Shown in pieces: positions 1 through 64,000 of a stretch of 64,000 bases of DNA (positions within the stretch are counted from its first letter, which is position 1; every line of letters begins with the position of its first letter). The notes below the pieces were generated by a model that did not search any database, was not told the DNA's origin, and saw only the letters and a list, made by a program, of their open reading frames with translations. Made by a program: the position numbers and the translations under genes. Source of the DNA: Isurus oxyrinchus (lineage: Eukaryota); contig JANJGN010000052.1 in the NCBI GenBank assembly GCA_026770705.1, forward strand, positions 2,666,001 through 2,730,000. Direction: 5' to 3'.

Positions 1-345
1 TGTGTGAGAGAGAGAGATAGAGCAGAAGAGTGTGATAGAGAGAGATTGTGAGTGTTAGAGAGAGAATGTGTGTGTGTGTGAGAGAGATAGAGCAGAAGAG
101 TGTGATAGAGAGAGATTGTGAGTGTTAGAGAGAGAATGTGTGTGTGTGTGAGAGAGATAGAGCAGAAGAGTGTGATAGAGAGAGATTGTGAGTGTTAGAG
201 AGAGAATGTGTGTGTGTGAGAGAGAGAGATAGAGCAGAAGAGTGTGATAGAGAGAGATTGTGAGTGTTAGAGAGAGAATGTGTTTGTGAGAGAGAGAGAT
301 AGAGCAGAAGAGTGTGATAGATAGAGATTGTGAGGGCTAAACTCA
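1..345. repeat. Compound (GA)n/(GT)n minisatellite, ~68-70 bp unit
   Basis: Repeated tgtgtgagagagatagagcagaagagtgtgatagagagagattgtgagtgttagagagagaa. Confidence 0.9.
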
Positions 346-602
346 CTGAGAGAAAAAGCTGGACACCCAGCAGAGGGAGTGAGGGAACAATGAATTTTTG
401 CCGTGTTTGGTGAATCAGTTTGCGATGTCCCTTCTCAATCTCTCCTTCCTTGTCTTGACGTTAGTTTACTCCCTGGGGCTGTTTAATTCCCTGAAAGGTG
501 CCATTTAAACACAAGTTGTTGTTGTTTGAGGAAGAAACACTGGAGACAATTTCTGAAAAAGTCTCTGTCTTTATCATTTTCCATTTAGATGAGGAACTGA
601 AG

Positions 603-648
603 ATGGGAGAGGTCGGTCTGATACTGATCTTCATCAGCTTGCTGCAAG
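603..648 (+). pseudogene. Signal-peptide exon of a + strand Siglec-like pseudogene (MGEVGLILIFISLLQ-G)
   Basis: Acceptor ttag at 585-588, ATG 603, hydrophobic leader, phase-1 GT donor at 649; in frame with the V exon at 1469. Confidence 0.8.
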
Positions 649-959
649 GTACAAATTCATTACTGATCGGAACTCAGGGAATTGGATTCTTTCCTGGAGT
701 GAGGAAGTGAACATTTAATTTTAGAGAACAGGGTTAGTGATCACACAGAGAGTGAGTGATTAGCGAGTCAGAGAATTTAGCAAAAGCATAAGTCTCATAC
801 GGACTCGAAACACCAACTCTGTTTCTCTCTCCACAGATGCTGTCAGACCTGCTGAGTTTTTCCAGCATTTTCTGTTTGTGCATCAGAGAGCTTGTTTCAA
901 TAGGAATGACAGTGCATTTATATAGCACCTTTAATGCAGTAAAACATCCTTATTGCTTC

Positions 960-1435
960 ACAGGATTCCCCCACAAGGGGTAACATCCCCTCAGCATCCA
1001 CCCTGTCAAACCCCCCACCACCTCAGAATCTTATATGTTTCAATAAGATCACCTCTCATTCTTCTAAACTCCAATGGATACAGGGCCCAACCTGCTCAAC
1101 ATTTCCTCATAAGACAAACCCCCTTCATCCCAGGAATCAGCCCAGTGAACCTCCTCTGAGCTGCCTCCAATGCAGAGTCTATCCCTCCCTAAGTAAGGAG
1201 ACCAGAACTGTACACACTGCTCCTGATACAATCTCACCAACGCCCTGTACAGTTGTAGCAAGACTTCCCTCCTTTTATACTCCATCCCTTTGCAATAAAG
1301 GCCAACATTCCACTTGCCTTCCTCATTCCGTGGTGTTCCTGAATGCTGACTTTCTGTGATTCATGTACAAGGACACCCAGATCCCTCTGTGTCGCATTCT
1401 GTAGACTCTCTTCATTGAAGTAATATTCTGCTTTT
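960..1435 (-). mobile_element. CR1 LINE ORF2 3' fragment
   Basis: MEYKRREVLLQLYRALVR...CVQFWSPYL motif typical of the CR1 ORF2 C-terminus. Confidence 0.85.
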
Positions 1436-1468
1436 TGATGTCCTGTCCCCTCCCTTGTTGCCTTTCAG

Positions 1469-1758
1469 GAGTGACGTCAGAGGGATGGTCTATGAAGGCG
1501 CTGCCTCGGAGGGCCATCAGCAGCTCTTGTGTGGTTATTCCGTGTAGCTTTGACTTTCCTTCCCACTCTTACACAGCACTGCACGGAGCTTGGTATAAAT
1601 ATTGGTATAGATGGAAATATACCATCACATACACCAAAGATCCCAATTATGCGATGGCCACATTCGTGGGACGTGCTAAAATAATCGGCGACTTGGAAGG
1701 GAAGAATTGTTCGGTGGGGATTGACAGTCTCAGAGCTGAAGACAGTGACGTGTATTAC
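1469..1758 (+). pseudogene. Siglec/MAG/CD22-type V-set exon truncated at DSDVYY
   Basis: Acceptor tttcag ending 1468; W...SCVVIPCSFDFP...GAWY...GRAKIIGDLEGKNCSVGIDSLRAEDSDVYY, then runs into Gypsy gag with a stop at 1768-1770; no FR motif, G strand or downstream Ig exons found. Confidence 0.85.
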
Positions 1759-2900
1759 ACCCAATTCTAAATCTTTTCACCAATTAGTTGTCCTCATGAA
1801 GATGTGTTTTCAGCCGAAGCCGTGGGTAATAATGCAGAGGTTTAAGTTTAACTCCAGAGTAAGGGCCCAGGGAGAGTCCATCGCAACCTATACAGTGAAG
1901 TGGAAGCAGGTGACTGAGCACTGGGACCTCGGAGACACACTCAATGACATGTTGCGGGGCCGATTGGTTTGTGTCGTTCACCCCAACGCCATTCAGAGCC
2001 GTTTACTCGCAGAAGCCGACATCGATTTGAACCGCGCCATGGAAATAGCGCCAGGCATGGAATGTGCTGGGAGAGACTGGCGGGATCTACAGGAATATGC
2101 AACATGGCGCCAGTCCTCAGCTGGGACAGGAACCAACCACCGGGCGTGAGGCTCAAACTGGAGAGAGAGAGAGAGAGAGGGAGAGAGAGAGAGAGACAGC
2201 CGCCAAGCGAGAGACAGTCTCTGCCGCTCCAGAAACTAAAAGCCTTCGTGGGAGTATTTCAGCAGCAACTCCGAAGTTGGTCTGTTCTTGATGTGGTGGG
2301 GAGTGAGCACGTACCGGACACCTGCAGGTTCAAGGGGGCAGAATGCCATCACTGCCACAAGAAAGGGGTGGGTAATAAAGCAATGCAGGTTGAAATCGAG
2401 ACAGCCGATCAGGCAGTGCACCAACATGATGAAAGTGAATAATATCACAGAGCCTGAAGCTGCTGATACCGATGTCTATTCCCTGTCCAATGTCACAGTG
2501 GTAAAAACTGAACCTATAACCATCACAACCCAAGTGAATGGGCAGCCACTAGTAATGGGGCAGATACGGGAGCCTCAGACACAGTGGTGGAAGAGCCCAC
2601 ATTTAAACAGCTAAATGAAGGAACCCAGACGCTGAATTTAGAGCCAACAATGGATCAGCTGAAGACACACACTGGAGAATCCATACAGGGAAAGGACCTC
2701 ATCCCAGTACCTGTGTCCTACAGGCAGCAGACAGCCCAGCTTCCAGTGATCATAGCGACAGGTGAGGGCCCTAGTCTTCTGGGCCGAGACTGGTTCCAGA
2801 AAACCAAGCTCAGCTGCTCTGAAATGTTTCACTGGAGGAGTTGCTGAGTTGCTGGGGGAATATGAGAGTGTATCTCGGAATGAGTTTGAAGAATTGAAGC
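1759..2900 (+). mobile_element. Decayed Ty3/Gypsy gag-protease fragment
   Basis: KSFHQLV...QRFKFNSRVRAQGESIATY...LNDMLRGRLVC gag; CHHCHKKG zinc-knuckle remnant; DTGAS protease motif near 2563; frameshifted. Confidence 0.85.
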
Positions 2901-3145
2901 ATCCTCACAGGCTGCAAGTGTCCCTCAGGTCAGAGTTGGTTCCACTGGAAAATCCTGAAGAGAAAGAAAGCGAATTCTGTGCCGCTCTGAGCAAACTGAA
3001 GAAACAGTTGGCAGGGAAGACCCAACCATGTCCAATGTTCCAGGAGGAAGGCAAGAGATACAAGGAAGAGACTGAAGAGCTGAAGATTCAGCTGAATGAA
3101 ACCAAAGAGGCAGTTACAGTATCACAACAAGTTTACAGTGCAGAA

Positions 3146-3340
3146 GGAGGCCATTCAGCCCCTTGAGCCTGTTACACTTGAACAGGAGGAGGTCCATTCA
3201 GCCCCCTCAAGCCTGTTACACAGGAACAGGAGGAGACCCATTCAGCCCCATTGAGCCTGTTACACAGAAAAAGGACGAGGCCCATTCAGCCACTGTTGCC
3301 CATTACACAGGAACAGGAGGAGGCCATTCAGCCCCTTGTA
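3146..3340. repeat. ~38-bp tandem repeat (CR1 3'-tail derived)
   Basis: ggaggaggcccattcagccccctcaagcctgttacacaggaaca units; reverse complement of the array at 62930-63970. Confidence 0.85.
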
Positions 3341-4564
3341 GGGTGTGGTGGTGTGTGTCAGCTTCACCTGCGACTTCTGAGCCATCTGAATCACTCCCAC
3401 TCCCTGGGTTCTAGACCTTGGACTTATTCGGGGCTTGTCACAAAGTGCAGCAGACAACTGGTTTTGGTGCAAGACAAAAACTGAGTTTACTGAAGTCACA
3501 AATGAACTTATAACATTAGGATGACACTGAGATTATACAGACTTACAAAGTACACTGAGTTAAGAATAGGGAACACATGGCATAACGAGGGAGAATCACG
3601 CTACTAATGCCCTTACCCTTGTCCCACCCCCAAACCCTAACTAAATTGCACTAGGAGAGGTCAGGGGTCACGCTCACCAACCCAGGGTTCCTTGACAGGT
3701 GGAAATCCAGCCAGGTAAGCCGGTTGCAGTTTTGGGGGACGCTCTTTGTGTCCTCTGGGGCCTGTCATCCCCACGTGGTCCTGGTCTGTGGAATCTGTGA
3801 AGGGTCTTCAGTTGGGTGGAGGGCGCGGTTGTGGGTGGTCGATCTTCATGGAGGGCAGCAGTTGTGGCCTTGTTGTCTTCGGTTGAGCCTGCCACCCCGT
3901 GCCCCTCACCGTGATGTTGCCTGTGGGCCTGCAAACCTCCAGATCTCCTTGCTTAAACTCTGTTTCAACCACTCCCAACTGCTCACTGCCCTGTGTCAGC
4001 TTTCAACACTGCAACCCTTCTGCTGGCTGGTTTCTCTCCCAACTGACTGCCCACTTATACTGCCTTTCGAGTTTCTTATCGCAATCCAAATCAAGGTTCG
4101 TTCTTTGTTTGTCTTTGGTGGGCTTCCCCAGGTGATTGATATCTCGTTGTTGTTAATGGGCTCGCATGATGTTTATCATTGTCTTCCTGCCCAGTAACTA
4201 GTTTTGAACTGAAAGCCACTGTATGTGTTGAGTATTGATGGGTTCGCATAATTAAATTGCCGGCCTCAGAAGTTAGGAGCGATTATTGATGCAAGATTTA
4301 GATGGGCTTCAGTTGCGTGTGAAGTGAAGTCTTTCTCTGGGTTGATTGTATTAAAGGGAAGAATGCGTATTCTGTCTCCTCTCGTTGTCTGGTTTCAGGC
4401 CAAACATTCCACACTGCTCTCAATAAGCCCGCACATGTGCAGCCCCAGGCCTTCATGGGCCCAGCCTCCTGTCTGCAGGGTTTTCCACTTAACTCAGCAG
4501 TTTAAAGGTGCAAAAGTGATATCCTTGTTGATGATATGGAAAATGTGGGAATTTTGAGAACCCT

Positions 4565-4960
4565 TCAAGAGATAGGGAGGGTTGTGGGGGCTGGAGGAGG
4601 TTACAGGTATAGGGAGGGGTGTAGGGGTTGAAGGTGGCTACAGAGATGGGGAGGGTTGTGGGGGTTGGAGGTGGTTACAGATATAGGGAGGGGTGTAGGG
4701 GTTGAAGGTGGTTACAGAGATGGGGAGGGTTGTGGGGGTTGGAGGTGGTTACAGATATAGGGAGGGGTGTAGGGTTTGAAGGTGGTTACAGAGATGGGGA
4801 GGGTTGTGGGGGTTGGAGGTGGTTACAGATATAGGGAGGGGTGTAGGGGTTGAAGGAGGTTACAGAGATGGGGAGGATTGTAGAGGCAGGTGGAGGCTGC
4901 CTTAGGGAGGGTTGTAGGGGCTGGAGGAAAGGGACAGAGAGAGGAGGTTACAGATATATG
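4565..4960. repeat. 32-bp minisatellite (L2-derived)
   Basis: ggaggtggttacagagatagggagggttgtaggggttg units. Confidence 0.9.
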
Positions 4961-5109
4961 GAGGGAGACAGTCAGAGAGAGAGCCTCCAGGAGATAGAGA
5001 GCGATAGAGAGATTGAGAGACAGACAGAGACTGAGAGAGGGAGAAGAGAGAAGGAGAGTGAGAGAGAGAGAGAACAAGTGTGAAAGATGGTGGAAGGGAA
5101 GAGTGGGGA

Positions 5110-5465
5110 GGTGTTGGCCTGATGGTATTTTCACTGGACCAGTAATCCAGAGACCCAGTGTAATGCTCCTGGGACCCTGGTTAGAATCTCACCACAGCAG
5201 TTGGTGGAATTTCAATTCAATAAAAACCTGGAATTAAAAGTCCGATGATGACCAGGAAACCATTGCTGATTCTTGTATTTGGGTCACAAATGCCCTTTAG
5301 GGAGGGAAATCTGCTGTCCTTACCTGGTCTGGCCTACATGTGACTCCAGACCCACAGCAATGTGGTTCACTTTTAAAAAGTGGCCTCTGAACAAGGGCAA
5401 TTAGGGTTGGGCAATAAATGCTGGCCTAGGCAGTGATGTCCACATCACATGAAAGAATGAAATAA
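5110..5465 (+). mobile_element. Shark SINE-like element with LINE-shared 3' tail
   Basis: tRNA-like 5' part; 3' tail gggcaataaatgctggcctagg...cacatcacatgaaagaatg resembles the tail at 16560-16630. Confidence 0.6.
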
Positions 5466-6049
5466 AAGGACAGAGAGGGACAGACAGAGTCGAGAGACAC
5501 CCAGAATGAAAAAAACACAGTAAACACTGGAAAATAAACATTCTGGTCTGATCTGGTCTTGTATACCTTCAAATGGAACACCAGTAAAACAGGGAAATAA
5601 GAGTACTGGGCCAAACTGTTAGAGAGGGTCACATTTAGAGAGAGAGAGAGAGAGAGAGAAAGAGGGAGACACTGAAAGAGATAAGGACAAGGAAAGAAAG
5701 AGTGAGAGAGAGAGACAGACAGAGACACACAAAGAAGTAGAAAGAAAGTGATAGAGATGAAGCAGGAGAGAATGAGGAGAAAGATAGATAGATAGAGAGA
5801 GAGGATGGTAGAGAAAGAGAACGAGAGGAAAAGAGACAAAGGCAGAATGTGATGGAACACTGAATCCTTGTCTATGCGTTTTGAAATCCAGCCCAGAACT
5901 ATCATTGGAAGATTCAGCGAGTGTCCAGTACAGGGGACCCAGCCCAACCTTCTCATCCTGACCTTCCCAGTGGGGCTGAAGAGGGCAGAGAGGAAACCTT
6001 CCTCTGTTATTCTGTTGTCGAATAAACACAACAATTCTGGAACTCTGCC

Positions 6050-6670
6050 CTTTCTATCTCACGGATTAGAATATAAGGGGGCAGAGGTCATGCTTCAGTC
6101 TACATAAAGCCCTGGCTAGACCACACCTGGAGTCACTGTGAGACATTCTGGGCCCCACACCTTAGGACGGATATATTGACCTCGGAGGGAGAGCAGTGTC
6201 AGTTTACCAGAATGAGACCGGGACTCCAAGGGTTAAATCACAAGGAGAGATTAAACACAAACTCGGCTTGTATTCCCTGGAAGTTAGAATGTTAAGCAGG
6301 AGATTTGATGAAAGTTCGCATGATATTAAGGGGAACAGATCGGGGGCGATAAAGAGAAACCATTTCCCCTGGTTGGGGGGAGTCTGGGACTCGGGGTCAG
6401 AGCCTAAATAGGAGAGGCTGACCTTTCAGGAGTGAAATTAGGAAGCACAAAGTGTGGGAGAAATTTGGAACGGTCTTCCCCAAACTGAAACTGATGCACG
6501 ATCAAGTTGTTCATTTTAAACCTGTGAGACTGATAGATTTTTGTTATCCAAAGGTATTAAAGGAGATGGGACAAAGGCATATGGGGCTAGTTTGCAGATC
6601 AGCCATGATCTCATTGAATGGTGGAGCAGGCTCGAGGGGCCAAATGGCCTCCTCCTACCCTCATGTAATA
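6050..6670 (+). mobile_element. CR1 LINE 3' fragment
   Basis: GLEYKGAEVML..., ctagaccacacctggagt, 3' tail gatcagccatgatctcattgaatggtggagcaggctcgagggg. Confidence 0.8.
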
Positions 6671-7042
6671 GAAACTTACCTGTCAGAAGCCAGTTTATGT
6701 TGATGTGAGTCTGAGTCGATGACTGAACCCAGTTGGTGACTTGTTCCATACAAAGCAAGAACGTTCATGCCCTTCAATGTTCCTGGATAAACCATGAACA
6801 AAGCTGGTGACAGACAGTCTCCACATGGTAAACACTGACCGATCAACACATGACATGGCTGTTAACCCTTAAACCTCAGCGTAAATCAGTTCCCCCTCGA
6901 GGCCCCTTGTCCAAAATAAAAGCAACGCACACAATTTGTAAAATAGTAAGTGTAGCAATGAGAGGAGTAAGGGGTTAGGGGGCATGCGGTTCACCTGATT
7001 TGCCAACATAAGAACCAGCCCCTCTGTTTTTGCTATGTTGTG

Positions 7043-7256
7043 TTGCGTCAATATGAACACATATTTGCACAAGGTGAAGGGCGTTGCGGAGGGACTGATA
7101 GTTCTCGGCGCCAGACAGTCAATGTCCCAGTGACCTTACTGCTGGTCCCAGGCCAGTGGGACAGGGAACATCGACACTGCAATATCCAGAAATGGGTGTG
7201 ATACCACACAGCTACCCACCCGCGGCTGTCCCCTTCAAGTGTTTCAGGTATAAGAG
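7043..7256 (+). promoter_or_regulatory. HAMP: Putative hepcidin proximal promoter
   Basis: TATAAGAG 7249-7256 (77 bp upstream of the ATG); GGCGCC 7107-7112 overlapping CAGAC (BMP/SMAD-element-like); TTGCACAA 7065-7072 (C/EBP-like); TTGCGTCA 7043-7050 (C/EBP-ATF/CRE-like). Confidence 0.6.
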
Positions 7257-7325
7257 CAGGAAGCTCCTCTAGTTACAAACCAAAGCATCAAAGCAGAGCC
7301 AGAAGATCAGAAGAGACAGGCAGAG

Positions 7326-7418
7326 ATGGGAAGCTCCCAGATGAAATGGCGACTTGTCTTGTTCACTCTGACTTTGCTGCTCTCCCTGCAGCTGAGTCAC
7401 TTCTTCTCCTTGTCGAGG
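7326..7418 (+). CDS. HAMP: Hepcidin exon 1 (signal peptide; alternative in-frame ATG at 7341)
   Basis: Hydrophobic leader downstream of TATA; donor GTAAGC at 7419. Confidence 0.85.
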
Positions 7419-10400
7419 GTAAGCTAAGAGATGTCCCTCTGGGTGAGGTGTTTCTTGCACATGACACTACATCTACCACCCAGATAGACTGGTCACTTCC
7501 GCAGTTTGATATTATTATGTTCGTGCCTTTAATATTGTCGCCCTCTATGAATTTAACATCATTTCCTTCTGTCATTTCCCCTGAAATTCTCATTCTTGTT
7601 TTCAATCCCTCCTCAGCGACTCCCTATCTCTGTAACCTCCTCCAGCCCGTACAACCCTCCCTATCTCTGTAAACTCCTCCAGCCCCTACAACCCTCCCTA
7701 TCTCTGTAACCTCCACCAGACCTTACAACCCTCCCTATCTCTGTAACCTCCTCCAGCCACTACACCCCTCCCTATCTCTGTAACCTCCTCCAGCCGCTAC
7801 AACCCTCCCTATATCTGTAACCTCCTCCAGCCCCTACAACAATCCCCATCTCTGTAACTTCCTCCAGCCCCTACAACTGTCCCTATCTCTGTTACCTCCT
7901 CCAGCCCCTACAACACTCCCTATCTCCGTAACCTCCTCCAGCCCCTACAACCCTCCCTATCTCTGTAACCTCCTCCAGCCCCTATAAACCTCCCTATCTC
8001 TGTAACCTCCCCCAGGCCCCACAACCCTCATGATCACTGTAAACTCCTCTAGACCCTACAACCCTCCCTATCTCTGTAACCTCCTCCAGACCCTACAACC
8101 CACCCTATCTCTGTAACCTCCTCCAGGCCCCACGACCCTCAGAATCACTGTAACCTCCTCCAGCCCCTACAATGCTCATGAACTCTATAACGTCCTCTCC
8201 ACACTATAACTCTCCCTATCTCTGTAACCTACTGTGGCCCCTACAGCAGTATCTATTTTGGTAACCTCCTCCAGCCTCTACAACCCTCCTTACCTCTGTA
8301 ACCTCCTCCAGCCCCCACAACCCCCCCCATCTCTTTAACCTCCTACAGCCCCTACTCACCTCCCTATCTCTGTAACCTCCTACAGCCCCTACAACCTTCC
8401 CTATCTCTGTCACCTCCTACAGCCTCTAGAACCCTCCCTATCTCTGTTACCTCCTACAGCCTCTACAACCCTCCCTATCTCTGTAACCTCCTCCAGCCGG
8501 AACAACCCTACCTAAATCTCTGGTCTGAGTCTCACTCCAGGGAATTCAGTCCCATAACGTCGGTCAACACTCCGTGCTGAGGGAGTGCTGCACTGTCAGA
8601 GGGTCAGTAGTGTGGAAGTGTTGCACTATTGGAGGGACAGTACTGAGTGAGTGCTATACTGTCGGAGGTCAGTACTGAGGGAGTGCTGCTGTGTCGGAGG
8701 GTCAGTACTGAGGGAGCGCTGCACTGACGGAGGGACAATACTGTGGGAGTGCAGCACTATCGAAGGGTTAGTACTGAGGGAGTGCTGCTGTGTCGAAGGG
8801 TTAGTACTGAAATAGAGCTGCACTGACGGAGGGACAGTACTGAGGGAGCGCAGCACTATTGAAGGGTTAATACTAAGGGAGTGCTGCAGTGTCAAAGGGT
8901 TAGTACTGAGGGAGCACAACAATGTTGAATGAGACATTAAACTGAGTCCCCCGTCTGCCCTCTCGGGCGGGTGTGAAAGATCCCACAGCCACTATTTGGA
9001 GGAAGAGCAGGGGGTGTTCTCCCCGGTGTCCTGGCACCAATATTTATCCCTCACCCAACATCACCAAAAACAGATGATCTAGGCCATGATCACATTGCTA
9101 TTTGTGGGATCTTGCTGTGCACAAATCAGCTGCCACATTTCCTACAGTGTGAGTGCACTTCAAAAACATCCTTCAGTGGCTGTGAAATGCTTTGGGATGT
9201 GGTGAAAGGCGTTAGAGAAATGCAAGTCTGTCCTCCTCCCCCTCTCTCTCCTGTACCTCTCTCTCTCTCTCTCCCTCTCCCTCAATCCTCCTCTCACTTT
9301 CTCCCTGATAAATTCTTTCTTTTTGCAGGTTGACACTGCTTTAGGTTCTTCGACGATTGAGAAATCTGTGGATTCCCCGGACACGGTAGGTGGAAATTCA
9401 TTCCTTATTTTAAGGTTTCTCCCTGCTCGTTTCTTCCACAGAAAGTTTACTGATTTCAAGCTGATTTCAGTGGCAGTCTGTCTCGGTTATACTCAGGAGG
9501 CATGTTTGAAATCGAACCCCCCCCGCCCCCTTTTTTTGCAAAGCTGGGAAGAGACAATTCCAAGGAAGTGAACATATCCCCACAGGAATTTTAAATGTAA
9601 CCCACGCCGGGAATAGTGAGAGGGAGACTGATCCAGCCTGGGAGTGGGTTAAAGAGAGGCTGGGAGTCGAGAGTCGGAGAGAGGGATGGAATGGGGGAGG
9701 GAGGGATTGGAAGAGAGAGACAGAGAGTGGGACGGGGAGGGGTGAAAGGGAAAGAACATAGGTGGGAGAGAGTGACAGAGGGAGAAATTAAAGAGATGCA
9801 GAGTGAGGGAAAGTGAAAAGGGAAGAGAGATTGTCCAAGAGAGAGAAATTAACAGGGAAGGGAGAGTTACAGAGTGAGCGAAAGTTACAAAAATAGTGTG
9901 AGAGAGAGGGAGAGATACAGAGTGGGAGAAGGAGACAGGGGAGAGAGAGGGAGAGAGACAGGAAAAGGGAGAGAGGAGAGAAAGATTGGGAGAGAGGGCA
10001 ATTGAGAGGAAGAGTAGGAGAGAGAGAGACAGGGTGAGGAGGAGTGGATGAGAGGAAGAGAGAGAGAGATATGGAGCAGGAGAACACCTCCTCCGGTCCC
10101 GATGTTCCTCCAAAATCTCTGACATTACTGCATCTCCCGGGTCCCCCTGATTCCCATCGCTCCACCATTGGTGGCCGTGCCTTCAGCTGCCTGGGGCCCT
10201 GAGCTCCGGAATACCCTCCCTTAACCTCTCTGCCTCTCTCTCTCTCTCTCTCTCTCCTTTAAGACGCTCCTTAAAAACTGACATCTTTGACCAAGCTTTT
10301 GGTCACCTATCCCTAATATCTCCATATGTGACTCAGTGTTAGACTTCTCTCTGATTTACGCTCCGGTAATGTGGGCTGGGACATTTTGCAATGTCCGAGG

Positions 10401-11902
10401 CGCTGTGTAAATGCAAGTTGTGAGTGTTATGTGGAAGGGAGACCCCAGGTGGCAGTCAGTGCCAGAGACTGGAGTCATTGTGCGCAGACCGTATCTAATC
10501 TCTCCGAATGCACAATCGGTTTGACTGTCAGCCAAAGCACTTTTGATATTTGATCCTTCTAACTGTTTATAACCAGGCCTACATCAAACACCGAGAGGCT
10601 GGTTAATCAACAGACACCTTAGAGGATCGAGTGAAAGACAAAGAGGACTTGCATTTCTCTATAAAAACAAAGAAAACTGCGGATGCTGGAAATCCAAAAC
10701 AAAAACAGAATTACCTGAAAAAACTCAGCAGGTCTGGCAGCATTGGCGGAGAAGAAAAGAGTTGACGTTTCGAGTCCTCAGAAGGGTCATGAGGACTCGA
10801 AACATCAACTCTTGCATTTCTCTAGCGCCTTCCAACACATCAGGACGTCCCAAACTGTTTCGCAGACAATCAAGTGCTTTTTTTCTTTCATGTGAGGTCA
10901 CTGATGTACTGTGGGAAAAGAATCAGCCATTGGCGCACTGTAAGATCCCACAGACAGCAGCATGATAATGACCAGCGCACTCCCAGTACTTGCACTGCAA
11001 GTGTCAGTTCAGGGTGTCTGCTCGATTCTCTGCAACTCTCAGCTCTGAGTTAAAAGGACCACCAGGCGTAATTGAGAAATTACCGAGCTGTCGGAGGGTC
11101 AGTACCAGCGGGGGGGCAGGACAGTCGGAGGGTCAGTACTGAGGGGGTGCTGCATTGTCAGACAGTCAGTCTTGGAGTGCTGCACTGTCAGAGGGTCAGT
11201 ACCGGCGGGGGACTGCACAGTCGGAGGGTCAGTACTGAGGGGGTGCTGCATTGTCAGACGGTCAGTACTGAGGGAGTGCTGCACAGTCGGAGGGTCAGTA
11301 CTGAGGGGATGCTGCACTGTTGAAGGCGCTGTCTTTCAGATGAGATGTTAAACTGAGACAACATCTGCCCTCTCAGATGGATGTAGAGGATTCCATGGCC
11401 ACAATTTAAATGAAGTGCGTCAGGAGTTGGGGGTATGTGTGGAGGGGGTGGTGGGGGCTGGATGGGGTGGAGTTATGTCCGCTTTCCTGGGGCAAACATT
11501 TATCCCTCAACTGACATTGGTAAAAAACTGAAAATCGGGGCCATTATCACATTTCTGTTTGTGGGATCTTGCTGTGCGTGAATTGCCTGCTGCGTTTCCT
11601 ACATTACAGCGGTGAGCTCACTTCAGAAAAAGTCCTTCCTTCAGCTGTGGAACACTTTGGGCCATCCTGAGGAGGGGAAAGGCGCTATAGAAATGCGCCA
11701 TCCTCCTTCCAATGACGCGCCTGATTGAAATGATGCCTTCTTTCTTTCCGGAATGTTCTCACCTATTGTCCTCCTGCTTTTCCAGGGCTCCTTGCTGCAG
11801 CGCCAGAAGAGAATGGGCAGACAGCAGCTCTGCAGATTCTGCTGTAACTGCTGTAATTGGAGAGAACCAAATGAGACTTGTGGTCTCTGCTGTAGATATT
11901 AG
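7326..11902 (+). CDS. HAMP: Hepcidin precursor, 3 exons join(7326..7418,9329..9385,11786..11902), 88 aa
   Basis: MGSSQMKWRLVLFTLTLLLSLQLSHFFSLSR|VDTALGSSTIEKSVDSPDT|GSLLQRQKR-MGRQQLCRFCCNCCNWREPNETCGLCCRY*; both introns GT-AG phase 0; 8-Cys C-x2-CC-x-CC-xn-C-x2-CC pattern; furin site; next to Siglecs as HAMP is next to MAG/CD22 in mammals. Confidence 0.92.
7575..8510 (+). repeat. L2 ORF2 C-terminal fragment expanded into a 32-bp minisatellite (HAMP intron 1)
   Basis: EILILVF...PYLCNLLQP then many copies of ctccctatctctgtaacctcctccagcccctacaac. Confidence 0.85.
8570..9230 (+). mobile_element. DeuSINE (SacSINE1-like) with internally expanded 30-bp minisatellite
   Basis: cagtactgagggagtgctgcactgtcggagggt units followed by the Deu-like domain (aaagatcccac...gaagagcagggg...ctccccggtgtcctgg...atatttatccctca). 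Confidence 0.75.
9329..9385 (+). CDS. HAMP: Hepcidin exon 2 (prodomain, 57 bp)
   Basis: Long pyrimidine tract plus gcag acceptor; donor GTAGGT; phase 0/0, open frame; size typical of HAMP exon 2. Confidence 0.82.
10080..10420 (+). mobile_element. L2 LINE 3' end
   Basis: attggtggccgtgccttcagc...tttaagacgctccttaaa...tttgaccaagcttttggtcacct...ggcgctgtgtaaatgcaagttg. Confidence 0.7.
10662..10810 (-). mobile_element. Short Penelope-type end insertion with 14-bp target-site duplication and inverted repeat
   Basis: cttgcatttctcta repeated at 10648-10661 and 10811-10824; inverted arms 10757-10780 and 10790-10813. Confidence 0.7.
11085..11700 (+). mobile_element. DeuSINE with 30-bp minisatellite (HAMP intron 2)
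   Basis: 30-bp units then gtctttcagatgagatgttaaactgag...catttatccctcaac...gatcttgctgtgc. Confidence 0.7.
11786..11902 (+). CDS. HAMP: Hepcidin exon 3 (RQKR cleavage site + 29-aa mature peptide at 11813-11899)
   Basis: Acceptor cttttccag; 8 cysteines in hepcidin order; TAG at 11900-11902. Confidence 0.95.
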   Translation, partial: GSLLQRQKRMGRQQLCRFCCNCCNWREPNETCGLCCRY

Positions 11903-12199
11903 ACCCTGGCCTCATTCACGCAAGGTCATCCTGCACCATGCCACAGCCTCTCCCCTCCTTATCTACTGCTTAGCAATCTATTTCACACAGGCCCTGTTCA
12001 TTAATTCCAACTGAAACTTTACCTGCGTTTTACAGCAGGGAAAGAAGCCATTCGGCCCATCTGTTCCATGCTGGTGTTTCTGCTCCACACGAGTCTCCGC
12101 CCACCCCTTCTCCATCTCACCCCATCACCATATCCTTCTATTCATTTCTCCCTCGTGTGTTTATCCAGCTTCCCCTTAAATACATCGACACTATTCACC

Positions 12200-12590
12200 T
12201 CCCGTGACTGTGTTTGTGTCTGTCTTTATGAGCGTGTGTGTGTGACTGTCAATATGTGTGTGTCAATGTGAATGTGTGTGATTGTGTCAGCGTGTGTGTG
12301 TGTATGTGTGACTGTCAGTGCGTGTCAATGTGAATGTGTGTGATTGTGTCAGCGTGTGTGTGTGTGTGTGTGTGACTGTGTCAGTGTGTGTCAATGTGAA
12401 TGAGTGAGTGTGTCAGTGTGTCTGTGTGGGTGTGTGTGACTGTGTCAGTGTGTGTCGATGTGAATGAGTGAGTGTGTCAGTGTGTCTGTGTGGGTGTGTG
12501 TGACTGTGTCAGTGTGTGTCAATGTGAATGAGTGAGTGTGTCAGTGTGTCTGTGTGGGTGTGGGTGTGTGAGTGTGCAAGTGAATGTGTG
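12200..12590. repeat. Degenerate (TG)n microsatellite in the probable HAMP 3' UTR
   Basis: TG-rich tandem units. Confidence 0.85.
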
Positions 12591-12787
12591 AGGAATCTTA
12601 TGACTAAGTCATTTGAATGGATGTTACTGGGGTTAATGATAGTTAAAATTCAGAGAGATGTAAAGCGGGCTCCTGATTTTGCTGCTTTATGCTCCCGGGC
12701 ACAGATTGACCCCGACAATGTGTTCATGATTCACCATCATCTTGTCGGGACTTTAATTGTAAAGATGATGATTTGTAAAAAAAAATG

Positions 12788-12793
12788 AATAAA
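12788..12793 (+). terminator. Candidate HAMP polyadenylation signal
   Basis: First AATAAA seen after the HAMP stop, followed by T/GT-rich sequence. Confidence 0.45.
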
Positions 12794-12999
12794 CAACTTT
12801 TGTCTTCACAAAGAGTCTGGCTTGGTATTTCAGGCTACTTGTCTCTCCCTCACCCTCCCCCCCCCACCATGCCCCCCACACCAGGGAACAATTGTCCCCC
12901 CTTCCTCTGAAGTTCGGGGTAAAGATCAGCTTTGTTCAATGCAAGCTGTTCCGACATCGAGAACGTTGTTACAAATATCTCACAAAGGGCACACGCCAT

Positions 13000-13135
13000 G
13001 ATAGCCCACTTTCAACAGATTTTACCAGTTGACCAGGTTGAAAACCTTTTCATAAACCACAACGTAGGTGTTCAATTCTTGCTGCTGTTTGCTTAATGCT
13101 CTCATAACTGCTATAACCTCTCTAGTTCCACTACA
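13000..13135 (-). mobile_element. Degenerate RTE-like reverse transcriptase fragment
   Basis: GTREVIAVMR...VVVYEKVFNLVNW* resembles RT GTRDAI...DYEKAFDRVDW. Confidence 0.45.
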
Positions 13136-14429
13136 TAACAACACAAACATAAATAAACAGAAGCAGGAGTAGGCCTTTTGGCCCCCCAAGCCTGCTTGTC
13201 CATTTAATTTGAACCTGGCTCCTGCTGAAAGTTATTTAAGTTGAAGCGATAAAGCCATCAGGTGCAAGGATTAAAATGTAAGCAAAGGAAAAATAATACT
13301 TAGAGATGAGAGTTAAAATCAGTTTCTGTCAAGTATCATAGTGAGGCCATTGCTCTGGATTCCTTCTTTCCAGAGTGAAGGGTTTGAAACTAGGAGTCAC
13401 ATTCAGCAGCTGCATTGTCTTCTCTAGTCGACTGTTTGGAGGTTGCCTGTAGATGTGAATCAGCAGGTCAGCAGCTTTGAGGAGTGAGTGAAGGTCCCTT
13501 TTATTTACAGGATCTGCCACAGGATGTGCAGGAATATTCCTGCTGAATCCCCCATCCTTGTATTCATGAAGGTTTTGAAACTGGAAGTCATATTCAGCAG
13601 CTGCAATGGCCTTTGTAGTCAACTGTCTGGAGGTTGCCTGTACAGGTGGACTCGGCATGTCAACAGCTTTGTTGGGCGGGGGACACGGGTAGTGAAGGTC
13701 CCTTTTCTTTAAAGGCTCTGCCAGTGCAAAACTTGATGATCCTGGGTCAAAATCATGTAACTCCCTCCCCAACAGCACTGTGGATGTGCCCTATGGATGT
13801 TCCTTGGCTTCGACAAGCAGCCTACCAGCTCTACTCTCAATTCCTCTTCACACTTGCTTCCTTCCTCCTCTGGTCTTTACTTTGTTATAGTGTTAGTGTC
13901 CGCTCTGCCTTTTTTGTTGCTTTCCCAATTCTTCCCACCAACTCTCTCTGGCTTGATCCTGCTCTGTGCTCATCTCATTGGTTTGAGTTTCTATCCGTTC
14001 ATTGACCTGGTGTAATCTGAAACTGGTGCAATCAGGTAGGGGTGGGGGGGTTGGCGCTGGCCGTGGGTGGTGATACACGGCTACCTTTTTACCAAAATTC
14101 TTTCACGGGATGTGGACAGCGTTTGTTACCTGTTTCTGACTGACCCCTTGAGAAGGGGGTGCTGAGCTGCCTTTTCGAAGTGCTGCAGTTCGCCTGGTTG
14201 ACTGGTCTGTGGCGGGTTTTGATATAACTCAGTAGCTTGCTCGGCCATTTCAGGGGCCAGTTAAGAGTCAACCACATTGCTGTGGGTCAGGAGTCACACG
14301 TAGGCCAGAATGGGTAAGGACGGCAGGTTTCCTTCCCCAAAGGGCATTAGTGACCCAGATGGGTTTTTGCAACAATTGGCCTTAGTTTCATGGTCACCAT
14401 TACTGAGACTAGCTTCGCATTCCAGATGT

Positions 14430-16385
14430 CACATCCAGTCATGGACAATTAAACAACTCACTGGAGGAGGAGGCTCCACAAATATCCCCATCCTCAATGA
14501 TGGAGGAGCCCAGCAGATCAGTGCAAAAGACAAGACTGAAGCATGCGCAACAATCTTCAGCCAGAAGTGCTGAGTGGGTGATCCATCTCGGCCTCCTCCT
14601 GAGGTCCCCAGCATCAGAGATGCCAATCTTTAGCCAATTCGATTAATTCCACGTGATATCAAGAAAGGGCTGAAGGCACTGGATATTGCAAAGGCTCCAG
14701 GCCCTGACAATATTCTGGCAATAGTACTGAAGACTTGTGCTCCAGAACTTGCTGCGCCCCTAGCCAAGCTTTTCTGGAATTTTCTAGTACAGCTGCAACA
14801 CTGGCAACTACCCGGCTATGAGGTACGTCCTGTACACAAAAAGCAGGACAAATCCAACCCAGCCAATTCCCCAGCAGTCTATTCTTGATCATTACTAAAG
14901 TGATGGAAGGGGTCATCAACAGCGCTTGCAAGCAGCACCTGCTTACCAAGAACCTGCTCACTGACGCTCAGTTTGTGTTCCACCAGGATCATTCAGCTCC
15001 TGGCCTCATTACAGCCTTGGTTCAAACATGCACAAATGAGCTGAACTCCAGAGGTGAGAGGGACTGCCCTTGACATCAAGGCAGCATTTGACTGAGTGTG
15101 GCAAATCAAGGAGCCCGAGCAAAACTGGAGTCAATGGGAATCGGGGGAAAACTCTCCGCTGCTTGGAGTCATACCCAGCACAAAGGACGATGGTTGTGAT
15201 TGTTGGGGGTCAATCATCTCAGTTCCAGGACATCACTGCAGGAGTTACTCAGGGTAGTGTCCTAGGCTCAAACATCTTCAACTGCTTCATCAATGACCTT
15301 CCTTCCATCATAAGGTCAGAAGTGGGGATGTTTGCTGATGTTTGCACAATGTTCAGCACCATTCACGGCTCCTCAGATACTGAAGCAAGTTATGTCCAAA
15401 TGCAGCAAGACCTGGACAACATCCAGGCTTGGGCTGACAGGTGACAAGTAACATTCATGCCACACAAGTACCAGGCAATGACCAGCTCCAACAAGAGAGA
15501 ATCTAATTGAAGGTGCAGAAAATTTGGATTTATGTTCAAGAGCCAGCCAGGACCAGCAGCTAGGGCGCCAAAGCGTACACATCCTTACGTGAAAACTTAA
15601 AAACCTGTACTAAGGGCTCAGTTGGAAATTTGCAATGAGGAAATGGGAGACACACACACAAGGACACAGGGTGACTCAATCAAGAAATGGGGAAGGTTAT
15701 TTCACACCGTCCGATGGCCTTGAACCACATCCAGTCAGCCTCCGGTAACCTTTTGTATCGAACAAACATAGATTCTTTGCTGTCTCAAAAGGACAATAGC
15801 CAGTCTCTGCCCTGTAATTACTGAACAAGAACACAATTATCAGCCCACCGGAGGGTCATTGTGCTGTGGCCTTTGTCTAACTAATACCATTACCTTGTAA
15901 CTGAGAGTAAAAAATATATAAACTGTGCTCATTTGAACCTCGGTGGAGAAGCGCCTGTACTGCCCAGCGTTTGCTCCCCACATGCGTAATAAAGGAACCA
16001 CTTGAATATTGCATCTGGAGTCCGAGTGTTGAAATTTTGTACCAGAATATCCCACAGACCATTCATAACCATCGCCCCTTGGCATTCAATGGCATTACCA
16101 TCAATGAATCCCCCAATATCAACATCCTGGGAGTTACCATTGAGCAGAAACTGAACTGGACCAGCCATATAAACACTGTGGCTGCAAGAGCAGGTCAGAG
16201 GCTGGGAACCCTGCAGACAGTAACTCACCTCCTGACTCCCCAAAGCCTGTCCACCATCTACAACGCACAAGTCAGGAGTGTGATGGAATACTCTCCACAT
16301 GCCTGGATGAGTGCAGCTCCAACAACACTCAAGAAGCTCGAAACCATCCAGGACAAAGCAGCCCGATTGATTGGCTCCCCTTCCA
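14430..16385 (+). mobile_element. Non-LTR retrotransposon ORF2 (RT) fragment, interrupted by a solo LTR
   Basis: WTIKQLTGGGGSTNIPIL...; AGVTQGSVLG...FINDLP...MFADVC RT motifs; resumes at 16066 (INILGVTIEQKLNWTSHI...VRSVMEYSP). Confidence 0.85.
15508..16065 (+). mobile_element. Solo LTR (~558 bp)
   Basis: TG...CA termini, taat/taac 4-bp target duplication splitting the LINE ORF, internal TATATAAA (~15915) followed by AATAAA (~15988). Confidence 0.75.
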
Positions 16386-17884
16386 CAGAGCTAGATAGAT
16401 TCTTGATTAACAATGGGGTGAAAGGTCATTGGGGGTAGGCAGGAATGTGAGGTTGAGGTGACAATCAGATCAGCCATGATCTTACTGAATGGCGGAGCAG
16501 GTTCGAGGGGCTGAGTGACCTACTCCTGATCCTAACTCAGATATCCATATGTTCTCAAAGGCAAATGGGGATGGGCAACAAATACTGGCCTAGTCAGCGA
16601 CACCAACATCCCTGAAATGAATAAGAAAAAAATGTATCAATCAATTAAATTTATTGATTAATCGAATTGAAATTCCTCCAGCTGCCGTGGTGGGATTTGA
16701 ACCCGTGCCTTCAAAGCATTCACCTGGGCCTCTGGATCACTGGCCTAGTGCCATTCCCATGGTGCGACTGTCTGCTATCATCATGGCTCTTTCACATCGA
16801 TGTGGAAGTCCTGATAACAGAAGCATTGGACGAGGTACAGAAAGGTGACAAATCAGGAGCTCCATTGCTCAATATGAACGGATAATAAAGATAAATGAAC
16901 ATAAACCTTCCAGTCGCTAATTAGGGAGTCACTGTGGAACCCATGAGTCCCTCGCAGCGCTATTGCAACCTTCTGGATCCCCAGTAGGGGACTCGGGGTG
17001 CAGCTGTGTCTTCCTCATCATTTGGAAAAGCCGGAATTGTTCGGGTGCCCCTTCAAACAGGCCGAAGATGCAGTGGGTGATGTCTCCCACAGGCCCTGGG
17101 AGACCTCCCCTGCCAATTTGTTTTGTAGCTTATTCTTCAACTGCGACATTGGATCAGCTTGAAAAAGGGTGGGGCTGAGGCAATGCCACCAGGTAAGCGT
17201 CTATTCCCTCACACGTCACCCCCCCCCCACCCCCGTAACCATCACAGTCCCTCCCATCGTGCTGGAGGAGCATAATGTGCACATTCCCCTCCTTCCAATC
17301 AGTCTCCTCCCTTCCTCTCTAATCCTTGATCTTATTGTGTTCGGGGTTGACATCCCAGTCCTCCTCCCTAGACTGTCTGATGTTGACATCCCAATGCCCC
17401 ATGTAGACCTGACCTCTCTCCAACTAGAGGTCCATTGTACTGTGACTTACAGAGACCACCGGCCCCCCTCGATTCCCACCCCACCCCTACTCTCTATATT
17501 ACCTGCTCCCCACTGACAGGCTGCAGATGCCTCCCCTGACTGGGATTGTGCCACCTGCGGCCTAGTATCAAGCCACCCACCCCCAGGACCGACGTGTGTG
17601 AGGGACTGACCACGTCCTGCACACCATGCTGGGCACCACCAACCCAGGACTGCCAGGCTCTCCCCACCACACTGGACTGGGACTAGAATAGGCGTGCCAA
17701 GCACAGCTCTCTAAATCGTGGCGCAGACCCACAGCACTCGCAATGTTTTGTGGCCCGAATCCTTGCTGAGGAACTGCCCAGCACTAAAATCAAAACAACT
17801 GCAGATGCTGGAAATCCAAAACAGAAACAGAAACAGAAATACCTGGAAAAACTCAGCAGGTCTGGCAGCATCGGCAGAGAAGAA

Positions 17885-18730
17885 CTGAGGTAGTGCGGCA
17901 CTGTCGGAGGTTATGAACTGAGGGAGAGCTGCACTGTCGGAGGGTCTGAGCTGAGGGAGTGCTGCACGGTCGGAGGGTCTGAGCTGAGGGAGTGCTGCAT
18001 GGTCGGAGGGTCTGAACTGAGGGAATGCTGCACTTTCGGAGGGTTTGAACTGAGGGAGTGCTGCACTGTCGGAGGCTCTGAAATGAGGGAGTGCTGCACT
18101 GTTGGAGGGTTTGAACTGAGGAAGTGCTGCACTGTCGGATGGTTTGAACTGAGGAAGTGCTGCACTGTCGGATGGTTTGAACTGAGGAAGTGCTGCACTG
18201 TCGGATGGTTTGAACTGAGGGATTGCTGCACTGTCGGAGGGTCTGAACTGAAGGAGTGCTGCACTGTCGGAGGGTTTGAACTGAGGGAGTGCTGCACTGT
18301 CGGAGGGTTTGAACTGAGGGAGTGCTGCACTATCGGAGGGTATGAACTGAGGGAGAGCTGCACTGTCGGAGGGTTTGAACTGAGGAAGTGCTGCACTGTC
18401 GGAGGGTCTGAACTGAAGGAGTGCTGCGCTGTCGGAGGGTCTGAACTGAGGGAGTGCTGCACTGTTGGAGGGTCTGAAATGAGGGAGTGCTGCACTGTCA
18501 GAGGGTCTGAACTGAGAAAGTGCTGCACTGTCAGAGGGTCTGAACTGAGAGAGTGCTGCACTGTCGGAGGTTCTGAACTGAGGGAGTGCTGCACTGTCGG
18601 AGGGTTTGAACTGAGGGAGTGCTGCACAGTCGGAGGGTCTGAACTGAGGGAGTGCTGCTCTGTCGGAGGGTTTGAACTGAGGGAGTGCTGCATTGTCGGA
18701 GGGTCTGATCTGAGGGAGTGCTGCACTGTC
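17885..18730. repeat. 30-bp minisatellite variant (gtcggagggtctgaactgagggagtgctgcact)
   Basis: About 28 tandem units; source of spurious long ORFs. Confidence 0.95.
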
Positions 18731-19461
18731 TAAAGAACATTGTACAAATTGCACAAAATTTAATCTGATGCCTGTGTCTCATGCTAACATGAAGTTCATG
18801 CACACAACAGGAATATTTCTCTCTGTTTCTCTGCAGCAAGACAGCTTTGGTATCACACCACCCACTGGCAAGAGTGTGCAGCTACAATGTGACATGTTTA
18901 CATTGGAAATTTCTATTATAAAGATGGACAGAGGAATTCATCTGATTGGAATACGTGACAACAGGAAGCTATGTCTTTGAGCCAAGAATTTTGCAGCAAA
19001 ACAAGAATTTTAATCTTTAAATATCTACAGAACAGGCTGAGCATTTTAATCACTTGAGTTAATCAATGTAATTTTATTCATAAGCCAAATGCTTCTTACA
19101 ATCTATCGCAGCATGAAAAAGGTGCAGCATTCAGAAAGCACATTCCAATCAGAGAACAGAGTTTAGCAACGGCACATTTCTGTTCATTCCTACTCGATGA
19201 ACAATTTCAAAAGGAAATTGGACGGAAATTGGAAATAAATTTGCAGGGATACGGGGATAGAGCGGGGGATGGGACTGATTGCATTGCTTTACAGAGAGAC
19301 AGCATAGACTCAATGGGCCAAATGTCCTCCTCCATTGCTGGAATGACTCGATGATACGGAGATGATTCTAACCAGGACACTGACCAGTTTCTTTACAACT
19401 TAACACAACATCACACGTTATTTGTCCGCACTGACTGACCAGATTGTTGCTGTACAAAGCT

Positions 19462-19601
19462 TCAAACAGTCTGTCGACTTCCTTTCACTGTTTGTCTCTC
19501 CCAGACACAGACTCCAGCGATAGTGATAACCACAGCCACAAGGAATATCACAGCTCGTATTCCCAGGATCAGGATCACGTGCAGAATCTCTCCTCCACTG
19601 T
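19462..19601 (-). CDS. Siglec A TM/cytoplasmic exon with intramembrane Arg
   Basis: SGGEILHVILILGIRAVIFLVAVVITIAGVCVWERQTVKGSRQTV*; acceptor ttctctag; stop at 19462-19464. Confidence 0.85.
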
Positions 19602-22600
19602 CTAGAGAACACACAGAAAGAAATCATCACTGACTCTCCGCTTTCAATCTCTCACTCTGGCTGAACAATCAAGCTTCATATCACTGCAACATTTGCTGTA
19701 ATATTGACCCATCCACTGGGATTCAATGTGGAATGAATGTTTTCATTGTAAACACTCTAAGAGTGGACAATCGGTACTTTCCCCTTAGCGTGGAACATTG
19801 GTGAGAATGGATCATTGTGCTGTTGGACTCCCTGTCCAATGTTTCTCTCCATCGCTGTGTACAGGATTGTGCTGTAGAAAATTCTGGAAACGTTTAGTGC
19901 AGGGTGGAAATCCATCTCGGACGTGTGTGCGAATTGGGCAGGATCGAGATGGACTCCCCCACGGACATACACCCCCCGCTTAATAAACAGTTCCAATCTT
20001 TACCCAGAGAGAGGGGAGAATGTGGAACTCGCTCCCACAGGGAGTGGTCGAGGTGAATAGTAGCAAATTAGGAAGTGAAATTGCTTGAAAAGCTTGGAGA
20101 TGCAAGGGTTAAGTGTTACCGTGCTACCACTGGTGGGAGAGTGTAACTACAGTGTGACGTTTACATAGGCAATCCCCATTATGAACATGGACATCATGTG
20201 AAAAATGGGCACTGGAAAGCTGAGAACTTGATGTAAGCTTTTCACCAACAGGAATTCCCTTCCTAAACCTCTCCACTTCCCTCTTATTCTCAGATACTCA
20301 AACAAAATTTCACACAAAATCACGTAAGGAGGAATTGGGACTGGTGACTGGTCAAAGAGTTAGATTTCAGGAAGGTTCTTAAAGTAGGATAGAGGGTTGG
20401 AGAGGCAGAGAGTATCTGTGAGTATCTCTGTGCATCTGAGTGTCTGTAATAGACTTTGCAATTTCCATATTCTTCCATAAATATGAAAGGGAACACAAAT
20501 CCCAGAATCCAGGTCAACTCTCCGGTGCAGCACTGAGGGAGGTCAGGTAATCCACAGGGGAGTATGTGCTAGTGTGTTTGTGAGTGTGTCTTTGTGTGTG
20601 CTCATAGATGTGGGATTGTTTGTCTGCAGGTGTCTATTTAAGGCTGTATATTTATGTGTGTTTTTGTAGTGTTTCAATCTGAGAGAGATGTTGAAGTTTG
20701 TCTTAACTAACGTTCCACAGTGATGGTTATGAACCCCTCCACTGCTCCATGTTCATTCTCTGAGCACACTGATAGTCTCCAGTGTCCCTGGATGTAACTG
20801 TGAGGAATCACCAACCACAGCTCATTGTTGGAACTTGTTCTGTTCATTGTGATATTCAGATGTCAGGACCGGACTCAACAAGACAGATTGCAGGTTTACC
20901 AACAGAAAGTGAACAACAATTTATATTTAAAGGGAAGAAAGTGCAGGTTAATCAGCAAGTGGTCTCTGATTGGAGGAGGTGTTGCCATGGAAAATAATGT
21001 GTGTGAGATGTAAAGTTTAGACAGCTTGTCCCTTCATTCAGCAATAATCAAATAAAGATCAGTTAACTTCTATCGACTGTGAAGCACTTTGAGAGGCCTT
21101 AGAATGTGGACACTGAGAACGGGCTGCACTGTCAGAGGGTCAGCGCTGAGGGAGTGCTGATGTAGAATGAAGGGTGTCTGTACTTACCTTGCACAGTTAG
21201 TACGAGGGTCCGCTCCGATGAAACAGATGGATATCTCACTCTGCAGCTGAGAGTGTGTCCGTGGTGTTTGAGTGATGGGGTCAGGGTCAGAACAGAAGTA
21301 TAGGTCAGAGTGACACCATGCTGAGTTACAGTGTTTGAGACTGATCCAGGTACGTCAGTGGGAGTGTCCCAGGTTAAGACAGGTGCTGCTGTTCCATTGC
21401 ACGTTGTGTTGAAGGTGCAGCTTACATCCACAGGCTTTCCTGCAATAATTTCAGCAGGGAATATCGTGGGTTTATCTGTGAAATCTAACAGACAGAGAAT
21501 GGATCCTTTTAGAGAAATATAACGTGAAGCATCAGTTCAAATAGAAATCACAGTCCCACAAGAGAAAGCACTTTTACAAGGATGATATCAGAACTGAGAG
21601 GTTACAATGATCAGGAGAGAATTTCCTGCTTTGAGACTTTGGTGTTTCTGTCTCTCAGCTTAATACACGTTCACTCCGAGACACTTGAACTGATAATAGT
21701 GGGTGAGGGTGAAGGAGCAGACCAGAGTTTGGAGTGCACTACCCCATCATTCACTCAGCGATCTGGGCCATTTATTACTTTGCAATTTGTGGGAGCTTGC
21801 TGTGCGCAAATTGGCTGTTGTGTTTCTCACATTACAACAGTAACTACAATTCAGGAATCAGCTCATTGACTGTGAAGTGATTTGGCCCGTGCTGAGATGG
21901 TGAAAGGTGCTACAGAAATGTGAATCTTTCTTCTGTCGCTATGTCAGACTTCGAGTCAGGATTAGAGAGATCGATGGGAGTGGATAACCTGATAACATTG
22001 ATGGACACAGTCAATACATTTAATCATTGATATTAAAGTGAGTATTAGAGGTTGCTTTAGGAGTGAACTGGAAGCTATCACCAGGTTATTGAGAATCAGA
22101 CAGTGTGTTATAATAAGCTGTGTTTTGTGTTAATATGTAAACGTCACAGTTTGTGTTATTTCCCATTGAGTGTTGGATGTGAATTGTTGAGTAATTATAA
22201 CACAGCACTTACCAGAAACGTGAAGCTGGGTTACAGGGTAATAGTTATGGCTCGGACCATTGTCAAATTCTATTCTGAAAAAATAAGGTCCTGCATCTTC
22301 CCGTGTGATGTTGTTTATAATCAGGGAACAGTCGCCATCTTTCAGGTCTCCAGACAGCCGGGTCCGATGGTGGTACCGTGGTAACTCGTGACTGTGATTC
22401 TTGGAGTGAAAGGCTACAGACGATGTTCCCCGTTTCTCGTTATTAAACCAGACTCCACCTCGCAGTTGGTTTTCCAGACACGATGGATAACTGTAGTGAC
22501 ATGGAATCTGTACACACGAACCTTCCTGCGCTGTCACCTCTCGTGGAGTGTCACCTTTCCACTCTTGTGAGGGTTCAGCTGGGGAGAGAAATCTCAATAT

Positions 22601-25600
22601 TTATCTCTGAATGGTTTGTGGATCCACTGAACCCGATATTTACAGATGAGGCTGAATTGGGGGGATGGTCAATACTGAGGAGGACTGCAACAAATTATTT
22701 TGGCAGGAAGAATAGAAAAACAGAATATTATTTAAATGGAGAGAGGCTGCAGAATGCAGTACAGAGGGATCTGGGTGTCCTTGTACATGAATCACAGAAA
22801 GTCAGCATTCAGGAACACCACGGAATGAGGAACGCAAGTGGAATGTTGGCCTTTATTGCAAAGGGATGGAGTATAAAAGGAGGGAAGTCTTGCAACAGCT
22901 GCACAGGGTGAGATTGTATCAGGAGCAGTGTGTACAGTTCTGGTCTCCTTACTTAGGGAGGGATAGACTTGCATTGGAGGCAGTTCAGAGGAGGTGCACT
23001 GGGCTGATTCCTGGGATTAAAGGGTTTGTCCTGTGAGGAAATGTTGAGCAGGTTGGGCCTGTATCCATTGGAGTTTAGAAGAATGAGGGGTGAGCTTATT
23101 GAAACATATCCGATTCCGAGGGGGCTTGACAAGGTGGATGCTGGGAGGATGTTTCCCCCTCGTGGGGGAATCTAGAACCAGGGAGCACAGTTTCGGAATG
23201 AGGGCTCCCCCATTTAAGACTGAGATGAGGAGGAATTTCCTCTCTCAGAGGGACGCTAGCCTGTGGAATTCTCTTCCCCAGAGAGCAGTGGAGGCTGGGC
23301 CATTGAATAGACTCAAGGCTGAGTGAGGCAGGTTTTTGATCGACAAGGGAGTCAAGGGTTTGGGGGACAGGCAGGAGAATGGAGTTAAGGCCACAACCAG
23401 ATCAGTGAGAGCAGGCTTGAGGGGCCGAATGGCCTGCTCCTGTCCCTATTTCTTATGTTCCTACATTCTTACCTTCTAAATATATTAAAGCTGCAGAATA
23501 AACATGCAAGTGACTGACCCGCTCGACCCACCTTCCATCTGGGGGTCCCATGGGGAGGACCCTTCCTGAGCCAGATCCATCAGCCAACATGGTCTGGATC
23601 CGAGCACAGGAGACACGGGGGGGAGTGAGTAACAGGCTCCTTGTGACAGGCCCCGTCTGTCCAATGGCTGGCTTTCAGCTGCCAAGGCCAGAGTGGTCCT
23701 TGCTAAAACCGGCTCAGGACAGGCCAGGACCCCTGTGCAGACCCCCTCCAGCGCTGCAGCCTCTGTACAAACCCCTCATGCGCTTGTGGAGAGACACAAA
23801 CAAGGCTGCGCATTACCGAGGAGAATCCCCTCTACGGACTAAGGGGCTGACTCATCACCTTAAACTCAGCAAATGAGGAGGCTCTCGCTCAGTATCGGGG
23901 CTTGGCATTCGCTCAATAAAAATAATCAAATGACATTTTGGTCAGAAATCTAAGGAGGTTGTATATTCCCTCAAAAATAAGACTCAAGCTGGGGTCTAGG
24001 GTCAAAGGGCAACAACTTATATTTACACAACAACTTTAACATGACAAATCACCCCAAGGTGCTACACAGGAGCGTCATAAAACAAAGTATGTCACCCAGA
24101 CACATGTGGCGATATTAGCGACAGCTGACCAGAAGAGGTCGGTGTTATGGAGAGACAGAGAGAAAGAGACAGAGAGAGAGAGAGAGAGGGAGCGGTTTCG
24201 GGTGGGAATTCCAGAGCTTAGGTTCCCAGGGAACTGAAGGCACGGCCGGTAATTTTGGAGCGATAGCATCCGGTGATGGTCAAGAGTCTGGAATTGGAGG
24301 AGCGCAGTGATCTCGGGGGGTTGTAGGTGCTGTAGTTTGTACAGAGGCTGTAGAGAGGCTACAAATTAGGAAAATTTGGAGAGGCTGGAGGAGGTTACAG
24401 AGCTAGGGAGGGTTGTAGAGTATGCAGGTGGTTACAGAGATAAGGAGGGTTGTAGGGGCAGGATGGGTTTACAGAGATACAGAAGGTTGTAGGGGCTGGA
24501 GGAGCTTACAGTGAAAGGGGGGTGGGTGTAGGGACTGGTGGAGGTTACAGGGTAAGGCAGGCTTTAGGGGCCTGAGTAGGTTACAGAGACAGGGGGTTTG
24601 GAGGGACTGGAGAAATTTATAGTAAAAGGGAGGCTTTAGGGGCAAAAGATAGTTACAGAGATAGAGAGGGTGGACGGGAATGGGAAATGTTATGGAGATA
24701 GGGGGTTTGTAGGTACAGGATGGGGTTATAGGGACTGGATGAGGTTACAGAGATAGAGAGTGCTGTAGGGACTGGAGGAGGTTACAGAGATAGAGAGTGC
24801 TGTAGGGACTGGAGGATGTTACAGAGATAGGGGTTGTTGCAGCGGTTGGTGAAGGTTACAGAGAAATGGACCGTTGTTGGAGCTGGAAGAGGTTTATGAG
24901 GTAGTGGTGGTTATAGGGACTGAAATAATTTACAGAGATTGGGAGTGTTGTAGGGGCTGGAGGAGGTTACAGAGATAAGAATGGTTGTAGGTACTGGAGG
25001 AGGACGAGGAGATTACAGGGATAGAGAGGAAACAAAGATGAAAATTTGGATATTGCGACTTTGCTTGACCAGGAGCCAGTGTCGGTCATCGAGCAGAGCG
25101 GGTGATAAGGGAATGGGACTTGGTGTGAGTAAGGACGTGGTCAGCAGTTTTGGATGGCCTCAAGTTTATGGAGTGTAGAGCGTGTGTTGGAACAGTCGAG
25201 TCTGGAGGTAATGAAGGTGTGGATGAGGGTTTCAGCAGCAGATGAGCTGAGACAGGTTGAAGTCGTGCGATGTTACGGAGGTGGAAATAGACGGTGTTAG
25301 TGAGGGCGCAGATATGAGGCCGGAAGCTCATCTCAGGATCAAATGGGACAACAAAGCTGTGAACAGATTGGCTTCAATCTCAGAGAGCTGCCAGGGAGAG
25401 GAATGGAGTTGGTAGCGAGGGAACAGAGTTTGGAGCGGGGAATGAAGACAATGGCTTCAGTCTTTCCAATATTTAATTGGAGGGAATTTCTGCCCATCCA
25501 GTACTGGATGTTGGATAAGCAGCCTGATAATTTAGCAGCAGTGGAGGAGTCGAGAGAGGTGGTGGTGAGGTAGAGCTGGGGATCCTCAGTGGACAGGTGA

Positions 25601-28600
25601 AAACTAACACTGTTCAGATGATGCTGCAAAGCCATTGCAAGTGATTCTCTGGCTACGATGAGATGGATAAGAATGGAGCCAGGGGAGAGCAGTCCCACCC
25701 AGCTGGACGACAGTGGAGAGGTGTTGGAGGAGGATGGTGTGGTCGATCGTGTCAAAGGCTGCAGACAGATCGAGAAGGACGAGGAGGGAAAGTTGACCTT
25801 TGTCACAGTCACACAGGATGCCATTTGTGACCTTGATAAGAGCTGTTTCAGCACAGTGGCTGGGGTGGGAACCTGATTGGAGGGATTCAAACATGGAGTT
25901 CCGGGAAAGATGGGAACGGATTCGGGAGATGGAAACAGGTTGCAGGACTTTGTAGGGGAACGAGAGGCTGGAGATGGGACGGGGGTTTACACGGACAGTG
26001 TGAGGGGTGGAAGGTGTAGTGGGGAGGAGACACTTCACTCAGGGGGGAGGTGTCATCACCCCTCAGCTTGGTTTACGTTACAGCTATGATGTGGATTCAA
26101 TCACACACAATAAGCTCATGGATCTGGGAGTAGAAATAGACAAATCATTAAAAATAGTGACGCTGGTTAACACGGCCAAAAAACAAGCAAATCAAACACT
26201 ATTATTTCCCGTTGAGTGTTGGATGTGAATTGTTGAGTAATTATAACACAGCACTTACCAGAAACGTGAAGCAGGGTGTCAGGATAGTTGCTGTAACTAT
26301 TGTTGCCGTCAAATTCTATTCTGAAATAATAATAACCTGCATCTCCCCATGTGATGTTGTTTATAATCAGGGAACAGTCGCCATCTTTCAGGTCTCCAGA
26401 CAGCCGGGTCCGATGGTGGAACCGTGTTAACTCGCGATTGTGATTCTTGGAGTGAAAGGCTATGATCCCTCTAGACCTTGTATTCCATGTATTCCATGTG
26501 TACCATTTCACATACCAGATTCCGACACGTGCTCTCCCGACTAAACGTGCTGGATAACTGTAATTACATGGAATCTGTACACACGAACCTTCCTGCGCTG
26601 TCACCTCTCGTGGAGTGTCACCTTTCCACTCTTGTGACAATCCAACTGGGGAGAGAAATATCAATATTTAACTCTGTGTGTTTTGACGATCCACTAGACT
26701 CGATATCCACCCCCTCCTTCACTGGGGCACAGTGGCTGCAGTGTGGACCATCTACAGGACACACATGGAACTCCCCAAGGTTTCACAATGGATGGGAGAG
26801 AATCCTGGAAACAGGAGTGGACAAGTTCATTCTACATTGGCTGATGGTCCTCAGGACCCTGTTTGTGCACAAGCCTGCTATCCAACAGAACTGAAGTTGG
26901 GGAAAATCCATTTGGAATTCCATTGTCCGGGGCATTGTGTTAACTTGCTGGGTTTGTTTTAAATCTAAAATCTATTTTTGGTCTGTTGCCTTAAAGGGAG
27001 TGTAACTGGGAGTCAGGTTAATTAGGAATTTTAGGAGTTATTATAGCTGTCATTGTAGTCTTATGTATGTGCTTGAAATCTTTTATTTTTGTGACAAATA
27101 TTTTAATTTATTTTTTTAAATCTCTAAAGATCTTGGTGGACTTATTGCTTCTGAATTCAGTGCACACATCTCATAATAAATACAAATTGCAAATTCATTA
27201 TGATCGTGTGACCACCTTTCTCTCATGGACTTGGTCTGCCTGGGTCACATCACCTGCCAAGTGATAACACTGTTGTAAAATGCCTTTCAGGGACAGCAGC
27301 ATGACATCACTCGAGGGGAAGTGTGTCATGTGATTTTTCAGAACTGGGGTTGGCTTAAGGAAGTTCTCTGTGTATTTGTGTGCGTTAGACATAAGGTCTA
27401 TCTTTCAGTTCAAGTTTAGTTTGTATTTCTGTATTTGGGTGTTTTGAAAAGGGGGAACTTGAGTTTTGGTTTCACTTTGGAAGAAGCCGCCTATCTAATG
27501 AGTTTTTATAACTCTTGAAGGGAAGTCAAAACAAACACGAGTTAGAAGAAACTGTGCTGTTGCCTAGCAACAGTGATCCAGGGAGAAAGACCCACAGAGA
27601 CAGAGAAAAACAGAAAAGTACTTTCAGTTCTGTTGAAAGGAGTTTCCAGGAGAAGCAGCAAAGGAGCGGGACAGATAGTCAGTCCCAAAGTAAAGAAGAA
27701 GCCAAAACTATCGAGTGGAACAGGAGAACGGGCCCAAGAAAACCTTCTAGTCAAATCTGAAAAAGGCCCTGTTAAGTGAAGTTAAGAGTGAGGAGCAGAA
27801 GAAGGCTCCAAACATAAAGGGAGAAAGCAGCAGGACACAGACCTAAAGCAAAATAGGCTTGCGAGAAGCCAGAAGATCCTAGGAGACACCACAGGTTGGT
27901 GACTCATTACTACGGCCATGTGAAGCCATGGTGTTCCATTGACACGGCTGAGCATTGGAGAGACAGGGCGTGGAAGGAAGGCTGAATGCACGTGGCGATC
28001 CAGGGGGCAGGAACATGGGAAGGAGAGTTTGAAATAGTGAAAGTGGACCCTTGTGGAAGGTGTATGAGTGAAAGTGTCATGTTGGAGAAGATTCCAAAGC
28101 GAGTTCTTGGAGAGTGGAGATTGGAAACCCTCATATGGATATCTCAGTTCATTGAGACAGGTTGGCGGACAGTGTAACAAGCGTCTGGGGTCAGATGAGG
28201 AGGGAGACATAGCATTTGTTTCAAGTGGGCTCTGTCACTTAGTTTAAGATTCTGGTGTCCCTGACCACAGGTCGTCTATTGGTTTACATCGACTGTGTAC
28301 TTAGTGTGAACATGATAGTATAAGATAGTTATTGTAACTTGTGTTATTTTTGTGAATCTGTATATATCTGCAAAGATATAGGTCTGGGTGAAGGAGTAAT
28401 GTAATATAGTTTGTCTTTCCTAGTTTAATAAATGTTTTATTCTTTTGTTAGAAGTTCATCAGATGATTCCTGAGACTCTGTTCAGTAGCTGCACTCCACA
28501 TTCCTAAATAAAAAATAAAAGTTAGGACCTATCAAGCTGAGTTCCACCCTGGGATCTGACTTGCCCAGTAGTAACATCAGCTGGGATGATAACACCATCC

Positions 28601-31600
28601 AGTCCAAGTTTCACTTTGGCCTGTGAGCAGAACATAGCTCACACAGTTTGGCTGCATGTGTCTCCCAGCTTTCTATCCTTGTATATCTGTTCTCATGTCC
28701 CTGTTCTAAATAACTGAACCCACAATGTATTTACCCAATTCCGTATCAGTGGCTGGTGCCTTTATATCATTATAAAAACACAACATGGTGATCAGCGGTG
28801 GTCAAACATTCTGGCAGCAAGATTCAGTACAGGTATGACGTGGTGAACAGCCTTAGATCGAGCTACATGGCATGAGACGACCGTCGACGCTTTGGTCAGA
28901 CCACAACAGAGACATAGCATCAGAGAGGGTTGAAATCGCAGTGTACTGACTGCTCAGGAAACCTTTGAAGACACAGTGACGGGAAAGAGCTCAAGTAAAG
29001 AGCTGGGGAGCAGACGGATCCCTCGTGGTGAGATTACAGCACATGGCCTGTAGGTCAGTGAGTGGGACACTGTGTATCGCCAGGACCAGCAGCGGGTTAG
29101 CTCAGTCAGGGAAGGCGAGTGACCAGGGTGTGGGCTGGATCGATAGTGAGTGAGGGAGAGTCAAACACACAAAAACCATTATAAAAATCAGCCCAGAGAA
29201 GTTAGTGATTATAACGGGCAGCTTCGAGATTGCTGAACAGTAAATTGAATAAAAAACAAAGACTCCATTACTCCGTGGTGTGTTCCTGCCACAACCCGTC
29301 TTCGTGGGCGGAGCTTCGGAAAAGCACACAAAAGGGGCTAAAGCGACACTCATCCCAGGTCCTGTAGGAGAAGGAAGGTCAAAGGAATATTGTCAGAATG
29401 TCCACGAAATTCCCCAGTTTGAACTGGGATATAGCTGACCGACTATCTGAATTCAGAATGTTTAAACAGCGTACAGAGCTCTGGTTTCCTGATTCAGGTG
29501 TGACTGAACCAGACGAACAAGCCATAAAAATTCACCTCTACACAGGCTGAACACATCAGGATTAACAGCAGAAGAGCGAAAGGATCCCCAATAGATATGG
29601 ACGATATTGGAAGACAGGTTCAGAATCAGGTTAAACTTCATATTCATCAACTAGAGTTTATGTCATTTCATCAGCCTACACAATCCATAGACCACTTCAT
29701 CAGCCGATGTAGAGAAAAGGGTACGCACTGTGATTTCAAACACAGAGCCTGCAGACACAGTTGTTGAGTTGGCGATCGCATCCACTCCCATGGAAGCCTT
29801 CCAGAAAGATCTGCTAGATAAGACCAAAACCTATAGCATTGAAGAGCTACTCAAGGATGGACATAAATACGAAGTGATCCTCGCAGGTCAACGAAGCTTA
29901 CAGGTCCTCAGTACAACATCAATTGTTGACACACTCACTAGAACATCCAAACCTAGTGAGACGTGTGGAAGGTGTGGCCTTCTGCAGGCACCAAAGAAAT
30001 GCCCAGCTTTCCACCAATCCATCAAGGCTTGTGGCAGAAAGGGCCATTGACAGCGGCAGGGCACTAGAGCAAAGGCTGATGCAGCTACAAAGAGCCGTGC
30101 GCTGATCCAAACAGACCCTACACAACGGGGAACCTTCAAGCAATAAGAATGACCATCCGCTATCCCATCAGGAACATATACATGCGGTGACTGACAAACC
30201 AGGAAATGGCGATGATGTGCACGATGAGACGAGGAGCGGTGATCGATATTCCACCTCTCACACATATCCTGACGTGGCTTGCCAATAAATTGTGGATTGT
30301 TGTCCTTAATGATATCTCTCAGCACATCAAATAAACTGAAAATGTCCCATAGGGGTGGGATTTTCTGGCCCCACCTACTTCCATGATTGTCCGGTCCGGC
30401 CGAAAGCCAATGGATTTATATCTGTCCCAATCTCAGAAACTACACCATCACCTCAGTTCATGACATAACATTGAAATATGCAGAAAGTTGCAACAATATT
30501 GGCAGTTTCAAGGGAGCTGCAACATTACACCTACAGGAGAATGCAAGTCTGTCAGACTCCTTGCGTTAAAATAAATACAATCCAACTTTGCCACACTATC
30601 TTGAGCCTTAACTGCCGAATAATTTCTCTGCCTTCCAGGTTCATTTGCTCTCTCTTCTAATTTTGGCTGTGCATCTCTCTCTGTTGAACCTCCTCTCGGG
30701 ATCCCATCCCCTGCCATATTAGTTTAAAGCCTCCTCAATTGCATCAAGGGTGTAATGTCAATTGAAACCAGGGGCAACATCCAAGAATGACAATCCCACA
30801 GATCAATGTGAGCAATTAAAGAAACCTCCAGACAATTTTGCCACCACAAGATCTTGACATAACAGCAGATTACCTCTACGCTTTAGAGACTCAAATATTC
30901 AACAGATCTATACACTTATGTAATTGTCAAGAAATATGAAAATAATACCAGAAACCTCTTGTTCCCTGTCCTTCTCAAAGATCCATCCCTGCAGCAGGAG
31001 CCTGAAGAGTTACTGATGTGGGGCTTAATTTATCAGATTGTAGAATGATCCGGAACAGAAGGATGCCATTTGGCCCATCGAGCCTGTGCTGGGCCTTTGA
31101 AAGATCTGTCCAATTAGTCCCACTCTCACCTCTGCTCTCTCCTCCACAGCCCTGCAAAATGTCCCCTTCAAGTATTTATCTAGTTCCCCTTCTGAAAGTT
31201 CCTGTTGAATCTGCTTCCACCGCCCTTTCAGGCAGTGAGTCAATGGTCTCTCTCTGAGCTGCAAAGTGCTCAGATTCTGTGAAATTTAAACTCTGCAGCA
31301 GGTCAGAGACAATCATAACTCAGCATATTTGACAGTTTTACACACAGACAGCTTTACCTTCCTTCTCTCTTTCAGTTATCTTGCTCCCTTATTGAAGTAT
31401 CTAGCAAGGTGAGAATGGACAGGAAGTGTGACACTGAACAGCCTGTCTATTCTAGGAGCTGCTGTGCTGTCTTCATGGGAAATTCTGAATAAAATCAGCA
31501 AAAGACACAAAATTTCAGGGCAATGTTATCCGAGTCCTAACATCGGGATAGACCTCATTCCCCAGTTTTTAACCCTGATTCTCTATTCAGCCGATCGCTC

Positions 31601-31980
31601 CCCTGTCACTGGCTGAACTACACTGACTCCCAGTCCAGCAATGACTCAATTTTCAAATTCTCATAATCGATTTCTTACCCCACCATCCCCCCTCTACACT
31701 CCCGATCCCTGTAACCTCCTCCAACCCTAAAACCCTCTGAGATCTCTGCTCTCCTCCAATTCTGCTGTCAGACAGGGAGTCAGTGTATATCACTGAGCAC
31801 AGGGGTGATGGGTGAATGGGACTTGGTGTGAGTTTGTACACTGGCTCACTGCTGAATCGGTTCCCAATCACAGCTCAATAAGAATGATCTTTTACAAAGA
31901 CTATTCACCATAAACCTGTCCGAGCTGACGATGATATTACCTTGGAGAAGAGACAGGAGGAAATAGGATTTCCCGATCAT
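19462..31980 (-). CDS. Siglec-like receptor A: L(31941-31980)-V1(26259-26645)-V2(22213-22578)-C2(21188-21484)-TM(19462-19601)
   Basis: All exons open with phase-1 GT-AG junctions; Siglec V hallmarks (CxxIPC, DCSL, YFFR essential Arg, no F-strand Cys); assumes the dead half exon at 20712-20864 is skipped. Confidence 0.7.
20712..20864 (-). pseudogene. 5'-truncated third Ig exon (copy A) with compensating frameshifts
   Basis: HLNITMNRTSSNNELWLVIPH...ENEHGAVEGFITITVE; no N-terminal half or usable acceptor; donor GTTAGT. Confidence 0.75.
21188..21484 (-). CDS. Siglec A C2-set exon
   Basis: DFTDKPTIFPAEIIAGKPVDVSCTFNTTCNGTAAPVLTW...LSCRVRYPSVSSERTLVLTVQ; 297 bp, phase 1/1. Confidence 0.9.
22213..22578 (-). 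CDS. Siglec A V-set exon 2
   Basis: EWKGDTPREVTAQEGSCVQIPCHYSYPSCLEN...GDCSLIINNITREDAGPYFFRIEF...LHVS; 366 bp. Confidence 0.9.
22690..23460 (+). mobile_element. CR1 LINE 3' fragment
   Basis: YYLNGERLQNAVQRDLGVLVHESQK...; LWNSLPQRAVEA; 3' tail. Confidence 0.85.
24000..26000 (-). mobile_element. L2 LINE 3' portion with embedded 32-bp minisatellite (24300-25020)
   Basis: LSLLVLLDLSAAFDTIDH, LQLNIGKTEAIVF and YFHLRNIARL motifs; L2 tail near 24000-24300. Confidence 0.85.
26259..26645 (-). CDS. Siglec A V-set exon 1 (divergent loops)
   Basis: ...SCVQIPCNYSYPARLVGRARVGIWYVKWYTWNTWNTRSRGIIAF...DAGYYYFRIEFDGNNSYSNYP...; 387 bp, intact splice sites. Confidence 0.88.
26890..28594. mobile_element. 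Probable LTR-like repeats (two adjacent pieces ending ...gataaca)
   Basis: TG start at 27271, AATAAA near 28427, similar 3' ends at ~27268 and ~28594; no clear target duplication. Confidence 0.35.
29380..30560 (+). mobile_element. Decayed Gypsy gag(-pol) fragment in Siglec A intron
   Basis: KFPSLNW...EFRMFKQR; SIDHFISRCREKG; CGRCG...CPAF...ACGRKGH zinc knuckles. Confidence 0.75.
31941..31980 (-). CDS. Siglec A leader exon (MIGKSYFLLSLLQ-G)
   Basis: acaATG, hydrophobic leader, phase-1 GTAAT donor; acceptor tttcag at 32023-32028. Confidence 0.85.
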
Positions 31981-32430
31981 TGTCCACTCCCAGATATTTC
32001 ATAAGCTTCTGACTCTCAAACTCTGAAAGAGAAAGGAGTTAATGAGACCTCACCTCTTGTCCGACAGCTCTCAAGAGATCAGAACTGCTTTTGGACAATG
32101 TCTTAACAGACTAATTTGATTCTCTGTGGGATGACAGGTGCTCTGCAGAGAGTTACAAGGCTTTAAGAAAGAAAAACATTGAAGGATTTGCATTTCTATA
32201 GCACCTTTCACCAGCTCAGGACGTCCCCAAGCTCATGTCTCTGCACTTCCCTCATCCCTTGAGCTAGAAAGATGTTCTGTACAACAGACTTGAGTCTCAC
32301 ACCCAGATCTCAATAACCAGTAGAAATCTTTCAAAGGCATCAATCATTGGAATCTGTCTTTATAAAGTCACAACATCAACAAAGGACGGTGTTGGTCGTG
32401 GAAGTGAATTCCAGTCGTTCCGTTACTTAC

Positions 32431-32575
32431 CCAGGACCTGTCCGAATGCTCGCCTGGGGAGGAACTGCCCACACGCTCTGCTTGGGCTGAATGACCTCTT
32501 CCTGTGCTGCTCCCTCTGTGTGTTTAATTAGAAAGGGTGGATGTGTCACTGTGAGACAAAATGAGGAAGTGGGTA
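32431..32575 (-). promoter_or_regulatory. Putative first non-coding exon/promoter of Siglec A
   Basis: Minus-strand donor GTAAGT after 32431; second UTR donor near 32053; AAAATGAGGAAGTG ETS/PU.1-like site ending at 32571; repeated upstream of each leader. Confidence 0.5.
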
Positions 32576-32794
32576 ACCAGTGAGAAGATCGAGGATGTTT
32601 TGTGCTCTCAGCAAAACGTTTACCATGTGATGATCTGTCAGCTCATATTTGGGCAGCTGTAGTCATGAAGCTTCTCCATTGGCTCCGTGGGATTAGACTC
32701 CTGCCCCTCACCTCGGAGGCTGAAACTCAGGCGATAAGAGTTCCCAATACAGGTCTCTGGCCTTATGATACATTTCAACGATCCCTGTTATCAT

Positions 32795-34705
32795 TACGGA
32801 GGGAGTGCTGCACTGTCAGCGGCACTGTACTGTGGGAGTGCTGCACTATCAGAGGGTCAGTAATGTGGGAGGGCTGCAATGTCAGAGGGTCAGTAATGTG
32901 GGAGTGCTGCAACATCAGAGGGTCAGTAATGAGGGAGTGCTGCACTATCAGAGGGTAAGTAATGTGGGAGTGCTGAACTGTCGGTGGGTTTGTACTGAGT
33001 GAGTTCCGCACAGTTGGAGTGTCAGTATTGAGGGGGCGCCGGACTGTGGGAGGGTTAGTACTGAGGTAGAGTGGAGTGTGAGGAGATATCCTTTCATGGC
33101 AAAGTTTAACTGGAATTTATTTAAACACAATTCTTGTACTGTGCGTTATTGCAAAAGAAAGGATTTGAGGAACTAAGTCTTGTTCCCGTAAGCCTAAAAA
33201 TAATTTTCACGGATTTCAATGATTTAGCATTGAAACCTGCCTCTTTGGGCACCAGTCTTGATTGAAACAACTCGCACAGCACAGTGGGAGGGTGAGTACT
33301 GAGGGAGTGCTGCACTGTGGGAAGGTGAGTACTGAGGGAGTGCTGCACTGTGGGAGGGTGAGTACTGAGGGAGTGCTGCACTGTGGGAGGGTGAGTCCTG
33401 AGGAAGTGCTGCACTGTGGGAGGGTGAGTACTGAGCGCGGGCTGCACTGTGGGAGTGTGAGTACTGAGGGAGTGCTGCACTGTGGGAGAGTGAGTACTGA
33501 GGGAGTGCTGCACTGTCAGAGGATCAGTAATGAGGGAGTGCTGCACTGTCAGAGGGTCAGTAATGTGGGAGGGCTGCACTGTCAGAGGGTCAGTAATGTG
33601 GGAGGTCTGCACTGTCAGGTGGTCAGTAATGAGGGAGTGCTGCACTATCAGAGGGTCAGTGATGTGGGAGGGCTGCACTGTCAGAGGGTCAGTAATGTGG
33701 GAGGGCTGCACTGTCAGAGGGTCAGTAATGTGGGAGGTCTGCACTGTCAGATGGTCAGTAATGAGGGAGTGCTGCACTGTCAGAGGGTCAGTAATGTGGG
33801 AGGGCTGCACTGTCAGAGGGTCAGTAATGTGGGAGTGCTGAACTGTCGGTGGGTCTGTACTGAGGGAGTTCCGCACAGTTGGAGGGTCAGTATTCAGGGG
33901 GTGCTGGACTGTGGGAGGGTTAGTACTGAGGTAGAGCGGAGCGTGAGGAGATATCCTTTCATGGCAAAGTTTAACTGGAATTTATTTAAACAGAATTCTT
34001 GTACTGTGTGTTATTGCAAAAGAAAGGATTTGAGGAACTAAGTCTTGTTCCCGTAAGCCTAAAAATAATTTTCACGGATGTCAATGATTTAGCATTGAAA
34101 CCTCCCTCTTTGGGCATCAGTCTTGATTGAAACAACTCGCACAGCACTGTGGGAGGGGGAGTACTGAGGGTGGGCTGCACTGTGGGAGGGGGAGTACTGA
34201 GGGAGGGCTGCACTGTGGGAGGGTGAGAATTGAGGGAGTGCTGCACTGTGGGAGCGTCAGTACTGAGGGAGTGCTGAACTGTCGGAAGGTCAGTAGTGAG
34301 GGAGGGATACAGTGTCAGAGGGTCAGTACTGAGGGAATTCTGCACTGTCAGTTTGTCAGCACTGTGGGAGTGCTGCACAGTCAGAAGGTGTGTACCGAGG
34401 GAATGCCGAACTGTCGGAAGGTCAGTAGTGAGGGAGGGATACAGTATCAGAGGATCAGTACTGAGGGAATGCTGCACTGTGGGTGAGTGAGTACTGTGGA
34501 AGTGCTGCACTGTCAGATTGTCAGCCATTAGGGAGTGCTGCACTCTCAGAAGGTCAGTGCTGATGGGGTGCTGCACTTGAAAAGGGTCAATAATGAGGTA
34601 GTGCAGCACTATCAGAGGGACAGTAATGAGGGAGCGCTGCACTGACGGAGGGTCAGCACTGAGGAAAAGCTGCACTGTCAGTTCTGAGCGTGGTCTGCAC
34701 TGTCC
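32795..34705. repeat. 30-bp minisatellite arrays with an ~865-bp local tandem duplication
   Basis: Unique block gatatcctttcatggc...aacaactcgcacagcac present at ~33085-33282 and ~33950-34147. Confidence 0.85.
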
Positions 34706-35394
34706 AAAGTGCATTCTAGGCACTGCCCAAGGTTCCGCCTGATGTCCGTGTAACAACAACATCATGTACACGTCGAGAATATTTCTCACTGTGTCGGTGC
34801 AGCAAGACAGCTTTGGAATGGCACCACCACTGGCAGGAGTGTGAAACTACAATGTGACATGTTTACATGGGAAATTTCTATTATAAAGCTGGGCACAGGA
34901 ATTCGTATGATAGAACAAATGTGACAACATGAAGTAATGTCTTTGAGCCAAAAATTTGGCTTCAAAATAAGAATTTTAATCTATAAATATCTACAGAACA
35001 GGCTGAGCATTTTAATCACTTGAGTAAATCAATGTAATTTTATTCATAACACAAGCGCTTCTTACAATCTATCGCAGCATGAAAAAGGTGCAGCATTCAG
35101 AAAGCACATTCCAATCAGAGAACAGAGTTTAGCAACGTCACATTTCTGTTCATTCCTATTCGACCATGTTGGCTGCACACAGCCAGACAATGCCGTGGTT
35201 ATGATGTGTCCACACAGCAGGACTGGGGAGCACCAGGTATAAGGAAAAGTTTCAGCTTGCTGAGGAGAAGAAGGAGAATCTCTCGTTCCAGGTTTCTCTC
35301 CGTACATTAAGAAGCAGGCATGCCGATGTTTCATTGCACTCTGTCTGCTGATGGGAGTCCGCTTGGAAATTGCTGTTTGTGCTGATGGAAAGAA

Positions 35395-36000
35395 TAAGCT
35401 TTTCATAAATCGAGGGATTGAGTACAAACACAGGGAGGTTATGCTGAACATTTATAAAGCTCTGGTTAGGTCACAACTAGAGTATTGTGTCCAGTTCTGG
35501 TCTCCTCACTTTGGGAAGGAAGTGAGGGTCCTTGAGAGGGTGGGGAGGAGATTGAGCAGAATGGGTCCAGGGATGAGGGATTTTAGCTACAAGGTTGGGT
35601 TGGAGAAGCTGGGGTTGTTCTCCTTGGAGCAAAGGAGATTGAGGGGGGATTTGATCGAGGTGTACAAGATGATGATGGGTTTAGATAAGGTAGACAAAGA
35701 GAAGCTGTTGCCATTAGCTGATGGTACAAGGACTGGGGGACACAGATTGAAGGTTTTGGGCAGAGGGGGGATGTGAGGAGGAACTTTTTTACACAGCGAG
35801 TGGTAATGAGCTGGAACTCGCTGCCTACGAGGATGGTGGAAGCGGAGACGATGAACGATTTCAAAAGGAAATTGGATGGACACTTGAGGGGAAATAAACT
35901 CACAGGGATACGGGGATAGAGTGGGGGAATGGGACTGACTGGATTGCTTTACAGAGAGACAGCATGGACTCAATGGGCTGAATGGGCTCCCACTGTGCTG
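35395..36000 (+). mobile_element. CR1 LINE 3' fragment
   Basis: INRGIEYKHREVMLNIYKALVRSQLEYCVQFWSPH. Confidence 0.88.
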
Positions 36001-36121
36001 GAATGCCTCTCTGATACGAAGGTGATTCTAACCAGGACACTGACCAGTTTCATTACAACTTAACCCAACATCACACGTTATTTGTACGCACTGACTGACC
36101 AGATTGTTGCTGTACAAAGCT

Positions 36122-36261
36122 TCAAACAGGCTGTCGACTTCCTTTCACTGTTTGTCTCTCCCAGACACAGACTCCAGCGATAGTGATAACCACAGCCACA
36201 AGGAATATCACAGCTCGTATTCCCAGGATCAGGATCACGTGCAGAATCTCTCCTCCACTGT
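36122..36261 (-). CDS. Siglec B TM/cytoplasmic exon with intramembrane Arg
   Basis: Near-identical to 19462-19601; tail ...VKGSRQPV*. Confidence 0.8.
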
Positions 36262-37382
36262 CTAGAGAACACACAGAAAGAAATCATCACTGACTCTCCA
36301 CTTTCAATCTCTCACTCTGGCTGAACAATTAAGCTTCATATCACTGCAACATTTGCTTTAATCTTGACCCATCCACTGGGATTCAATGTGGAATGAATGT
36401 TTTCATTGTAAACACTCTAAGAGTGGACAATCGGAACTTTCCCCTTAGCGTGGAACATTGGTGAGAATGGATCATTGTGCTGTTGGACTCTCTGTCCAAT
36501 GTTTCTCTCCATCGCTGTGTACAGGATTGTGCTGTAGAAAATTCTGGAAACGTTTAGTGCAGAGTGGAAATCCATCTCGGACGCGTGTGTGATTCGGGCA
36601 GGATCGAGATGGACTCCCCCACGGACTTACACCCCCCGCTTAATAAACAGTTCCAATCTTTACCCAGAGAGAGGGGAGAATATGGAACTCGCTCCCACAG
36701 GGAATGGTTGAGGTGAGTAGTAGCGAATTAGGAAGTGAAATTGCTTGAAAAGCTGGGAGATGCAAGGGTTAAGTGCAACCGTGCCACCACTGGTGGGAGA
36801 GTGTAACTACAGCATAACGTTTACATAGGCAATCCCCATTATGAACAAGGACATTGGACATCATGTGAAATATGTGCACTGGAAAGCTGAGAACTTGATG
36901 TAAGCTTTTCACCAACAGGAATTCCCTTCCTAAACCTCTCCACCTCTCACTTACTCTCAGATACTCAAACAAAATTTCACACAAAATCACATAAGGACGA
37001 GTTGGGACAGGTGACTGGTCAAAGGGTTAGGTTTCAGGAAGCTTCTTAAAGGAGGATAGAGAGTTGGAGAGGCAGAGAGTATCTGTGAGTATCTCTGTGC
37101 ATCTGAGTGTCTGTAATAGACTTTGCAATTTCCATATTCTTCCATAAATATGAAAGGGAACACTAAACCCAGAATCCAGGTCAACTCTCCGGTGCAGCAC
37201 TGAAGGAGGTCAGGTAATCCACAGGGGAGTATGTGATAGTGTATTTGTTTGTGAGTGTGTCTTTGTGTGTGCTCATAGATGTGGGATTGTGGGTCTGCAG
37301 GTGTCTATTTAGGTCTGTATATTTATGTGTGTTTGTGTAGTGTTTGAATCTGTGAGAGATGTTGAAGTCTGTGTACACTCAC

Positions 37383-37535
37383 GTTCCACAGTGATGGTTA
37401 TGAATCCCTCCACTGCTCCATGTTCATTCTCTGCCACACACTGATAGTCTCCAGTGTCCCTGGATGTAACGTGAGGAATCACCAACCACAGTTCATTGTT
37501 GGAACTTGTTCTGTTCATTGGGACATTCAGATGTC
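37383..37535 (-). pseudogene. 5'-truncated third Ig exon (copy B)
   Basis: MNRTSSNNELWLVIPHVTSRDTGDYQCVAENEHGAVEGFITITVE, donor GTGAGT; N-terminal half missing. Confidence 0.78.
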
Positions 37536-37857
37536 AGGACCGGACTCAACAAGACAGATCGCAGGTTTACCAACAGAAAATGAAGAACAATTTATAATTA
37601 AAGGGAAGAGAGTGCTGATTGGGTGGCAAGTGGTCTCTGATTGGAGGAGAGTTGCCATTGAAAATAATGTGTGCGAGCTGTAAAGTTTAGACAGCTTGTC
37701 TCTTCATTCAGCAATAATCAAATAAAGATCAGTTAACTTCTATGGACTGTGAAGCATTTTGAGAGGCCTGAGAATATGGATACTGAGAACGGGCTGCACT
37801 GTCAGAGGGTCAGCGCTGAGGGAGTGCTGATGTAGAATGAAGGGTGTCCGTACTTAC

Positions 37858-38147
37858 CTTGCACAGTTAGTACGAGGGTCCGCTCCGATGAAACAGATGG
37901 ATATCTCACTCTGCAGCTGAGAGTGTGTCCGTGGTGTTTGAGTGATGGGATCAGGGTCAGAACAGAAGTATAGGTCAGAGTGACACCATGCTGGTGTTTG
38001 AGACTGATCCAGGTACGTCAGTGGGAGTGTCCCAGGTTAAGACAGGTGCTGCTGTTCCATTGCACGTTGTGTTGAAGGTGCAGCTTACATCCACACGCTT
38101 TCCTGCAATAATTTCAGCAGGGAATATCGTGGGTTTATCTGTGAAAT
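37858..38147 (-). pseudogene. Frameshifted Siglec C2 exon
   Basis: 290 bp versus 297; 7-bp deletion (agttaca) at ~37993. Confidence 0.88.
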
Positions 38148-39458
38148 CTAACAGACAGAGAATGGATCCTTTTAGAGAAATATAACGTGAAGCATCAGTT
38201 CAAATAGAAAGCACAGTCCCACAAGAGAAAGCAATTTTACAAGGATGATATCAGAACTGAGAGGTTACAATGATCATTAAAGAATTGTCTATTTTTACAC
38301 TTGTTGAATCTCTGTCACTCAGATTAATACACTCTCACTCAGTGACCCTTGATTTGACCAGACTGGGTGAGGGTGGAGGAACAGCTCACAGCTCGGGGAG
38401 AACAGACTCAGCATTTGGAAAAGGATATAGAGACACTGGAGAGGGTGGTAAAAAGCTTCACAAGGATGATCTCAGCAATGTGAGGCTTTACCTATCAGGA
38501 GAGGATGTACAGGCTGGGTCTCTGTTCTCTTGAACAGAGAAGGTTGAGGGGTGACCTCATTTGATCTTTGAAGTAATGAAAGGTTTTGATCGAGTAGACA
38601 TGGAGAGAGTGTTTCCACTCCTCACTTTGAACAAAACCAGAGGCTGACAATATAAGATTGTCACTAATAAATCCAATGGGGAATTCAGGAGAAACTTCTT
38701 TAACCAGAGAGTGGGGAGAATGTGTACTTCAAGAATCACTTCATTGGCTGTGAATTGATTTAGGATGGTCCTGAGGTGGTGAAAGGCGCTATAGAAATGC
38801 GAGACTTGGTTTTGTATTTTGAAAGCAGGTTTCCAAGGATGAGATGGGAACTGAGAAGTAACAACAATCAGCAGCAACTTTCCTATTTTCAAACTTGGTG
38901 GGGAATGTGTCACTGAGCTGAATACACTTTCACTCCCAGACCCTTGAATTGCCAACACTGGGGTGTGGGTGATGGAGCAGCCCACAGCTCATGGAACCCT
39001 GGCTCATCATTCTCTCAGAGATCTGGGTCACTGATCCCATTGCTCTCTGTGGGAGCTTCCTGTGTACAAACTCACTGCCACGTTAGTGACTATACTTCAA
39101 GAATTTCTTCATTGTCTGTGAAGTGATTTGAAGTTTGTTGAGGTGGTGAAAGGCGCTATAGGAATGCACGTCCTTCTTTTGTCAAATTGTTAGACTTTTA
39201 AACAGGATTAGAGAGACTGATGGGAGTGGATAGCCTGATAGCATTGATGGACACAGTCAATACATTTAATCATTGACATTAAAGTGATTATTAGAGGTTG
39301 CTTTAAGACTGAACTGGAAGCAATCACCAGGTTATTGAGAATCAGACAGTGTGTAAAAATAAACTGTGTTTTGTGTTAATATGTAAACGTCACAGTTTGT
39401 GTTATTTCCCATTGAGTGTTGAATGTGAATTGTTGAGTAATTATAACACAGCACTTAC

Positions 39459-39823
39459 CAGAAACATGAAGCTGGGTTACAGGATAGTAGTTGTATCTTT
39501 TCCTGCCGTCAAATTCTATCCTGAAAAAATAAGGTCCTGCATCTTCCCGTCTGATGTTGTTTATAATCAGGGAACAGTCGCCATCTTTCAGGTCTCCAGA
39601 CAGCCGGGTCCGATGGTGGAACCGTGGTAACTCGTGACTGTGATCCTTGGAGTGAAAGGCAATGGGAGAACCCAATTTGTGTGTTTCTTTATTACACCAG
39701 ATTCCATCTCGTGGTTTGTTTTCCAACTCTACTGGATAACTGTAACGAAATGGAATCTGTACACAGATTCCTGCGCTGTCACCTCTCGTGGAGTGTCACC
39801 TTTCCACTCTTGTGACAGTCCAG
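39459..39823 (-). pseudogene. Frameshifted Siglec V exon
   Basis: 365 bp versus 369; net 4-bp loss at ~39766 giving an early TAG; B-strand Cys codon changed to TTT. Confidence 0.88.
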
Positions 39824-40003
39824 CTGGGGAGAGAAATCTCAATATTTATCCCTGGATCCTCATTGTTTAATGAATCTCTTTGGATCTTCTTTGTCTAAGG
39901 AATCTTTTTGGATCCTCATTGTCTAAGGGATTATTTCTGATCCAAACCCCATATTGTTGTATTGTTGATTCCGATGCAGCATTGTAGACTGACTTGTCCC
40001 CCA

Positions 40004-42900
40004 AAAAACTGTGTATCTCAGCCTTGAATATAATTAATGACCCAGCCTCTGCAGCTCTCTGCAGTAAAGAATTCCACACATTCACTACCCTCTGAGAGAA
40101 GAAACTCCTCATCTCTGTCTTAAATGGGTGACCCCTTACTCTGAGATTATGCCCTCTGGTCCTAGACTCTCCCACAAGGGGAAACAACCTCTCAGCATCT
40201 ACCCTGTCAAGCACCCTAAGAATCTTATATGTTTCAATAAGGTCAGCTCTCATTCTCCTAAACTCCAATGAGTACAGGCCCATCCTACTCAACCTCTCCT
40301 CATATGAAAATCCCTCCATTACTGGGATCAACCTAGTGAACCTTCTCTGGACTGCCTCCAATGCCAGTACATCTTTCCTTAGATAAGGGAACCAAAACTG
40401 CTCACAGTATTCTAGGTGTGGTCTAACTAGTGCCTTGTATAGTTTTAGCAAGACTTCCCTATTTTTATACTCCATTCCCTTTGAAATAAAGGCCAACATT
40501 CCACCTGCCTTCCCTATTAACTGTTGAACCTGTATGTTATCTTTCTGATGACCCCCAAATTCCTCTATGCTTCAGCTTTCTAATGTCTTTCTCCATTGAA
40601 ATAATATTCAGCTCCTCTATACATCCTGCCACAGTGCAGCAGCTCACATTTTCCCACATTATATTCCATCTGCCAAGTTGATGCCCACTCACTGAACCTG
40701 TCTATGTCCCTCTGTAGACTCTTCGTGTCACCCTCACCACTTGCCTTCCCATCTATTTTTGTGTCATCCGCAAACTTGGCGAAAGTACATTAATTTCCCT
40801 CATCCAAGTCATTAATATATATTGTAAATAATTGTGGCCCCAGCACTGATCCCTGTGGCACTCCACAGGTTGACATCCTGAAAATGCCCCCCTTATCCCA
40901 ACTCTCTGACTTCTATTAGTTAGCCGATCCTCTATCCATGCTAATATACTGCCCCCAACACCATGGGCTCTTATCTTATTAAGTAGCCTTATATGTGGTA
41001 CTTTACTGAACGACTTTTGCAAATCCAAATATATTACATCTACTGGTTCCCCTTTATCTATCCTGTTTGTTACCTCCTCAAATAATTCTAATAAATTTGT
41101 CATGCATGATTTCCCCTTCATGAAGCCTATGTTTGTTTAAATTATGCATTTCTAAATAGTCTGCTGTTACATCCTTTATAATGGACTCTAACATGTTCCC
41201 AATGACAGATGTTAAGCTCACTGGCCTATAGTTTCCTGTTTGTTGTCTCCCTCCCTTTTTGAATATGGGTGTTACTTTGGCAGATTTCCAATCCTCTGGG
41301 AGTTTCCCAGAATCTAAGGATTCTTGGAAGATTAAAACCAGTACATCCACTATCTCTGCATCTACTTCCTTTAATATCCTAAGATGCAACCTATCAGGTC
41401 CAGGGGACCTATCAGACTTGAGACCCATTAGTTTCGCTAGCGTTATTCTCTAGTGATAGTTACTGTATTTATTTCCTCTCCCCACCCCCCTTTTGCCCCT
41501 TGATTATTTAGTATTTTTGGAATGCTATTAGTGTGTTCTACCGTGAAGACTGATGCAAAGTATTTATTCAACTCCTCTGTCATTTTCTGGTTCCTCATTA
41601 TTATTTCCCCAGCCTAGTTCTCTAAGGGGCCCATGTTCACTTTGGTCTCTCTCTTCCTTTTTATATATTTAAAGGAGCTTTTATTGTCCTTTTTTATATC
41701 AATTGCTAGTTTACCTAGTTTTCTCCCTCTTTATTTATTTTTTGGTCATCTTCTGTTGGTTTTTAAAACTCTCTCAATCCTCTGGCTTACCACTAATCTT
41801 TGTCGTGCTGCATGTTTTTTCCTTCAATTTGACACACACCTTAACTTCTTTGGTTAACCCAGGTTGGTTTATTCTCTTCCTACAATCCTTCTTTCTCACT
41901 GGGATATATCGTTGTTGTGAGTCATGAGCTATTTTCTTAAACATCTGCTATTGTTCATCCACCATCTTTTCTGCTAAACCCCTTTCCCAGTCCACTCCAG
42001 ACAACCCTGTCCTTATTCCTTTGTAATTACACTTATTTAAGTCCAGCACAGTTGTTTCCGACCCAGGTTTCTCAGTCTCAAACGGAATGCTAAATTCTAC
42101 CAGGTTATGGTCACTGTTTTCCAGGGGATCATTTATTCTGAGATCATGTATGAAACCTGCCTCATTACACATTACCAGATCCAAAATAGCCTGATCCCTG
42201 GTTAGATCCACGACATATTATTCCAGGAAACTGTCTTGAATACACTCAATGAATTCTTGCTCATGGCTACCTCTGCCAATTGGGTTTTCCCAATCTACAT
42301 GAAGATTAATGTACTGCCTTTTTTACATGCCCTCATTATCTCATGATTTATTCTCTGTCCTACAGCCGAGCTACAGTCATGGGGCTGATAGACCACTCCC
42401 ACCAGTTCCTTCCTCCACTTGTTATTCATTACCTCGAGCCATATGGATTCTATACCCTCCGATCCAAGATCATTTCTTGCTTTCGTACTTATTCCATCTC
42501 CTATTAACAAAGCTACCCCACCACCTTTCCTTCCTGCCTGTCTTTTTGAAAAGTCACATACCCCTGAATATTTATTTCAAAGCTTTGATCTCCTTGTAAC
42601 CATGTCTCCATAATGGCTATAAGATCAAACCCATTAACCTCTATTTGTGCCTTTAATTCATTTATGTTGTTCCAAATACTATGTGCATTTAAGTCAAGAG
42701 CCATTAATTTTGTCTTTTTATCATTTTCCTCCCTCTGACACTATTTGCTGATGTATTTTAATGTTTGGACACTGTGTACCCACCTGTCACACACTGGGTA
42801 TCATCACCAAAACAGCTATCCTGCAATGCTGACAAATCCTTTTGCTTTGTAAGCCTACATATACCCTCTCCAGAACACTCTCCCCATCTATTTAGTTTAA
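40004..42900 (-). mobile_element. CR1 LINE ORF2 (APE + RT), decayed, 3'-truncated
   Basis: LNAHSIWN...IAIMETWL endonuclease; SPGPD...NYRPVSLTS; VDVIYLD...; YKALVRPHLEYC. Confidence 0.92.
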
Positions 42901-44195
42901 AGGCAATACTGAGGGAGAGCAGCACTGTCAAAGGGTCATTACTGAGGGAGTGTTGCACAGTTGGAAGCTCTGGAACAAGGGACTGCAGCATTATCTGAGG
43001 GTCAGTCGGGAGGGAGGTATTCAATGTTGGATTGTAAGATCTGAGGGAGCGCTGCAGAGTTGGAGCTTCAGTAGTGAAGGAGTGCTGCACTGTCAGAGGG
43101 TCAGTACTGAGGGAGTGCTGCACTGTCAGAGGGTCAGTACTGAGGGAGTGCTGCACTGTTGGAGGGTCAGTACTGTGGGAGTGCTGCACTGATGGAGGAT
43201 CAGTACAGAGAGATTTCTAAACTGTTGGAGGATCAGTACTGAGAGAGTGCTGCACTGTCAGAGGGTCAGTACTGAGGGAGTGCTGCACTGTCAGAGGGTC
43301 AGTACTGAGGGAGTGCTGCACTGTCAGAGGGTCAGTACTGAAGGAGTGCTGCACTGTCGGAGGGTCAGTACTGAGGGAGTGCTGCACTGTCGGAGGGACA
43401 TTATTGAGGGAGTGCTGCGATGTCGGAGGATCAGTACTGAGGGAGTGCTGCACGATCAGGGGGTCAGTACTGAGGGATTGCTACACTGTTGGAGGGTCTG
43501 TACTGATTGAGTGCTGCACTGTTGGAGGGTCAGTACTAAGGGAGTGCTGCACTGTCAGAGGGTCAGTACTGAAGGAGTGCTGCACTGTCGGAGAGTCAGT
43601 ACTGAGGAGGTGCTGCACTGTCGGAGGATCAGAACTGAGGGGGTGCTGCACTGTCAGAGGGTCAGTACTGAGGGAGTGCTGCACTGTCAAAGGGTCAGTA
43701 CTGAGGGAGTGCTGCCCTGTCAGAGGGTCAGTATTGAGGGAGTGCTGCACTGTCAGAGGGCCAGTACTGAGGGACAGCTGCACTGTCGGAGGGTCAGTAC
43801 TAAGGGAATGCTGTACAGTCAGAGGGTCAGTACTGAGGGAATGCTGTACAGTCAGAAGGTCAGTACTGAGGGAGTGCTGCACTGTCGGAGGGTCAGTACT
43901 GAGGGAGTGCTGCACTGTCAGGGGGTGAGTACTGAGGGAGTGCTGCACTGTCAGAGGGTCAGTACTGAGGGTGTACTGCACTGTCAGAGGGTCAGTACTG
44001 AGTGAGTTCTGCACTGTCAGGGGGTCAGTACTGAGTGAGTGCTGCACTGTCAGAGGTTCAGTACTGAGGGTTTGCTGCACTGTCAGGGGGTCAGTACAGA
44101 GGGAGTGCTGCACTGTCAGAGGGTCAGTACTGAGGGAGTGCTGCACTGTCAGAGGGTCAGTACTGAGGGAGTGCTGCACTGTCAGGGGGTGAGTA
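42900..44195. repeat. 30-bp minisatellite
   Basis: gtcagagggtcagtactgagggagtgctgcact units. Confidence 0.95.
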
Positions 44196-44407
44196 CATTG
44201 CGATTCCTGCTCTGCTCTATCGGTCTCTTGGCTGGAAATAAAAGCCGCTGTGTTACTGTTCAGAAACTGTTATTAATTGTGTTCCGGTCACTATTTTCCC
44301 TAAAAAACAGATTCTCTGATTCTCATCAGAATACCTTTCTATGGGATCCTGCTGTGCATTATCTACACTGTTCTAGCTAATATAGAATGAAAGGTGTCCA
44401 TACTTAC

Positions 44408-47400
44408 ATTGCCCAGTTAGTACGAGGGTCCGCTCCGATGAAACAGATGGATATCTCACTCTGCAGCTGAGATTGTGTCCGTGGTGTTTGAGTGATGGGA
44501 TCAGGGTCAGAACAGAAGTATAGGTCAGAGTGACACCATGCTGAGTTACAGTGTTTGAGACTGATCCAGGTACGTCAGTGGGAGTGTCCCAGGTTAAGAC
44601 AGGTGCTGCTGTTCCATTGCACGTTGTGTTGAAGGTGCAGCTTACATCCACACGCTTTCCTGCAATAATTTCAGCAGGGAATATCGTGGGTTTATCTGTG
44701 AAATCTAACAGACAGAGAATGGATCCTTTTAGAGAAATATAACGTGAAGCATCAGTTCAAATAGAAACCACAGTCCCACAAGAGAAAGCACTTTTACAAG
44801 GATGATATCAGAACTGAGAGGTTACAATGATCAGGAAAGATTTTCTTGCTCTTTGGCAGTAGTGTTTCTGTCTCTCAGCTTAATACACGTTCACTCCGAG
44901 ACATGTGAATTGAGAACACTGGATGAGAGAAGAGGCTCAGACCAGAGATTGGAGTTAAAAGCAGACTACTGCGGATGCTGGAAATCTGAAACCAAAATAA
45001 AAATTGCTGGAAAGACTCAGCAGGTCTGACAGTATCAGTGGAGAGGAAGACAGGGTTAACGTTTCGAGTCCGTATGACTCTTCATCAGACCAGAGGTTTG
45101 AGTTCACTGGCTTCTCATTTCCTCAGCGATCTGGGTGATTTATTACATTGTGTTTGTTGGATCTTGCTGTGCACAAACTGCCTGCTGTGTTTAACATCTG
45201 TGACCACAATTCAGGAATAATTTCATTGGCTGTGAAGGGATTTGGATCCTCCTGAGGTGGTAAATTGCGCTGCAGAAATGCACATCTTTCTTTTATCGAT
45301 ACGTCAGACTTTTAAACAGGACAGGAGAGATTGATGGGTGTGGATAACCTGATAATACAGTTCATGCTTTTCATCATTGATATTAAAGTGTGTATTAGAG
45401 GTTGCTTTAGGACTGAACTGGAAGCTATCACCAGGTTATTGAGAATCAGACAGTGTGTTATAATAAGCTGTGTTTTGTGTTAATATGTAAATGTCACAGT
45501 TTGTGTTATTTCCCATTGAGTGTTGAATGTGAATTGTTGAGGAATTATAACACAGCACGTACCAGAAACGTGAAGCTGGGTTACAGGGTAATAGTTATGG
45601 CTCGGACCATTGTCAAATTCTATTCTGAAAAAATAAGGTCCTGCATCTTCCCGTCTGATGTTGTTTATAATCAGGGAACAGTCGCCATCTTTCAGGTCTC
45701 CAGACAGCCGGGTCCGATGGCGGAACCGTGGTAACTCGTGACTGTGATCCTTGGAGTGAAAGGCTATGGGAGCCCAGGGGATCTGTTCCTCATTATTAAA
45801 CCAGACTCCACCTCGCGGTTGGCTTTCCAAATGTGATGGATAACTGTAATGACATGGAATCTGTACACACGAACCTTCCTGCGCTGTCACCTCTCGGGGA
45901 GTGTCACCTTTCCACTCTTGTGACAGTCCAACTGGGGAGAGAAATATCAATATTTAACTCTGGAAGGTTTGTAGATCCACTAGACTCGATATCCACTCCC
46001 TCCATCACTGGGGCACAGTGGCTGCAGTGTGGACCATCTACAGGACACACAAGGAACTCCTCAAGGTTTCACAATGGATGGAAGAGAATCCTGGACACAG
46101 GAGTGGACAAGTTCATTCTACATTGGCTCATGGTCCTCAGGACCCTGTTTAGTGAAGCCAGTGAGACAGTGTCACTGTGCCTTGTATTATAATGCTCCTG
46201 TATAGCCCCTTGGATTGTTTTTTTTTACAGTTAAGGCGCTATGTAAATATAATCTATTGCTCTCTGCTCATCTGGACCATTTGGATTCTTCATTTCAAGC
46301 GGCCTGGTGACAGCTTCATGTTCAGTCCAAATGCAGCCTCTAATTATCACTTTAATGTCAATGATTAAATGTGACCCAACACTGTGTCTACAAGACACAC
46401 CAACTGAGATCCATTCAGTGCTGATTTACAAGACAGGACAATGGATTAGGAGCCCTCAGAACTCCCCCCATTATCACCGTCATGAATCACTAATTAGCCT
46501 AACATTCCTGTCTGCTCTTCAACACAGCTGATTGGTTAATCTGGTTCAATATGATTGGTGCACTTTAGACCTTCATTGTCTGAGGAATCTCTTTGGATCC
46601 TCATTGTTTCAGGAATCTCTTTGGATCCTCATTGTCTAAGGAATCTCTATGGATCCTCATTGTCTAATGGATTATTTCTGATCCAAACCCCATATTGTTG
46701 TATTGTTGATTCCGATGCAGCATTGTAGACTGACTTGTCCCCAAGCTCAGCACTGACCCTACTCCAGCAGACACTGTGAAACACACTAACAAAGCGCCTC
46801 TCGCCTGAGCTCTGCATGTGTCAAGAGCAAAGACAAATATACAAACTGAATATTGACCCCTTTACACACAGACAGCTTTACCTTCCTTCTCTCTTTCAGT
46901 TATCTTGCTCCCTTATTGAAGTATCTAGCAAGGTGAGAATGGACAGGAAGTGTGACACTGAACAGCCTGTCTATTCTAGGAGCTGCTGTGTTGTCTTCAT
47001 GGGAAATTCTGACAAAATCAGCAAAAGATACAAAATTAGGATATTGCTATCAGGCACCTAACATAAGGAGAGACTTCATCCTCCAGCTTTTATCCCTGAT
47101 TTTCTACTCAACCTTTTACCACCCTTCCCCCCATCCACACTGACTTCCATAGGCTCCCAGTCAAGCAGTGCCTCCATTTTAAGATTCTCATGCTCAATTC
47201 CCAATCCCCCCAACCCCCTCTCCAGTCCCTACCTCTGTAACCTCATCCAGCCCCTTCACCCCTCTGAGATCTCTGCTCTCCTCCAATTCTGCTGTCAGAC
47301 AGGGAGTCAGTGTATATCAGTGAGCACAGGGGTGATGGGTCAATGGGACTCGGTGTGAGTTTGTACACTGGCTCACTGCTGAATCTGTTCCCAATCACAG

Positions 47401-47507
47401 CTCAATAAGAATGATCTTTTACAAAGACTATTCACCATAAATCTGTCCGAGCTGACGATGATATTACCTTGGAGAAGTGACAGGAGGAAGTAAGATTTCC
47501 CGATCAT
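44408..47507 (-). CDS. Siglec cassette B: L(47468-47507)-V(45563-45931)-C2(44408-44704); nearest TM exon at 36122-36261
   Basis: Open exons of 40, 369 and 297 bp, phase 1; V donor is GTACGT; essential Arg YFFR retained. Confidence 0.8.
44957..45088 (-). mobile_element. Penelope-type end with minimal hammerhead-like core (copy at ~55887-56020)
   Basis: Minus strand CTGATGA-A-GAGTC-atacg-GACTC-GAAAC-GTTA; flanked by imperfect cagaccagag...gagtt duplication; empty site in copy A at ~21718. Confidence 0.6.
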
Positions 47508-48319
47508 TGTCCACTCCCAGATAATTCCTCAGCTTCTAACTCTGATTTTCTGAAAGAGAAAGGAGTTAATGAGACCTCACCTCTTGTCCGACAGCTCTCG
47601 AGAGATTAGAACTGCTTTTAGACAATGTCTTCACGGATCTAATTTGATTCTCTGTGGGATGATAGGTGCTCTGCAGAGAGTTACAAGGCTTTAAGAAAGG
47701 AAAACATTGAAGGACTTGCATTTCTATAGCACCTTTCAACACCTCAGGATATCCCCAAGCTCATGTCCCTTGAGCTAGAAAGATGTTCTGTACAACAGAC
47801 TTGAGTCTCACACCCAGATCTCAATAATCAGTAGAAATCTTTCAAAGGCATCAATCATTGGAATCTGTCTTTATAAAGTCACAACATCAACAAAGGACGG
47901 TGTTGGTCGTGGAAGTGAATTCCAATCGTTCCGTTACTTACCCAGGACCTGTCCGACTGCTCGCCTGGGGAGGAACTGCCCACACGCTCTGCTTGGGCTG
48001 AATGACCTCTTTCTGTGCTGCTCCCTCTGTGTGTTTAATTAGAAATGGTTGATGTGTCACTGTGAGTCAAAATGTGGAAGTGGTCACTTTATGAGAATGC
48101 AACTGATGTTTAGAGTTTTTTGAAGCTGTTAACCCTTTGCGTTCTGGACTTGTGATGATATTTCTGCTCAAAAGTGGAAAGTCATTGACCAGGAATTCTC
48201 CTGTGGGTCATTGGGTTTCAAACCCTCTCTCGCTGTCTGAGTGAGAAGGTCGTCTGTTCGAGATTCATTTGGCAAAATTCAGACTGACAAACCAGACCGG
48301 CAATCGGTGTCAGGACTGA

Positions 48320-48640
48320 GAGTCCTGCACTGTCAGAGGGTCATTCCTGAGGGCATGCTGCACTGTTGGAGGGTCAGTACTGAAGCAGTGCTGCACTGTC
48401 AGAGGATCAGTATTGTGGGAGTGCTGCACTGCCAGAGGGTCAGTACTGAAGCAGTGCTGCACTGTCAGAGGCTCAGTATTGTGGGAGTGCTGCACTGCCA
48501 GAGCTTCAGTACTGAAGCAGTGCTGCACTGTCAGAAGCTCAGTATTGTGGGAGTGCTGCACTGTCAGAGGGTCAGTACTGAGGGAGTGCTGCACTGTTGG
48601 AGAATCAGTACTGAGGGAGTGCTGCACTGTCAGAGGATCA
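48320..48640. repeat. 30-bp minisatellite (copy at 59260-59675)
   Basis: Tandem 30-bp units. Confidence 0.9.
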
Positions 48641-49639
48641 AATTATTTCTGATCCAAACCCCATATTGTTGTATTGTTGATTCCGATGCAACATTGTAGA
48701 CTGACTTGTCCCCAAGCTCAGCACTGACCCTACTCCAGCAGAGACTGTGAAACACACTAACAAAGCGCCTCTCGCCTGAGCTCTGCATGTGTCGGAGGTG
48801 CCACTGTGGTGGGTTCATGACCTTCACCATCCGCTTCACTGAGTTTCGGTTAAAACTGAACTGGAACACACACTAAACGCTGATGGAAACCATCACTTCC
48901 TCTTCTCCAACATGAAGAGTTTCAGCAGAAGAGGTAAACTGTTGCTGAAAAGGAACTTTCTTCATCATATCACAGAATCACACAGAATAGCAGGAGGCCA
49001 TTCATGCCATCTTGGCTGTGCTAGCTCTTTAAAAGAAGCACACAATTGGTTTCAATCCACCTCTCTTCCCCCATCGTCCTTCAAATTCTTCCTGTTCCAG
49101 ATTGAATCCAAATTCATGAATATAAATCCCCTCAGATGGGAGTAACCATCACTGAGCAGGCAGGTTAGGTTTTATTGTACACAGCGAGTTGCTGTGATCT
49201 GGAAGGTGCTGCCTGAAAGGGCGGTGGAAGCAGATTCAATAGGATCTTTCAAAATACTTGCAGAGTGTGAGAGAATGGGAGATTGGGACCAATTGGATAT
49301 CTGTCCCAGGAGACCAGGACAGGGACAATGGGCTGAGTGGCCTCTTTCTGTGCTGTTTGATTCTGTGGTTTTCTAATATTTATCTGCGCTGCAGATCAGA
49401 GACAAACAGGAAACAATAAACTTCTGACCTTTCCACACAGGCTGAATTGTCATCTCTTTATTTTCAGCCAGTTTGCTTAATTCTTGTGGTTTGGTGGTGA
49501 AACTGTGCAGCAAGTGTGAGTGTTGGGTTGTAGATCTGTCTATTCTGACTGCTGCTGTGCTCATGGTGACTTCTCAATTACATGAGAGTCTCTGAGATCC
49601 TCCACACCCAAGGATTAAGGAGAGACTTCCAAAGATTCA

Positions 49640-51222
49640 GGACGCAGTACTGAAGAGGTGCTGCACTGTCAGAGGGTCAGTACTGAGGGAGTGCTGCACT
49701 GTCAGAGGGTCAGTACTGAGGGAGTGCTGCACTGTCAGAGGGTCAGTACTGAGGGAGTGCTGCACTGTCAGAGGGTCAGTACTGAGGGAGTGCTGCACTG
49801 TCAGAGGGTCAGTACTGAGGGAGTGCTGCACTGTCAGAGGGTCAGTACTGAGGGAGTGCTGCACTGTCAGAGGGTCAGTACTGAGGGAGTGCTGCACTGT
49901 CAGAGGGTCAGTACTGAGGGAGTGCTGCACTGTCAGAGGGTCAGTACTGAGGGAGTGCTGCACTGTTGGAGGGTCAGTACTGAGGGAGTGCTGCACTGTC
50001 AGAGGGTCAGTACTGAGGGAGTGCTGCACTCTCAGAGGGTCAGTACTGAGGGAGTACTGCACTGTCAGAGGGTCAGTACTGAGAGAGTGCTGCACTGTCA
50101 TAGGGTCAGTACTGAGGGAGTGCTGCACTGTCAGAGGGTCAGTACTGAGGGAGTGCTGCACTGTCGGAGGGTCAGTACTGAGAGAGTGCTGCCTGTCAGA
50201 GGGTCAGTACTGAGGGAGTGCTGCACTGTCAGAGGGTCAGTACTGAGGGAGTGCTGCACTGTCAGAGGGTCAGTACTGAGGGAGTACTGCACTGTCAGAG
50301 AGTCAGTACTGAAGCAATGCTGCACTGTCAGAGGGTCAGTACTGAAGAGGGACCCTGAGAATGTGAAAGGTGTGATATCAATGTAGGTTCCATCACCACA
50401 AAGCACTTAATTCAGGCAGACACTTCAGTTCAGTACTGAGGGAGTGCTGTATTGTTGGAGGGTCAGTACTGATGGAGTGCTGCACTGTTGGAGGGTCAGT
50501 ACTGAGGTAGTGCTGCACTGTGGGAGGGTCAGTACTGAGGGAGAGCTGCCCTCTTGGCGCGTGAGTACTGATGACCTGCTGCACTGTTGGAGGGCAGGTA
50601 CTGTGAAAGCTGCACTGCCGCATAGTCAGTACTGAGCAAGTACTTCACTGTCAGAGAATCAGTACTGAGGGAGTGCTGAACTGTTGGAGGATCAGTACTG
50701 AGGGAGTGCTGCACTGTTGGAGGATCAGGACTGAGGGAGTGGTGCACTGTCGGAGGGTCAGTACTGATGGACTGCTGCACTGTTGGAAGATCAGTACTGA
50801 GGGAGTGCTGCACTGTCGGAGGGTCAGTACTGATGGAGTGGTGCACTGTCAGAGGGTCAGTACTGAGGGAGTGCTGCACTGTTGGAGGGTCAGTACTGAG
50901 GGAGTGCTGCACTGTTGGAGGGTCAGTACTAGGGGAGTGTTGCACTGTTGGAGGGCCAGTACTGGAAGAGTGCTGCACTCTCGGAGGGTCAGTACTTAGG
51001 GAATGCTGCACTGTCGGAGGGTCAGTACTGAGGGAGTGCTGCACTGTCGGAGGGTCAGTAATTAGGGAGTTCTGCACTGTTGGAGGGTCAGTACTGAGGG
51101 AGTGCTGCACTGTTAGAGGGTCAATACTTAGGGAATGCTGCACTGCCAGAGGGTCAGTACTGAGGGAGTGCTGCACTGTTGGAGGGTCAGTAATTAGGGA
51201 GATCTGCACTGTCGGAGGGTGA
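49640..51222. repeat. 30-bp minisatellite arrays at the segmental duplication junction
   Basis: Highly homogeneous units at 49660-50345; more diverged units at 50430-51222. Confidence 0.95.
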
Positions 51223-54200
51223 TAAGACCATAAGACCACCGGACGTCAGAGCAGAAGGAGGCCATTCGGCCAATCAACTCTGCTCCGCCATTCAATGACA
51301 CCATGGCTGATCTGACAATCCTCAACTCCACTTTCCTGCCTTTTCCCCATAGCCTTTGATTCCCTGACTGATTAAAAAACTGTGTATCTCAGCCTTGAAT
51401 ATAATTAATGACCCAGCCTCTGCAGCTCTCTGTAGTAAATAATTCCACACATTCACTACCCTCTGAGGGAAGAAACTCCTCATCTCTGTCTTAAATGGGT
51501 GACCCCTTACTCTGAGATTATGCCCTCTGGTCCTAGACTCTCCCACAAGGGGAAACAACCTCTCAGCATCTACCCTGTCAAGCACCCTAAGAATCTTATA
51601 TGTTTCAATAAGGTCAGCTCTCATTCTCCTAAACTCCAATGAGTACAGGCCCATCCTACTCAACATCTCCTCATATGAAAATCCCTCCATTACTGGGATC
51701 AACCTAGTGAACCTTCTCTGGACTGCCTCCAATGCCAGTACATCTTTCCTTAGATAAGGGAACCAAAACTGCTCACAGTATTCTAGGTGTGGTCTAACTA
51801 GTGCCTTGTATAGTTTTAGCAAGACTTCCCTATTTTTATACTCCATTCCCTTTGAAATAAAGGCCAACATTCCACCTGTCTTCCCTAATAACTGTTGAAC
51901 TTGTATGTTATCTTTCTGATGACCCCCAAATTCCAATATGCTTCAGCTTTCCAATGTCTTTCTCCATTGAAATAATATTCAGCTCCTCTATACATCCTGC
52001 CACAGTGCAGCAGCTCACATTTTCCCACAATCTATTTCATCTGCCAAGTTGATGCCCACTCACTGAACCTGTCTATGTCCCTCTGTAGACTCTTCGTGTC
52101 ACCCTCACCACTTGCCTTCCCATCTATTTTTGTGTCATCCACAAACTTGGCGATAGTACATTAATTTCCCTCATCCAAGTCATTAATATATATTGTAAAT
52201 AATTGTGGCCCCAGCACTGATCCCTGTGGCAATCCACAGGTTGCCATCCTGAAAATGCCCCCCTTATCCCAACTCTCTGACTTCTATTAGTTAGCCGATC
52301 CTCTATCCATGCTAATATACTGCCCGCATCACCATGGGCTCTTATCTTATTAAGTAGCCTTATATGTGGTACTTTACTGAATGCCTTTTGGAAATCCAAA
52401 TATATTACATCTACTGGTTCCCCTTTATCTATCCTGTTTGTTACCTCCTCAAAGAATTCTAATAAATTTGTCATGCATGATTTCCCCTTCATGAAGCCTG
52501 TGTTTGTTTAAATTATGCATTTCTAAATAGTCTGCTATTACATCCTTTATAATGGACTCTAACATGTTCCCAATGACAGATGTTAAGCTAACTGGCCTAT
52601 AGTTACCTGTTTGTTGTCTCCCTCCCTTTTTGAATATGGGTGTTACTTTGGCAGATTTCCAATCCTCTGGGAGTTTCCCAGAATCTAAGGATTCTTGGAA
52701 GATTAAAACCAGTACATCCACTATCTCTGCATCTACTTCCTTTAATATCCTAAGATGCAACCTATCAGGCCCAGGGGACCTATCAGCCTTGAGACCCATT
52801 AGTTTCGCTAGCGTTATTCTCTAGTGATAGTTATTGTATTTATTTCCTCTCCCCACCCCCCTTTTGCCCCTTGATTATTTAGTATTTTTGGAATGCTATT
52901 AGTGTGTTCTACCGTGAAGACTGATGCAAAGTATTTATTCAACTCCTCTGTCATTTTCTGGTTCCCCATTATTATTTCCCCAGCCTAGTTCTCTAAGGGG
53001 CCTATGAACACTTTGGTCTCTCTCTTCCTTTTTATATATTTAAAGAAGCTTTTATTGTCCTTTTTTATATCAATTACTAGTTTACCTAGTTATCTCCCTC
53101 TTTATTTATTTTTTGGTCATCTTCTGTTGGTTTTTAAAACTCTCTCAATCCTCTGGCTTACCACTAATCTTTGTCGTGCTGCATGTTTTTTCTTTCAATT
53201 TGACACACACCTTAACTTCTTTGGGTAACCCAGGTTGGTTTATTCTCTTCCTACAATCCTTCTTCCTCACTGGGATATATCTTTGTTGTGAGTCATGAGC
53301 TATTTTCTTAAACATCTGCTATTGTTCATCCACCATCTTTTCTGCTAAACCCCTTTCCCAGTCCACTCCAGACAACCCTGTCCTTATTCCTTTGTAATTA
53401 CACTTATTTAAGTCCAGCACAGTTGTTTCCGACCCACGTTTCTCAGTCTCAGAGGGAATGCTAAATTCTACCAGGTTATGGTCACTGTTTTCCAGGGGAT
53501 CATTTATTCTGAGATCATGTATGAAACCTGCCTCATTACACATTACCAGATCCAAAATAGCCTGATCCCTGGTTAGATCCACGACATATTATTCCAGGAA
53601 ACTGTCTTGAATACACTCTATGAATTCTTGCTCATGGCTACCTCTGCCAATTGGGTTTTCCCAATCTACATGAAGATTAATGTACTGCCTTTTTTACATG
53701 CCCTCATTATCTCATGATTTATTCTCTGTCCTACAGTCATGGGGCTGATAGACCACTCCCACCAGTTCCTTGTTCGCCTTGTTATTCATTACCTCGAGCC
53801 ATATGGATTCTATACCCTCCGATCCAAGATCATTTCTTGCTTTTGTACTTATTCCATCTCCTATTAACAAAGCTACCCCACCACCTTTCCTTCCTGCCTG
53901 TCTTTTTGAAAAGTCACATACCCCTGAATATTTATTTCAAAGCTTTGATCTCCTTGTAACCATGTCTCCATAATGGCTATAAGATCAAACCCATTAACCT
54001 CTATTTGTGCCTTTAATTCATTTATGTTGTTCCAAATACTATGTGCATTTAAGTCAAGAGCCATTAATTTTGTATTTTTATCATTTTCCTCCCTCTGACA
54101 CTATTTGCTGATGTATTTTAATGTTTGGACACTGTGTACCCACCTGTCACACACTAGGTATCATCACCAAAACAGCTATCCTGCAATGCTGACAAATCCT

Positions 54201-54260
54201 TTTGCTTTGTAAGCCTACATATACCCTCTCCAGAACACTCTCCCCATCTATTTAGTTTAA
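51223..54260 (-). mobile_element. CR1 LINE ORF2 with 3' tail (duplicate of 40004-42900)
   Basis: Same APE/RT motifs and shared frameshifts; tail repeat (taagacca)2 near 51223-51238. Confidence 0.92.
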
Positions 54261-55125
54261 AGGCAATACTGAGGGAGAGCAGCACTGTCAAAGGGTCATT
54301 ACTGAGGGAGTGTTGCACAGTTGGAAGCTCTGGAACAAGGGACTGCAGCATTATCTGAGGGTCAGTCGGGAGGGAGGTATTCAATGTTGGATTGTAAGTT
54401 CTGAGGGAGCGCTGCAGAGTTGGAGGTTCAGTAGTGAAGGAGTGCTGCACTGTCAGAGGGTCAGTACTGAGGGAGTGCTGCACTGTCAGAGGATCAGTAC
54501 TGAGGGAGTGCTGCACTGTTGGAGGGTCAGTACTGTGGGAGTGCTGCACTGATGGAGGATCAGTACGGAGAGATTTCTAAACTGTTGGAAGATCAGTACT
54601 GAGGGAGTGCTGCACTGTCAGAGGGTCAGTAGTGAGGGAGTGCTGCACTGTCAGAGGCTCAGTACTGAGACAGTGTTGCACTATCAGAGGGACAGGACTG
54701 AGGGAGTGCTGCACTGTCAGAGGGACAGGACTGAGGGAGTGCTGCACTGTTAGAGGGTCAGTACTGAGGGAGTGCTGCACTGTCAGAGGGTCAGTACTGA
54801 GGGAGTGCTGCACTGTCAGAGGGTCAGTACTGAGGGAGTGCTGCCCTGTCAGAGGGTGAGTACTGAGGGAGTGCTGCACTGTCAGAGGGTAAGTACTGAG
54901 GGAGTGCTGCCCTGCCAGAGGGTCAGTACTGAGTGAGTGCTGCACTGTCGGAGGGTGAGTACTGAGGGAGTGCTGCACTGTCAGAGGGTCAGTACTGAGT
55001 GAGTGCTGCCCTGTCAGAGGGTCAGTACAGAGGGTGTGCCGCACTGTCAGAGGGTCAGTACTGAGGGAGTGCTGCACTGTCAGAGGGTCAGTACTGAGTG
55101 AGTGCTGCACTGTCAGGGCGTGAGT
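54260..55125. repeat. 30-bp minisatellite
   Basis: Tandem units. Confidence 0.95.
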
Positions 55126-55338
55126 ACATTGCGATTCCTGCTCTGCTCTATCGGTCTCTTGGCTGGAAATAAAAGCCGCTGTGTTACTGTTCAGAAACTG
55201 TTATTAATTGTGTTCTGGTCACTATTTTCCCTGAAAAACAGATTCTCTGATTGTCACCAAAATACCTTTCTATGGAATCCTGCTGTGCATTATCTACACT
55301 GTTCTAGCTAATGTAGAATGAAGGGTGTCTATACTTAC

Positions 55339-58300
55339 ATTGCACAGTTAGTACAAGGGTCCGCTCCGATGAAACAGATGGATATCTCACTCTGCAGCTG
55401 AGAGTGTGTCCGTGGTGTTTGAGTGATGGGGTCAGGGTCAGAACAGAAGTATAGGTCAGAGTGACACCATGCTGAGTTACAGTGTTTGAGACTGATCCAG
55501 GTACGTCAGTGGGAGTGTCCCAGGTTAAGACAGGTGCTGCTGTTCCATTGCACGTTGTGTTGAAGGTGCAGCTTACATCCACACGCTTTCCTGCAATAAT
55601 TTCAGCAGGGAATATCGTGGGTTTATCTGTGAAATCTAACAGACAGAGAATGGATCCTTTTAGAGAAATATAACGTGAAGCATCAGTTCAAATAGAAATC
55701 ACAGTCCCACACGAGAAAGCATTTTTACAAGGATGATATCAGAACTGAGAGGTTACAATGATCAGGAAAGATTTTCTTGCTCTTTGGCAGTAGTGTTTCT
55801 GTCTCTCAGCTTAACACACGTTCACTCCGAGACATGTGAATTGAGAACACTGGATGAGAGAAGAGGCTCAGACCAGAGATTGGAGTTAAAAGCAGAATAC
55901 TGCGGATGCTGGAAATCTGAAACCAAAACAAAAATTGCTGGAAAGACTCAGCAGGTCTGACAGTATCAGTGGAGAGGAAGACCAGGGTTAACGTTTCGAG
56001 TCCGTATGACTCTTCATCAGACCAGAGGTTTGAGTTCACTGGCTTCTCATTTCCTCAGTGATCTGGGTGATTTATCACCTTGTGGTTTGTTGGATCTTGC
56101 TGTGCACAAACTGCCTGCTGTGTTTTACATCTGTGACTACAATTCAGGAATAATTTCATTGGCTGTGAAGGGATTTGGATCCTCCTGAGGTGGTAAATTG
56201 CGCTGCAGAAATGCACATCTTTCTTTTATCGATAAGTCAGACTTTTAAACAGGACAGGAGAGATTGATGGGAGTGGATAACCTGATAATACAGTTAATGC
56301 TTTTAATCATTGATATTAAAGTGAGTATTAGAGGTTGCTTTAGGACAGAACTGGAAGCTATCACCAGGTTATTGAGAATCAGACAGTGTGTTATAATAAG
56401 CTGTGTTTTGTGTTAATATGTAAACATCACAGTTTGTGTTATTTCCCATTGAGTGTTGAATGTGAATTGTTGAGTAATTATAATACAGCACTTACCAGAA
56501 ACCTGAAGCTGGGTTACAGGGTAATAGTTTTGGCTCGGACCATTGTCAAATTCTATCCTGAAAAAATAATGTCCCGCATCTTCCCGTCTGATGTTGTTTA
56601 TAATCAGGGAACAGTCGCCATCTTTCAGGTCTCCAGACAGCCAGGTCCGATGGTGGAACCGTGGTAACTCGTGACTGTGATCCTTGGAGTGAAAGGCTAT
56701 GGGAGCCCAGGGAATCTGTTTCTCATTATTAAACCAGACTCCACCTCGCGGTTGGTTTTCCAAATGTGATGGATAACTGTAATGACATGGAATCTGTACA
56801 CACGAACCTTCCTGCGCTGTCACCTCTCGTGGAGTGTCACCTTTCCACTCTTGTGACAGTCCAACTGGGGAGAGAAATATCAATATTTAACTCTGGATGG
56901 TTTGTGGATCCACTAGACCCGATATCCACTCCCTCCATCACTGGGGCACAGTGGCTGCAGTGTGGAACTTCTACAGGACACACAAGGAACTCCCCAAGGT
57001 TTCACAATGGATAGAAGAGAATCCTGGACACAGGAGTGGACAAGTTCATTCTACATTGGCTCATGGTCCTCAGGACCCTGTTTAGTGAAGCCAGTGAGAC
57101 AGTGTCACTGTGCCTTGTATTATAATGCTCCTGTGTAGCCCCTTGGATTGTTTTTTTTTACAGTTAAGGCACTATGTAAATATAATCTATTGCTCTATGC
57201 TCATCTGGACCATTTGAATTCTTAAGTTCAAGTGGCCTGGTGACAGCTTCATGTTCAGTCCAAATGCAGCCTCTAATTATCACTTTAATGTCAATGATTA
57301 AATGTGACCCAACACAGTGTCTACAAGACACACCAACTGAGATCCATTCAGTGCTGATTTACAAGACAGGACAATGGATTAGGAGCCCTCAGAACTCCCC
57401 CCATTATCACCGTCATGAATCACTAATTAGCCTAACATTCCTGTCTGCTCTTCAACACAGCTGATTGGCTAATCTGATTCAATCTGATTGGTGCACTTTG
57501 TATCTTCATTGTCTGAGGAATCTCTTTGGATCCTCATTGTCGAAGGAATCTCTTTGGATCCTCATTGTTTAAGGAATCTCGTTGGATCCTCATTGTCTAA
57601 GGGATTATTTCTGATCCAAACCCCATATTGTTGTATTGTTGATTCCGATGCAGCATTGTAGACTGACTTGTCCCCAAGCTCAGCACTGACCCTACTCCAG
57701 CAGACACTGTGAAACACACTAACAAAGCGCCTCTAGCCTGAGCTCTGCATGTGTCGAGAGAAAGACAAATATACAAACTGAATATTGACCCCTTTACACA
57801 CAGACAGCTTTACCTTCCCTCTCTCTTTCAGTTATCTTGCTCCCTTATTGAAGTATCTAGCAAGGTGAGAATGGACAGGAAGTGTGACACTGAACAACCT
57901 GTCTATTCTAGGAGCTGCTGTGTTGTCTTCATGGGAAATTCTGAATAAAATCAGCAAAAGACACATTTCAGGATATTGCTATCAGACACCTAACATAGGG
58001 AGAGACTTCATCCTCCAGTTTTTATCCCTGATTTTCTACTCAACCTTTTACCACCCTTCCCCCCATCCACACTGACTTACATAGGCTCCCAGTCAAGCAG
58101 TGCCTCCATTTTAAGATTCTCATGCTCAATTCCCAATCCCCCCAACCCCCTCTCCAGTCCCGACCTCTGTAACCTCATCCAGCCCCTTCATCCCTCTGAG
58201 ATCTCTGCTCTCCTCCAATTCTGCTGTCAGACAGGGAGTCAGTGTATATCAGTGAGCACAGGGGTGATGGGTGAATGGGACTTGGTGTGAGTTTGTACAC

Positions 58301-58439
58301 TGGCTCACTGCTGAATCGGTTCCCAATCACAGCTCAATGAGAATTATCTTTTACAAAGACTATTAACCATAAATCTGTCCAAGCTGACGATGATATTACC
58401 TTGGAGAAGTGACAGGAGGAAGTAAGATTTCCCGATCAT
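55339..58439 (-). CDS. Siglec cassette C: L(58400-58439)-V(56496-56864)-C2(55339-55635); no TM exon of its own
   Basis: Open exons with canonical splice sites; HYFFR essential Arg; near-identical to cassette B. Confidence 0.8.
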
Positions 58440-60679
58440 TGTCCACTCCCAGATATTTCCTCAGCTTCTAACTCTGAAGTTCTGAAAGAGAAAGGAGTTA
58501 ATGAGACCTCACCTCTTGTCCGACAGCTCTCGAGAGATCAGAACTGCTTTTAGACAATGTCTTCACAGACTAATTTGATTCTCTGTGGGATGATAGGTGC
58601 TCTGCAGAGATTTACAAGGCTTTAAGAAAGAAAAACATTGAAGGACTTGCATTTCTATAGCACCTTTCAACACCTCAGGATATCCCAAAGCTCATGTCCC
58701 TGCACTTCCCTCATCCCTTGAGCTTGAAAGATGTTCTGTACAACAGACTTGAGTCTCACACCCAGATCTCAATAATCAGTAGAAATCTTTCGAAAGCATC
58801 AATCATTGGAATCTGTCTTTATAAAGTCACAACATCAACATAGGACGGTGTTGGTGGTGGAAGTGAATTCCAATCGTTCCGTTACTTACCCAGGACCTGT
58901 CCGACTGCTCGCCTGGGGAGGAACTGCCCACACGCTCTGCTTGGGCTGAATGACCTCTTCCTGTGCTGCTCCTCTGTGTATTTAATTAGAAAGGGTTGAT
59001 GTGTCTCTGTGAGACAAAATGTGGAAGTGGTCACTTTGTGAGAATGCAGCTGATGTTTTGAGTTTTTGAAGCTGTTAACCCTTTGCGTTCTGGACTTGTG
59101 ATGATAATTCTGCTCAAAAGTGGAAAGTCATTGAATTTCTGCTGTGTGTCATTATGTTTCAAACCCTCTCTCTCTCTCTGAGTGAGAAGGTCGTCTGTTC
59201 GAGATTCATTTGGCAAAATTCAGACTGACAAACCAGACCGGCACTCGGTGTCAGGACTGAGAGTCCTGCACTGTCAGAGGGTCATTCCTGAGGGCGTGCT
59301 GCACTGTTGGAGGGTCAGTACTGAAGCAGTGCTGCACTGTCAGAGGCTCAGTATTGTGGGAGTGCTGCACGGCCAGAGGGTCAGTACTGAGGGAGTGCTG
59401 CACTGTCAGAGGTCAGTACTAAGGGAGTGCTGCACTGTTGGAGGGTCAGTACTGAAGCAGTGCTGCACTGTCAGAGGCTCAGTATTGCGGGAGTGCTGCA
59501 CTGCCAGAGGGTCAGTACTGAGGGAGTGCCGCACTGTTGGAGGATCAGTACTGAGGGAGTGCTGCACTGTTGGAGAATCAGTACTGAGTGCTGCACTGTC
59601 AGAGGGTCAGTACTGAGGGAGTGCTGCACTATTGGAGAATCAGTACTGAGGAAGTGCTGCACTGTCAGAGGATCAAATTATTTCTGATCCAAACCCCATA
59701 TTGTTGTATTGTTGATTCCGATGCAGCATTGTAGACTGACTTGTCCCCAAGCTCAGCACTGACCCTACCCCAGCTGACACTGTGAAACACACTAACCAGG
59801 CGCCTCTAGACTGAGCTCTGCATGTGTTGGAGGTGCCGCTGTGGTGGGTTCATGACCTTCACCATCCGCTTCACTGAGTTTCGGTTAAAACTGAACTGGA
59901 ACACATACTAAACGCTGATGGAAACCATCACTTCCTCTTCTCCAACATGAAGAGTTTCAGCAGAAGAGGTAAACTGTTGCTGAAAAGGAACTTTCTTCAT
60001 CATATCACAGAATCACACAGAATAGCAGGAGGCCATTCATGCCATCTTGGCTGTGCTAGCTCTTTAAAAGAAGCACACAATTGGTTTCAATCCACCTCTC
60101 TTCCCCCATCGTCCTTCAAATTCTTCCTATTCCAGATTGAATCCAAATTCATGAATATAAATCCCCTCAGATGGGAGTAACCATCACTGAGCAGGCAGGT
60201 TAGGTTTGATTGTACACAGCGAGTTGCTGTGATCTGGAAGGTGCTGCCTGAAAGGGCGGTGGAAGCAGATTCAATAGGATCTTTCAAAATACTTGCAGAG
60301 TGTGAGAGAATGGGAGATTGGGACCAATTGGATATCTGTCCCAGGAGACCAGGACAGGGACAATGGGCTGAGTGGCCTCTTTCTGTGCTGTTTGATTCTG
60401 TGGTTTTCTAATATTTATCTGCGCTGCAGATCAGAGACAAACAGGAAACAATAAACTTCTGACCTTTCCACACAGGCTGAATTGTCATCTCTTTATTTTC
60501 AGCCAGTTTGCTTAATTCTTGTGGTTTGGTGGTGAAACTGTGCAGCAAGTGTGAGTGTTGGGTTGTAGATCTGTCTATTCTGACTGCTGCTGTGCTCATG
60601 GTGACTTCTCAATTACATGAGAGTCTCTGAGATCCTCCACACCCAAGGATTAAGGAGAGACTTCCAACGATTCAGGACG

Positions 60680-62617
60680 CTGTACTGAAGAGGTGCTGCA
60701 CTGTCAGAGGGTCAGTACTGAGGGAGTGCTGCACTGTCAGAGGGTCAGTACTGAGGGCATGCTGCACTGTCAGAGGGTCAGTACTGAGGGAGTGCTGCAC
60801 ATTCAGAGGGTCAGTACTGAGTGAGCGCTGCATTGTCAGAGGGTCAGTACTGAGGGAGTGCTGCACTGTCAGAGGGTCAGTACTGAGGGTGTGCTGCACT
60901 GTCAGAGGGTCAGTACTGAGGGAGTGCTGCACTGTCAGAGGGTCAGTACTGAGGGAGTGCTGCACTGTCAGAGGGTCAGTACTGAGAGGGTGCTGCACTG
61001 TCAGAGGGTCAGTACTGAGGGTGTGCTGCACTGTTGGAGGGTCAGTATTGAGGTAGTGCTGCACTGTCAGAGGGTCAGTACTGAGGGAGTGCTGCACTGT
61101 CAGAGGGTCAGTACTGAGGGAGTGCTGCACTGTCATAGGGTCAGTACTGAGGGAGCGCTGCACTGTCATAGGGTCAGTACTGAGTGAGTGCTGCACTGTC
61201 AGAGGGTCAGTACTGAGTGAGTGCTGCACTGTCAGATGGTCAGTACTGAGAGAGTGCTGCACTGTCAGAGGGTCAATGCTGAGGGAGTGCTGCACTGTGG
61301 GAGAGTCAGTACTGAGGGAATGCTGCACTGTCGGAGGGTCAGTACTGAGGCAGAGCTGCACTGTCAGAGGGTCAGTACTGAGGGAGTGCTGCACTGTCAG
61401 AGGGTCAGTACTGAGGGAGTGCTGCACTGCCAGAAGTTCAGTACTGAGGGAATGCTGCATTATCGGTGGGTCAGTACTGAGGGAGTGCTGCACTGTCAGA
61501 GGGTCAATGCTGAGGGAGTGCTGCACTGTGGGAGAGTCAGTACTGAGGGAGTGCTGCACTGTCGGAGGGTCAGTACTGAGGCAGAGCTGCACTGTCAGAG
61601 GGTCAGTACTGAGGGAGTGCTGCACTGTAAGGGGGTCAGTACTGAAGCAATGCTGCACTGTCAGAGGGTCAGTACTGAAGCAATGCTGCACTGTCAGAGG
61701 GTCAGTACTGAGGGAGTGCTGCACTGTCAGAGGGTCAGTACTGAGGGAGTGCTGCACTGTAAGAGGGTCAGTACTGAAGCAATGCTGCACTGTCAGAGGG
61801 TCAGTACTGAGGGAGTGCTGCACTGTAAGAGGGTCAGTACTGAAGCAATGCTGCACTGTCAGAGGGTCAGTACTGAGGGAGTGCTGCACTGTCAGAGGGT
61901 CAGTACTGAGGGAGTGCTGCACTGTCAGAGGGTCAGTACTGAGGGAGTGCTGCACTGTCAGAGGGTCAGTACTGAGGCAATGCTGCAGTGTCAGAGGGTC
62001 AGTACTGAGGGAGTGATGCACTGTCACAGGGTCAGTACTGAGGGAGAGCTGCACTGTCATAGGGTCAGTACTGAGTGAGTGCTGCACTGTCAGATGGTCC
62101 GTACTGAGAGAGTGCTGCACTGTCAGAGGTCAATGCTGAGGGAGTGCTGCACTGTGGGAGAGTCAGTACTGAGGGAGTGCTGCACTGTCGGAGGGTCAGT
62201 ACTGAGGCAGAGCTGCACTGTCAGAGGGTCAGTACTGAGGGAGTGCTGCACTGTCAGAGAGTCAGTACTGAGTGAGTGCTGTACTAATGGTGGGTCAGTA
62301 CTGAGGGAGTGCTGCACTGCCAGAAGTTCAGTACTGAGGGAATGCTGCATTATCGGTGGGTCAGTACTGAGGGAGTGCTGCACTGTCAGAGGGTCAGTAC
62401 TGAGGTAGTGTTGCACTGTCAGAGGGTCAGTACTGAGGGAGTGCTAAACTGTCAGAGGGTCAGTACTGAGGGAGTGCTGCACTGTCAGAGGGTGAGTACT
62501 GAGGGAGTGCTGCACTGTCAGAGATTCAGTACTGAGGGAGTGCTGCACTGTCAGGGGGTCAGTACTGAGGGAGTGCTGCACTGTCAGAGGGTCAGTACTG
62601 AGGGAGTGCTGCACTGT
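60680..62617. repeat. 30-bp minisatellite (~1.9 kb) with higher-order repeats
   Basis: Tandem units; variant blocks (gtcaatgctgag...gcagagctg...cagaagttc) recur. Confidence 0.95.
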
Positions 62618-62850
62618 GAATTATTGGAATCTCTCTTTATAAAGTCACAACATCAACAAAGGACGGTGTTGGTGGTGGAAGTGAATTCCAATCGTTCCGT
62701 TACTTACCCAGGACCTGTCCAACTGCTCGCCTGGGGAGGAACTGCCCACACGCTCTGCTTGGGCTGAATGACCTCTTCCTGTGCTGCTCCCGCTGTGTAT
62801 TTAATGAGAAAGGGTGGATGTGTCACTGTGAGACAAAGTGGGAGGTGGTT
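62618..62850 (-). promoter_or_regulatory. Orphan fourth copy of the Siglec first exon/promoter
   Basis: Matches 32345-32575, 47855-48085 and 58800-59030; donor after 62708; truncated by minisatellite. Confidence 0.6.
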
Positions 62851-62929
62851 GCTGTCAAAGTATGAAAGCAAACTGTTAACCCTTGGAGTGCCAAGGCTGT
62901 GTCCGAATGTGATTAAACTTTTTCCCATG

Positions 62930-63970
62930 TAACAGGCTTGAGGGGCTGAATGGCCTGCTCTTGTTCCTGTGTAATGGGATTGAGGGGGCTGAATGGGCCC
63001 CTCATGTTCATGTGTAACAGGCTCAAGGGGTTGAACGGCCTCCTCCTTTTCTTTTCTTACAAGCTCGAGGCGCTGAATGGGCCTCCTCCTGTTCCTGTGT
63101 AACAGGCTCGAGGGGCTGAATGGGCCTCCTCCTGTTCCTGTGTCATAGGCTCGATGGGCTGAATGGGCCTCCTCCTGTTCCTGTGTCACAGGCTCGATGG
63201 GCTGAATGGGCCTCCTCCTGTTCCTGTGTCACAGGCTCGATGGGCTGAATGGGCCTCCTCCTGTTCCTGTGTCACAGGCTTGAGGGGGCTGAATGGGCCT
63301 CCTCCTGTTCCTGTGTAACAGGCTCAAGGGGGCTGAATGGGCCTCCTCCTGTTCCTGCATAACAGGCTCGAGGGGGCTGAATGGGCCTCCTCCTGTTACT
63401 GTGTAACAGGCTCAAGGGGCTGAATGGGCCTCCTCCTGTTCCTGTGTAGCAGGCTCGAGGGGGCTGAGTGGGCCTCCTCCTGTTCCTGTGTAACAGGCTC
63501 GAGGGGGCTGAGTGGGCCTCCTCCTGTTGCTGTGTAACAGGCTCAAGGGGCTGAATGGGCCTCCTCCTGTTCCTGTGTAACAGGCTCAAAGGGCTGAATG
63601 GCCTCCTCCTTTCTTCTGTGTAACAGACTCGAGGCGACTGAATGGGTCTCCTCCTGTTCCTGTGTAACAGGCTCGAGGGGGCTGAATGGCCCTCCTCCTG
63701 TTACTGTGTAACAGGCTCAAGGGGCTGAATGGGCCTCCTCCTGTTCCTGTGTAACAGTCTCGAGGGGCTGAATGGGCCTCCTCCTGTTCCTGTGTAACAG
63801 GCTTGAGGGGCTGAATGGGCCTCCTCCTTTCTTCTGTGTAACAGGCTCGAGGGGCTGAATGGGCCTCCTCCTGTTCCTGTGTAACAGGCTTGAGGGGCTG
63901 AATGGGCCTCCTCCTGTTCCTGTGTAACAGGCTCGAGGGGCTGAATGGGCCTCCTCCTTTCTTCTGTGTA
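62930..63970. repeat. ~38-bp tandem repeat (CR1 3'-tail derived)
   Basis: caggctcgaggggctgaatgggcctcctcctgttcctgtgtaa units. Confidence 0.95.
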
Positions 63971-64000
63971 AATGGCCAGTCCAAAGGATCTGTTTGATGC

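What the first reader, a model, noticed from the sequence alone, without database searches (positions are those of the whole stretch)
7326..11902. Hidden intact three-exon hepcidin gene in a cartilaginous-fish-type locus
Seen: three small exons with phase-0 GT-AG introns join to an 88-aa prepropeptide with a signal peptide, an acidic/Ser-rich prodomain, RQKR and 8 Cys. It is absent from the ORF track because the exons are tiny and the introns are full of repeats. Established: this is the HAMP architecture (three exons, furin site, four disulfides). Inference: a functional shark hepcidin that gene predictors could easily miss. I cannot check whether it is already annotated.
Basis: partly seen in the sequence, partly recalled or inferred. 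Interest (0 to 1): 0.85.

Follow-up and report, generated by a model that had tools for sequence, protein, structure and literature searches.

The report
Expressed divergent shark hepcidin gene copy
This is a real, intact, spliced and transcribed three-exon hepcidin-family gene in a shark genome, but it is one diverged copy of a multi-copy family and lacks the N-terminal motif of the iron hormone, so it is an interesting paralogue and not a newly discovered kind of gene.

Summary
Exons 7326-7418, 9329-9385 and 11786-11902 (+) have consensus GT-AG phase-0 introns and encode 31+19+38 aa. Exon 3 alone passes the Pfam Hepcidin gathering cut-off (31.6 vs 27 bits). Contigs of an RNA-like public run carry both predicted junctions, 7418/9329 and 9385/11786; a DNA run does not.

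The exon split matches annotated shark hepcidins: basking shark LOC144671611, and catshark "hepcidin-2-like". So shark hepcidins are already public. No public protein of 31-100 aa shares three 5-residue words with this exon-3 product.

Against the basking-shark protein, the prepro part is 52/59 identical but the mature peptide only 12/29 (4/21 outside the cysteines). The canonical shark peptide is 26/29 conserved between shark orders. This copy has replaced the SHLS-type N-terminus, which in sea bass marks the ferroportin-regulating Hamp1. Its loop gained two acidic residues and an N-E-T sequon. The 8-residue loop itself is normal for sharks.

Best reading: a secreted, convertase-processed, four-disulfide paralogue that is probably not the iron hormone. 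Function was not tested.

The scan had already noted about 20 similar genes on other DNA of this genome. The three exons were never joined for any search.

The parts
7249..7255 (+). TATA-like box (TATAAGA), 71-77 nt upstream of the ATG; a likely core promoter
   Evidence: Read from the sequence. Transcript contig depth in run X1 rises from 7.3e3 in bin 7100-7269 to 2.9e5 in bin 7270-7439. This is an inference; the transcription start was not mapped.
7326..7418 (+). Exon 1 coding part: 31 aa carrying the signal peptide (n-region with K/R, hydrophobic core at residues 10-20)
   Evidence: It is 29/31 identical to basking-shark LOC144671611. tblastn gives E 2.4e-14.
7419..9328 (+). Intron 1 (GT..AG, phase 0, 1910 nt), mostly tandem repeats
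   Evidence: The joint 7418/9329 is seen in 10 contigs of X1 and in none of DNA run X10.
9329..9385 (+). Exon 2: 19 aa, an acidic and Ser/Thr-rich propeptide segment
   Evidence: It is 16/19 identical to P0003.
9386..11785 (+). Intron 2 (GT..AG, phase 0, 2400 nt)
   Evidence: The joint 9385/11786 is seen in 8 contigs of X1. One further contig carries C>T at 9384 (also one contig in X5). None is seen in DNA run X10.
10577..10731 (+). Minor cassette exon inside intron 2 (155 nt). It has an in-frame stop after 9 codons, so this isoform would lack the hepcidin domain
   Evidence: Joints 9385/10577 and 10731/11786, one contig each in X1.
11786..11902 (+). Exon 3 coding part: end of the propeptide, the convertase site, the mature peptide and the TAG stop
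   Evidence: Pfam Hepcidin PF06446 scores 31.6 bits against a cut-off of 27. tblastn gives E 3.6e-12.
11801..11812 (+). RQKR proprotein-convertase (furin-type) site
   Evidence: It aligns with REKR and RQRR of the annotated shark hepcidins.
11813..11899 (+). Predicted 29-aa mature peptide: 8 Cys, 8-residue loop with an N-E-T sequon at residue 20, net charge +2, no His
11903..12180 (+). 3' UTR, minimum extent; the end was not mapped. AATACA lies at 12179 and the first AATAAA at 12788
   Evidence: Run X1 holds 34 of 34 sampled 31-mers of 11786-12180. Contig depth is 6.7e5-8.7e5.

Best explanation
This is one transcribed copy of an expanded hepcidin gene family in a shark, with the closest public protein from the basking shark. 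The gene has three exons.

The inferred pathway runs as follows. The 88-aa product enters the secretory pathway through an N-terminal signal peptide. A furin-type convertase cuts after RQKR. This releases a 29-residue peptide whose eight cysteines form the four-disulfide hepcidin hairpin.

The copy keeps the signal and pro regions of the canonical shark hepcidin almost unchanged. It has replaced most non-cysteine residues of the mature peptide. In particular, it lacks the SHLS-type N-terminus that is conserved from teleost Hamp1 to the canonical shark form. I therefore read it as a non-hormonal, type-2-like paralogue with a defence or other secreted-peptide role. A separate canonical copy, also expressed in this species, would serve as the ferroportin-directed iron hormone.

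Shown: gene structure, family membership, splicing, transcription, and the pattern of divergence.
Inferred: secretion, the cleavage site, disulfide pairing, and the non-hormonal role.
For: - Family: exon 3 alone passes the Pfam Hepcidin cut-off. Its Cys pattern and G before the last CC align with annotated shark hepcidins and with PDB 1S6W bass hepcidin.
- Structure: the 31/19/38 aa split is identical to Cetorhinus P0003 and Scyliorhinus P0004.
- Splicing and transcription: both junctions occur in run X1 and are absent from DNA run X10. In X1 the exon bins have depth 1.6e5-8.7e5, against 3e2-1e3 in non-repeat intron bins. X1 holds all 34 sampled 31-mers of exon 3 plus UTR, including the copy-specific mature region.
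- Divergence pattern: against P0003 the prepro part is 52/59 identical and the mature part 12/29 (non-Cys 4/21). P0003 against P0004, which are from different shark orders, is prepro 38/59 and mature 26/29.
- A second paralogue: one X1 contig follows this exon 3 up to 11815 and then reads, by eye, S-H-L-S-I-C-M-Y-C-C. This is a canonical-type paralogue expressed in the same run (loose ends).
- N-terminal motif: sea bass Hamp1 (QSHLSLC...) regulates ferroportin, whereas Hamp2 (whose core CRFCCNCC is identical to this copy's) does not (PMC5665920). Second hepcidins of fish are regarded as not iron-regulatory (PMC8235187).
- Synteny: V-set plus Ig_CD22 and C2-set exons flank the gene, as MAG and CD22 flank human HAMP (the human arrangement is from my own knowledge).
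Against: - Net charge is only +2, with two acidic residues and a possible N-glycan. This is weakly cationic for an antimicrobial peptide.
- No activity, secretion or processing was tested.
- Transcript contigs cannot be assigned to this copy as against near-identical sibling copies. X1 intron contigs differ from the window at about 1-2% of positions. The commonest exon 2/3 junction contig carries T, not C, at 9384.
- Contig depth is a poor measure of expression, as the tool itself warns.
- The AlphaFold model was uninformative (pLDDT 55.9).
- Aromatic residue 9 (Phe) and the six-residue spacing before the first Cys are retained, so some ferroportin affinity is not excluded.
Confidence: 0.65

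Rival explanations
1. It is the species' iron-regulatory hepcidin (a true HAMP orthologue) and acts on ferroportin despite its unusual N-terminus.
For: It has the hepcidin fold signature, a convertase site, very abundant transcript contigs, and a conserved position next to Siglec/CD22-like genes. Six residues precede the first Cys and residue 9 is aromatic, as in human and teleost hormones. Ferroportin with the hepcidin-binding Cys exists in cartilaginous fish (PMC8235187).
Against: The SHLS-type N-terminus, which is conserved in catshark, basking shark and teleost Hamp1, is replaced (PMC5665920). A canonical-type transcript is present in the same run. The mature peptide is 12/29 identical to a form that is otherwise 26/29 conserved between shark orders.
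Confidence: 0.12
2. It is a young, redundant duplicate with no selected function of its own. On this view it is transcribed only because it inherited a strong promoter, and its mature region is drifting under relaxed constraint.
For: The genome holds many similar copies, and at least one is reported with a damaged splice site (scan notes; not checked here). The prepro region is nearly identical to the canonical gene, which suggests recent duplication or gene conversion. A minor mis-spliced isoform exists.
Against: After losing 17 of 21 non-Cys identities, the copy still keeps all eight Cys, the Gly before the last CC, the convertase site, the reading frame, the stop position and both splice sites. 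By the scan's notes the same derived form recurs in several copies, which points to retention.
Confidence: 0.18
3. It is a chance arrangement of short ORFs and not a gene.
For: None beyond the small size of the exons.
Against: Pfam score above the cut-off. Three collinear exon matches to annotated proteins. Spliced contigs at exactly the predicted junctions.
Confidence: 0.01

Closest known systems
Cetorhinus maximus (basking shark) LOC144671611 isoform X2, NCBI 'uncharacterized protein', 88 aa, Pfam Hepcidin (P0003)
   Same: Same length and the same 31/19/38 aa exon split. Signal and pro region are 52/59 identical. It shares the convertase site, eight Cys and an 8-residue loop. It also has alternative isoforms that replace exon 3 (P0002, P0006), comparable to the minor cassette isoform seen here.
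   Different: The mature peptide is only 12/29 identical. The basking-shark form starts M-S-H-L-S-V-C and has a Lys-rich loop, with net charge +5 and one His. The window copy starts M-G-R-Q-Q-L-C and has an acidic loop with an N-E-T sequon, with net charge +2 and no His.
Scyliorhinus canicula 'hepcidin-2-like' proteins (P0004 of 88 aa, P0005 of 84 aa)
   Same: Three-part prepropeptide, convertase site and eight Cys. P0004 has the same 8-residue loop. P0005 shows that catsharks also keep a second, diverged paralogue.
   Different: P0004 carries the conserved canonical mature peptide (26/29 identical to basking shark). The window copy is 12/29 identical to it. P0005 has a 4-residue loop.
Teleost Hamp2-type hepcidin (sea bass Hamp2; hybrid striped bass hepcidin, PDB 1S6W)
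   Same: It lacks the Q-S-H-L-S-L N-terminus of Hamp1. Its core C-R-F-C-C-N-C-C and its ending C-G-x-C-C-R-aromatic are identical or near-identical (PMC5665920). It is a diverged paralogue that sits beside a conserved hormone-type copy.
   Different: The duplication is probably independent, because the window copy's prepro region groups with shark hepcidins. The loop is 8 residues, not 5, and has a glycosylation sequon. Antimicrobial activity and lack of ferroportin regulation are shown for sea bass Hamp2 (PMC5665920) but not tested here.
Human HAMP / hepcidin-25
   Same: A three-exon gene and a prepropeptide of similar size (84 aa). A polybasic convertase site lies directly before a peptide with eight Cys. 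Six residues precede the first Cys and residue 9 is aromatic. Siglec genes are neighbours (MAG and CD22 in human; from my own knowledge).
   Different: There is no D-T-H-F-P-I-type N-terminus with His3. The loop is 8 residues, not 4. The mature peptide is 29 residues, not 25. It is multi-copy, not single-copy.

Membership tests
Hepcidin family (Pfam PF06446) | Sequence match to the family HMM above the curated gathering score | tested here: met
   Exon 3 product alone scores 31.6 bits against a cut-off of 27, E 2e-7, covering profile positions 24-52 of 53.
Hepcidin family (Pfam PF06446) | Eight cysteines in the order C-x2-CC-x-CC-loop-C-x2-CC | tested here: met
   All eight Cys columns are invariant in the alignment with three annotated shark hepcidins.
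Hepcidin family (Pfam PF06446) | Prepropeptide with an N-terminal signal peptide and an RX(K/R)R convertase site directly before the mature peptide | tested here: met
   RQKR at 11801-11812 aligns with REKR and RQRR. The hydrophobic core at residues 10-20 has mean hydropathy 2.51 after a K/R n-region. No dedicated signal-peptide predictor was available, and cleavage itself is not shown.
Hepcidin family (Pfam PF06446) | Three-exon gene with exon 3 encoding the mature peptide | tested here: met
   Spliced contigs occur at 7418/9329 and 9385/11786. The exon products align end to end with annotated 88-aa shark proteins.
Hepcidin family (Pfam PF06446) | Beta-hairpin fold held by four disulfides | tested here: inconclusive
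   The AlphaFold2 model of the exon-3 product had mean pLDDT 55.9 and was helical, so it is uninformative. No fold search was run on it.
Hormone-type hepcidin (mammalian hepcidin-25 / teleost Hamp1 / canonical shark form) | Conserved N-terminal motif x-[ST]-H-[LF]-[SP]-[ILV]-C with His at position 3 | tested here: not met
   The window copy has M-G-R-Q-Q-L-C. The shark canonical forms have M-S-H-L-S-[IV]-C and sea bass Hamp1 has Q-S-H-L-S-L-C (PMC5665920).
Hormone-type hepcidin (mammalian hepcidin-25 / teleost Hamp1 / canonical shark form) | Strong conservation of the mature peptide between species | tested here: not met
   It is 12/29 identical to both P0003 and P0004, which are 26/29 identical to each other.
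Hormone-type hepcidin (mammalian hepcidin-25 / teleost Hamp1 / canonical shark form) | Binds ferroportin and causes its occlusion or internalisation; expression responds to iron | not testable with these tools
   This needs peptide synthesis with cell or animal assays.
Teleost Hamp2-type (defence-type) hepcidin | Orthology to teleost hamp2 genes | tested here: inconclusive
   The core motif is identical to bass Hamp2 (PMC5665920). The prepro region, however, is 88% identical to a shark canonical gene, which favours an independent shark duplication. No tree was built, because the peptides are too short and too few.
Teleost Hamp2-type (defence-type) hepcidin | Antimicrobial activity, induction by infection, and no effect on ferroportin | not testable with these tools
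   This needs assays. The net charge of +2 is low for a typical cationic antimicrobial peptide.

The most novel reading that the evidence does not exclude
Sharks may have evolved their own type-2 hepcidin lineage independently of teleosts. On this reading a paralogue kept the hepcidin scaffold, promoter and prepro region, perhaps through gene conversion. It was rebuilt in the mature peptide, with a new N-terminus and an acidic, possibly N-glycosylated loop. It was then amplified to many copies together with neighbouring Siglec/CD22-like receptor genes, and it is now among the most abundant transcripts of the expressing tissue. Its target would be something other than ferroportin.
Probability: 0.35. 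Interest if true: 0.55.

Novelty: new member of a known kind. Interest (0 to 1): 0.36.

Why it matters
[quoted passage not shown] Cartilaginous fish are therefore the key outgroup for asking what the first hepcidin did.

This locus, set beside the annotated catshark and basking-shark proteins, shows three things:
- Sharks have a strongly conserved SHLS-type hepcidin with an 8-residue loop.
- At least this lineage also carries diverged, abundantly transcribed paralogues. This parallels the Hamp1/Hamp2 split of teleosts.
- Such genes can be absent from public protein sets.

The practical value is a correct annotation and a candidate peptide for iron and defence assays. It does not reveal a new kind of system.

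Tried and rejected
- Full-library HMMER search with the 38-aa exon-3 product. The only hit, P0001 (577 aa, 6 stretches), is a translated satellite-like repeat without the hepcidin Cys pattern, so it is spurious. A 38-aa query cannot reach significance in 1.8 billion proteins, so this blank means nothing.
- Word-indexed search with the open frame around exon 3, window:11729-11899, region 18-57. There was no candidate. This shows only that no public protein of 31-100 aa shares three 5-mers with it.
- AlphaFold2 on the exon-3 product with a 4-row alignment. Mean pLDDT was 55.9 and the model was helical. I rejected it as uninformative and ran no fold search.
- ESM Atlas look-up. The best score was 0.76, to an unrelated plant cluster. 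Uninformative.
- PDB sequence search. It returned only 1S6W, at E 0.26. This is useful as an alignment but not as proof.
- The look-up of encoding contigs for the basking-shark and catshark genes. No DNA-level comparison, dN/dS or synteny check in other sharks was therefore possible.
- Window-wide direct-repeat search. It was swamped by the 33-nt satellite and gave no information on segmental duplication.
- Promoter motif scan. It found one GGCGCC at -219 and no TTCnnnGAA. This is too little to interpret.
- Joining the three exons into one protein for searches.
- Complex prediction with ferroportin. I did not run it, because I do not claim binding.

Full report
**Observation**

- Exon 1 is 7326-7418, 31 aa. 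It starts at an ATG with G at -3 and +4 and ends at the donor AGG|GTAAGC.
- Exon 2 is 9329-9385, 19 aa. It follows a pyrimidine tract and CAG, and ends at ACG|GTAGGT.
- Exon 3 is 11786-11902, 38 aa plus TAG. It follows CTTTTCCAG.

The peptide features also hold.
- Exon 1 has a K/R-bearing n-region and a hydrophobic core at residues 10-20 (mean hydropathy 2.51).
- Exon 2 has 4 acidic, 1 basic and 7 Ser/Thr residues of 19.
- Exon 3 carries RQKR (11801-11812), followed by 29 residues with eight Cys.

The introns hold long tandem repeats. The open frames around exons 1 and 3 are only 57 codons long, which explains their absence from an ORF track.

**Is it more than chance?**

Yes, on three counts.
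- Exon 3 alone scores 31.6 bits on Pfam Hepcidin, against a gathering cut-off of 27 (E 2e-7).
- tblastn of an annotated shark hepcidin against the whole window finds these three exons, in order, at E 2e-14, 3e-8 and 4e-12. Nothing else scores better than E 0.5.
- The Cys motif occurs once in all six frames.

**Transcription and splicing**

A public run of organism A (X1) holds all 34 sampled 31-mers of exon 3 plus 3' UTR. Laying its contigs on 7100-12190 gave these results:
- GT..AG joints at 7418/9329, in 10 contigs.
- GT..AG joints at 9385/11786, in 8 contigs, plus one contig with C>T at 9384.
- No such joints in the DNA run X10 of the sister organism B.
- One such junction contig in an RNA-like run of organism B (X5).

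In X1 the exon bins have summed contig depth 1.6e5-8.7e5, against 3e2-1e3 for non-repeat intron bins. X1 therefore behaves as RNA, and the gene, or near-identical siblings, is abundantly transcribed. The tool warns that contig depth is a poor measure of level.

A minor isoform includes a 155-nt cassette (10577-10731). It has a stop after nine codons.

Two caveats apply. X1 intron contigs differ from the window at about 1-2% of positions. The commonest exon 2/3 junction contig has T at 9384 (Thr50 to Met, the residue found in catshark). Part of the signal therefore comes from sibling copies or another allele.

**What it is**

A search with the open frame around exon 1 found basking-shark LOC144671611, named 'uncharacterized protein' by NCBI, with Pfam Hepcidin precomputed. 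That protein in turn found two catshark 'hepcidin-2-like' proteins. All have the same 31/19/38 aa split. Shark hepcidin genes are therefore already public. A nurse-shark hepcidin has also been detected in plasma, and that paper noted no orthologue in the whale-shark protein set (PMC9207270).

No public protein of 31-100 aa shares three 5-mers with this copy's exon-3 product.

The flanks carry V-set plus Ig_CD22 and C2-set exons. This fits the HAMP-MAG-CD22 neighbourhood of mammals (the mammalian arrangement is from my own knowledge).

**The informative pattern**

| Comparison | Prepro identity | Mature peptide identity |
|---|---|---|
| Window copy vs basking shark (P0003) | 52/59 | 12/29 (4/21 outside the Cys) |
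| Basking shark (P0003) vs catshark (P0004), different shark orders | 38/59 | 26/29 |

The canonical shark peptide begins M-S-H-L-S-[IV]-C, has a Lys-rich 8-residue loop and net charge +5. It is under strong constraint, and its start resembles sea bass Hamp1 (Q-S-H-L-S-L-C, PMC5665920).

The 8-residue loop is therefore normal for sharks. It is not a peculiarity of this copy, as some earlier scan notes assumed.

What is derived here is the N-terminus (M-G-R-Q-Q-L-C, no His) and the loop, which has two Glu and an N-E-T sequon, giving net charge +2.

One X1 contig follows this exon 3 up to 11815 and then reads, by eye, S-H-L-S-I-C-M-Y-C-C (loose ends). A canonical-type paralogue with the same propeptide end is therefore expressed in the same sample. 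Identity switches abruptly to about 40% nucleotide difference exactly at the start of the mature peptide. This points either to diversifying selection on the mature part or to gene conversion that homogenises the prepro part.

**Mechanism**

The following steps are inferred. The product is secreted through the signal peptide. A furin-type convertase cleaves after RQKR. A 29-residue, four-disulfide hairpin peptide results.

In sea bass, Hamp1 regulates ferroportin and Hamp2 does not (PMC5665920). Second hepcidins of fish are held not to be iron regulators (PMC8235187). This copy lacks the Hamp1-type N-terminus and even shares the C-R-F-C-C-N-C-C core of bass Hamp2. I therefore read it as a non-hormonal, type-2-like paralogue.

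Evidence against a classical antimicrobial role is the low net charge and the possible glycan. The structure prediction was uninformative.

**Context from the scan**

Earlier notes list about 20 similar three-exon hepcidin genes on this and other pieces of the same genome. Several carry the same derived peptide, and at least three lie on this piece within about 2 Mb. I could check this only indirectly, through the many variant junction contigs and the paralogue contig.

**Verdict**

The reading as a hepcidin-family gene is correct. The reading as 'the' functional hepcidin is not supported.

It is a new member of a known family, of moderate interest as evidence for a shark-side parallel to the teleost Hamp1/Hamp2 split.

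Noticed in passing
window 22133-22600(-), 26170-26667(-), 39379-39795(-), 45483-45953(-), 56416-56886(-), 21135-21536(-), 1405-1767(+): There is an array of Siglec/CD22-like exons. Two V-set exons pass both V-set and Ig_CD22 (PF24518) cut-offs, and one C2-set_2 exon passes its cut-off. Three further minus-strand V-set-like ORFs have near-identical sequence and were not scanned. A weaker V-set ORF lies upstream of the hepcidin gene on the + strand (21.2 bits, below the cut-off).
   Followed up: partly
not in the window; seen as a loose end at window 11815 in run X1: A transcript contig shares exon 3 up to the Met after RQKR. It then encodes S-H-L-S-I-C-M-Y-C-C (read by eye from 30 letters), which is a canonical His3-type hepcidin paralogue of the same species. 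The earlier scan notes I looked at did not mention a canonical copy in this genome.
   Followed up: partly
window 9384: There is a C>T difference (Thr50 to Met, at a CpG) in the most abundant exon 2/3 junction contig of X1 and in X5 of organism B. Catshark proteins have Met at this position. It may mark sibling copies or an allele.
   Followed up: no
window 10577-10731 (+): A cassette exon inside intron 2, in a repeat-rich stretch, is used in a minor isoform and has an in-frame stop after nine codons. The basking-shark gene also has annotated isoforms that swap exon 3 for unrelated sequence (P0002, P0006).
   Followed up: partly
window 8577-8914, 11088-11320, 17780-18860, about 32660-33080, and further arrays near 43-44 kb, 54-55 kb and 61-62 kb: A 33-nt satellite (more than 200 register copies in the window) creates long spurious ORFs rich in Cys, Ser and Val, for example 17714-18778(-) and 60672-62120(-). 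A similar translated repeat protein (P0001) was the only, spurious, hit of the full-library search.
   Followed up: partly
window 39870-41449(-) and 51325-52820(-): There are two near-identical sets of reverse-transcriptase-like ORFs (motif Y-L-D-[LF]-Q-K-[SA]-F). They lie about 11.4 kb apart, each next to a V-set exon, which suggests a tandem segmental duplication of a Siglec-exon-plus-retroelement unit. This was not checked with Pfam.
   Followed up: no
window 7107-7112 and 7249-7255: A single GGCGCC (BMP-responsive-element-like) lies at -219 and a TATA-like TATAAGA at -77. No TTCnnnGAA (STAT-type) motif occurs in the 426 nt upstream of the ATG.
   Followed up: no
window 7100-12190, DNA run X10 of organism B: Non-repeat bins of the gene have summed contig word depth of about 600-2900 in a whole-genome DNA run. 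This would fit many collapsed copies in the sister species as well. No single-copy control was laid, so this is only a hint.
   Followed up: no

What the first reader, a model, noticed from the sequence alone, without database searches (positions are those of the whole stretch)
11813..11899. Atypical mature hepcidin: 8-residue loop with N-glycosylation sequon and no His3 N-terminus
Seen: MGRQQL-C-RF-CC-N-CC-NWREPNET-C-GL-CC-RY (29 aa, 4 Arg, 2 Glu). Established: human hepcidin-25 has a 4-residue loop (HRSK) at this position. Its N-terminal DTHFP (QSHLS in many fish HAMP1) carries the ferroportin-binding and His3 metal-binding determinants. Here the loop is doubled, contains N-E-T and Trp, and the peptide has no His. 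Inference: a structurally novel, possibly glycosylated hepcidin. It may be antimicrobial-specialised like teleost HAMP2, or co-evolved with a divergent shark ferroportin.
Basis: partly seen in the sequence, partly recalled or inferred. Interest (0 to 1): 0.8.

Follow-up and report, generated by a model that had tools for sequence, protein, structure and literature searches.

The report
Long-loop shark hepcidin gene copy
This is the last exon of a real, spliced shark gene for a hepcidin-type peptide; its long loop is shared with a more standard basking-shark hepcidin, and what sets this copy apart is a changed front end, so it is probably a defence-type sister of the iron hormone.

Summary
It has eight Cys spaced 2,0,1,0,8,2,0, no His, and one N-E-T sequon. 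It passes Pfam Hepcidin (31.6 bits, cut-off 27).

It is exon 3 of a three-exon gene: 7326-7418, 9329-9385 and 11786-11902. Contigs of two runs of one sample carry both exon junctions.

The loop is 4 residues longer than in human hepcidin and 3 longer than in bass hepcidin. It is not peculiar to this peptide. The basking-shark protein XP_078389754.1, named "uncharacterized", aligns without gaps. It has the same 29-residue frame and 8-residue loop, but an S-H-L-S front end with His3.

One contig of the RNA-like run X1 reads on into an S-H-L-S-type peptide. Signal and pro parts are 52/59 identical to the basking-shark protein. Non-Cys mature residues are 4/21 identical.

A sequon sits at the same loop place in sea bass Hamp2.

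Best reading: a diverged, defence-type paralogue rather than the iron hormone. No function was tested.

This scan has already met near-identical copies many times on other DNA of the same genome.

The parts
7249..7255 (+). TATA-like box about 30 bases before the first transcript letters seen
   Evidence: Read from the sequence. A contig of run X4 lies on 7282-7417 with 0 other letters (table 8, record 9). Promoter function is inferred, not tested.
7282..7325 (+). 5' untranslated part of exon 1 (minimum extent)
   Evidence: Start of the X4 contig, record 9. The true start was not mapped, because contigs cannot show ends.
7326..7418 (+). Exon 1 coding part: 31 codons, start ATG and a hydrophobic signal peptide
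   Evidence: Translation. The GT donor is at 7419. The GT..AG joint 7417->9328 (cut +1) is seen in 11 contigs of X1 and 1 of X4. 29 of 31 residues are identical to P0003.
9329..9385 (+). Exon 2: 19 codons of propeptide
   Evidence: AG at 9327-9328 and GT at 9386. 16 of 19 residues are identical to P0003.
10577..10731 (+). Minor cryptic exon (155 bases) inside intron 2. It carries an in-frame stop, so the isoform is non-productive.
   Evidence: X1 joints 9384->10576 (1 contig, depth 844.4) and 10728->11783 (1 contig, depth 509.6), both GT..AG.
11786..11902 (+). Exon 3 coding part: end of the propeptide, the convertase site, the mature peptide and the TAG stop
   Evidence: AG at 11784-11785. The joint 9384->11785 (cut +1) is seen in 8 contigs of X1 and 1 of X4. 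Pfam Hepcidin scores 31.6 bits.
11801..11812 (+). R-Q-K-R, a furin-type RX(K/R)R proprotein convertase site directly before the mature peptide
   Evidence: Translation. The motif is named as typical of hepcidins in the abstract of PMC3325200 (listing). P0003 has R-E-K-R at the same place. Cleavage itself is inferred.
11813..11899 (+). Predicted 29-residue mature peptide with eight Cys (the finding)
11855..11878 (+). 8-residue loop between the fifth and sixth Cys
   Evidence: Cys spacing. A 4-column gap is needed against human and bass hepcidin. P0003 has the same length.
11870..11878 (+). N-E-T sequon in the loop
   Evidence: It aligns with N-M-S of bass hepcidin. Occupancy was not tested.
11903..12100 (+). 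3' untranslated region (minimum extent; it runs to the end of the stretch laid)
   Evidence: An X4 contig lies on 11866-12100 with 2 other letters, and X1 shows high depth up to 12100. No AATAAA or ATTAAA signal lies in 11900-12600. The end was not mapped.

Best explanation
Window 11813-11899 is the mature-peptide part of an intact, spliced, three-exon hepcidin-family gene of a shark. It is one copy of a multi-copy family that lies among Siglec/MAG-like genes.

Inferred pathway. The roughly 88-codon precursor enters the secretory route through the exon-1 signal peptide. A furin-type convertase cuts after R-Q-K-R. A 29-residue peptide is released and folds into the four-disulfide hepcidin hairpin.

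The 8-residue loop at the hairpin tip is part of a scaffold shared by shark hepcidins and is not an oddity of this copy. This copy has replaced the S-H-L-S front end (His3 and a hydrophobic residue 4), which is the end that is buried in ferroportin. It has also turned a Lys-rich loop into a neutral or acidic one that carries an N-E-T sequon.

I therefore read it as a fast-evolving defence or immune-type paralogue, working like teleost Hamp2. The S-H-L-S-type paralogue would be the ferroportin ligand.

Shown: the sequence, the family membership, the splicing, the shared loop length, and the contrast between a conserved prepro part and a diverged mature part. Inferred: the processing, the fold, the lack of ferroportin action and the defence role.
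For: Family: Pfam Hepcidin scores above its cut-off. All 8 Cys are in register with the solved human and bass hepcidins.

Gene: canonical GT..AG joints lie exactly at the predicted exon borders. Exon 1-2 is seen in 11 contigs of X1 and 1 of X4. Exon 2-3 is seen in 8 contigs of X1 and 1 of X4. X1 exon bins show depths of 155,394-779,225, against about 750-18,000 in non-repeat intron bins.

Shared scaffold: BLASTP of exon 3 against P0003 (XP_078389754.1, Cetorhinus maximus) gives 19/37 identities with 0 gaps, E 2e-13. P0003 has Cys spacing 2,0,1,0,8,2,0 and a 29-residue mature part with S-H-L-S at residues 2-5. P0003 scores 44.8 bits on Pfam Hepcidin, with 35 residues on 31 profile positions.

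Paralogue in the same sample: one X1 contig follows the window up to 11815 and then reads letters that translate to an S-H-L-S-type start. Those letters are absent from the window at up to 3 mismatches.

Divergence pattern: the prepro parts are 52/59 identical to P0003, the mature part 12/29, and the non-Cys mature residues 4/21. The Fisher test gives p = 1.3e-8.

Analogy: sea bass Hamp1, which has the Q-S-H-L-S front end, lowers ferroportin, while Hamp2 does not (PMC5665920, abstract and passages). HAMP2 mature codons are positively selected, while HAMP1 and mammalian ones are not (PMC3325200, passages). The hepcidin loop is 'highly variable' and 'largely extracellular', with both termini buried in ferroportin (PMC8235187, section 5).

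Locus: Siglec/MAG-like V-set and C2-set exons lie at 21135-26667 (-).
Against: No function was tested.

The peptide keeps Leu6, Cys7 and Phe9, the 6-residue length of the front segment and the C-terminal CC-x-x end. Some ferroportin binding is therefore possible.

The S-H-L-S-type transcript in X1 rests on one contig's 30 printed letters. Logan contigs can be chimeric between paralogues.

The comparison with P0003 mixes species divergence and paralogy.

The runs were laid as contigs at 90% likeness or more. Earlier notes report many near-identical copies. The transcripts therefore cannot be assigned to this copy. The deepest exon 2-3 junction contig in X1 (depth 13,927.5, against 2,474.9 for the window's form) differs from the window by one letter at 9384, changing Thr to Met.

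The runs are only guessed to be RNA, and their tissue is unknown.

Net charge is only about +1.4, which is low for a membrane-active peptide.
Confidence: 0.6

Rival explanations
1. It is still an iron hormone. The long-loop peptide without His binds shark ferroportin, perhaps as a weaker or differently tuned ligand, or as the ligand of the second ferroportin that some cartilaginous fish have. The very high expression would then reflect hormone output.
For: The front segment keeps its length of 6 residues before Cys7, together with Leu6, Cys7 and Phe9. The C-terminal end also keeps its form. The loop is extracellular and variable in the ferroportin complex, so its length need not matter (PMC8235187 section 5). 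The same review says some cartilaginous fish have a second ferroportin with another residue at the Cys326 place.
Against: His3 and the hydrophobic residue 4 are replaced by Arg and Gln. An S-H-L-S-type hepcidin with the same scaffold exists in a related shark, and probably in the same sample. Sea bass Hamp2, which also lacks the motif, does not regulate ferroportin. A ferroportin without the Cys326 thiol is expected not to bind hepcidin.
Confidence: 0.18
2. It is a glycosylated hepcidin. The N-E-T sequon in the enlarged loop is occupied, which gives the peptide a glycan-dependent function or a longer half-life.
For: N-E-T lies in a secreted peptide, and NxT is the stronger sequon type (the second point is general knowledge, recalled). 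The Lys-rich loop of P0003 has no sequon, so the sequon is a derived feature of this class.
Against: A sequon (N-M-S) at the aligned loop place exists in sea bass Hamp2 and in the solved bass hepcidin, which are handled as plain peptides. The site is 10 residues from the C-terminus and directly precedes a disulfide Cys. Both features tend to lower occupancy (recalled general knowledge, not tested). No paper in the library holds any of four phrases for glycosylated hepcidin.
Confidence: 0.15
3. This particular copy is a silent or decaying duplicate. The spliced transcripts come from sister copies.
For: Earlier notes of this scan describe many near-identical copies, some of them broken or chimeric (I did not check these). 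The deepest exon 2-3 junction contig in X1 differs from the window at 9384.
Against: The reading frame, both splice-site pairs, the convertase site and all eight Cys are intact. Contigs with the window's own junction letters exist: 8 in X1 and 1 in X4. An X4 contig matches exon 1 and its 5' UTR with 0 other letters.
Confidence: 0.1

Closest known systems
Cetorhinus maximus (basking shark) LOC144671611 isoform X2, XP_078389754.1, named 'uncharacterized protein' (P0003)
   Same: 88 residues with the same three-part layout. The signal peptide is 29/31 identical, exon 2 is 16/19 identical, and an RX(K/R)R site lies at the same place. The mature part is 29 residues with identical Cys spacing, including the 8-residue loop. 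A reverse-transcriptase-like piece used by its isoform X3 also lies about 3 kb downstream of the gene in the window, at 14987-15092.
   Different: Its mature part starts M-S-H-L-S with His3. Its loop is Lys-rich and has no sequon. Its charge is +4.5, against +1.4 here. Only 4 of 21 non-Cys mature residues are shared.
Teleost Hamp2 / bass hepcidin (sea bass Hamp2 peptide in PMC5665920; PDB 1s6w)
   Same: The core after the first Cys (C-R-F-C-C-N-C-C) is identical, as are P-N in the loop, C-G and the C-C-R end. A sequon lies at the aligned loop place. There is no Q-S-H-L-S front end. Hamp2 is multi-copy in some fish and fast evolving (PMC3325200 passages; PMC6240063 title and abstract only, listing).
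   Different: The loop is 5 residues, not 8. The Hamp1/Hamp2 split is described for teleosts, so the likeness is most likely parallel evolution or a retained ancestral core rather than orthology (inference). Antimicrobial action is shown for Hamp2 and not for this peptide.
Iron-regulatory hepcidin (human hepcidin-25, PDB 1m4f/2kef/6wbv; teleost Hamp1)
   Same: Eight-Cys framework, six residues before the first Cys, a three-exon gene, a convertase site, and a position beside MAG/Siglec-type genes. The human HAMP-MAG neighbourhood is recalled, not tested.
   Different: The loop is 4 residues in human and 5 in sea bass Hamp1, against 8 here. The D-T-H or S-H-L-S front end with His3 is absent here.

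Membership tests
Hepcidin family (Pfam PF06446) | Match to the family profile above the curated cut-off | tested here: met
   31.6 bits against a cut-off of 27, E 2e-7, on the exon-3 translation.
Hepcidin family (Pfam PF06446) | Eight Cys in the framework C-x2-CC-x-CC-loop-C-x2-CC | tested here: met
   Spacings are 2,0,1,0,8,2,0. All eight Cys are in register with human and bass hepcidin. The loop length of 8 lies outside the 4-5 of those two but equals that of P0003.
Hepcidin family (Pfam PF06446) | Three-exon prepropeptide gene, with a signal peptide in exon 1 and an RX(K/R)R site before a C-terminal mature peptide in exon 3 | tested here: met
   Exons at 7326-7418, 9329-9385 and 11786-11902. 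GT..AG joints are seen in contigs. R-Q-K-R lies at 11801-11812. The exons were never joined for any search.
Hepcidin family (Pfam PF06446) | Four-disulfide beta-hairpin fold | tested here: inconclusive
   AlphaFold2 gave low-confidence helical models with one sequence (pLDDT 71.4) and with a two-row alignment (pLDDT 57.5). These are unusable. Disulfide pairing cannot be tested with these tools.
Iron-regulatory hepcidin (HAMP / teleost Hamp1 type) | Front end with His3 and a hydrophobic residue 4 (D-T-H-F-P or Q-S-H-L-S type) | tested here: not met
   The mature peptide starts M-G-R-Q-Q-L and has 0 His. The motif is as printed for sea bass Hamp1 in PMC5665920.
Iron-regulatory hepcidin (HAMP / teleost Hamp1 type) | Binds ferroportin and lowers iron export; induced by iron and inflammation in liver | not testable with these tools
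   The tissue and condition of the runs are coded or unknown.
Iron-regulatory hepcidin (HAMP / teleost Hamp1 type) | Genomic neighbourhood of HAMP (beside MAG/CD22-type Siglec genes in mammals; recalled) | tested here: met
   V-set exons at 22133-22600 (-) and 26170-26667 (-) score 51.2 and 44.4 bits on V-set, and 38.9 and 41.2 bits on Ig_CD22. A C2-set exon lies at 21135-21536 (-). The best solved match is myelin-associated glycoprotein, E 3e-13. USF2 was not looked for.
Defence-type hepcidin (works like teleost Hamp2) | Lacks the iron-hormone front end while a paralogue keeps it | tested here: met
   This peptide lacks it. P0003 keeps it. One X1 contig reads into an S-H-L-S-type start. The last point rests on a single contig.
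Defence-type hepcidin (works like teleost Hamp2) | Mature peptide diverges much faster than the signal and pro parts | tested here: met
   52/59 identical against 4/21 non-Cys identical, measured against P0003, p = 1.3e-8. This is protein level only, with one comparison and no dN/dS.
Defence-type hepcidin (works like teleost Hamp2) | Orthology to teleost hamp2 | not tested
   No tree could be built, because only one relative was retrieved. I do not file the gene as a member of teleost Hamp2, only as working like it.
Defence-type hepcidin (works like teleost Hamp2) | Antimicrobial or immune-modulating activity | not testable with these tools
   This needs MIC and infection assays.

The most novel reading that the evidence does not exclude
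Sharks build all their hepcidins on a 29-residue scaffold with an 8-residue loop. Independently of teleosts, they have split them into two classes. One is an S-H-L-S iron-hormone class. The other is a multi-copy, very highly expressed class embedded in Siglec gene arrays. This second class gave up the ferroportin-binding end and gained an occupied N-glycan on the loop. It would be the first glycosylated hepcidin. Its partner might be something other than the classical ferroportin, such as the second, Cys326-less ferroportin of cartilaginous fish, or a lectin receptor.
Probability: 0.15. Interest if true: 0.65.

Novelty: new variant of a known kind. Interest (0 to 1): 0.4.

Why it matters
Hepcidin is the master iron hormone, and cartilaginous fish are the earliest lineage in which its ferroportin binding site appears (PMC8235187). 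Two results bear on this. A standard-front-end shark hepcidin and this diverged copy share an 8-residue loop. The hormone-type and diverged-type peptides also appear to co-exist. Together these suggest that the split into iron-regulating and other hepcidins happened more than once in vertebrates. They also suggest that loop length is free to vary while both termini are constrained. That gives a natural test set for which parts of hepcidin ferroportin reads. The gene is not annotated as hepcidin: the nearest public protein is called 'uncharacterized'. I found no paper on shark hepcidin sequences, so annotation pipelines and iron-biology comparisons currently miss it.

Tried and rejected
Protein and structure searches that gave nothing usable:
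- The big HMMER search with the 38-residue exon-3 translation gave 1 protein at E <= 0.001. It is P0001, a 577-residue repetitive translation with no hepcidin features. Not even known hepcidins reached the threshold. The search has no power for so short a query, and its blank says nothing.
- The word search with the open frame around exon 3 found no candidate sharing three words, both with region 18-57 and without a region. This is consistent with this class not being in that collection, but it is no proof.
- The protein atlas search on exon 3 gave a best score of 0.76, a plant hypothetical protein. That is nothing. On P0003, three hepcidin clusters scored 0.91-0.93, which only confirms the family.
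- AlphaFold2, run twice, gave helical, low-confidence models that contradict the solved hepcidin fold. I rejected them and ran no fold search on them.

Searches within the window:
- My first Ig-exon heuristics found nothing useful. A plain list of open frames followed by Pfam did find Ig exons.
- Ten open frames scanned gave only a weak RVT_1 hit (15070-15441) and a weak sub-threshold coiled-coil hit.
- A second hepcidin exon in this window is rejected. The Cys framework occurs once. tblastn with P0003 finds only the three exons. The S-H-L-S-type letters are absent.

Papers:
- 'hepcidin' plus 'shark' gave 208 papers, 20 listed.
- 'cartilaginous fish' gave 47 papers, 20 listed.
- 'Chondrichthyes' gave 11 papers, all listed.
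- Genus and common-name searches are.
- Only the nurse-shark plasma proteome (PMC9207270, one passage) says that hepcidin was detected in shark plasma.
- I read listings only for the rest, so a paper among the unlisted hits cannot be excluded.
- Pieces of the peptide occur in 0 papers. Four phrases for glycosylated hepcidin occur in 0 papers. 'N-glycosylation site' occurred 0 times in each of the 12 hepcidin papers listed.
- PMC3832898 mentions hepcidin only in its reference list.

Considered and rejected: that the loop is an assembly or frame artefact. The frame is open, the Cys stay in register, and P0003 has the same length.
Full report
WHAT IS THERE. A TAG stop follows at 11900-11902. The peptide has eight Cys at positions 7, 10, 11, 13, 14, 23, 26 and 27, spaced 2,0,1,0,8,2,0. 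It has four Arg, two Glu, no His, no Lys, one Trp, and one sequon (N-E-T from residue 20). Its pI is 8.18 and its charge about +1.4. A hepcidin-type Cys framework occurs once in the six frames of the window and in 0 of 200 shuffles. The exon-3 translation passes Pfam Hepcidin at 31.6 bits, against a cut-off of 27.

THE GENE. Reading upstream gives a three-exon gene, all in phase 0.
- Exon 1 is 7326-7418. It holds the ATG and 31 codons with a hydrophobic signal-peptide core. A TATA-like box lies at 7249-7255.
- Exon 2 is 9329-9385, with 19 codons.
- Exon 3 is 11786-11902. Nine propeptide codons end in R-Q-K-R, and the 29 mature codons follow.
- All four splice sites are GT..AG.
Every search and count was made exon by exon, and the joined step was left out.

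TRANSCRIPTION. Twelve runs were listed for window 7200-12100. I laid four of them as contigs, at 90% likeness or more.
- The exon 1-2 joint (7417->9328, cut +1, GT..AG) is carried by 11 contigs of X1 and 1 of X4.
- The exon 2-3 joint (9384->11785, cut +1) is carried by 8 contigs of X1 and 1 of X4.
- In X1 the exon bins have summed depths of 155,394 to 779,225. Non-repeat intron bins are mostly about 750 to 18,000.
The spliced form therefore exists and looks abundant.
Caveats:
- The runs are only guessed to be RNA, and their tissue and species are coded.
- Contig depth is a poor measure of expression.
- Near-identical sister copies could supply the contigs. The deepest exon 2-3 junction contig in X1 (13,927.5, against 2,474.9 for the window's own letters) differs at 9384, which changes the last codon of exon 2 from Thr to Met.
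- X5 (organism B) shows that same variant junction at depth 24.1. X6 shows none.
- A minor isoform uses a 155-base cryptic exon at 10577-10731 that carries an in-frame stop.

THE LOOP. HMMER alignments to solved hepcidins keep all eight Cys in register and need a 4-column gap in the loop. The alignment to bass hepcidin 1s6w has E 0.13. The alignment to human hepcidin (1m4f, 2kef, 3h0t, 4qae, 6wbv) has E 7 and is weak. The loop is 8 residues here, 5 in bass and 4 in human. On the Pfam profile, 33 residues cover 29 positions.

The decisive comparison came from my last word search. It returned two basking-shark proteins of LOC144671611.
- P0003 (XP_078389754.1, isoform X2, 88 residues, 'uncharacterized protein') scores 44.8 bits on Pfam Hepcidin.
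- It aligns to exon 3 without any gap, 19/37 identities, E 2e-13.
- Its mature part is also 29 residues, with the identical Cys spacing and an 8-residue loop.
- That mature part starts M-S-H-L-S with His3. Its loop is Lys-rich without a sequon. Its charge is +4.5.
The long loop therefore belongs to a scaffold shared by at least two shark hepcidin types, one of them with a standard-looking front end. It is not what makes this peptide special.

WHAT IS SPECIAL. Compared with P0003, exon by exon:
- Exon 1 is 29/31 identical.
- Exon 2 is 16/19 identical.
- The pro part of exon 3 is 7/9 identical.
- Together these prepro parts are 52/59 identical.
- The mature part is 12/29 identical, and only 4/21 outside the Cys.
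The contrast is strong (Fisher p = 1.3e-8). A conserved prepro part with a hypervariable mature peptide is what is described for teleost HAMP2. There, mature codons are positively selected, while those of HAMP1 and mammalian HAMP are not (PMC3325200, passages). This is one protein-level comparison that mixes species and paralogue divergence. A codon test was not possible.

A STANDARD-TYPE TRANSCRIPT IN THE SAME SAMPLE. One X1 contig follows the window up to 11815, the codon of the first mature residue. It then reads 30 printed letters that translate to S-H-L-S-I-C-M-Y-C-C. Those letters are not in this window at up to 3 mismatches. tblastn with P0003 finds only the three exons here. The evidence is a single contig, which could be a chimera at a shared word. 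It agrees with P0003 and with earlier notes of this scan.

THE SEQUON. N-E-T is there. HMMER aligns the P-N of this loop with the P-N of bass hepcidin, whose loop reads P-N-M-S-G. The sea bass Hamp2 peptide printed in PMC5665920 and PMC8502971 has the same N-M-S. A loop sequon is therefore not new in hepcidins. Whether any of them is occupied I could not learn. Four phrases for glycosylated hepcidin occur in no paper of the library. The site is 10 residues from the C-terminus and next to a disulfide Cys. From general knowledge (recalled) this lowers the odds of occupancy but does not exclude it.

SURROUNDINGS. Downstream on the minus strand lie Siglec/MAG-like exons.
- V-set exons lie at 22133-22600 and 26170-26667. 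They score 51.2 and 44.4 bits on V-set, and 38.9 and 41.2 bits on Ig_CD22.
- A C2-set exon lies at 21135-21536.
- A weak V-set-like frame lies upstream at 1405-1767 (+), at 21.2 bits, below the cut-off.
- The best solved match of the first V-set exon is myelin-associated glycoprotein, E 3e-13.
This fits the HAMP-MAG neighbourhood of mammals, which I recall and did not test. A reverse-transcriptase-like piece at 14987-15092 matches the odd third exon of basking-shark isoform X3 at 22/24 and 11/14 residues. The duplicated unit therefore seems to include it.

HOW IT MOST LIKELY WORKS. The inferred steps are signal-peptide removal, a furin-type cut after R-Q-K-R, and folding into the four-disulfide hairpin with an enlarged tip. 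In the ferroportin complex the hepcidin loop is 'highly variable' and 'largely extracellular', while both termini are buried (PMC8235187, section 5, read whole). The loop is therefore unlikely to decide the function, and the front end is likely to. Here His3 and the hydrophobic residue 4 are replaced by Arg and Gln. Sea bass Hamp1, with Q-S-H-L-S, lowers ferroportin and Hamp2 does not (PMC5665920, abstract and passages). A title seen only in a reference list says that the motif confers the iron-regulatory activity.

I therefore read this gene as a defence or immune-type paralogue working like teleost Hamp2 (confidence 0.6). I rate the rivals as follows: retained ferroportin action 0.18, a glycan-dependent role 0.15, and this copy being silent 0.1.

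PRINT AND DATABASES. I found no paper that gives a shark hepcidin sequence. For one search I saw only 20 of 208 listed, and supplements were closed. PMC9207270 (one passage) reports hepcidin among nurse-shark plasma proteins without an annotated whale-shark orthologue. [quoted passage not shown] The word searches with exon 3 found nothing in 5.8 billion clusters. The big HMMER search had no power.

EARLIER NOTES OF THIS SCAN. Follow-ups on other DNA of the same genome describe many near-identical long-loop copies, two of them 0.5 and 1.4 Mb upstream on the same piece. I did not check those loci. They lower the news value of this one copy and warn that transcripts cannot be assigned to it.

VERDICT. 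This is a real member of the hepcidin family and a new variant of a known kind. Its novelty lies in the shark-wide long-loop scaffold and in a diverged, multi-copy class without His. It does not lie in a unique loop or sequon.

Noticed in passing
window 11815 (loose end of one X1 contig): A contig follows the window to the first mature codon and then reads letters that translate to an S-H-L-S-type hepcidin start. Those letters are absent from this window. This is a second, standard-looking hepcidin transcript in the same sample.
   Followed up: partly
window 9384: The deepest exon 2-3 junction contig of X1 (depth 13,927.5) has T instead of C here, changing Thr to Met at the last codon of exon 2. 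X5 shows it too, at depth 24.1. It is probably a sister copy or an allele.
   Followed up: no
window 10577-10731: A 155-base cryptic exon inside intron 2, flanked by AG and GT, is used by single X1 contigs on each side. It has an in-frame stop and overlaps a highly repeated element.
   Followed up: partly
window 14987-15092 and 15070-15441: A reverse-transcriptase-like open frame (RVT_1, 24.2 bits, below the cut-off) matches the third exon of basking-shark LOC144671611 isoform X3 (P0002) at 22/24 and 11/14 residues. The same element lies downstream of the hepcidin gene in both sharks and is mis-spliced into an annotated isoform there.
   Followed up: partly
window 21135-21536 (-), 22133-22600 (-), 26170-26667 (-), 1405-1767 (+): These are Siglec/MAG-like Ig exons: two V-set exons that also hit Ig_CD22, one C2-set exon, and a weak V-set-like frame upstream. 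The best solved match is myelin-associated glycoprotein.
   Followed up: partly
window 32268-32528 (+) and 47779-48039 (+): Two 87-residue open frames differ at only a few residues and lie about 15.5 kb apart. This hints at a tandem segmental duplication inside the window.
   Followed up: no
window 12200-12600: A long GT-rich array of roughly 64-base units lies directly downstream of the gene. No AATAAA or ATTAAA signal lies in 11900-12600, so the transcript's 3' end is unmapped.
   Followed up: no
window 7560-8500, 8540-8900 and 11080-11330: The introns are filled with short tandem-like repeat families that draw very deep contig piles from all four runs. These are genome-wide repeats and not part of the gene.
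   Followed up: no

Follow-up and report, generated by a model that had tools for sequence, protein, structure and literature searches.

The window, by which we mean the whole 64-kb stretch of Isurus oxyrinchus DNA analysed here (64,000 nucleotides), carries on its minus strand a gene, hereafter gene A, whose intact frame of 409 amino acids runs leader-V-V-C2-TM with canonical splice sites throughout. The leader exon (31941..31980) contributes 13 codons and one further nucleotide and gives the same N-terminus as the named shark Siglecs P0018 and P0037; its splice lies outside the coverage of the contigs that were compared. It is followed by the N-terminal V-set exon (V1, 26259..26645), which has an F-strand Arg in the motif YYFR and no BC-loop Cys, by a second V-set exon (V2, 22213..22578) with the Siglec cysteines, an F-strand Arg in YFFR and an additional Cys in the BC loop, and by a C2-set exon (C2a, 21188..21484) whose BC-loop Cys aligns with that of CD33. 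Of a further Ig exon only a remnant is left (C2b, 20706..20864), which has lost its 5' half, bears two small indels (20764 and 20799), shows a loose contig end at 20864 and is skipped by splicing, and the gene ends in a 162-nt exon for the transmembrane (TM) segment and tail (19440..19601).

Read on the minus strand, positions 19601-19462 translate to (D)SGGEILHVILILGIRAVIFLVAVVITIAGVCVWERQTVKGSRQTV*, with the Arg codon at 19557-19555 and a TGA stop at 19464-19462, and this reading bears out the initial annotation, which had proposed an Arg inside the TM helix and a short, tyrosine-free tail without an ITIM. Seven apolar residues precede the Arg and 18 uncharged residues follow it, and the TM check that had been suggested places it inside the best Kyte-Doolittle window at every length used (19, 21, 23 and 25 residues, means 2.86-2.95); the tail after VCVW is 12 residues long with no Tyr at all. 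Since in relatives a Gln or His stands five residues ahead of the Arg, we place it near the top of the helix. The NxxR motif, with Asn three residues before the Arg, is absent, all copies and relatives examined having Leu/Ile-Leu-Gly-Ile-Arg instead. An AG acceptor precedes 19601, and 22 nt of 3' UTR separate the stop from a GTCAGT donor at 19439; a stop this close to the last exon junction should escape nonsense-mediated decay. An AATAAA match at 19073..19078 on the same strand is a candidate poly(A) signal for an unspliced 3' UTR.

The rest of the window holds similar cassettes, again on the minus strand. The TM exon of a second copy, copy B (36100..36261), had been described as the same, and indeed it differs by one residue only, but that residue makes its end RQPV* rather than RQTV*. 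The ectodomain exons of copy B (37380..39815) comprise a C2b remnant and frameshifted C2a (38145-37859) and V (39815-39460) exons, and at 35300..35381 lies the start of a 3' UTR exon, its end unmapped, to which B-type copies splice after the stop. At 44409..47510 a leader, a V exon (45923-45564) and a C2a exon (44702-44409), their frames open, form a set that could splice 8 kb onward to the TM exon of copy B, and a further leader, V (56856-56497) and C2a (55633-55340) at 55340..58440 have no TM exon of their own. Truncated beside retrotransposon-like frames on the plus strand, at 1470-1767, is another kind of Siglec-like V exon, which shares 29% identity with V2 and has eight copies in the surrounding 1.06 Mb. 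Most duplication blocks of the array are edged by a 33-bp minisatellite (17882-18730, 33287-34679, 43068-44196, 49645-51220, 54423-55116 and 60693-62617), which may seed unequal crossing-over.

Our evidence for splicing consists of assembled contigs from runs presumed to be RNA, which stand for the family and are not assignable to the gene A copy. The V-to-C2 (22213-21484) and C2-to-TM (21188-19601) joints were found in four of four runs from two studies, with the C2b remnant skipped, and joins from V to V in at least two of the four. When the TM exon was taken alone (four runs, four studies), loose ends of contigs fell at the acceptor in all four runs and at the post-stop donor in two, with one more just past the stop, one in the intron and none inside the coding part; one 850-nt contig covers the exon without any difference. 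The loose ends at 19440 in X1, X7 and X9 match 35352-35381, within the 3' UTR exon of copy B. Splicing out of the exon before its stop into ITIM-bearing exons, the outcome that the initial annotation had named as a refutation, was looked for and is seen in no contig from the four runs and four studies, and an internal donor before the stop is likewise used by none of them. The spliced family contigs have the short tail without an ITIM and come from two organisms, those of the second differing at two codons and keeping the Arg.

That the ectodomain is of the Siglec type, as had been supposed, is upheld by several lines of comparison. The V domain matches Pfam V-set and Ig_CD22, and its best PDB matches are MAG, sialoadhesin, Siglec-5, -8 and -10 and CD33 (E 1e-12 to 2e-10), with bit scores so close (MAG 51, sialoadhesin 48.5, Siglec-5 48, CD33 44) that they do not separate these relatives; the C2 domain matches CD33. 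YFFR, which holds the Arg essential to Siglecs, lines up with YYFR in MAG and YNFR in sialoadhesin, and alignment to MAG, sialoadhesin and CD33 brings the Siglec cysteine pattern into register, namely Cys on the B and E strands, none on the F strand, the extra Cys of the V domain and the BC-loop Cys of C2, the bonds themselves being predicted. A search with V2 returned 114 longer homologous proteins, 113 of them named from sharks and rays and labelled Siglec-like or CD33-like by NCBI's automatic naming, and a profile search for bony-vertebrate relatives named only sharks and rays among the 120 listed of its 224 matches. The F-strand Arg stands in both V exons of gene A and in 46 of the 54 intact V exons in the surrounding 1.06 Mb, and through it, we infer, the V domains of gene A may bind sialylated glycans. 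In that same region (contig C52 of the genome, G000, 1.8-2.86 Mb) other residues take its place in 7 of the 24 first V exons that are intact (Ser in three, Thr in three, Lys in one) and in 1 of the 30 internal ones.

The number of V exons per gene of the array ranges from 1 to 10: seven stand in tandem in an intact Arg-TM gene at G000:C52:1863727-1893665, and ten, one of them with a doubtful acceptor, in an ITIM-class gene at G000:C52:2275531-2301080. The additional BC-loop Cys follows position within the gene, occurring in 32 of 34 internal V exons of the array, where copies are non-independent, against 3 of 29 first V exons, and in 35 of 43 internal against 5 of 93 first V domains of database proteins. 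It aligns with the C2 position at which CD33 has its interdomain-bond Cys (C169, in the accessible portion of PMC7426717), and we infer a disulfide relay that would link each V domain to the next and lock tandem V domains head to tail. We also considered a mutually exclusive choice of V exons; the V-to-V joins and the position-linked Cys favour tandem inclusion.

The TM exon of gene A is one of a great many. The initial annotation had foreseen an expanded family, and the genome amply confirms this, with 238 candidates for the TM peptide, of which 150 were scored, all 98-100% identical and spread over 14 contigs; hand comparison added 40 further places, and by hand count 52 of the 150 lie on one 4.2-Mb contig, in both orientations and with distinct V sequences. 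The V exon gave 1072 candidates, 150 of them scored. These totals are perhaps inflated by haplotype duplicates, and the small contigs may include both haplotypes. We read 68 copies, 30 from the scored set (gene A included) and 38 of the 40 further places, and found the Arg in all 68 and the short Tyr-free tail in 63; the exceptions are one frameshifted copy and four in which a common deletion extends the frame far into repeat DNA. In these four (L184, L195, L196 and L197) the stop is lost and the frame continues for 155-177 residues into antisense repeat DNA, where it includes a match to the ITIM consensus (ILYTSI or SIYEKL) that is probably due to chance. That the copies are nearly identical within this genome does not prove selection, since the last 58 bases of the preceding intron vary as little.

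Homologs fall into three tail classes, and all three are at home in the array, which spans several megabases. Class A, to which gene A belongs, has the Arg-TM and short tail; class B has an uncharged TM and the motifs LLYANI and TEYAQI, of ITIM/ITSM type; class C combines an uncharged TM with three tail tyrosines in YxN context (YEN, YAN and YGN), which we take to be Grb2-type motifs. Class C Siglecs, found from Heptranchias to Scyliorhinus, constitute a third signalling class and occur at G000:C52:1969103, 2220407, 2336312 and 2603045, among other places. The 1.06 Mb surrounding the window contain 16 class A, 17 class B and 7 class C TM exons in alternating cassettes with the same V and C2 exons, the Arg being kept in 16/16 of class A, and the terminal (ITIM) exon of class B scored at at least 150 places on the array's contigs, as did the class C tail exons. 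Among class B terminal exons the proximal ITIM is present in 10 of 27 and TxYxxI in 27 of 27 (hand count); the TAG in most matches to the ITIM exon, which we had considered as a stop codon, is the splice acceptor. Many class B genes have doubled tail exon pairs (G000:C52:1929824-1935141, 2114333-2120027 and others), one with ITIM and TxYxxI and one with YANP and TxYxxI only, which are possible alternative 3' ends. A copy of the first class C tail exon stands at most 1.5 kb upstream of 39/39 leader exons, including that of gene A (32430..32523, minus; a sequence copy and possible 5' non-coding exon), and further copies of this cytoplasmic exon lie on the minus strand of the window at 48034-47918, 58970-58851 and 62788-62669; a 5' non-coding exon may have been captured by class C as a tail, or the reverse.

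Inhibitory partners had been expected elsewhere in the genome; they do exist, but interleaved in the same array. The suggested search for near-identical V domains linked to ITIM tails found a class B match of 78-97.5% identity for every one of the 16 intact class A V exons, and V1 of gene A is sister to the V1 of one class B gene (support 100/99, 84% at the amino-acid level). A tree of the 54 intact V exons, from which nine broken ones were excluded, mixes the classes, such that class A requires eight changes, at least five of them forced by strong branches, and does not come near to forming a single clade, and some V exons are 100% identical between genes. The class labels are nevertheless more clustered than in shuffles (0 of 500 as low), so that exchange of V exons between classes is partial. 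Positive selection in the V loops is unsupported, pN/pS being 0.85, 0.64 and 0.74, below one throughout, over 49 unique exons whose pairs are non-independent.

Beyond this genome, Carcharodon and two species of Scyliorhinus contribute the 7 Arg-TM proteins among the 114 homologs. When the TM peptide was compared with 1.84 billion representatives, ten matches emerged, nine with the motif GIRA and one a spurious repeat protein, the GIRA matches being Siglec-like, CD22-like and SLAM-like proteins of Scyliorhinus, Chiloscyllium, Hemiscyllium, Rhincodon and Mustelus. The Arg-TM is conserved across three shark orders, and GIRA is invariant in 15 of 15 aligned shark proteins in which neighbouring residues vary. 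Among the ray and skate proteins retrieved no Arg-TM was seen, and short-tailed ray members (P0011, P0092, P0094 and P0096) lack a TM charge. The TM exon is not a chance reading frame: it has a C2-to-TM splice joint, genome copies that are 98-100% identical, and an Arg that is kept in named shark proteins. A SLAM-like gene of the same genome (L217, G000:C21:89443592-89447640) has the same Arg-TM exon, at 70% identity over 230 nt that include about 90 nt of upstream intron, and because the intron is shared too, the comparison points to an exon made mobile by shuffling.

What, then, would such a receptor do? The product of gene A likely carries no signalling motif itself, and with an Arg in its TM it should borrow an ITAM adaptor; we regard it, with fair confidence, as an activating, adaptor-coupled Siglec-type receptor. 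The upper-helix Arg would pair with the aspartates of an adaptor dimer, probably FcR-gamma, and lead to cell activation. Arg-TM and ITIM genes would see the same ligands and pull in opposite ways, and the activating member would counter microbes that exploit the inhibitory one.

As to the adaptor, the position of the Arg inclines us, by a modest preference, to FcR-gamma or a zeta/gamma dimer. Macaque KIR with an Arg-TM reportedly use FcR-gamma, and exons of the zeta/gamma family score above the Pfam cut-off at three places in the genome; of the two that were read, we take one to resemble zeta and one FcR-gamma, judging from the human sequences. Two equal-scoring FcR-gamma-like TM exons lie on small contigs (G000:C1723:88553, the one of the pair that was read, and C1648:27629), and are a duplicate or two haplotypes. 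Complex prediction for the TM peptide with two FcR-gamma-like TM copies gave 0.14 and 0.13 (mark 0.34; without folded controls), which speaks neither for nor against. In the available parts of PMC13107469, CD89 engages the FcR-gamma dimer through an Arg close to its helix top, and NKp30 and NKp46 are assumed to do likewise with gamma/zeta dimers, NxxR being the motif reported for FcR-gamma-coupled TMs (PMC2413239, PMC4536121, in part), while the known activating Siglecs, Siglec-14 included, are reported to use DAP12 in what is accessible of PMC13358205 and PMC7226832. The rule invoked by the initial annotation, that an N-terminally placed TM Arg is typical of FcR-gamma coupling, is therefore a lead only, because NxxR is absent from the shark TM and Siglec-14 is reported to signal through DAP12.

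Activation through DAP12 or DAP10, as in mammalian Siglec-14, -15 and -16, is the alternative that survives best, unlikely as we consider it; the missing NxxR would suit it, and the TM residue of Siglec-14 is itself an Arg high in the helix. In activating Siglecs, moreover, it is a TM Lys or Arg that engages DAP12 (PMC6890642 and PMC13358205, as excerpted), whereas a search of the genome with a DAP10 profile, a weak test, gave no convincing match (best E 0.41). That there is no adaptor at all we think slightly less likely still, and less likely again that the protein is a non-signalling decoy, adhesion or uptake receptor, in which the Arg would sit at the outer membrane edge and the 18 apolar residues after it would serve as the anchor. 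The uncharged stretch speaks for this idea, and the ray members without a TM charge indicate that tail-less forms exist without an adaptor residue, but GIRA is invariant in the 15 shark proteins and kept after transfer to the SLAM-like gene, and seven apolar residues stand before the Arg in gene A. Least probable of all is that we are looking mostly at debris, an exon spread by segmental duplication and perhaps assembly redundancy with gene A a pseudogene, for although 11 of the 16 Arg-TM exons in the 1.06 Mb lack an intact leader-V-C2 path (5/16 intact-looking genes against 15/24 for the other classes, p = 0.11, from hand-corrected counts in which the leaders of three ITIM-class genes were fixed by eye), copy B is frameshifted, some V exons are wholly identical between genes and the small contigs may hold both haplotypes, gene A is intact, two organisms yield spliced family contigs, and the 52 places on a single contig, in both orientations, have distinct V sequences.

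The activating, adaptor-coupled reading of gene A has counterparts. Primate Siglec-5/14 and Siglec-11/16 likewise combine a near-identical V domain with one of two endings, an ITIM tail or a basic TM residue followed by a short tail, with exchange between partners (PMC13358205 and PMC6288428, in their accessible parts); the shark genes differ in belonging to a cartilaginous fish, in having more than 100 of each tail type against two pairs, in a third, YxN-tailed class, and in an Arg so high in the helix that it may point to FcR-gamma and not DAP12. An Arg near the TM top and a short tail are also features of CD89, LILRA, GPVI, OSCAR, NKp46 and Xenopus FCRL/SLAM receptors, and in Xenopus one TM type is common to the FCRL, LRC and CD2/SLAM families (excerpts of PMC4536121, PMC2413239 and PMC13107469). 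Unlike these FcR-gamma-coupled receptors, the shark TM lacks NxxR and is joined to a Siglec ectodomain, and the 1.84 billion-representative search, which returned shark proteins and the one spurious repeat protein, found no sequence kinship between them. Siglec-12 has two V domains ahead of its first C2 (PMC6288428, in part), whereas the shark genes have 1 to 10 tandem V exons, most with the Arg, and an extra BC-loop Cys in the internal ones. Chicken CHIR (over 100) and Xenopus XFL (at least 75) are large birth-and-death arrays of paired receptors (PMC2413239, in the portion available), built on KIR/FcR-type domains and not, as here, on a sialic-acid-lectin fold.

In the accessible part of PMC7226832 fish are said, from teleost data, to lack CD33-related Siglecs, and the available portions of PMC8455134 and PMC13262535 mention Siglecs only in passing. 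Our search, which covered journals other than subscription ones, listed nothing on the Siglec genes of sharks; the whale shark Supplementary file 9, which lists Siglec families, may bear on novelty. The logic of Siglec-5/14 is known, and what is new is the lineage, the scale and the tandem V domains with their predicted disulfide relay. Our broadest reading is a tentative one, held at somewhat less than even confidence: a paired Siglec system may have arisen independently in sharks, with several hundred genes divided among three signalling classes (Arg-TM activating, ITIM/ITSM inhibitory and YxN-tailed), its activating arm a mobile, FcR-gamma-coupled TM exon also found in SLAM-like and CD22-like receptors, and its rods of up to 10 disulfide-relayed V domains binding sialic acid multivalently. 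The array lets one ask whether FcR-gamma is selected by an Arg high in the helix even when NxxR is missing, whether unrelated receptors become activators on receiving a shuffled TM exon and whether tandem V domains add avidity. With more than 100 exons each of activating and ITIM/ITSM type, the shark array would place the paired sensing of sialic acid in the most ancient jawed lineage, through old descent or convergence.

Follow-up and report, generated by a model that had tools for sequence, protein, structure and literature searches.

Tandem Siglec-like heads before one transmembrane exon in Isurus oxyrinchus, a probable case of ordinary gene turnover

Why should two leader-bearing receptor heads stand in front of a single transmembrane (TM) exon? 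The question is raised by a 64,000-nucleotide stretch of the Isurus oxyrinchus genome (contig JANJGN010000052.1, positions 2,666,001 to 2,730,000; hereafter the window). A preliminary description of the locus suggested variable cassettes that share one TM exon, concatenated receptors or secreted decoy Siglecs, with simple duplication debris as a fall-back. Our own reading, to which we give a probability of about 0.7, takes both cassettes, C and B, to be 5′ gene halves from a single Siglec-like subfamily. Unequal crossing-over at a repeat (repeat X) likely brought them into tandem, and a deletion fused B to the tail of a gene with an Arg-containing TM segment. C is then probably non-productive, and B would yield a receptor only if two dead exons are skipped.

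Anatomy of the locus

The duplicated heads before one TM exon are real. Each cassette has a U, a leader, a V-set and a C2-set exon, and the boundaries of the only TM exon before the next gene, which lies past a dead V/C2 pair (36261-36100), were confirmed. The exons and the large intron of C are as follows:

58890-58973, minus strand: U exon of cassette C, a probable 5′ UTR exon
58400-58481, minus strand: leader exon of C; ATG at 58439, open, AG/GT sites
56496-56864, minus strand: V-set exon of C; open, F-strand Arg present
55339-55635, minus strand: C2-set exon of C; open, last base T followed by the donor GTAAGT
49645-55146: intron of C; 33-bp satellite, broken LINE (~54200-51250), 33-bp satellite
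47942-48026, minus strand: U exon of cassette B, 85 nt; acceptor intact
47468-47549, minus strand: leader exon of B; ATG at 47507, open, AG/GT sites
45563-45931, minus strand: V-set exon of B; open, F-strand Arg present
44408-44704, minus strand: C2-set exon of B; open, last base T followed by the donor GTAAGT
39459-39823, minus strand: dead V exon, 365 nt; 4-nt deletion, stop after 30 codons, splice sites intact
37858-38147, minus strand: dead C2 exon, 290 nt; 7-nt deletion, splice sites intact
~37383-37535, minus strand: truncated D3 Ig exon; 3′ half kept, 5′ half and acceptor lost
36100-36261, minus strand: TMa exon, TM with Arg and short tail; stop at 36124-36122, 22 nt before the last junction
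35060-35381, minus strand: last (3′ UTR) exon of the TMa gene; joint of 35381 to 36100 in 2 of 4 RNA runs, 3′ end approximate

The D3 remnant, as well as a second TM exon of identical type at 19601, had been overlooked in the preliminary description. The next gene after TMa has its U exon at 32532, and the broken LINE is one that we take, from its motifs, to be CR1-like. We abandoned the idea of U as a dedicated UTR exon, because its sequence is a copy of the TM2-class cytoplasmic exon 1, complete with its own splice acceptor; in C, this copy has a 1-nt deletion in the cytoplasmic frame. An ACTTCC motif, a candidate promoter element, lies ~45 nt upstream of the U exon of C and precedes 70 of the 74 leader-linked U exons. 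Since it is kept in both B and C, both may be transcribed, a point against our reading.

A large Siglec-like family with exchangeable tails

The assignment of the cassettes to the Siglecs holds as far as domain order, arginine and cysteines can indicate it. Pfam matches (V-set, Ig_CD22 and C2-set_2) give an N-terminal V-set followed by a C2-set domain, and the best PDB matches are Siglec-7, -8, -5, CD33 and MAG, with Siglec-7 at the top (E 7.7e-15). The YFFR motif aligns to Siglec-7, and its F-strand Arg, which we take to be the essential Siglec arginine, is present in B, C and 83 of 95 open V exons. Both cassettes also have Cys 21, 26 and 84 in the V domain and Cys 145, 151 and 203 in the C2 domain, presumably the Siglec pattern with an inter-domain disulfide.

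The size of the family is the striking part of the finding. Across the assembly, exon matches number 580 for the leader, 529 for C2 and 563 for TM (227 + 225 + 111), the first two TM classes being TMa, with the Arg (227), and TMi (225), whose tails contain motifs like ILYANI and TEYAQI. The excess of cassettes over TM exons that was originally noted is therefore found in this locus but not family-wide (580 leaders against 563 TM exons). Within the 1.46 Mb mapped, a TM exon is met before the next leader in 45 of 48 leader-V-C2 units; two of the others reach a leader first and one runs into a gene on the opposite strand, and six leader-only fragments lie in the same sequence. Tails fall into three classes, stalks vary and some heads have several V exons, with as many as 10 V or 9 D3 exons in a single gene. 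An earlier view of the TM2 genes as tailless was dropped once their tail exons had been found.

Near-identical heads on charged-TM short tails (TMa) and on ITIM-type tails (TMi) match the layout of paired receptors. In the primate SIGLEC14/5 fusion and the pairs Siglec-5/14 and -11/16, near-identical V-C2 heads are likewise described on ITIM or charged-TM short tails, and recombination in similar 5′ regions joins the promoter of one gene to the tail of another (PMC4042635, PMC13358205). The shark locus resembles these primate genes, as presented there, in its near-identical heads, different tails and head-tail fusion. It differs in that two dead exons separate the TM2-class head from the Arg-TM tail before which it has come to lie, and in that the two primate pairs compare with a family of hundreds of copies whose tails, of three classes, have putative adaptor binding. 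The CD33-related Siglec cluster, in the account given in PMC6288428, is similar (and we claim similarity only) in its V-set domain with F-strand Arg, its C2 domain and its clustered, rapidly changing genes; unlike it, shark genes reach 10 V or 9 D3 exons. Human Siglecs are put at 15 (PMC8615218), compared with ~530-580 shark units. A literature search found no description of a shark or fish Siglec expansion of such size.

The larger point is this setting, a shark with ~500 near-identical Siglec-like units. Should the count hold up once haplotypes are checked, it would inform the dating of activating and inhibitory sialic-acid receptors and the question of what drives their expansion.

Routes out of the C2 exons

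Joined directly to TMa, the C2 exons of the two cassettes read VQ-Y-SGGE and GQ-Y-SGGE, and either would encode a 281-aa receptor whose stop lies 22 nt before the last junction. The phase-1, in-frame join reported previously is correct but no special signal, because every V, C2, D3, D5 and TM exon of the family begins in phase 1. Such joins would be expected if, as in the protocadherin or UGT1 loci, the promoter of each cassette could be chosen and its C2 exon spliced past the downstream cassette to the shared TM exon, and head arrays do recur, five times in the subfamily of C and B and with as many as three heads in front of a tail. However, there is about one TM exon per leader family-wide, heads that reach another leader first make up only 2 of 48 units, the tails that close the arrays differ (TM2 or TMa) and form no single constant set, and C would have to skip six exons with intact sites across 19 kb. 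Locally, putative promoter-bearing units do stand upstream of one shared exon, as they do in protocadherin alpha and UGT1 (PMC6047886); but where that source describes one-exon variable units and one constant set, the shark units have four exons, with acceptors and donors in the way, and 45 of 48 have their own TM. We consider this explanation improbable.

Concatenation into a V-C2-V-C2-TM receptor fares worse. Splicing of C2(C) to V(B) would create a 503-aa open frame, and multi-domain heads do exist in the family, but the frame is open only if the U and leader exons of B are skipped, and both dead exons would have to be skipped as well. Concatenation in the family takes the form V-V-...-C2; no V-C2 followed directly by V is seen among 99 annotated relatives from sharks and rays, three fused models having intervening exons. 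Moreover, internal V exons of multi-V chains are marked by a BC-loop Cys (39 of 40, compared with 1 of 51 first V exons), and V(B) is of the first type. A receptor of this kind is very improbable.

Read-through from C2(C) runs into the following segment:

55304-55338, minus strand: intron start after C2(C); read-through gives CKYRHPSFYIS-stop

Messages that end in this intron, or at the stops created by splicing into the next cassette, would encode secreted V-C2 decoys. Leader, V and C2 are open, the tail Cys is the seventh and would be unpaired, AATAAA/ATTAAA sites occur from 1.2-1.6 kb into the intron, within the LINE, and a join of C2(C) to U(B) or L(B) would end the protein precisely where the domain ends. 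There is also a demonstrated human precedent in soluble Siglec-14, an intron-retention isoform of an intact gene (PMC8787094), in which an Ig exon is likewise followed by a few intron-coded residues and a stop; in the shark, unlike the form reported there, the tail is not conserved and is read from genomic sequence only. The free-Cys tails exist as originally stated, but exceed chance in no respect: a stop within 11 codons has a chance probability of ~0.41, and the Cys is made of the last T of the exon and the GT of the donor. A terminal T, which gives the Cys, occurs in 17 of 55 C2 exons; among the 19 subfamily copies read, 14 have it, against G in four and C in one. The same donor Cys occurs in 30 of 86 D3 exons, and tail length ranges from 3 to >50 residues. 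With neither Cys nor tail length kept among the 19 copies, we reject a conserved free Cys, and the proposed disulfide dimer is not supported. The donor, furthermore, is a full GTAAGT consensus, and the splice-made stops lie >900 nt upstream of the last junction. Secreted decoys are unlikely.

RNA data bear on these routes through paralogs. They consist of assembled contigs of four runs, presumed RNA, from one sample whose origin from this animal is uncertain; contigs drop rare variants and cannot show transcript ends or absence. In paralogs, C2 joins to D3, TMa or D5, and in 4 of 4 runs C2 is spliced to TMa past an acceptor-less D3 remnant; none of the contigs with C2-to-TM splicing is assignable to B or C. 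Contigs of other paralogs extend from C2 into the intron (828 nt in X1), possibly as pre-mRNA or DNA, which is compatible with decoys. The contigs, with rare variants dropped, neither cover the B/C-type intron at 44200-44370 nor contain the private base of B at 44413 or the 7-nt C2 deletion of the window, and no T-ending C2 joined to TMa is among the matches listed.

In a broader form of the same ideas, tandem heads would be a working diversity device, an early variable-constant locus in which heads amplified through the repeat splice past each other to one anchor or end as secreted V-C2 lectins. We regard this as unlikely.

Origin of the tandem heads and of the fusion

Instead, the duplicated heads are probably a product of ordinary gene turnover and not part of a shared-exon or decoy system, the more so because most of the ~500 family genes have their own anchor. 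The 23 exact genome-wide matches to the B/C intron define the subfamily: 11 native genes ending in D3-TM2 (seven mapped; for the other four, a TM2 match lying 6-9 kb downstream suggests it), six orphan heads including C, and six fusions including B. A native gene has the order U-L-V-C2-D3-TM2, with repeat X on either side of the head, one copy preceding the gene and the other lying within the C2-D3 intron. The relevant features of the window are:

59672-60692: repeat X, upstream copy; 1 kb, satellite-flanked, 98.6% identical to 48637-49644, likely crossover substrate
48637-49644: repeat X between C and B; the native D3-TM2 exons after X are here replaced by cassette B
39990-40020, minus strand: deletion junction; LINE of the intron of B joined to the leader-V intron of an Arg-TM gene, six copies in the genome

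Repeat X brackets the head of a native gene on contig C121 and occurs in four copies around three heads on contig C838; a repeat search across 48600-60700 gave mostly satellite. A 1-kb repeat flanking the head makes unequal crossing-over the likely origin of the tandem heads. The nearest relative of C is an orphan at C52:2.98 Mb (99-100% identity), while B clusters with the other fusions in two trees (support 98/97 and 100/98), as fits a crossover between non-sister copies. An assembly artefact or haplotig duplication is highly improbable: family members do occur on many contigs at 97-99% identity, and a copy 260 kb away matches C at 99.3-99.7%, but B and C differ by ~3%, differ in satellite length (34 versus 21 units) and belong to different clades, and tandem heads of differing sequence are also found on contigs C71 and C838 and elsewhere on C52. 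Private variants are R74W, P98H and H111Q in the V domain of C, and T200N and V220G in the C2 domain of B.

The deletion joined head B to the tail of the Arg-TM gene, which would be a promoter-and-head swap onto a putatively activating tail. Under default splicing to the next intact exon, C would run into the U or leader exon of B and B into the dead V. C2(C) spliced to U(B) gives TAG at once and to leader(B) TAA at once, so that C would stop at the first codon and B inside the dead V, in each case hundreds of bases before the last junction, and such premature-stop messages would presumably decay. For B to reach TMa, two frameshifted exons with intact splice sites must be skipped. The dead-V lesion is common to all six fusion copies, the counterpart of the dead C2 exon is open (297 nt) in the other five, and TMa is open in all six, one having Arg changed to Gln. 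The fall-back of simple duplication debris holds, with the addition that B-TMa is a recurrent six-copy fusion gene. The pair is a clear case of head/tail swapping in a paired-receptor cluster, in which the sequence itself reveals crossover repeat, junction and copy numbers.

Selection could also explain some of these features, as a counterpoint to turnover: V and C2 are open in five of the six orphan heads, and the six-copy fusion has kept an open TMa. Class-private changes (orphans 5 N:2 S, natives 7:3) are too few to decide. Changes of the orphans from the subfamily majority, a second counterpoint, amount to 14 N:11 S, fewer amino-acid changes than the neutral expectation of ~2.8:1.

Anatomy of cassettes C and B

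The minus-strand cassettes C (upstream) and B are both complete, each comprising a U exon, a leader, a V exon and a C2 exon at positions that agree with the preliminary description, and are followed in the window by a frameshifted V and C2 and then by a TM exon, the only one ahead of the next gene. The V domain is of Siglec type, with matches to Pfam V-set and Ig_CD22 and, by structure comparison, to Siglec-7 (E 7.7e-15, YFFR arginine aligned), while the C2 domain matches nectin first, followed by CD33 and MAG. The nearest annotated proteins are from white shark and basking shark, with up to 95% identity, which points to a lamniform shark as the probable origin of the DNA. The next gene (window 19440-32532) looks intact with the layout U-L-V-V-C2-(dead D3)-TMa, where L is the leader and D3 another Ig exon; the C-C' loop of its first V is long, aromatic and basic.

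U is a duplicate of the exon that opens the cytoplasmic tail (cytoplasmic exon 1) in genes with the TM2 class of TM exon, and has retained its acceptor. It lies directly upstream of 60 of 61 leaders, and coding length and frame are still kept in 51 of the 59 scored leader-linked copies. The U-type exons in the window are:

32431-32532, U-type exon
47942-48026, U-type exon
58890-58973, U-type exon
62708-62809, U-type exon

The ETS-like motif ACTTCC occurs upstream of U in 70 of 74 leader-linked copies versus 0 of 12 tail copies, a distribution that fits a putative promoter at U. In basking shark, model P0039 runs on from TM2 via U-type exons to a V.

Splicing outcomes and the secreted form

All Ig and TM exons of the family start in phase 1, and in-frame joins are therefore uninformative: the frame reported for the C2-to-TM joins is correct, but says nothing about their use. 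Joining C2 of C to U or the leader of B gives an immediate TAG or TAA, and a join from C2 of B onto either dead exon, V or C2, runs into a premature stop; exon skipping alone yields a 281-aa V-C2-TM receptor or a 503-aa concatemer. By the usual junction rule, messages with premature stops are degraded, a fate that would also await such forms of C and B.

In RNA contigs from one sample, V is joined to C2 and C2 to TMa with GT-AG ends in 4/4 runs; an intron in the 3' UTR is present in 2/4, and a single contig covers an open, G-ending C2 together with TMa. Loose contig ends join C2 to D3, C2 to TMa (a second study) and a T-ending C2 to the Ig exon D5 (three runs, three studies), and contigs in two runs continue into introns of other paralogs. 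The skips observed bypass acceptor-less fragments. None of the RNA contigs searched for B or C transcripts was assignable to either.

A secreted V-C2 product from C or B is possible, and human soluble Siglec-14 offers a precedent (reviewed in PMC8787094). Similar read-through ends also occur in annotation-pipeline models of a few relatives. The proposed dimerisation through a free Cys in the read-through tail is not supported: this Cys is formed by an exon-final T and the donor GT, G is the last base in 38 of the 55 C2 exons, tails differ greatly in length, and a Cys also arises at 30 of 86 D3 donors.

Origin of the locus

The intron after C2 of C and B marks a subfamily with 23 exact matches, which comprise 11 native U-L-V-C2-D3-TM2 genes, of which 7 were mapped and 4 deduced from coordinates, 6 orphan heads lacking a TM exon of their own and 6 fusions of a head to the tail of a TMa gene. 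In the native gene, the 1-kb repeat X is found upstream of U and again, 10 kb away, in the C2-D3 intron; in the window it lies ahead of C and between C and B, and on contig C838 four copies surround three heads. Crossing-over between the two X positions would give exactly the X-head unit of the window. In two trees, C is placed beside an orphan at C52:2.98 Mb (C52 being the contig that holds the window) and B among other fusions, and C is therefore not a local copy of B. The LINE in B's intron breaks off at 40003, where the leader-V intron of a TMa gene takes over. Six copies of this junction were found, each followed by the same dead V; the second C2 of the fusion, downstream of that V, is open in five copies and broken in the window copy only.

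The anatomy is real. Its most likely origin, with a probability of roughly 0.7, is unequal crossing-over followed or preceded by a single deletion, within a paired Siglec-like family of very large size, which fits the "duplication debris" reading first offered as a fall-back. The locus resembles the SIGLEC14/5 fusion and paired-Siglec turnover (PMC4042635). From the protocadherin/UGT1 design (PMC6047886) it departs in two features tested: nearly every unit has its own TM exon in place of one constant set for many units, and a unit consists of four exons in place of a single first exon.

Size and modularity of the family

What gives the finding most of its weight is how large and how modular the family is. 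Pattern matching across the 4.98-Gb assembly (window at C52:2666001-2730000; at most one mismatch; controls 0) gave match counts, pseudogenes and possibly both haplotypes included, of 580 leaders, at least 786 V, 529 C2 and 64 D5 exons, 227 TMa (Arg in TM, short tail), 225 TMi (followed by ITIM-type tail exons) and 111 TM2 (tyrosine-bearing tail of its own). By these uncorrected counts, the family would have ~530-580 units in three TM classes, on contigs C52, C71, C121, C150, C189, C323 and others.

The 1.46 Mb mapped (864 kb round the window, plus 400 kb elsewhere on C52 and 200 kb on C71 picked so as to contain close matches) holds 61 leaders, 101 V, 56 C2 and 56 TM exons. By a lenient test, 38 of these leaders connect to a TM along an open path. 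Since 45 of 48 leader-V-C2 units reach a TM ahead of the next leader, the suggestion that cassettes outnumber TM exons does not extend to the family. Fragments of all kinds, such as lone U exons, U-leader pairs and lone tails, are frequent.

Multi-V genes (window 22213-26645; C52:2280275-2299939) have up to 10 V exons ahead of one C2. All but one of 40 open non-first V exons carry a Cys in the BC loop, versus 1 of 51 first V exons, although the copies are related and the counts not independent, and the flanking markers of V (exon start, C-C' loop) switch between first and non-first positions. In the 1.46-Mb map plus targeted stretches, loss of the essential Arg affects 9 of the 51 first V exons, which carry T (6), K (2) or S (1) instead, and none of the 37 parsed internal ones. 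Stalks contain 0 to 9 near-identical D3 exons, differing between paralogs (C52:2464671-2473362 and others), and other fusions read V-C2-D3-V-V-TMi and V-C2-D3-V-V-C2-TMa (C52:2735555-2762461 and 623654-647614). The tail exon pair of ITIM-class genes is often present in two or three tandem copies with differing tyrosine motifs (C52:2546021-2554549 and others), a possible source of alternative tails. Three TM2 matches and one leader on the large contig C34 (15134643-15272599), and an isolated V match at C25:36073489, may mark a chromosomal anchor or older family members.
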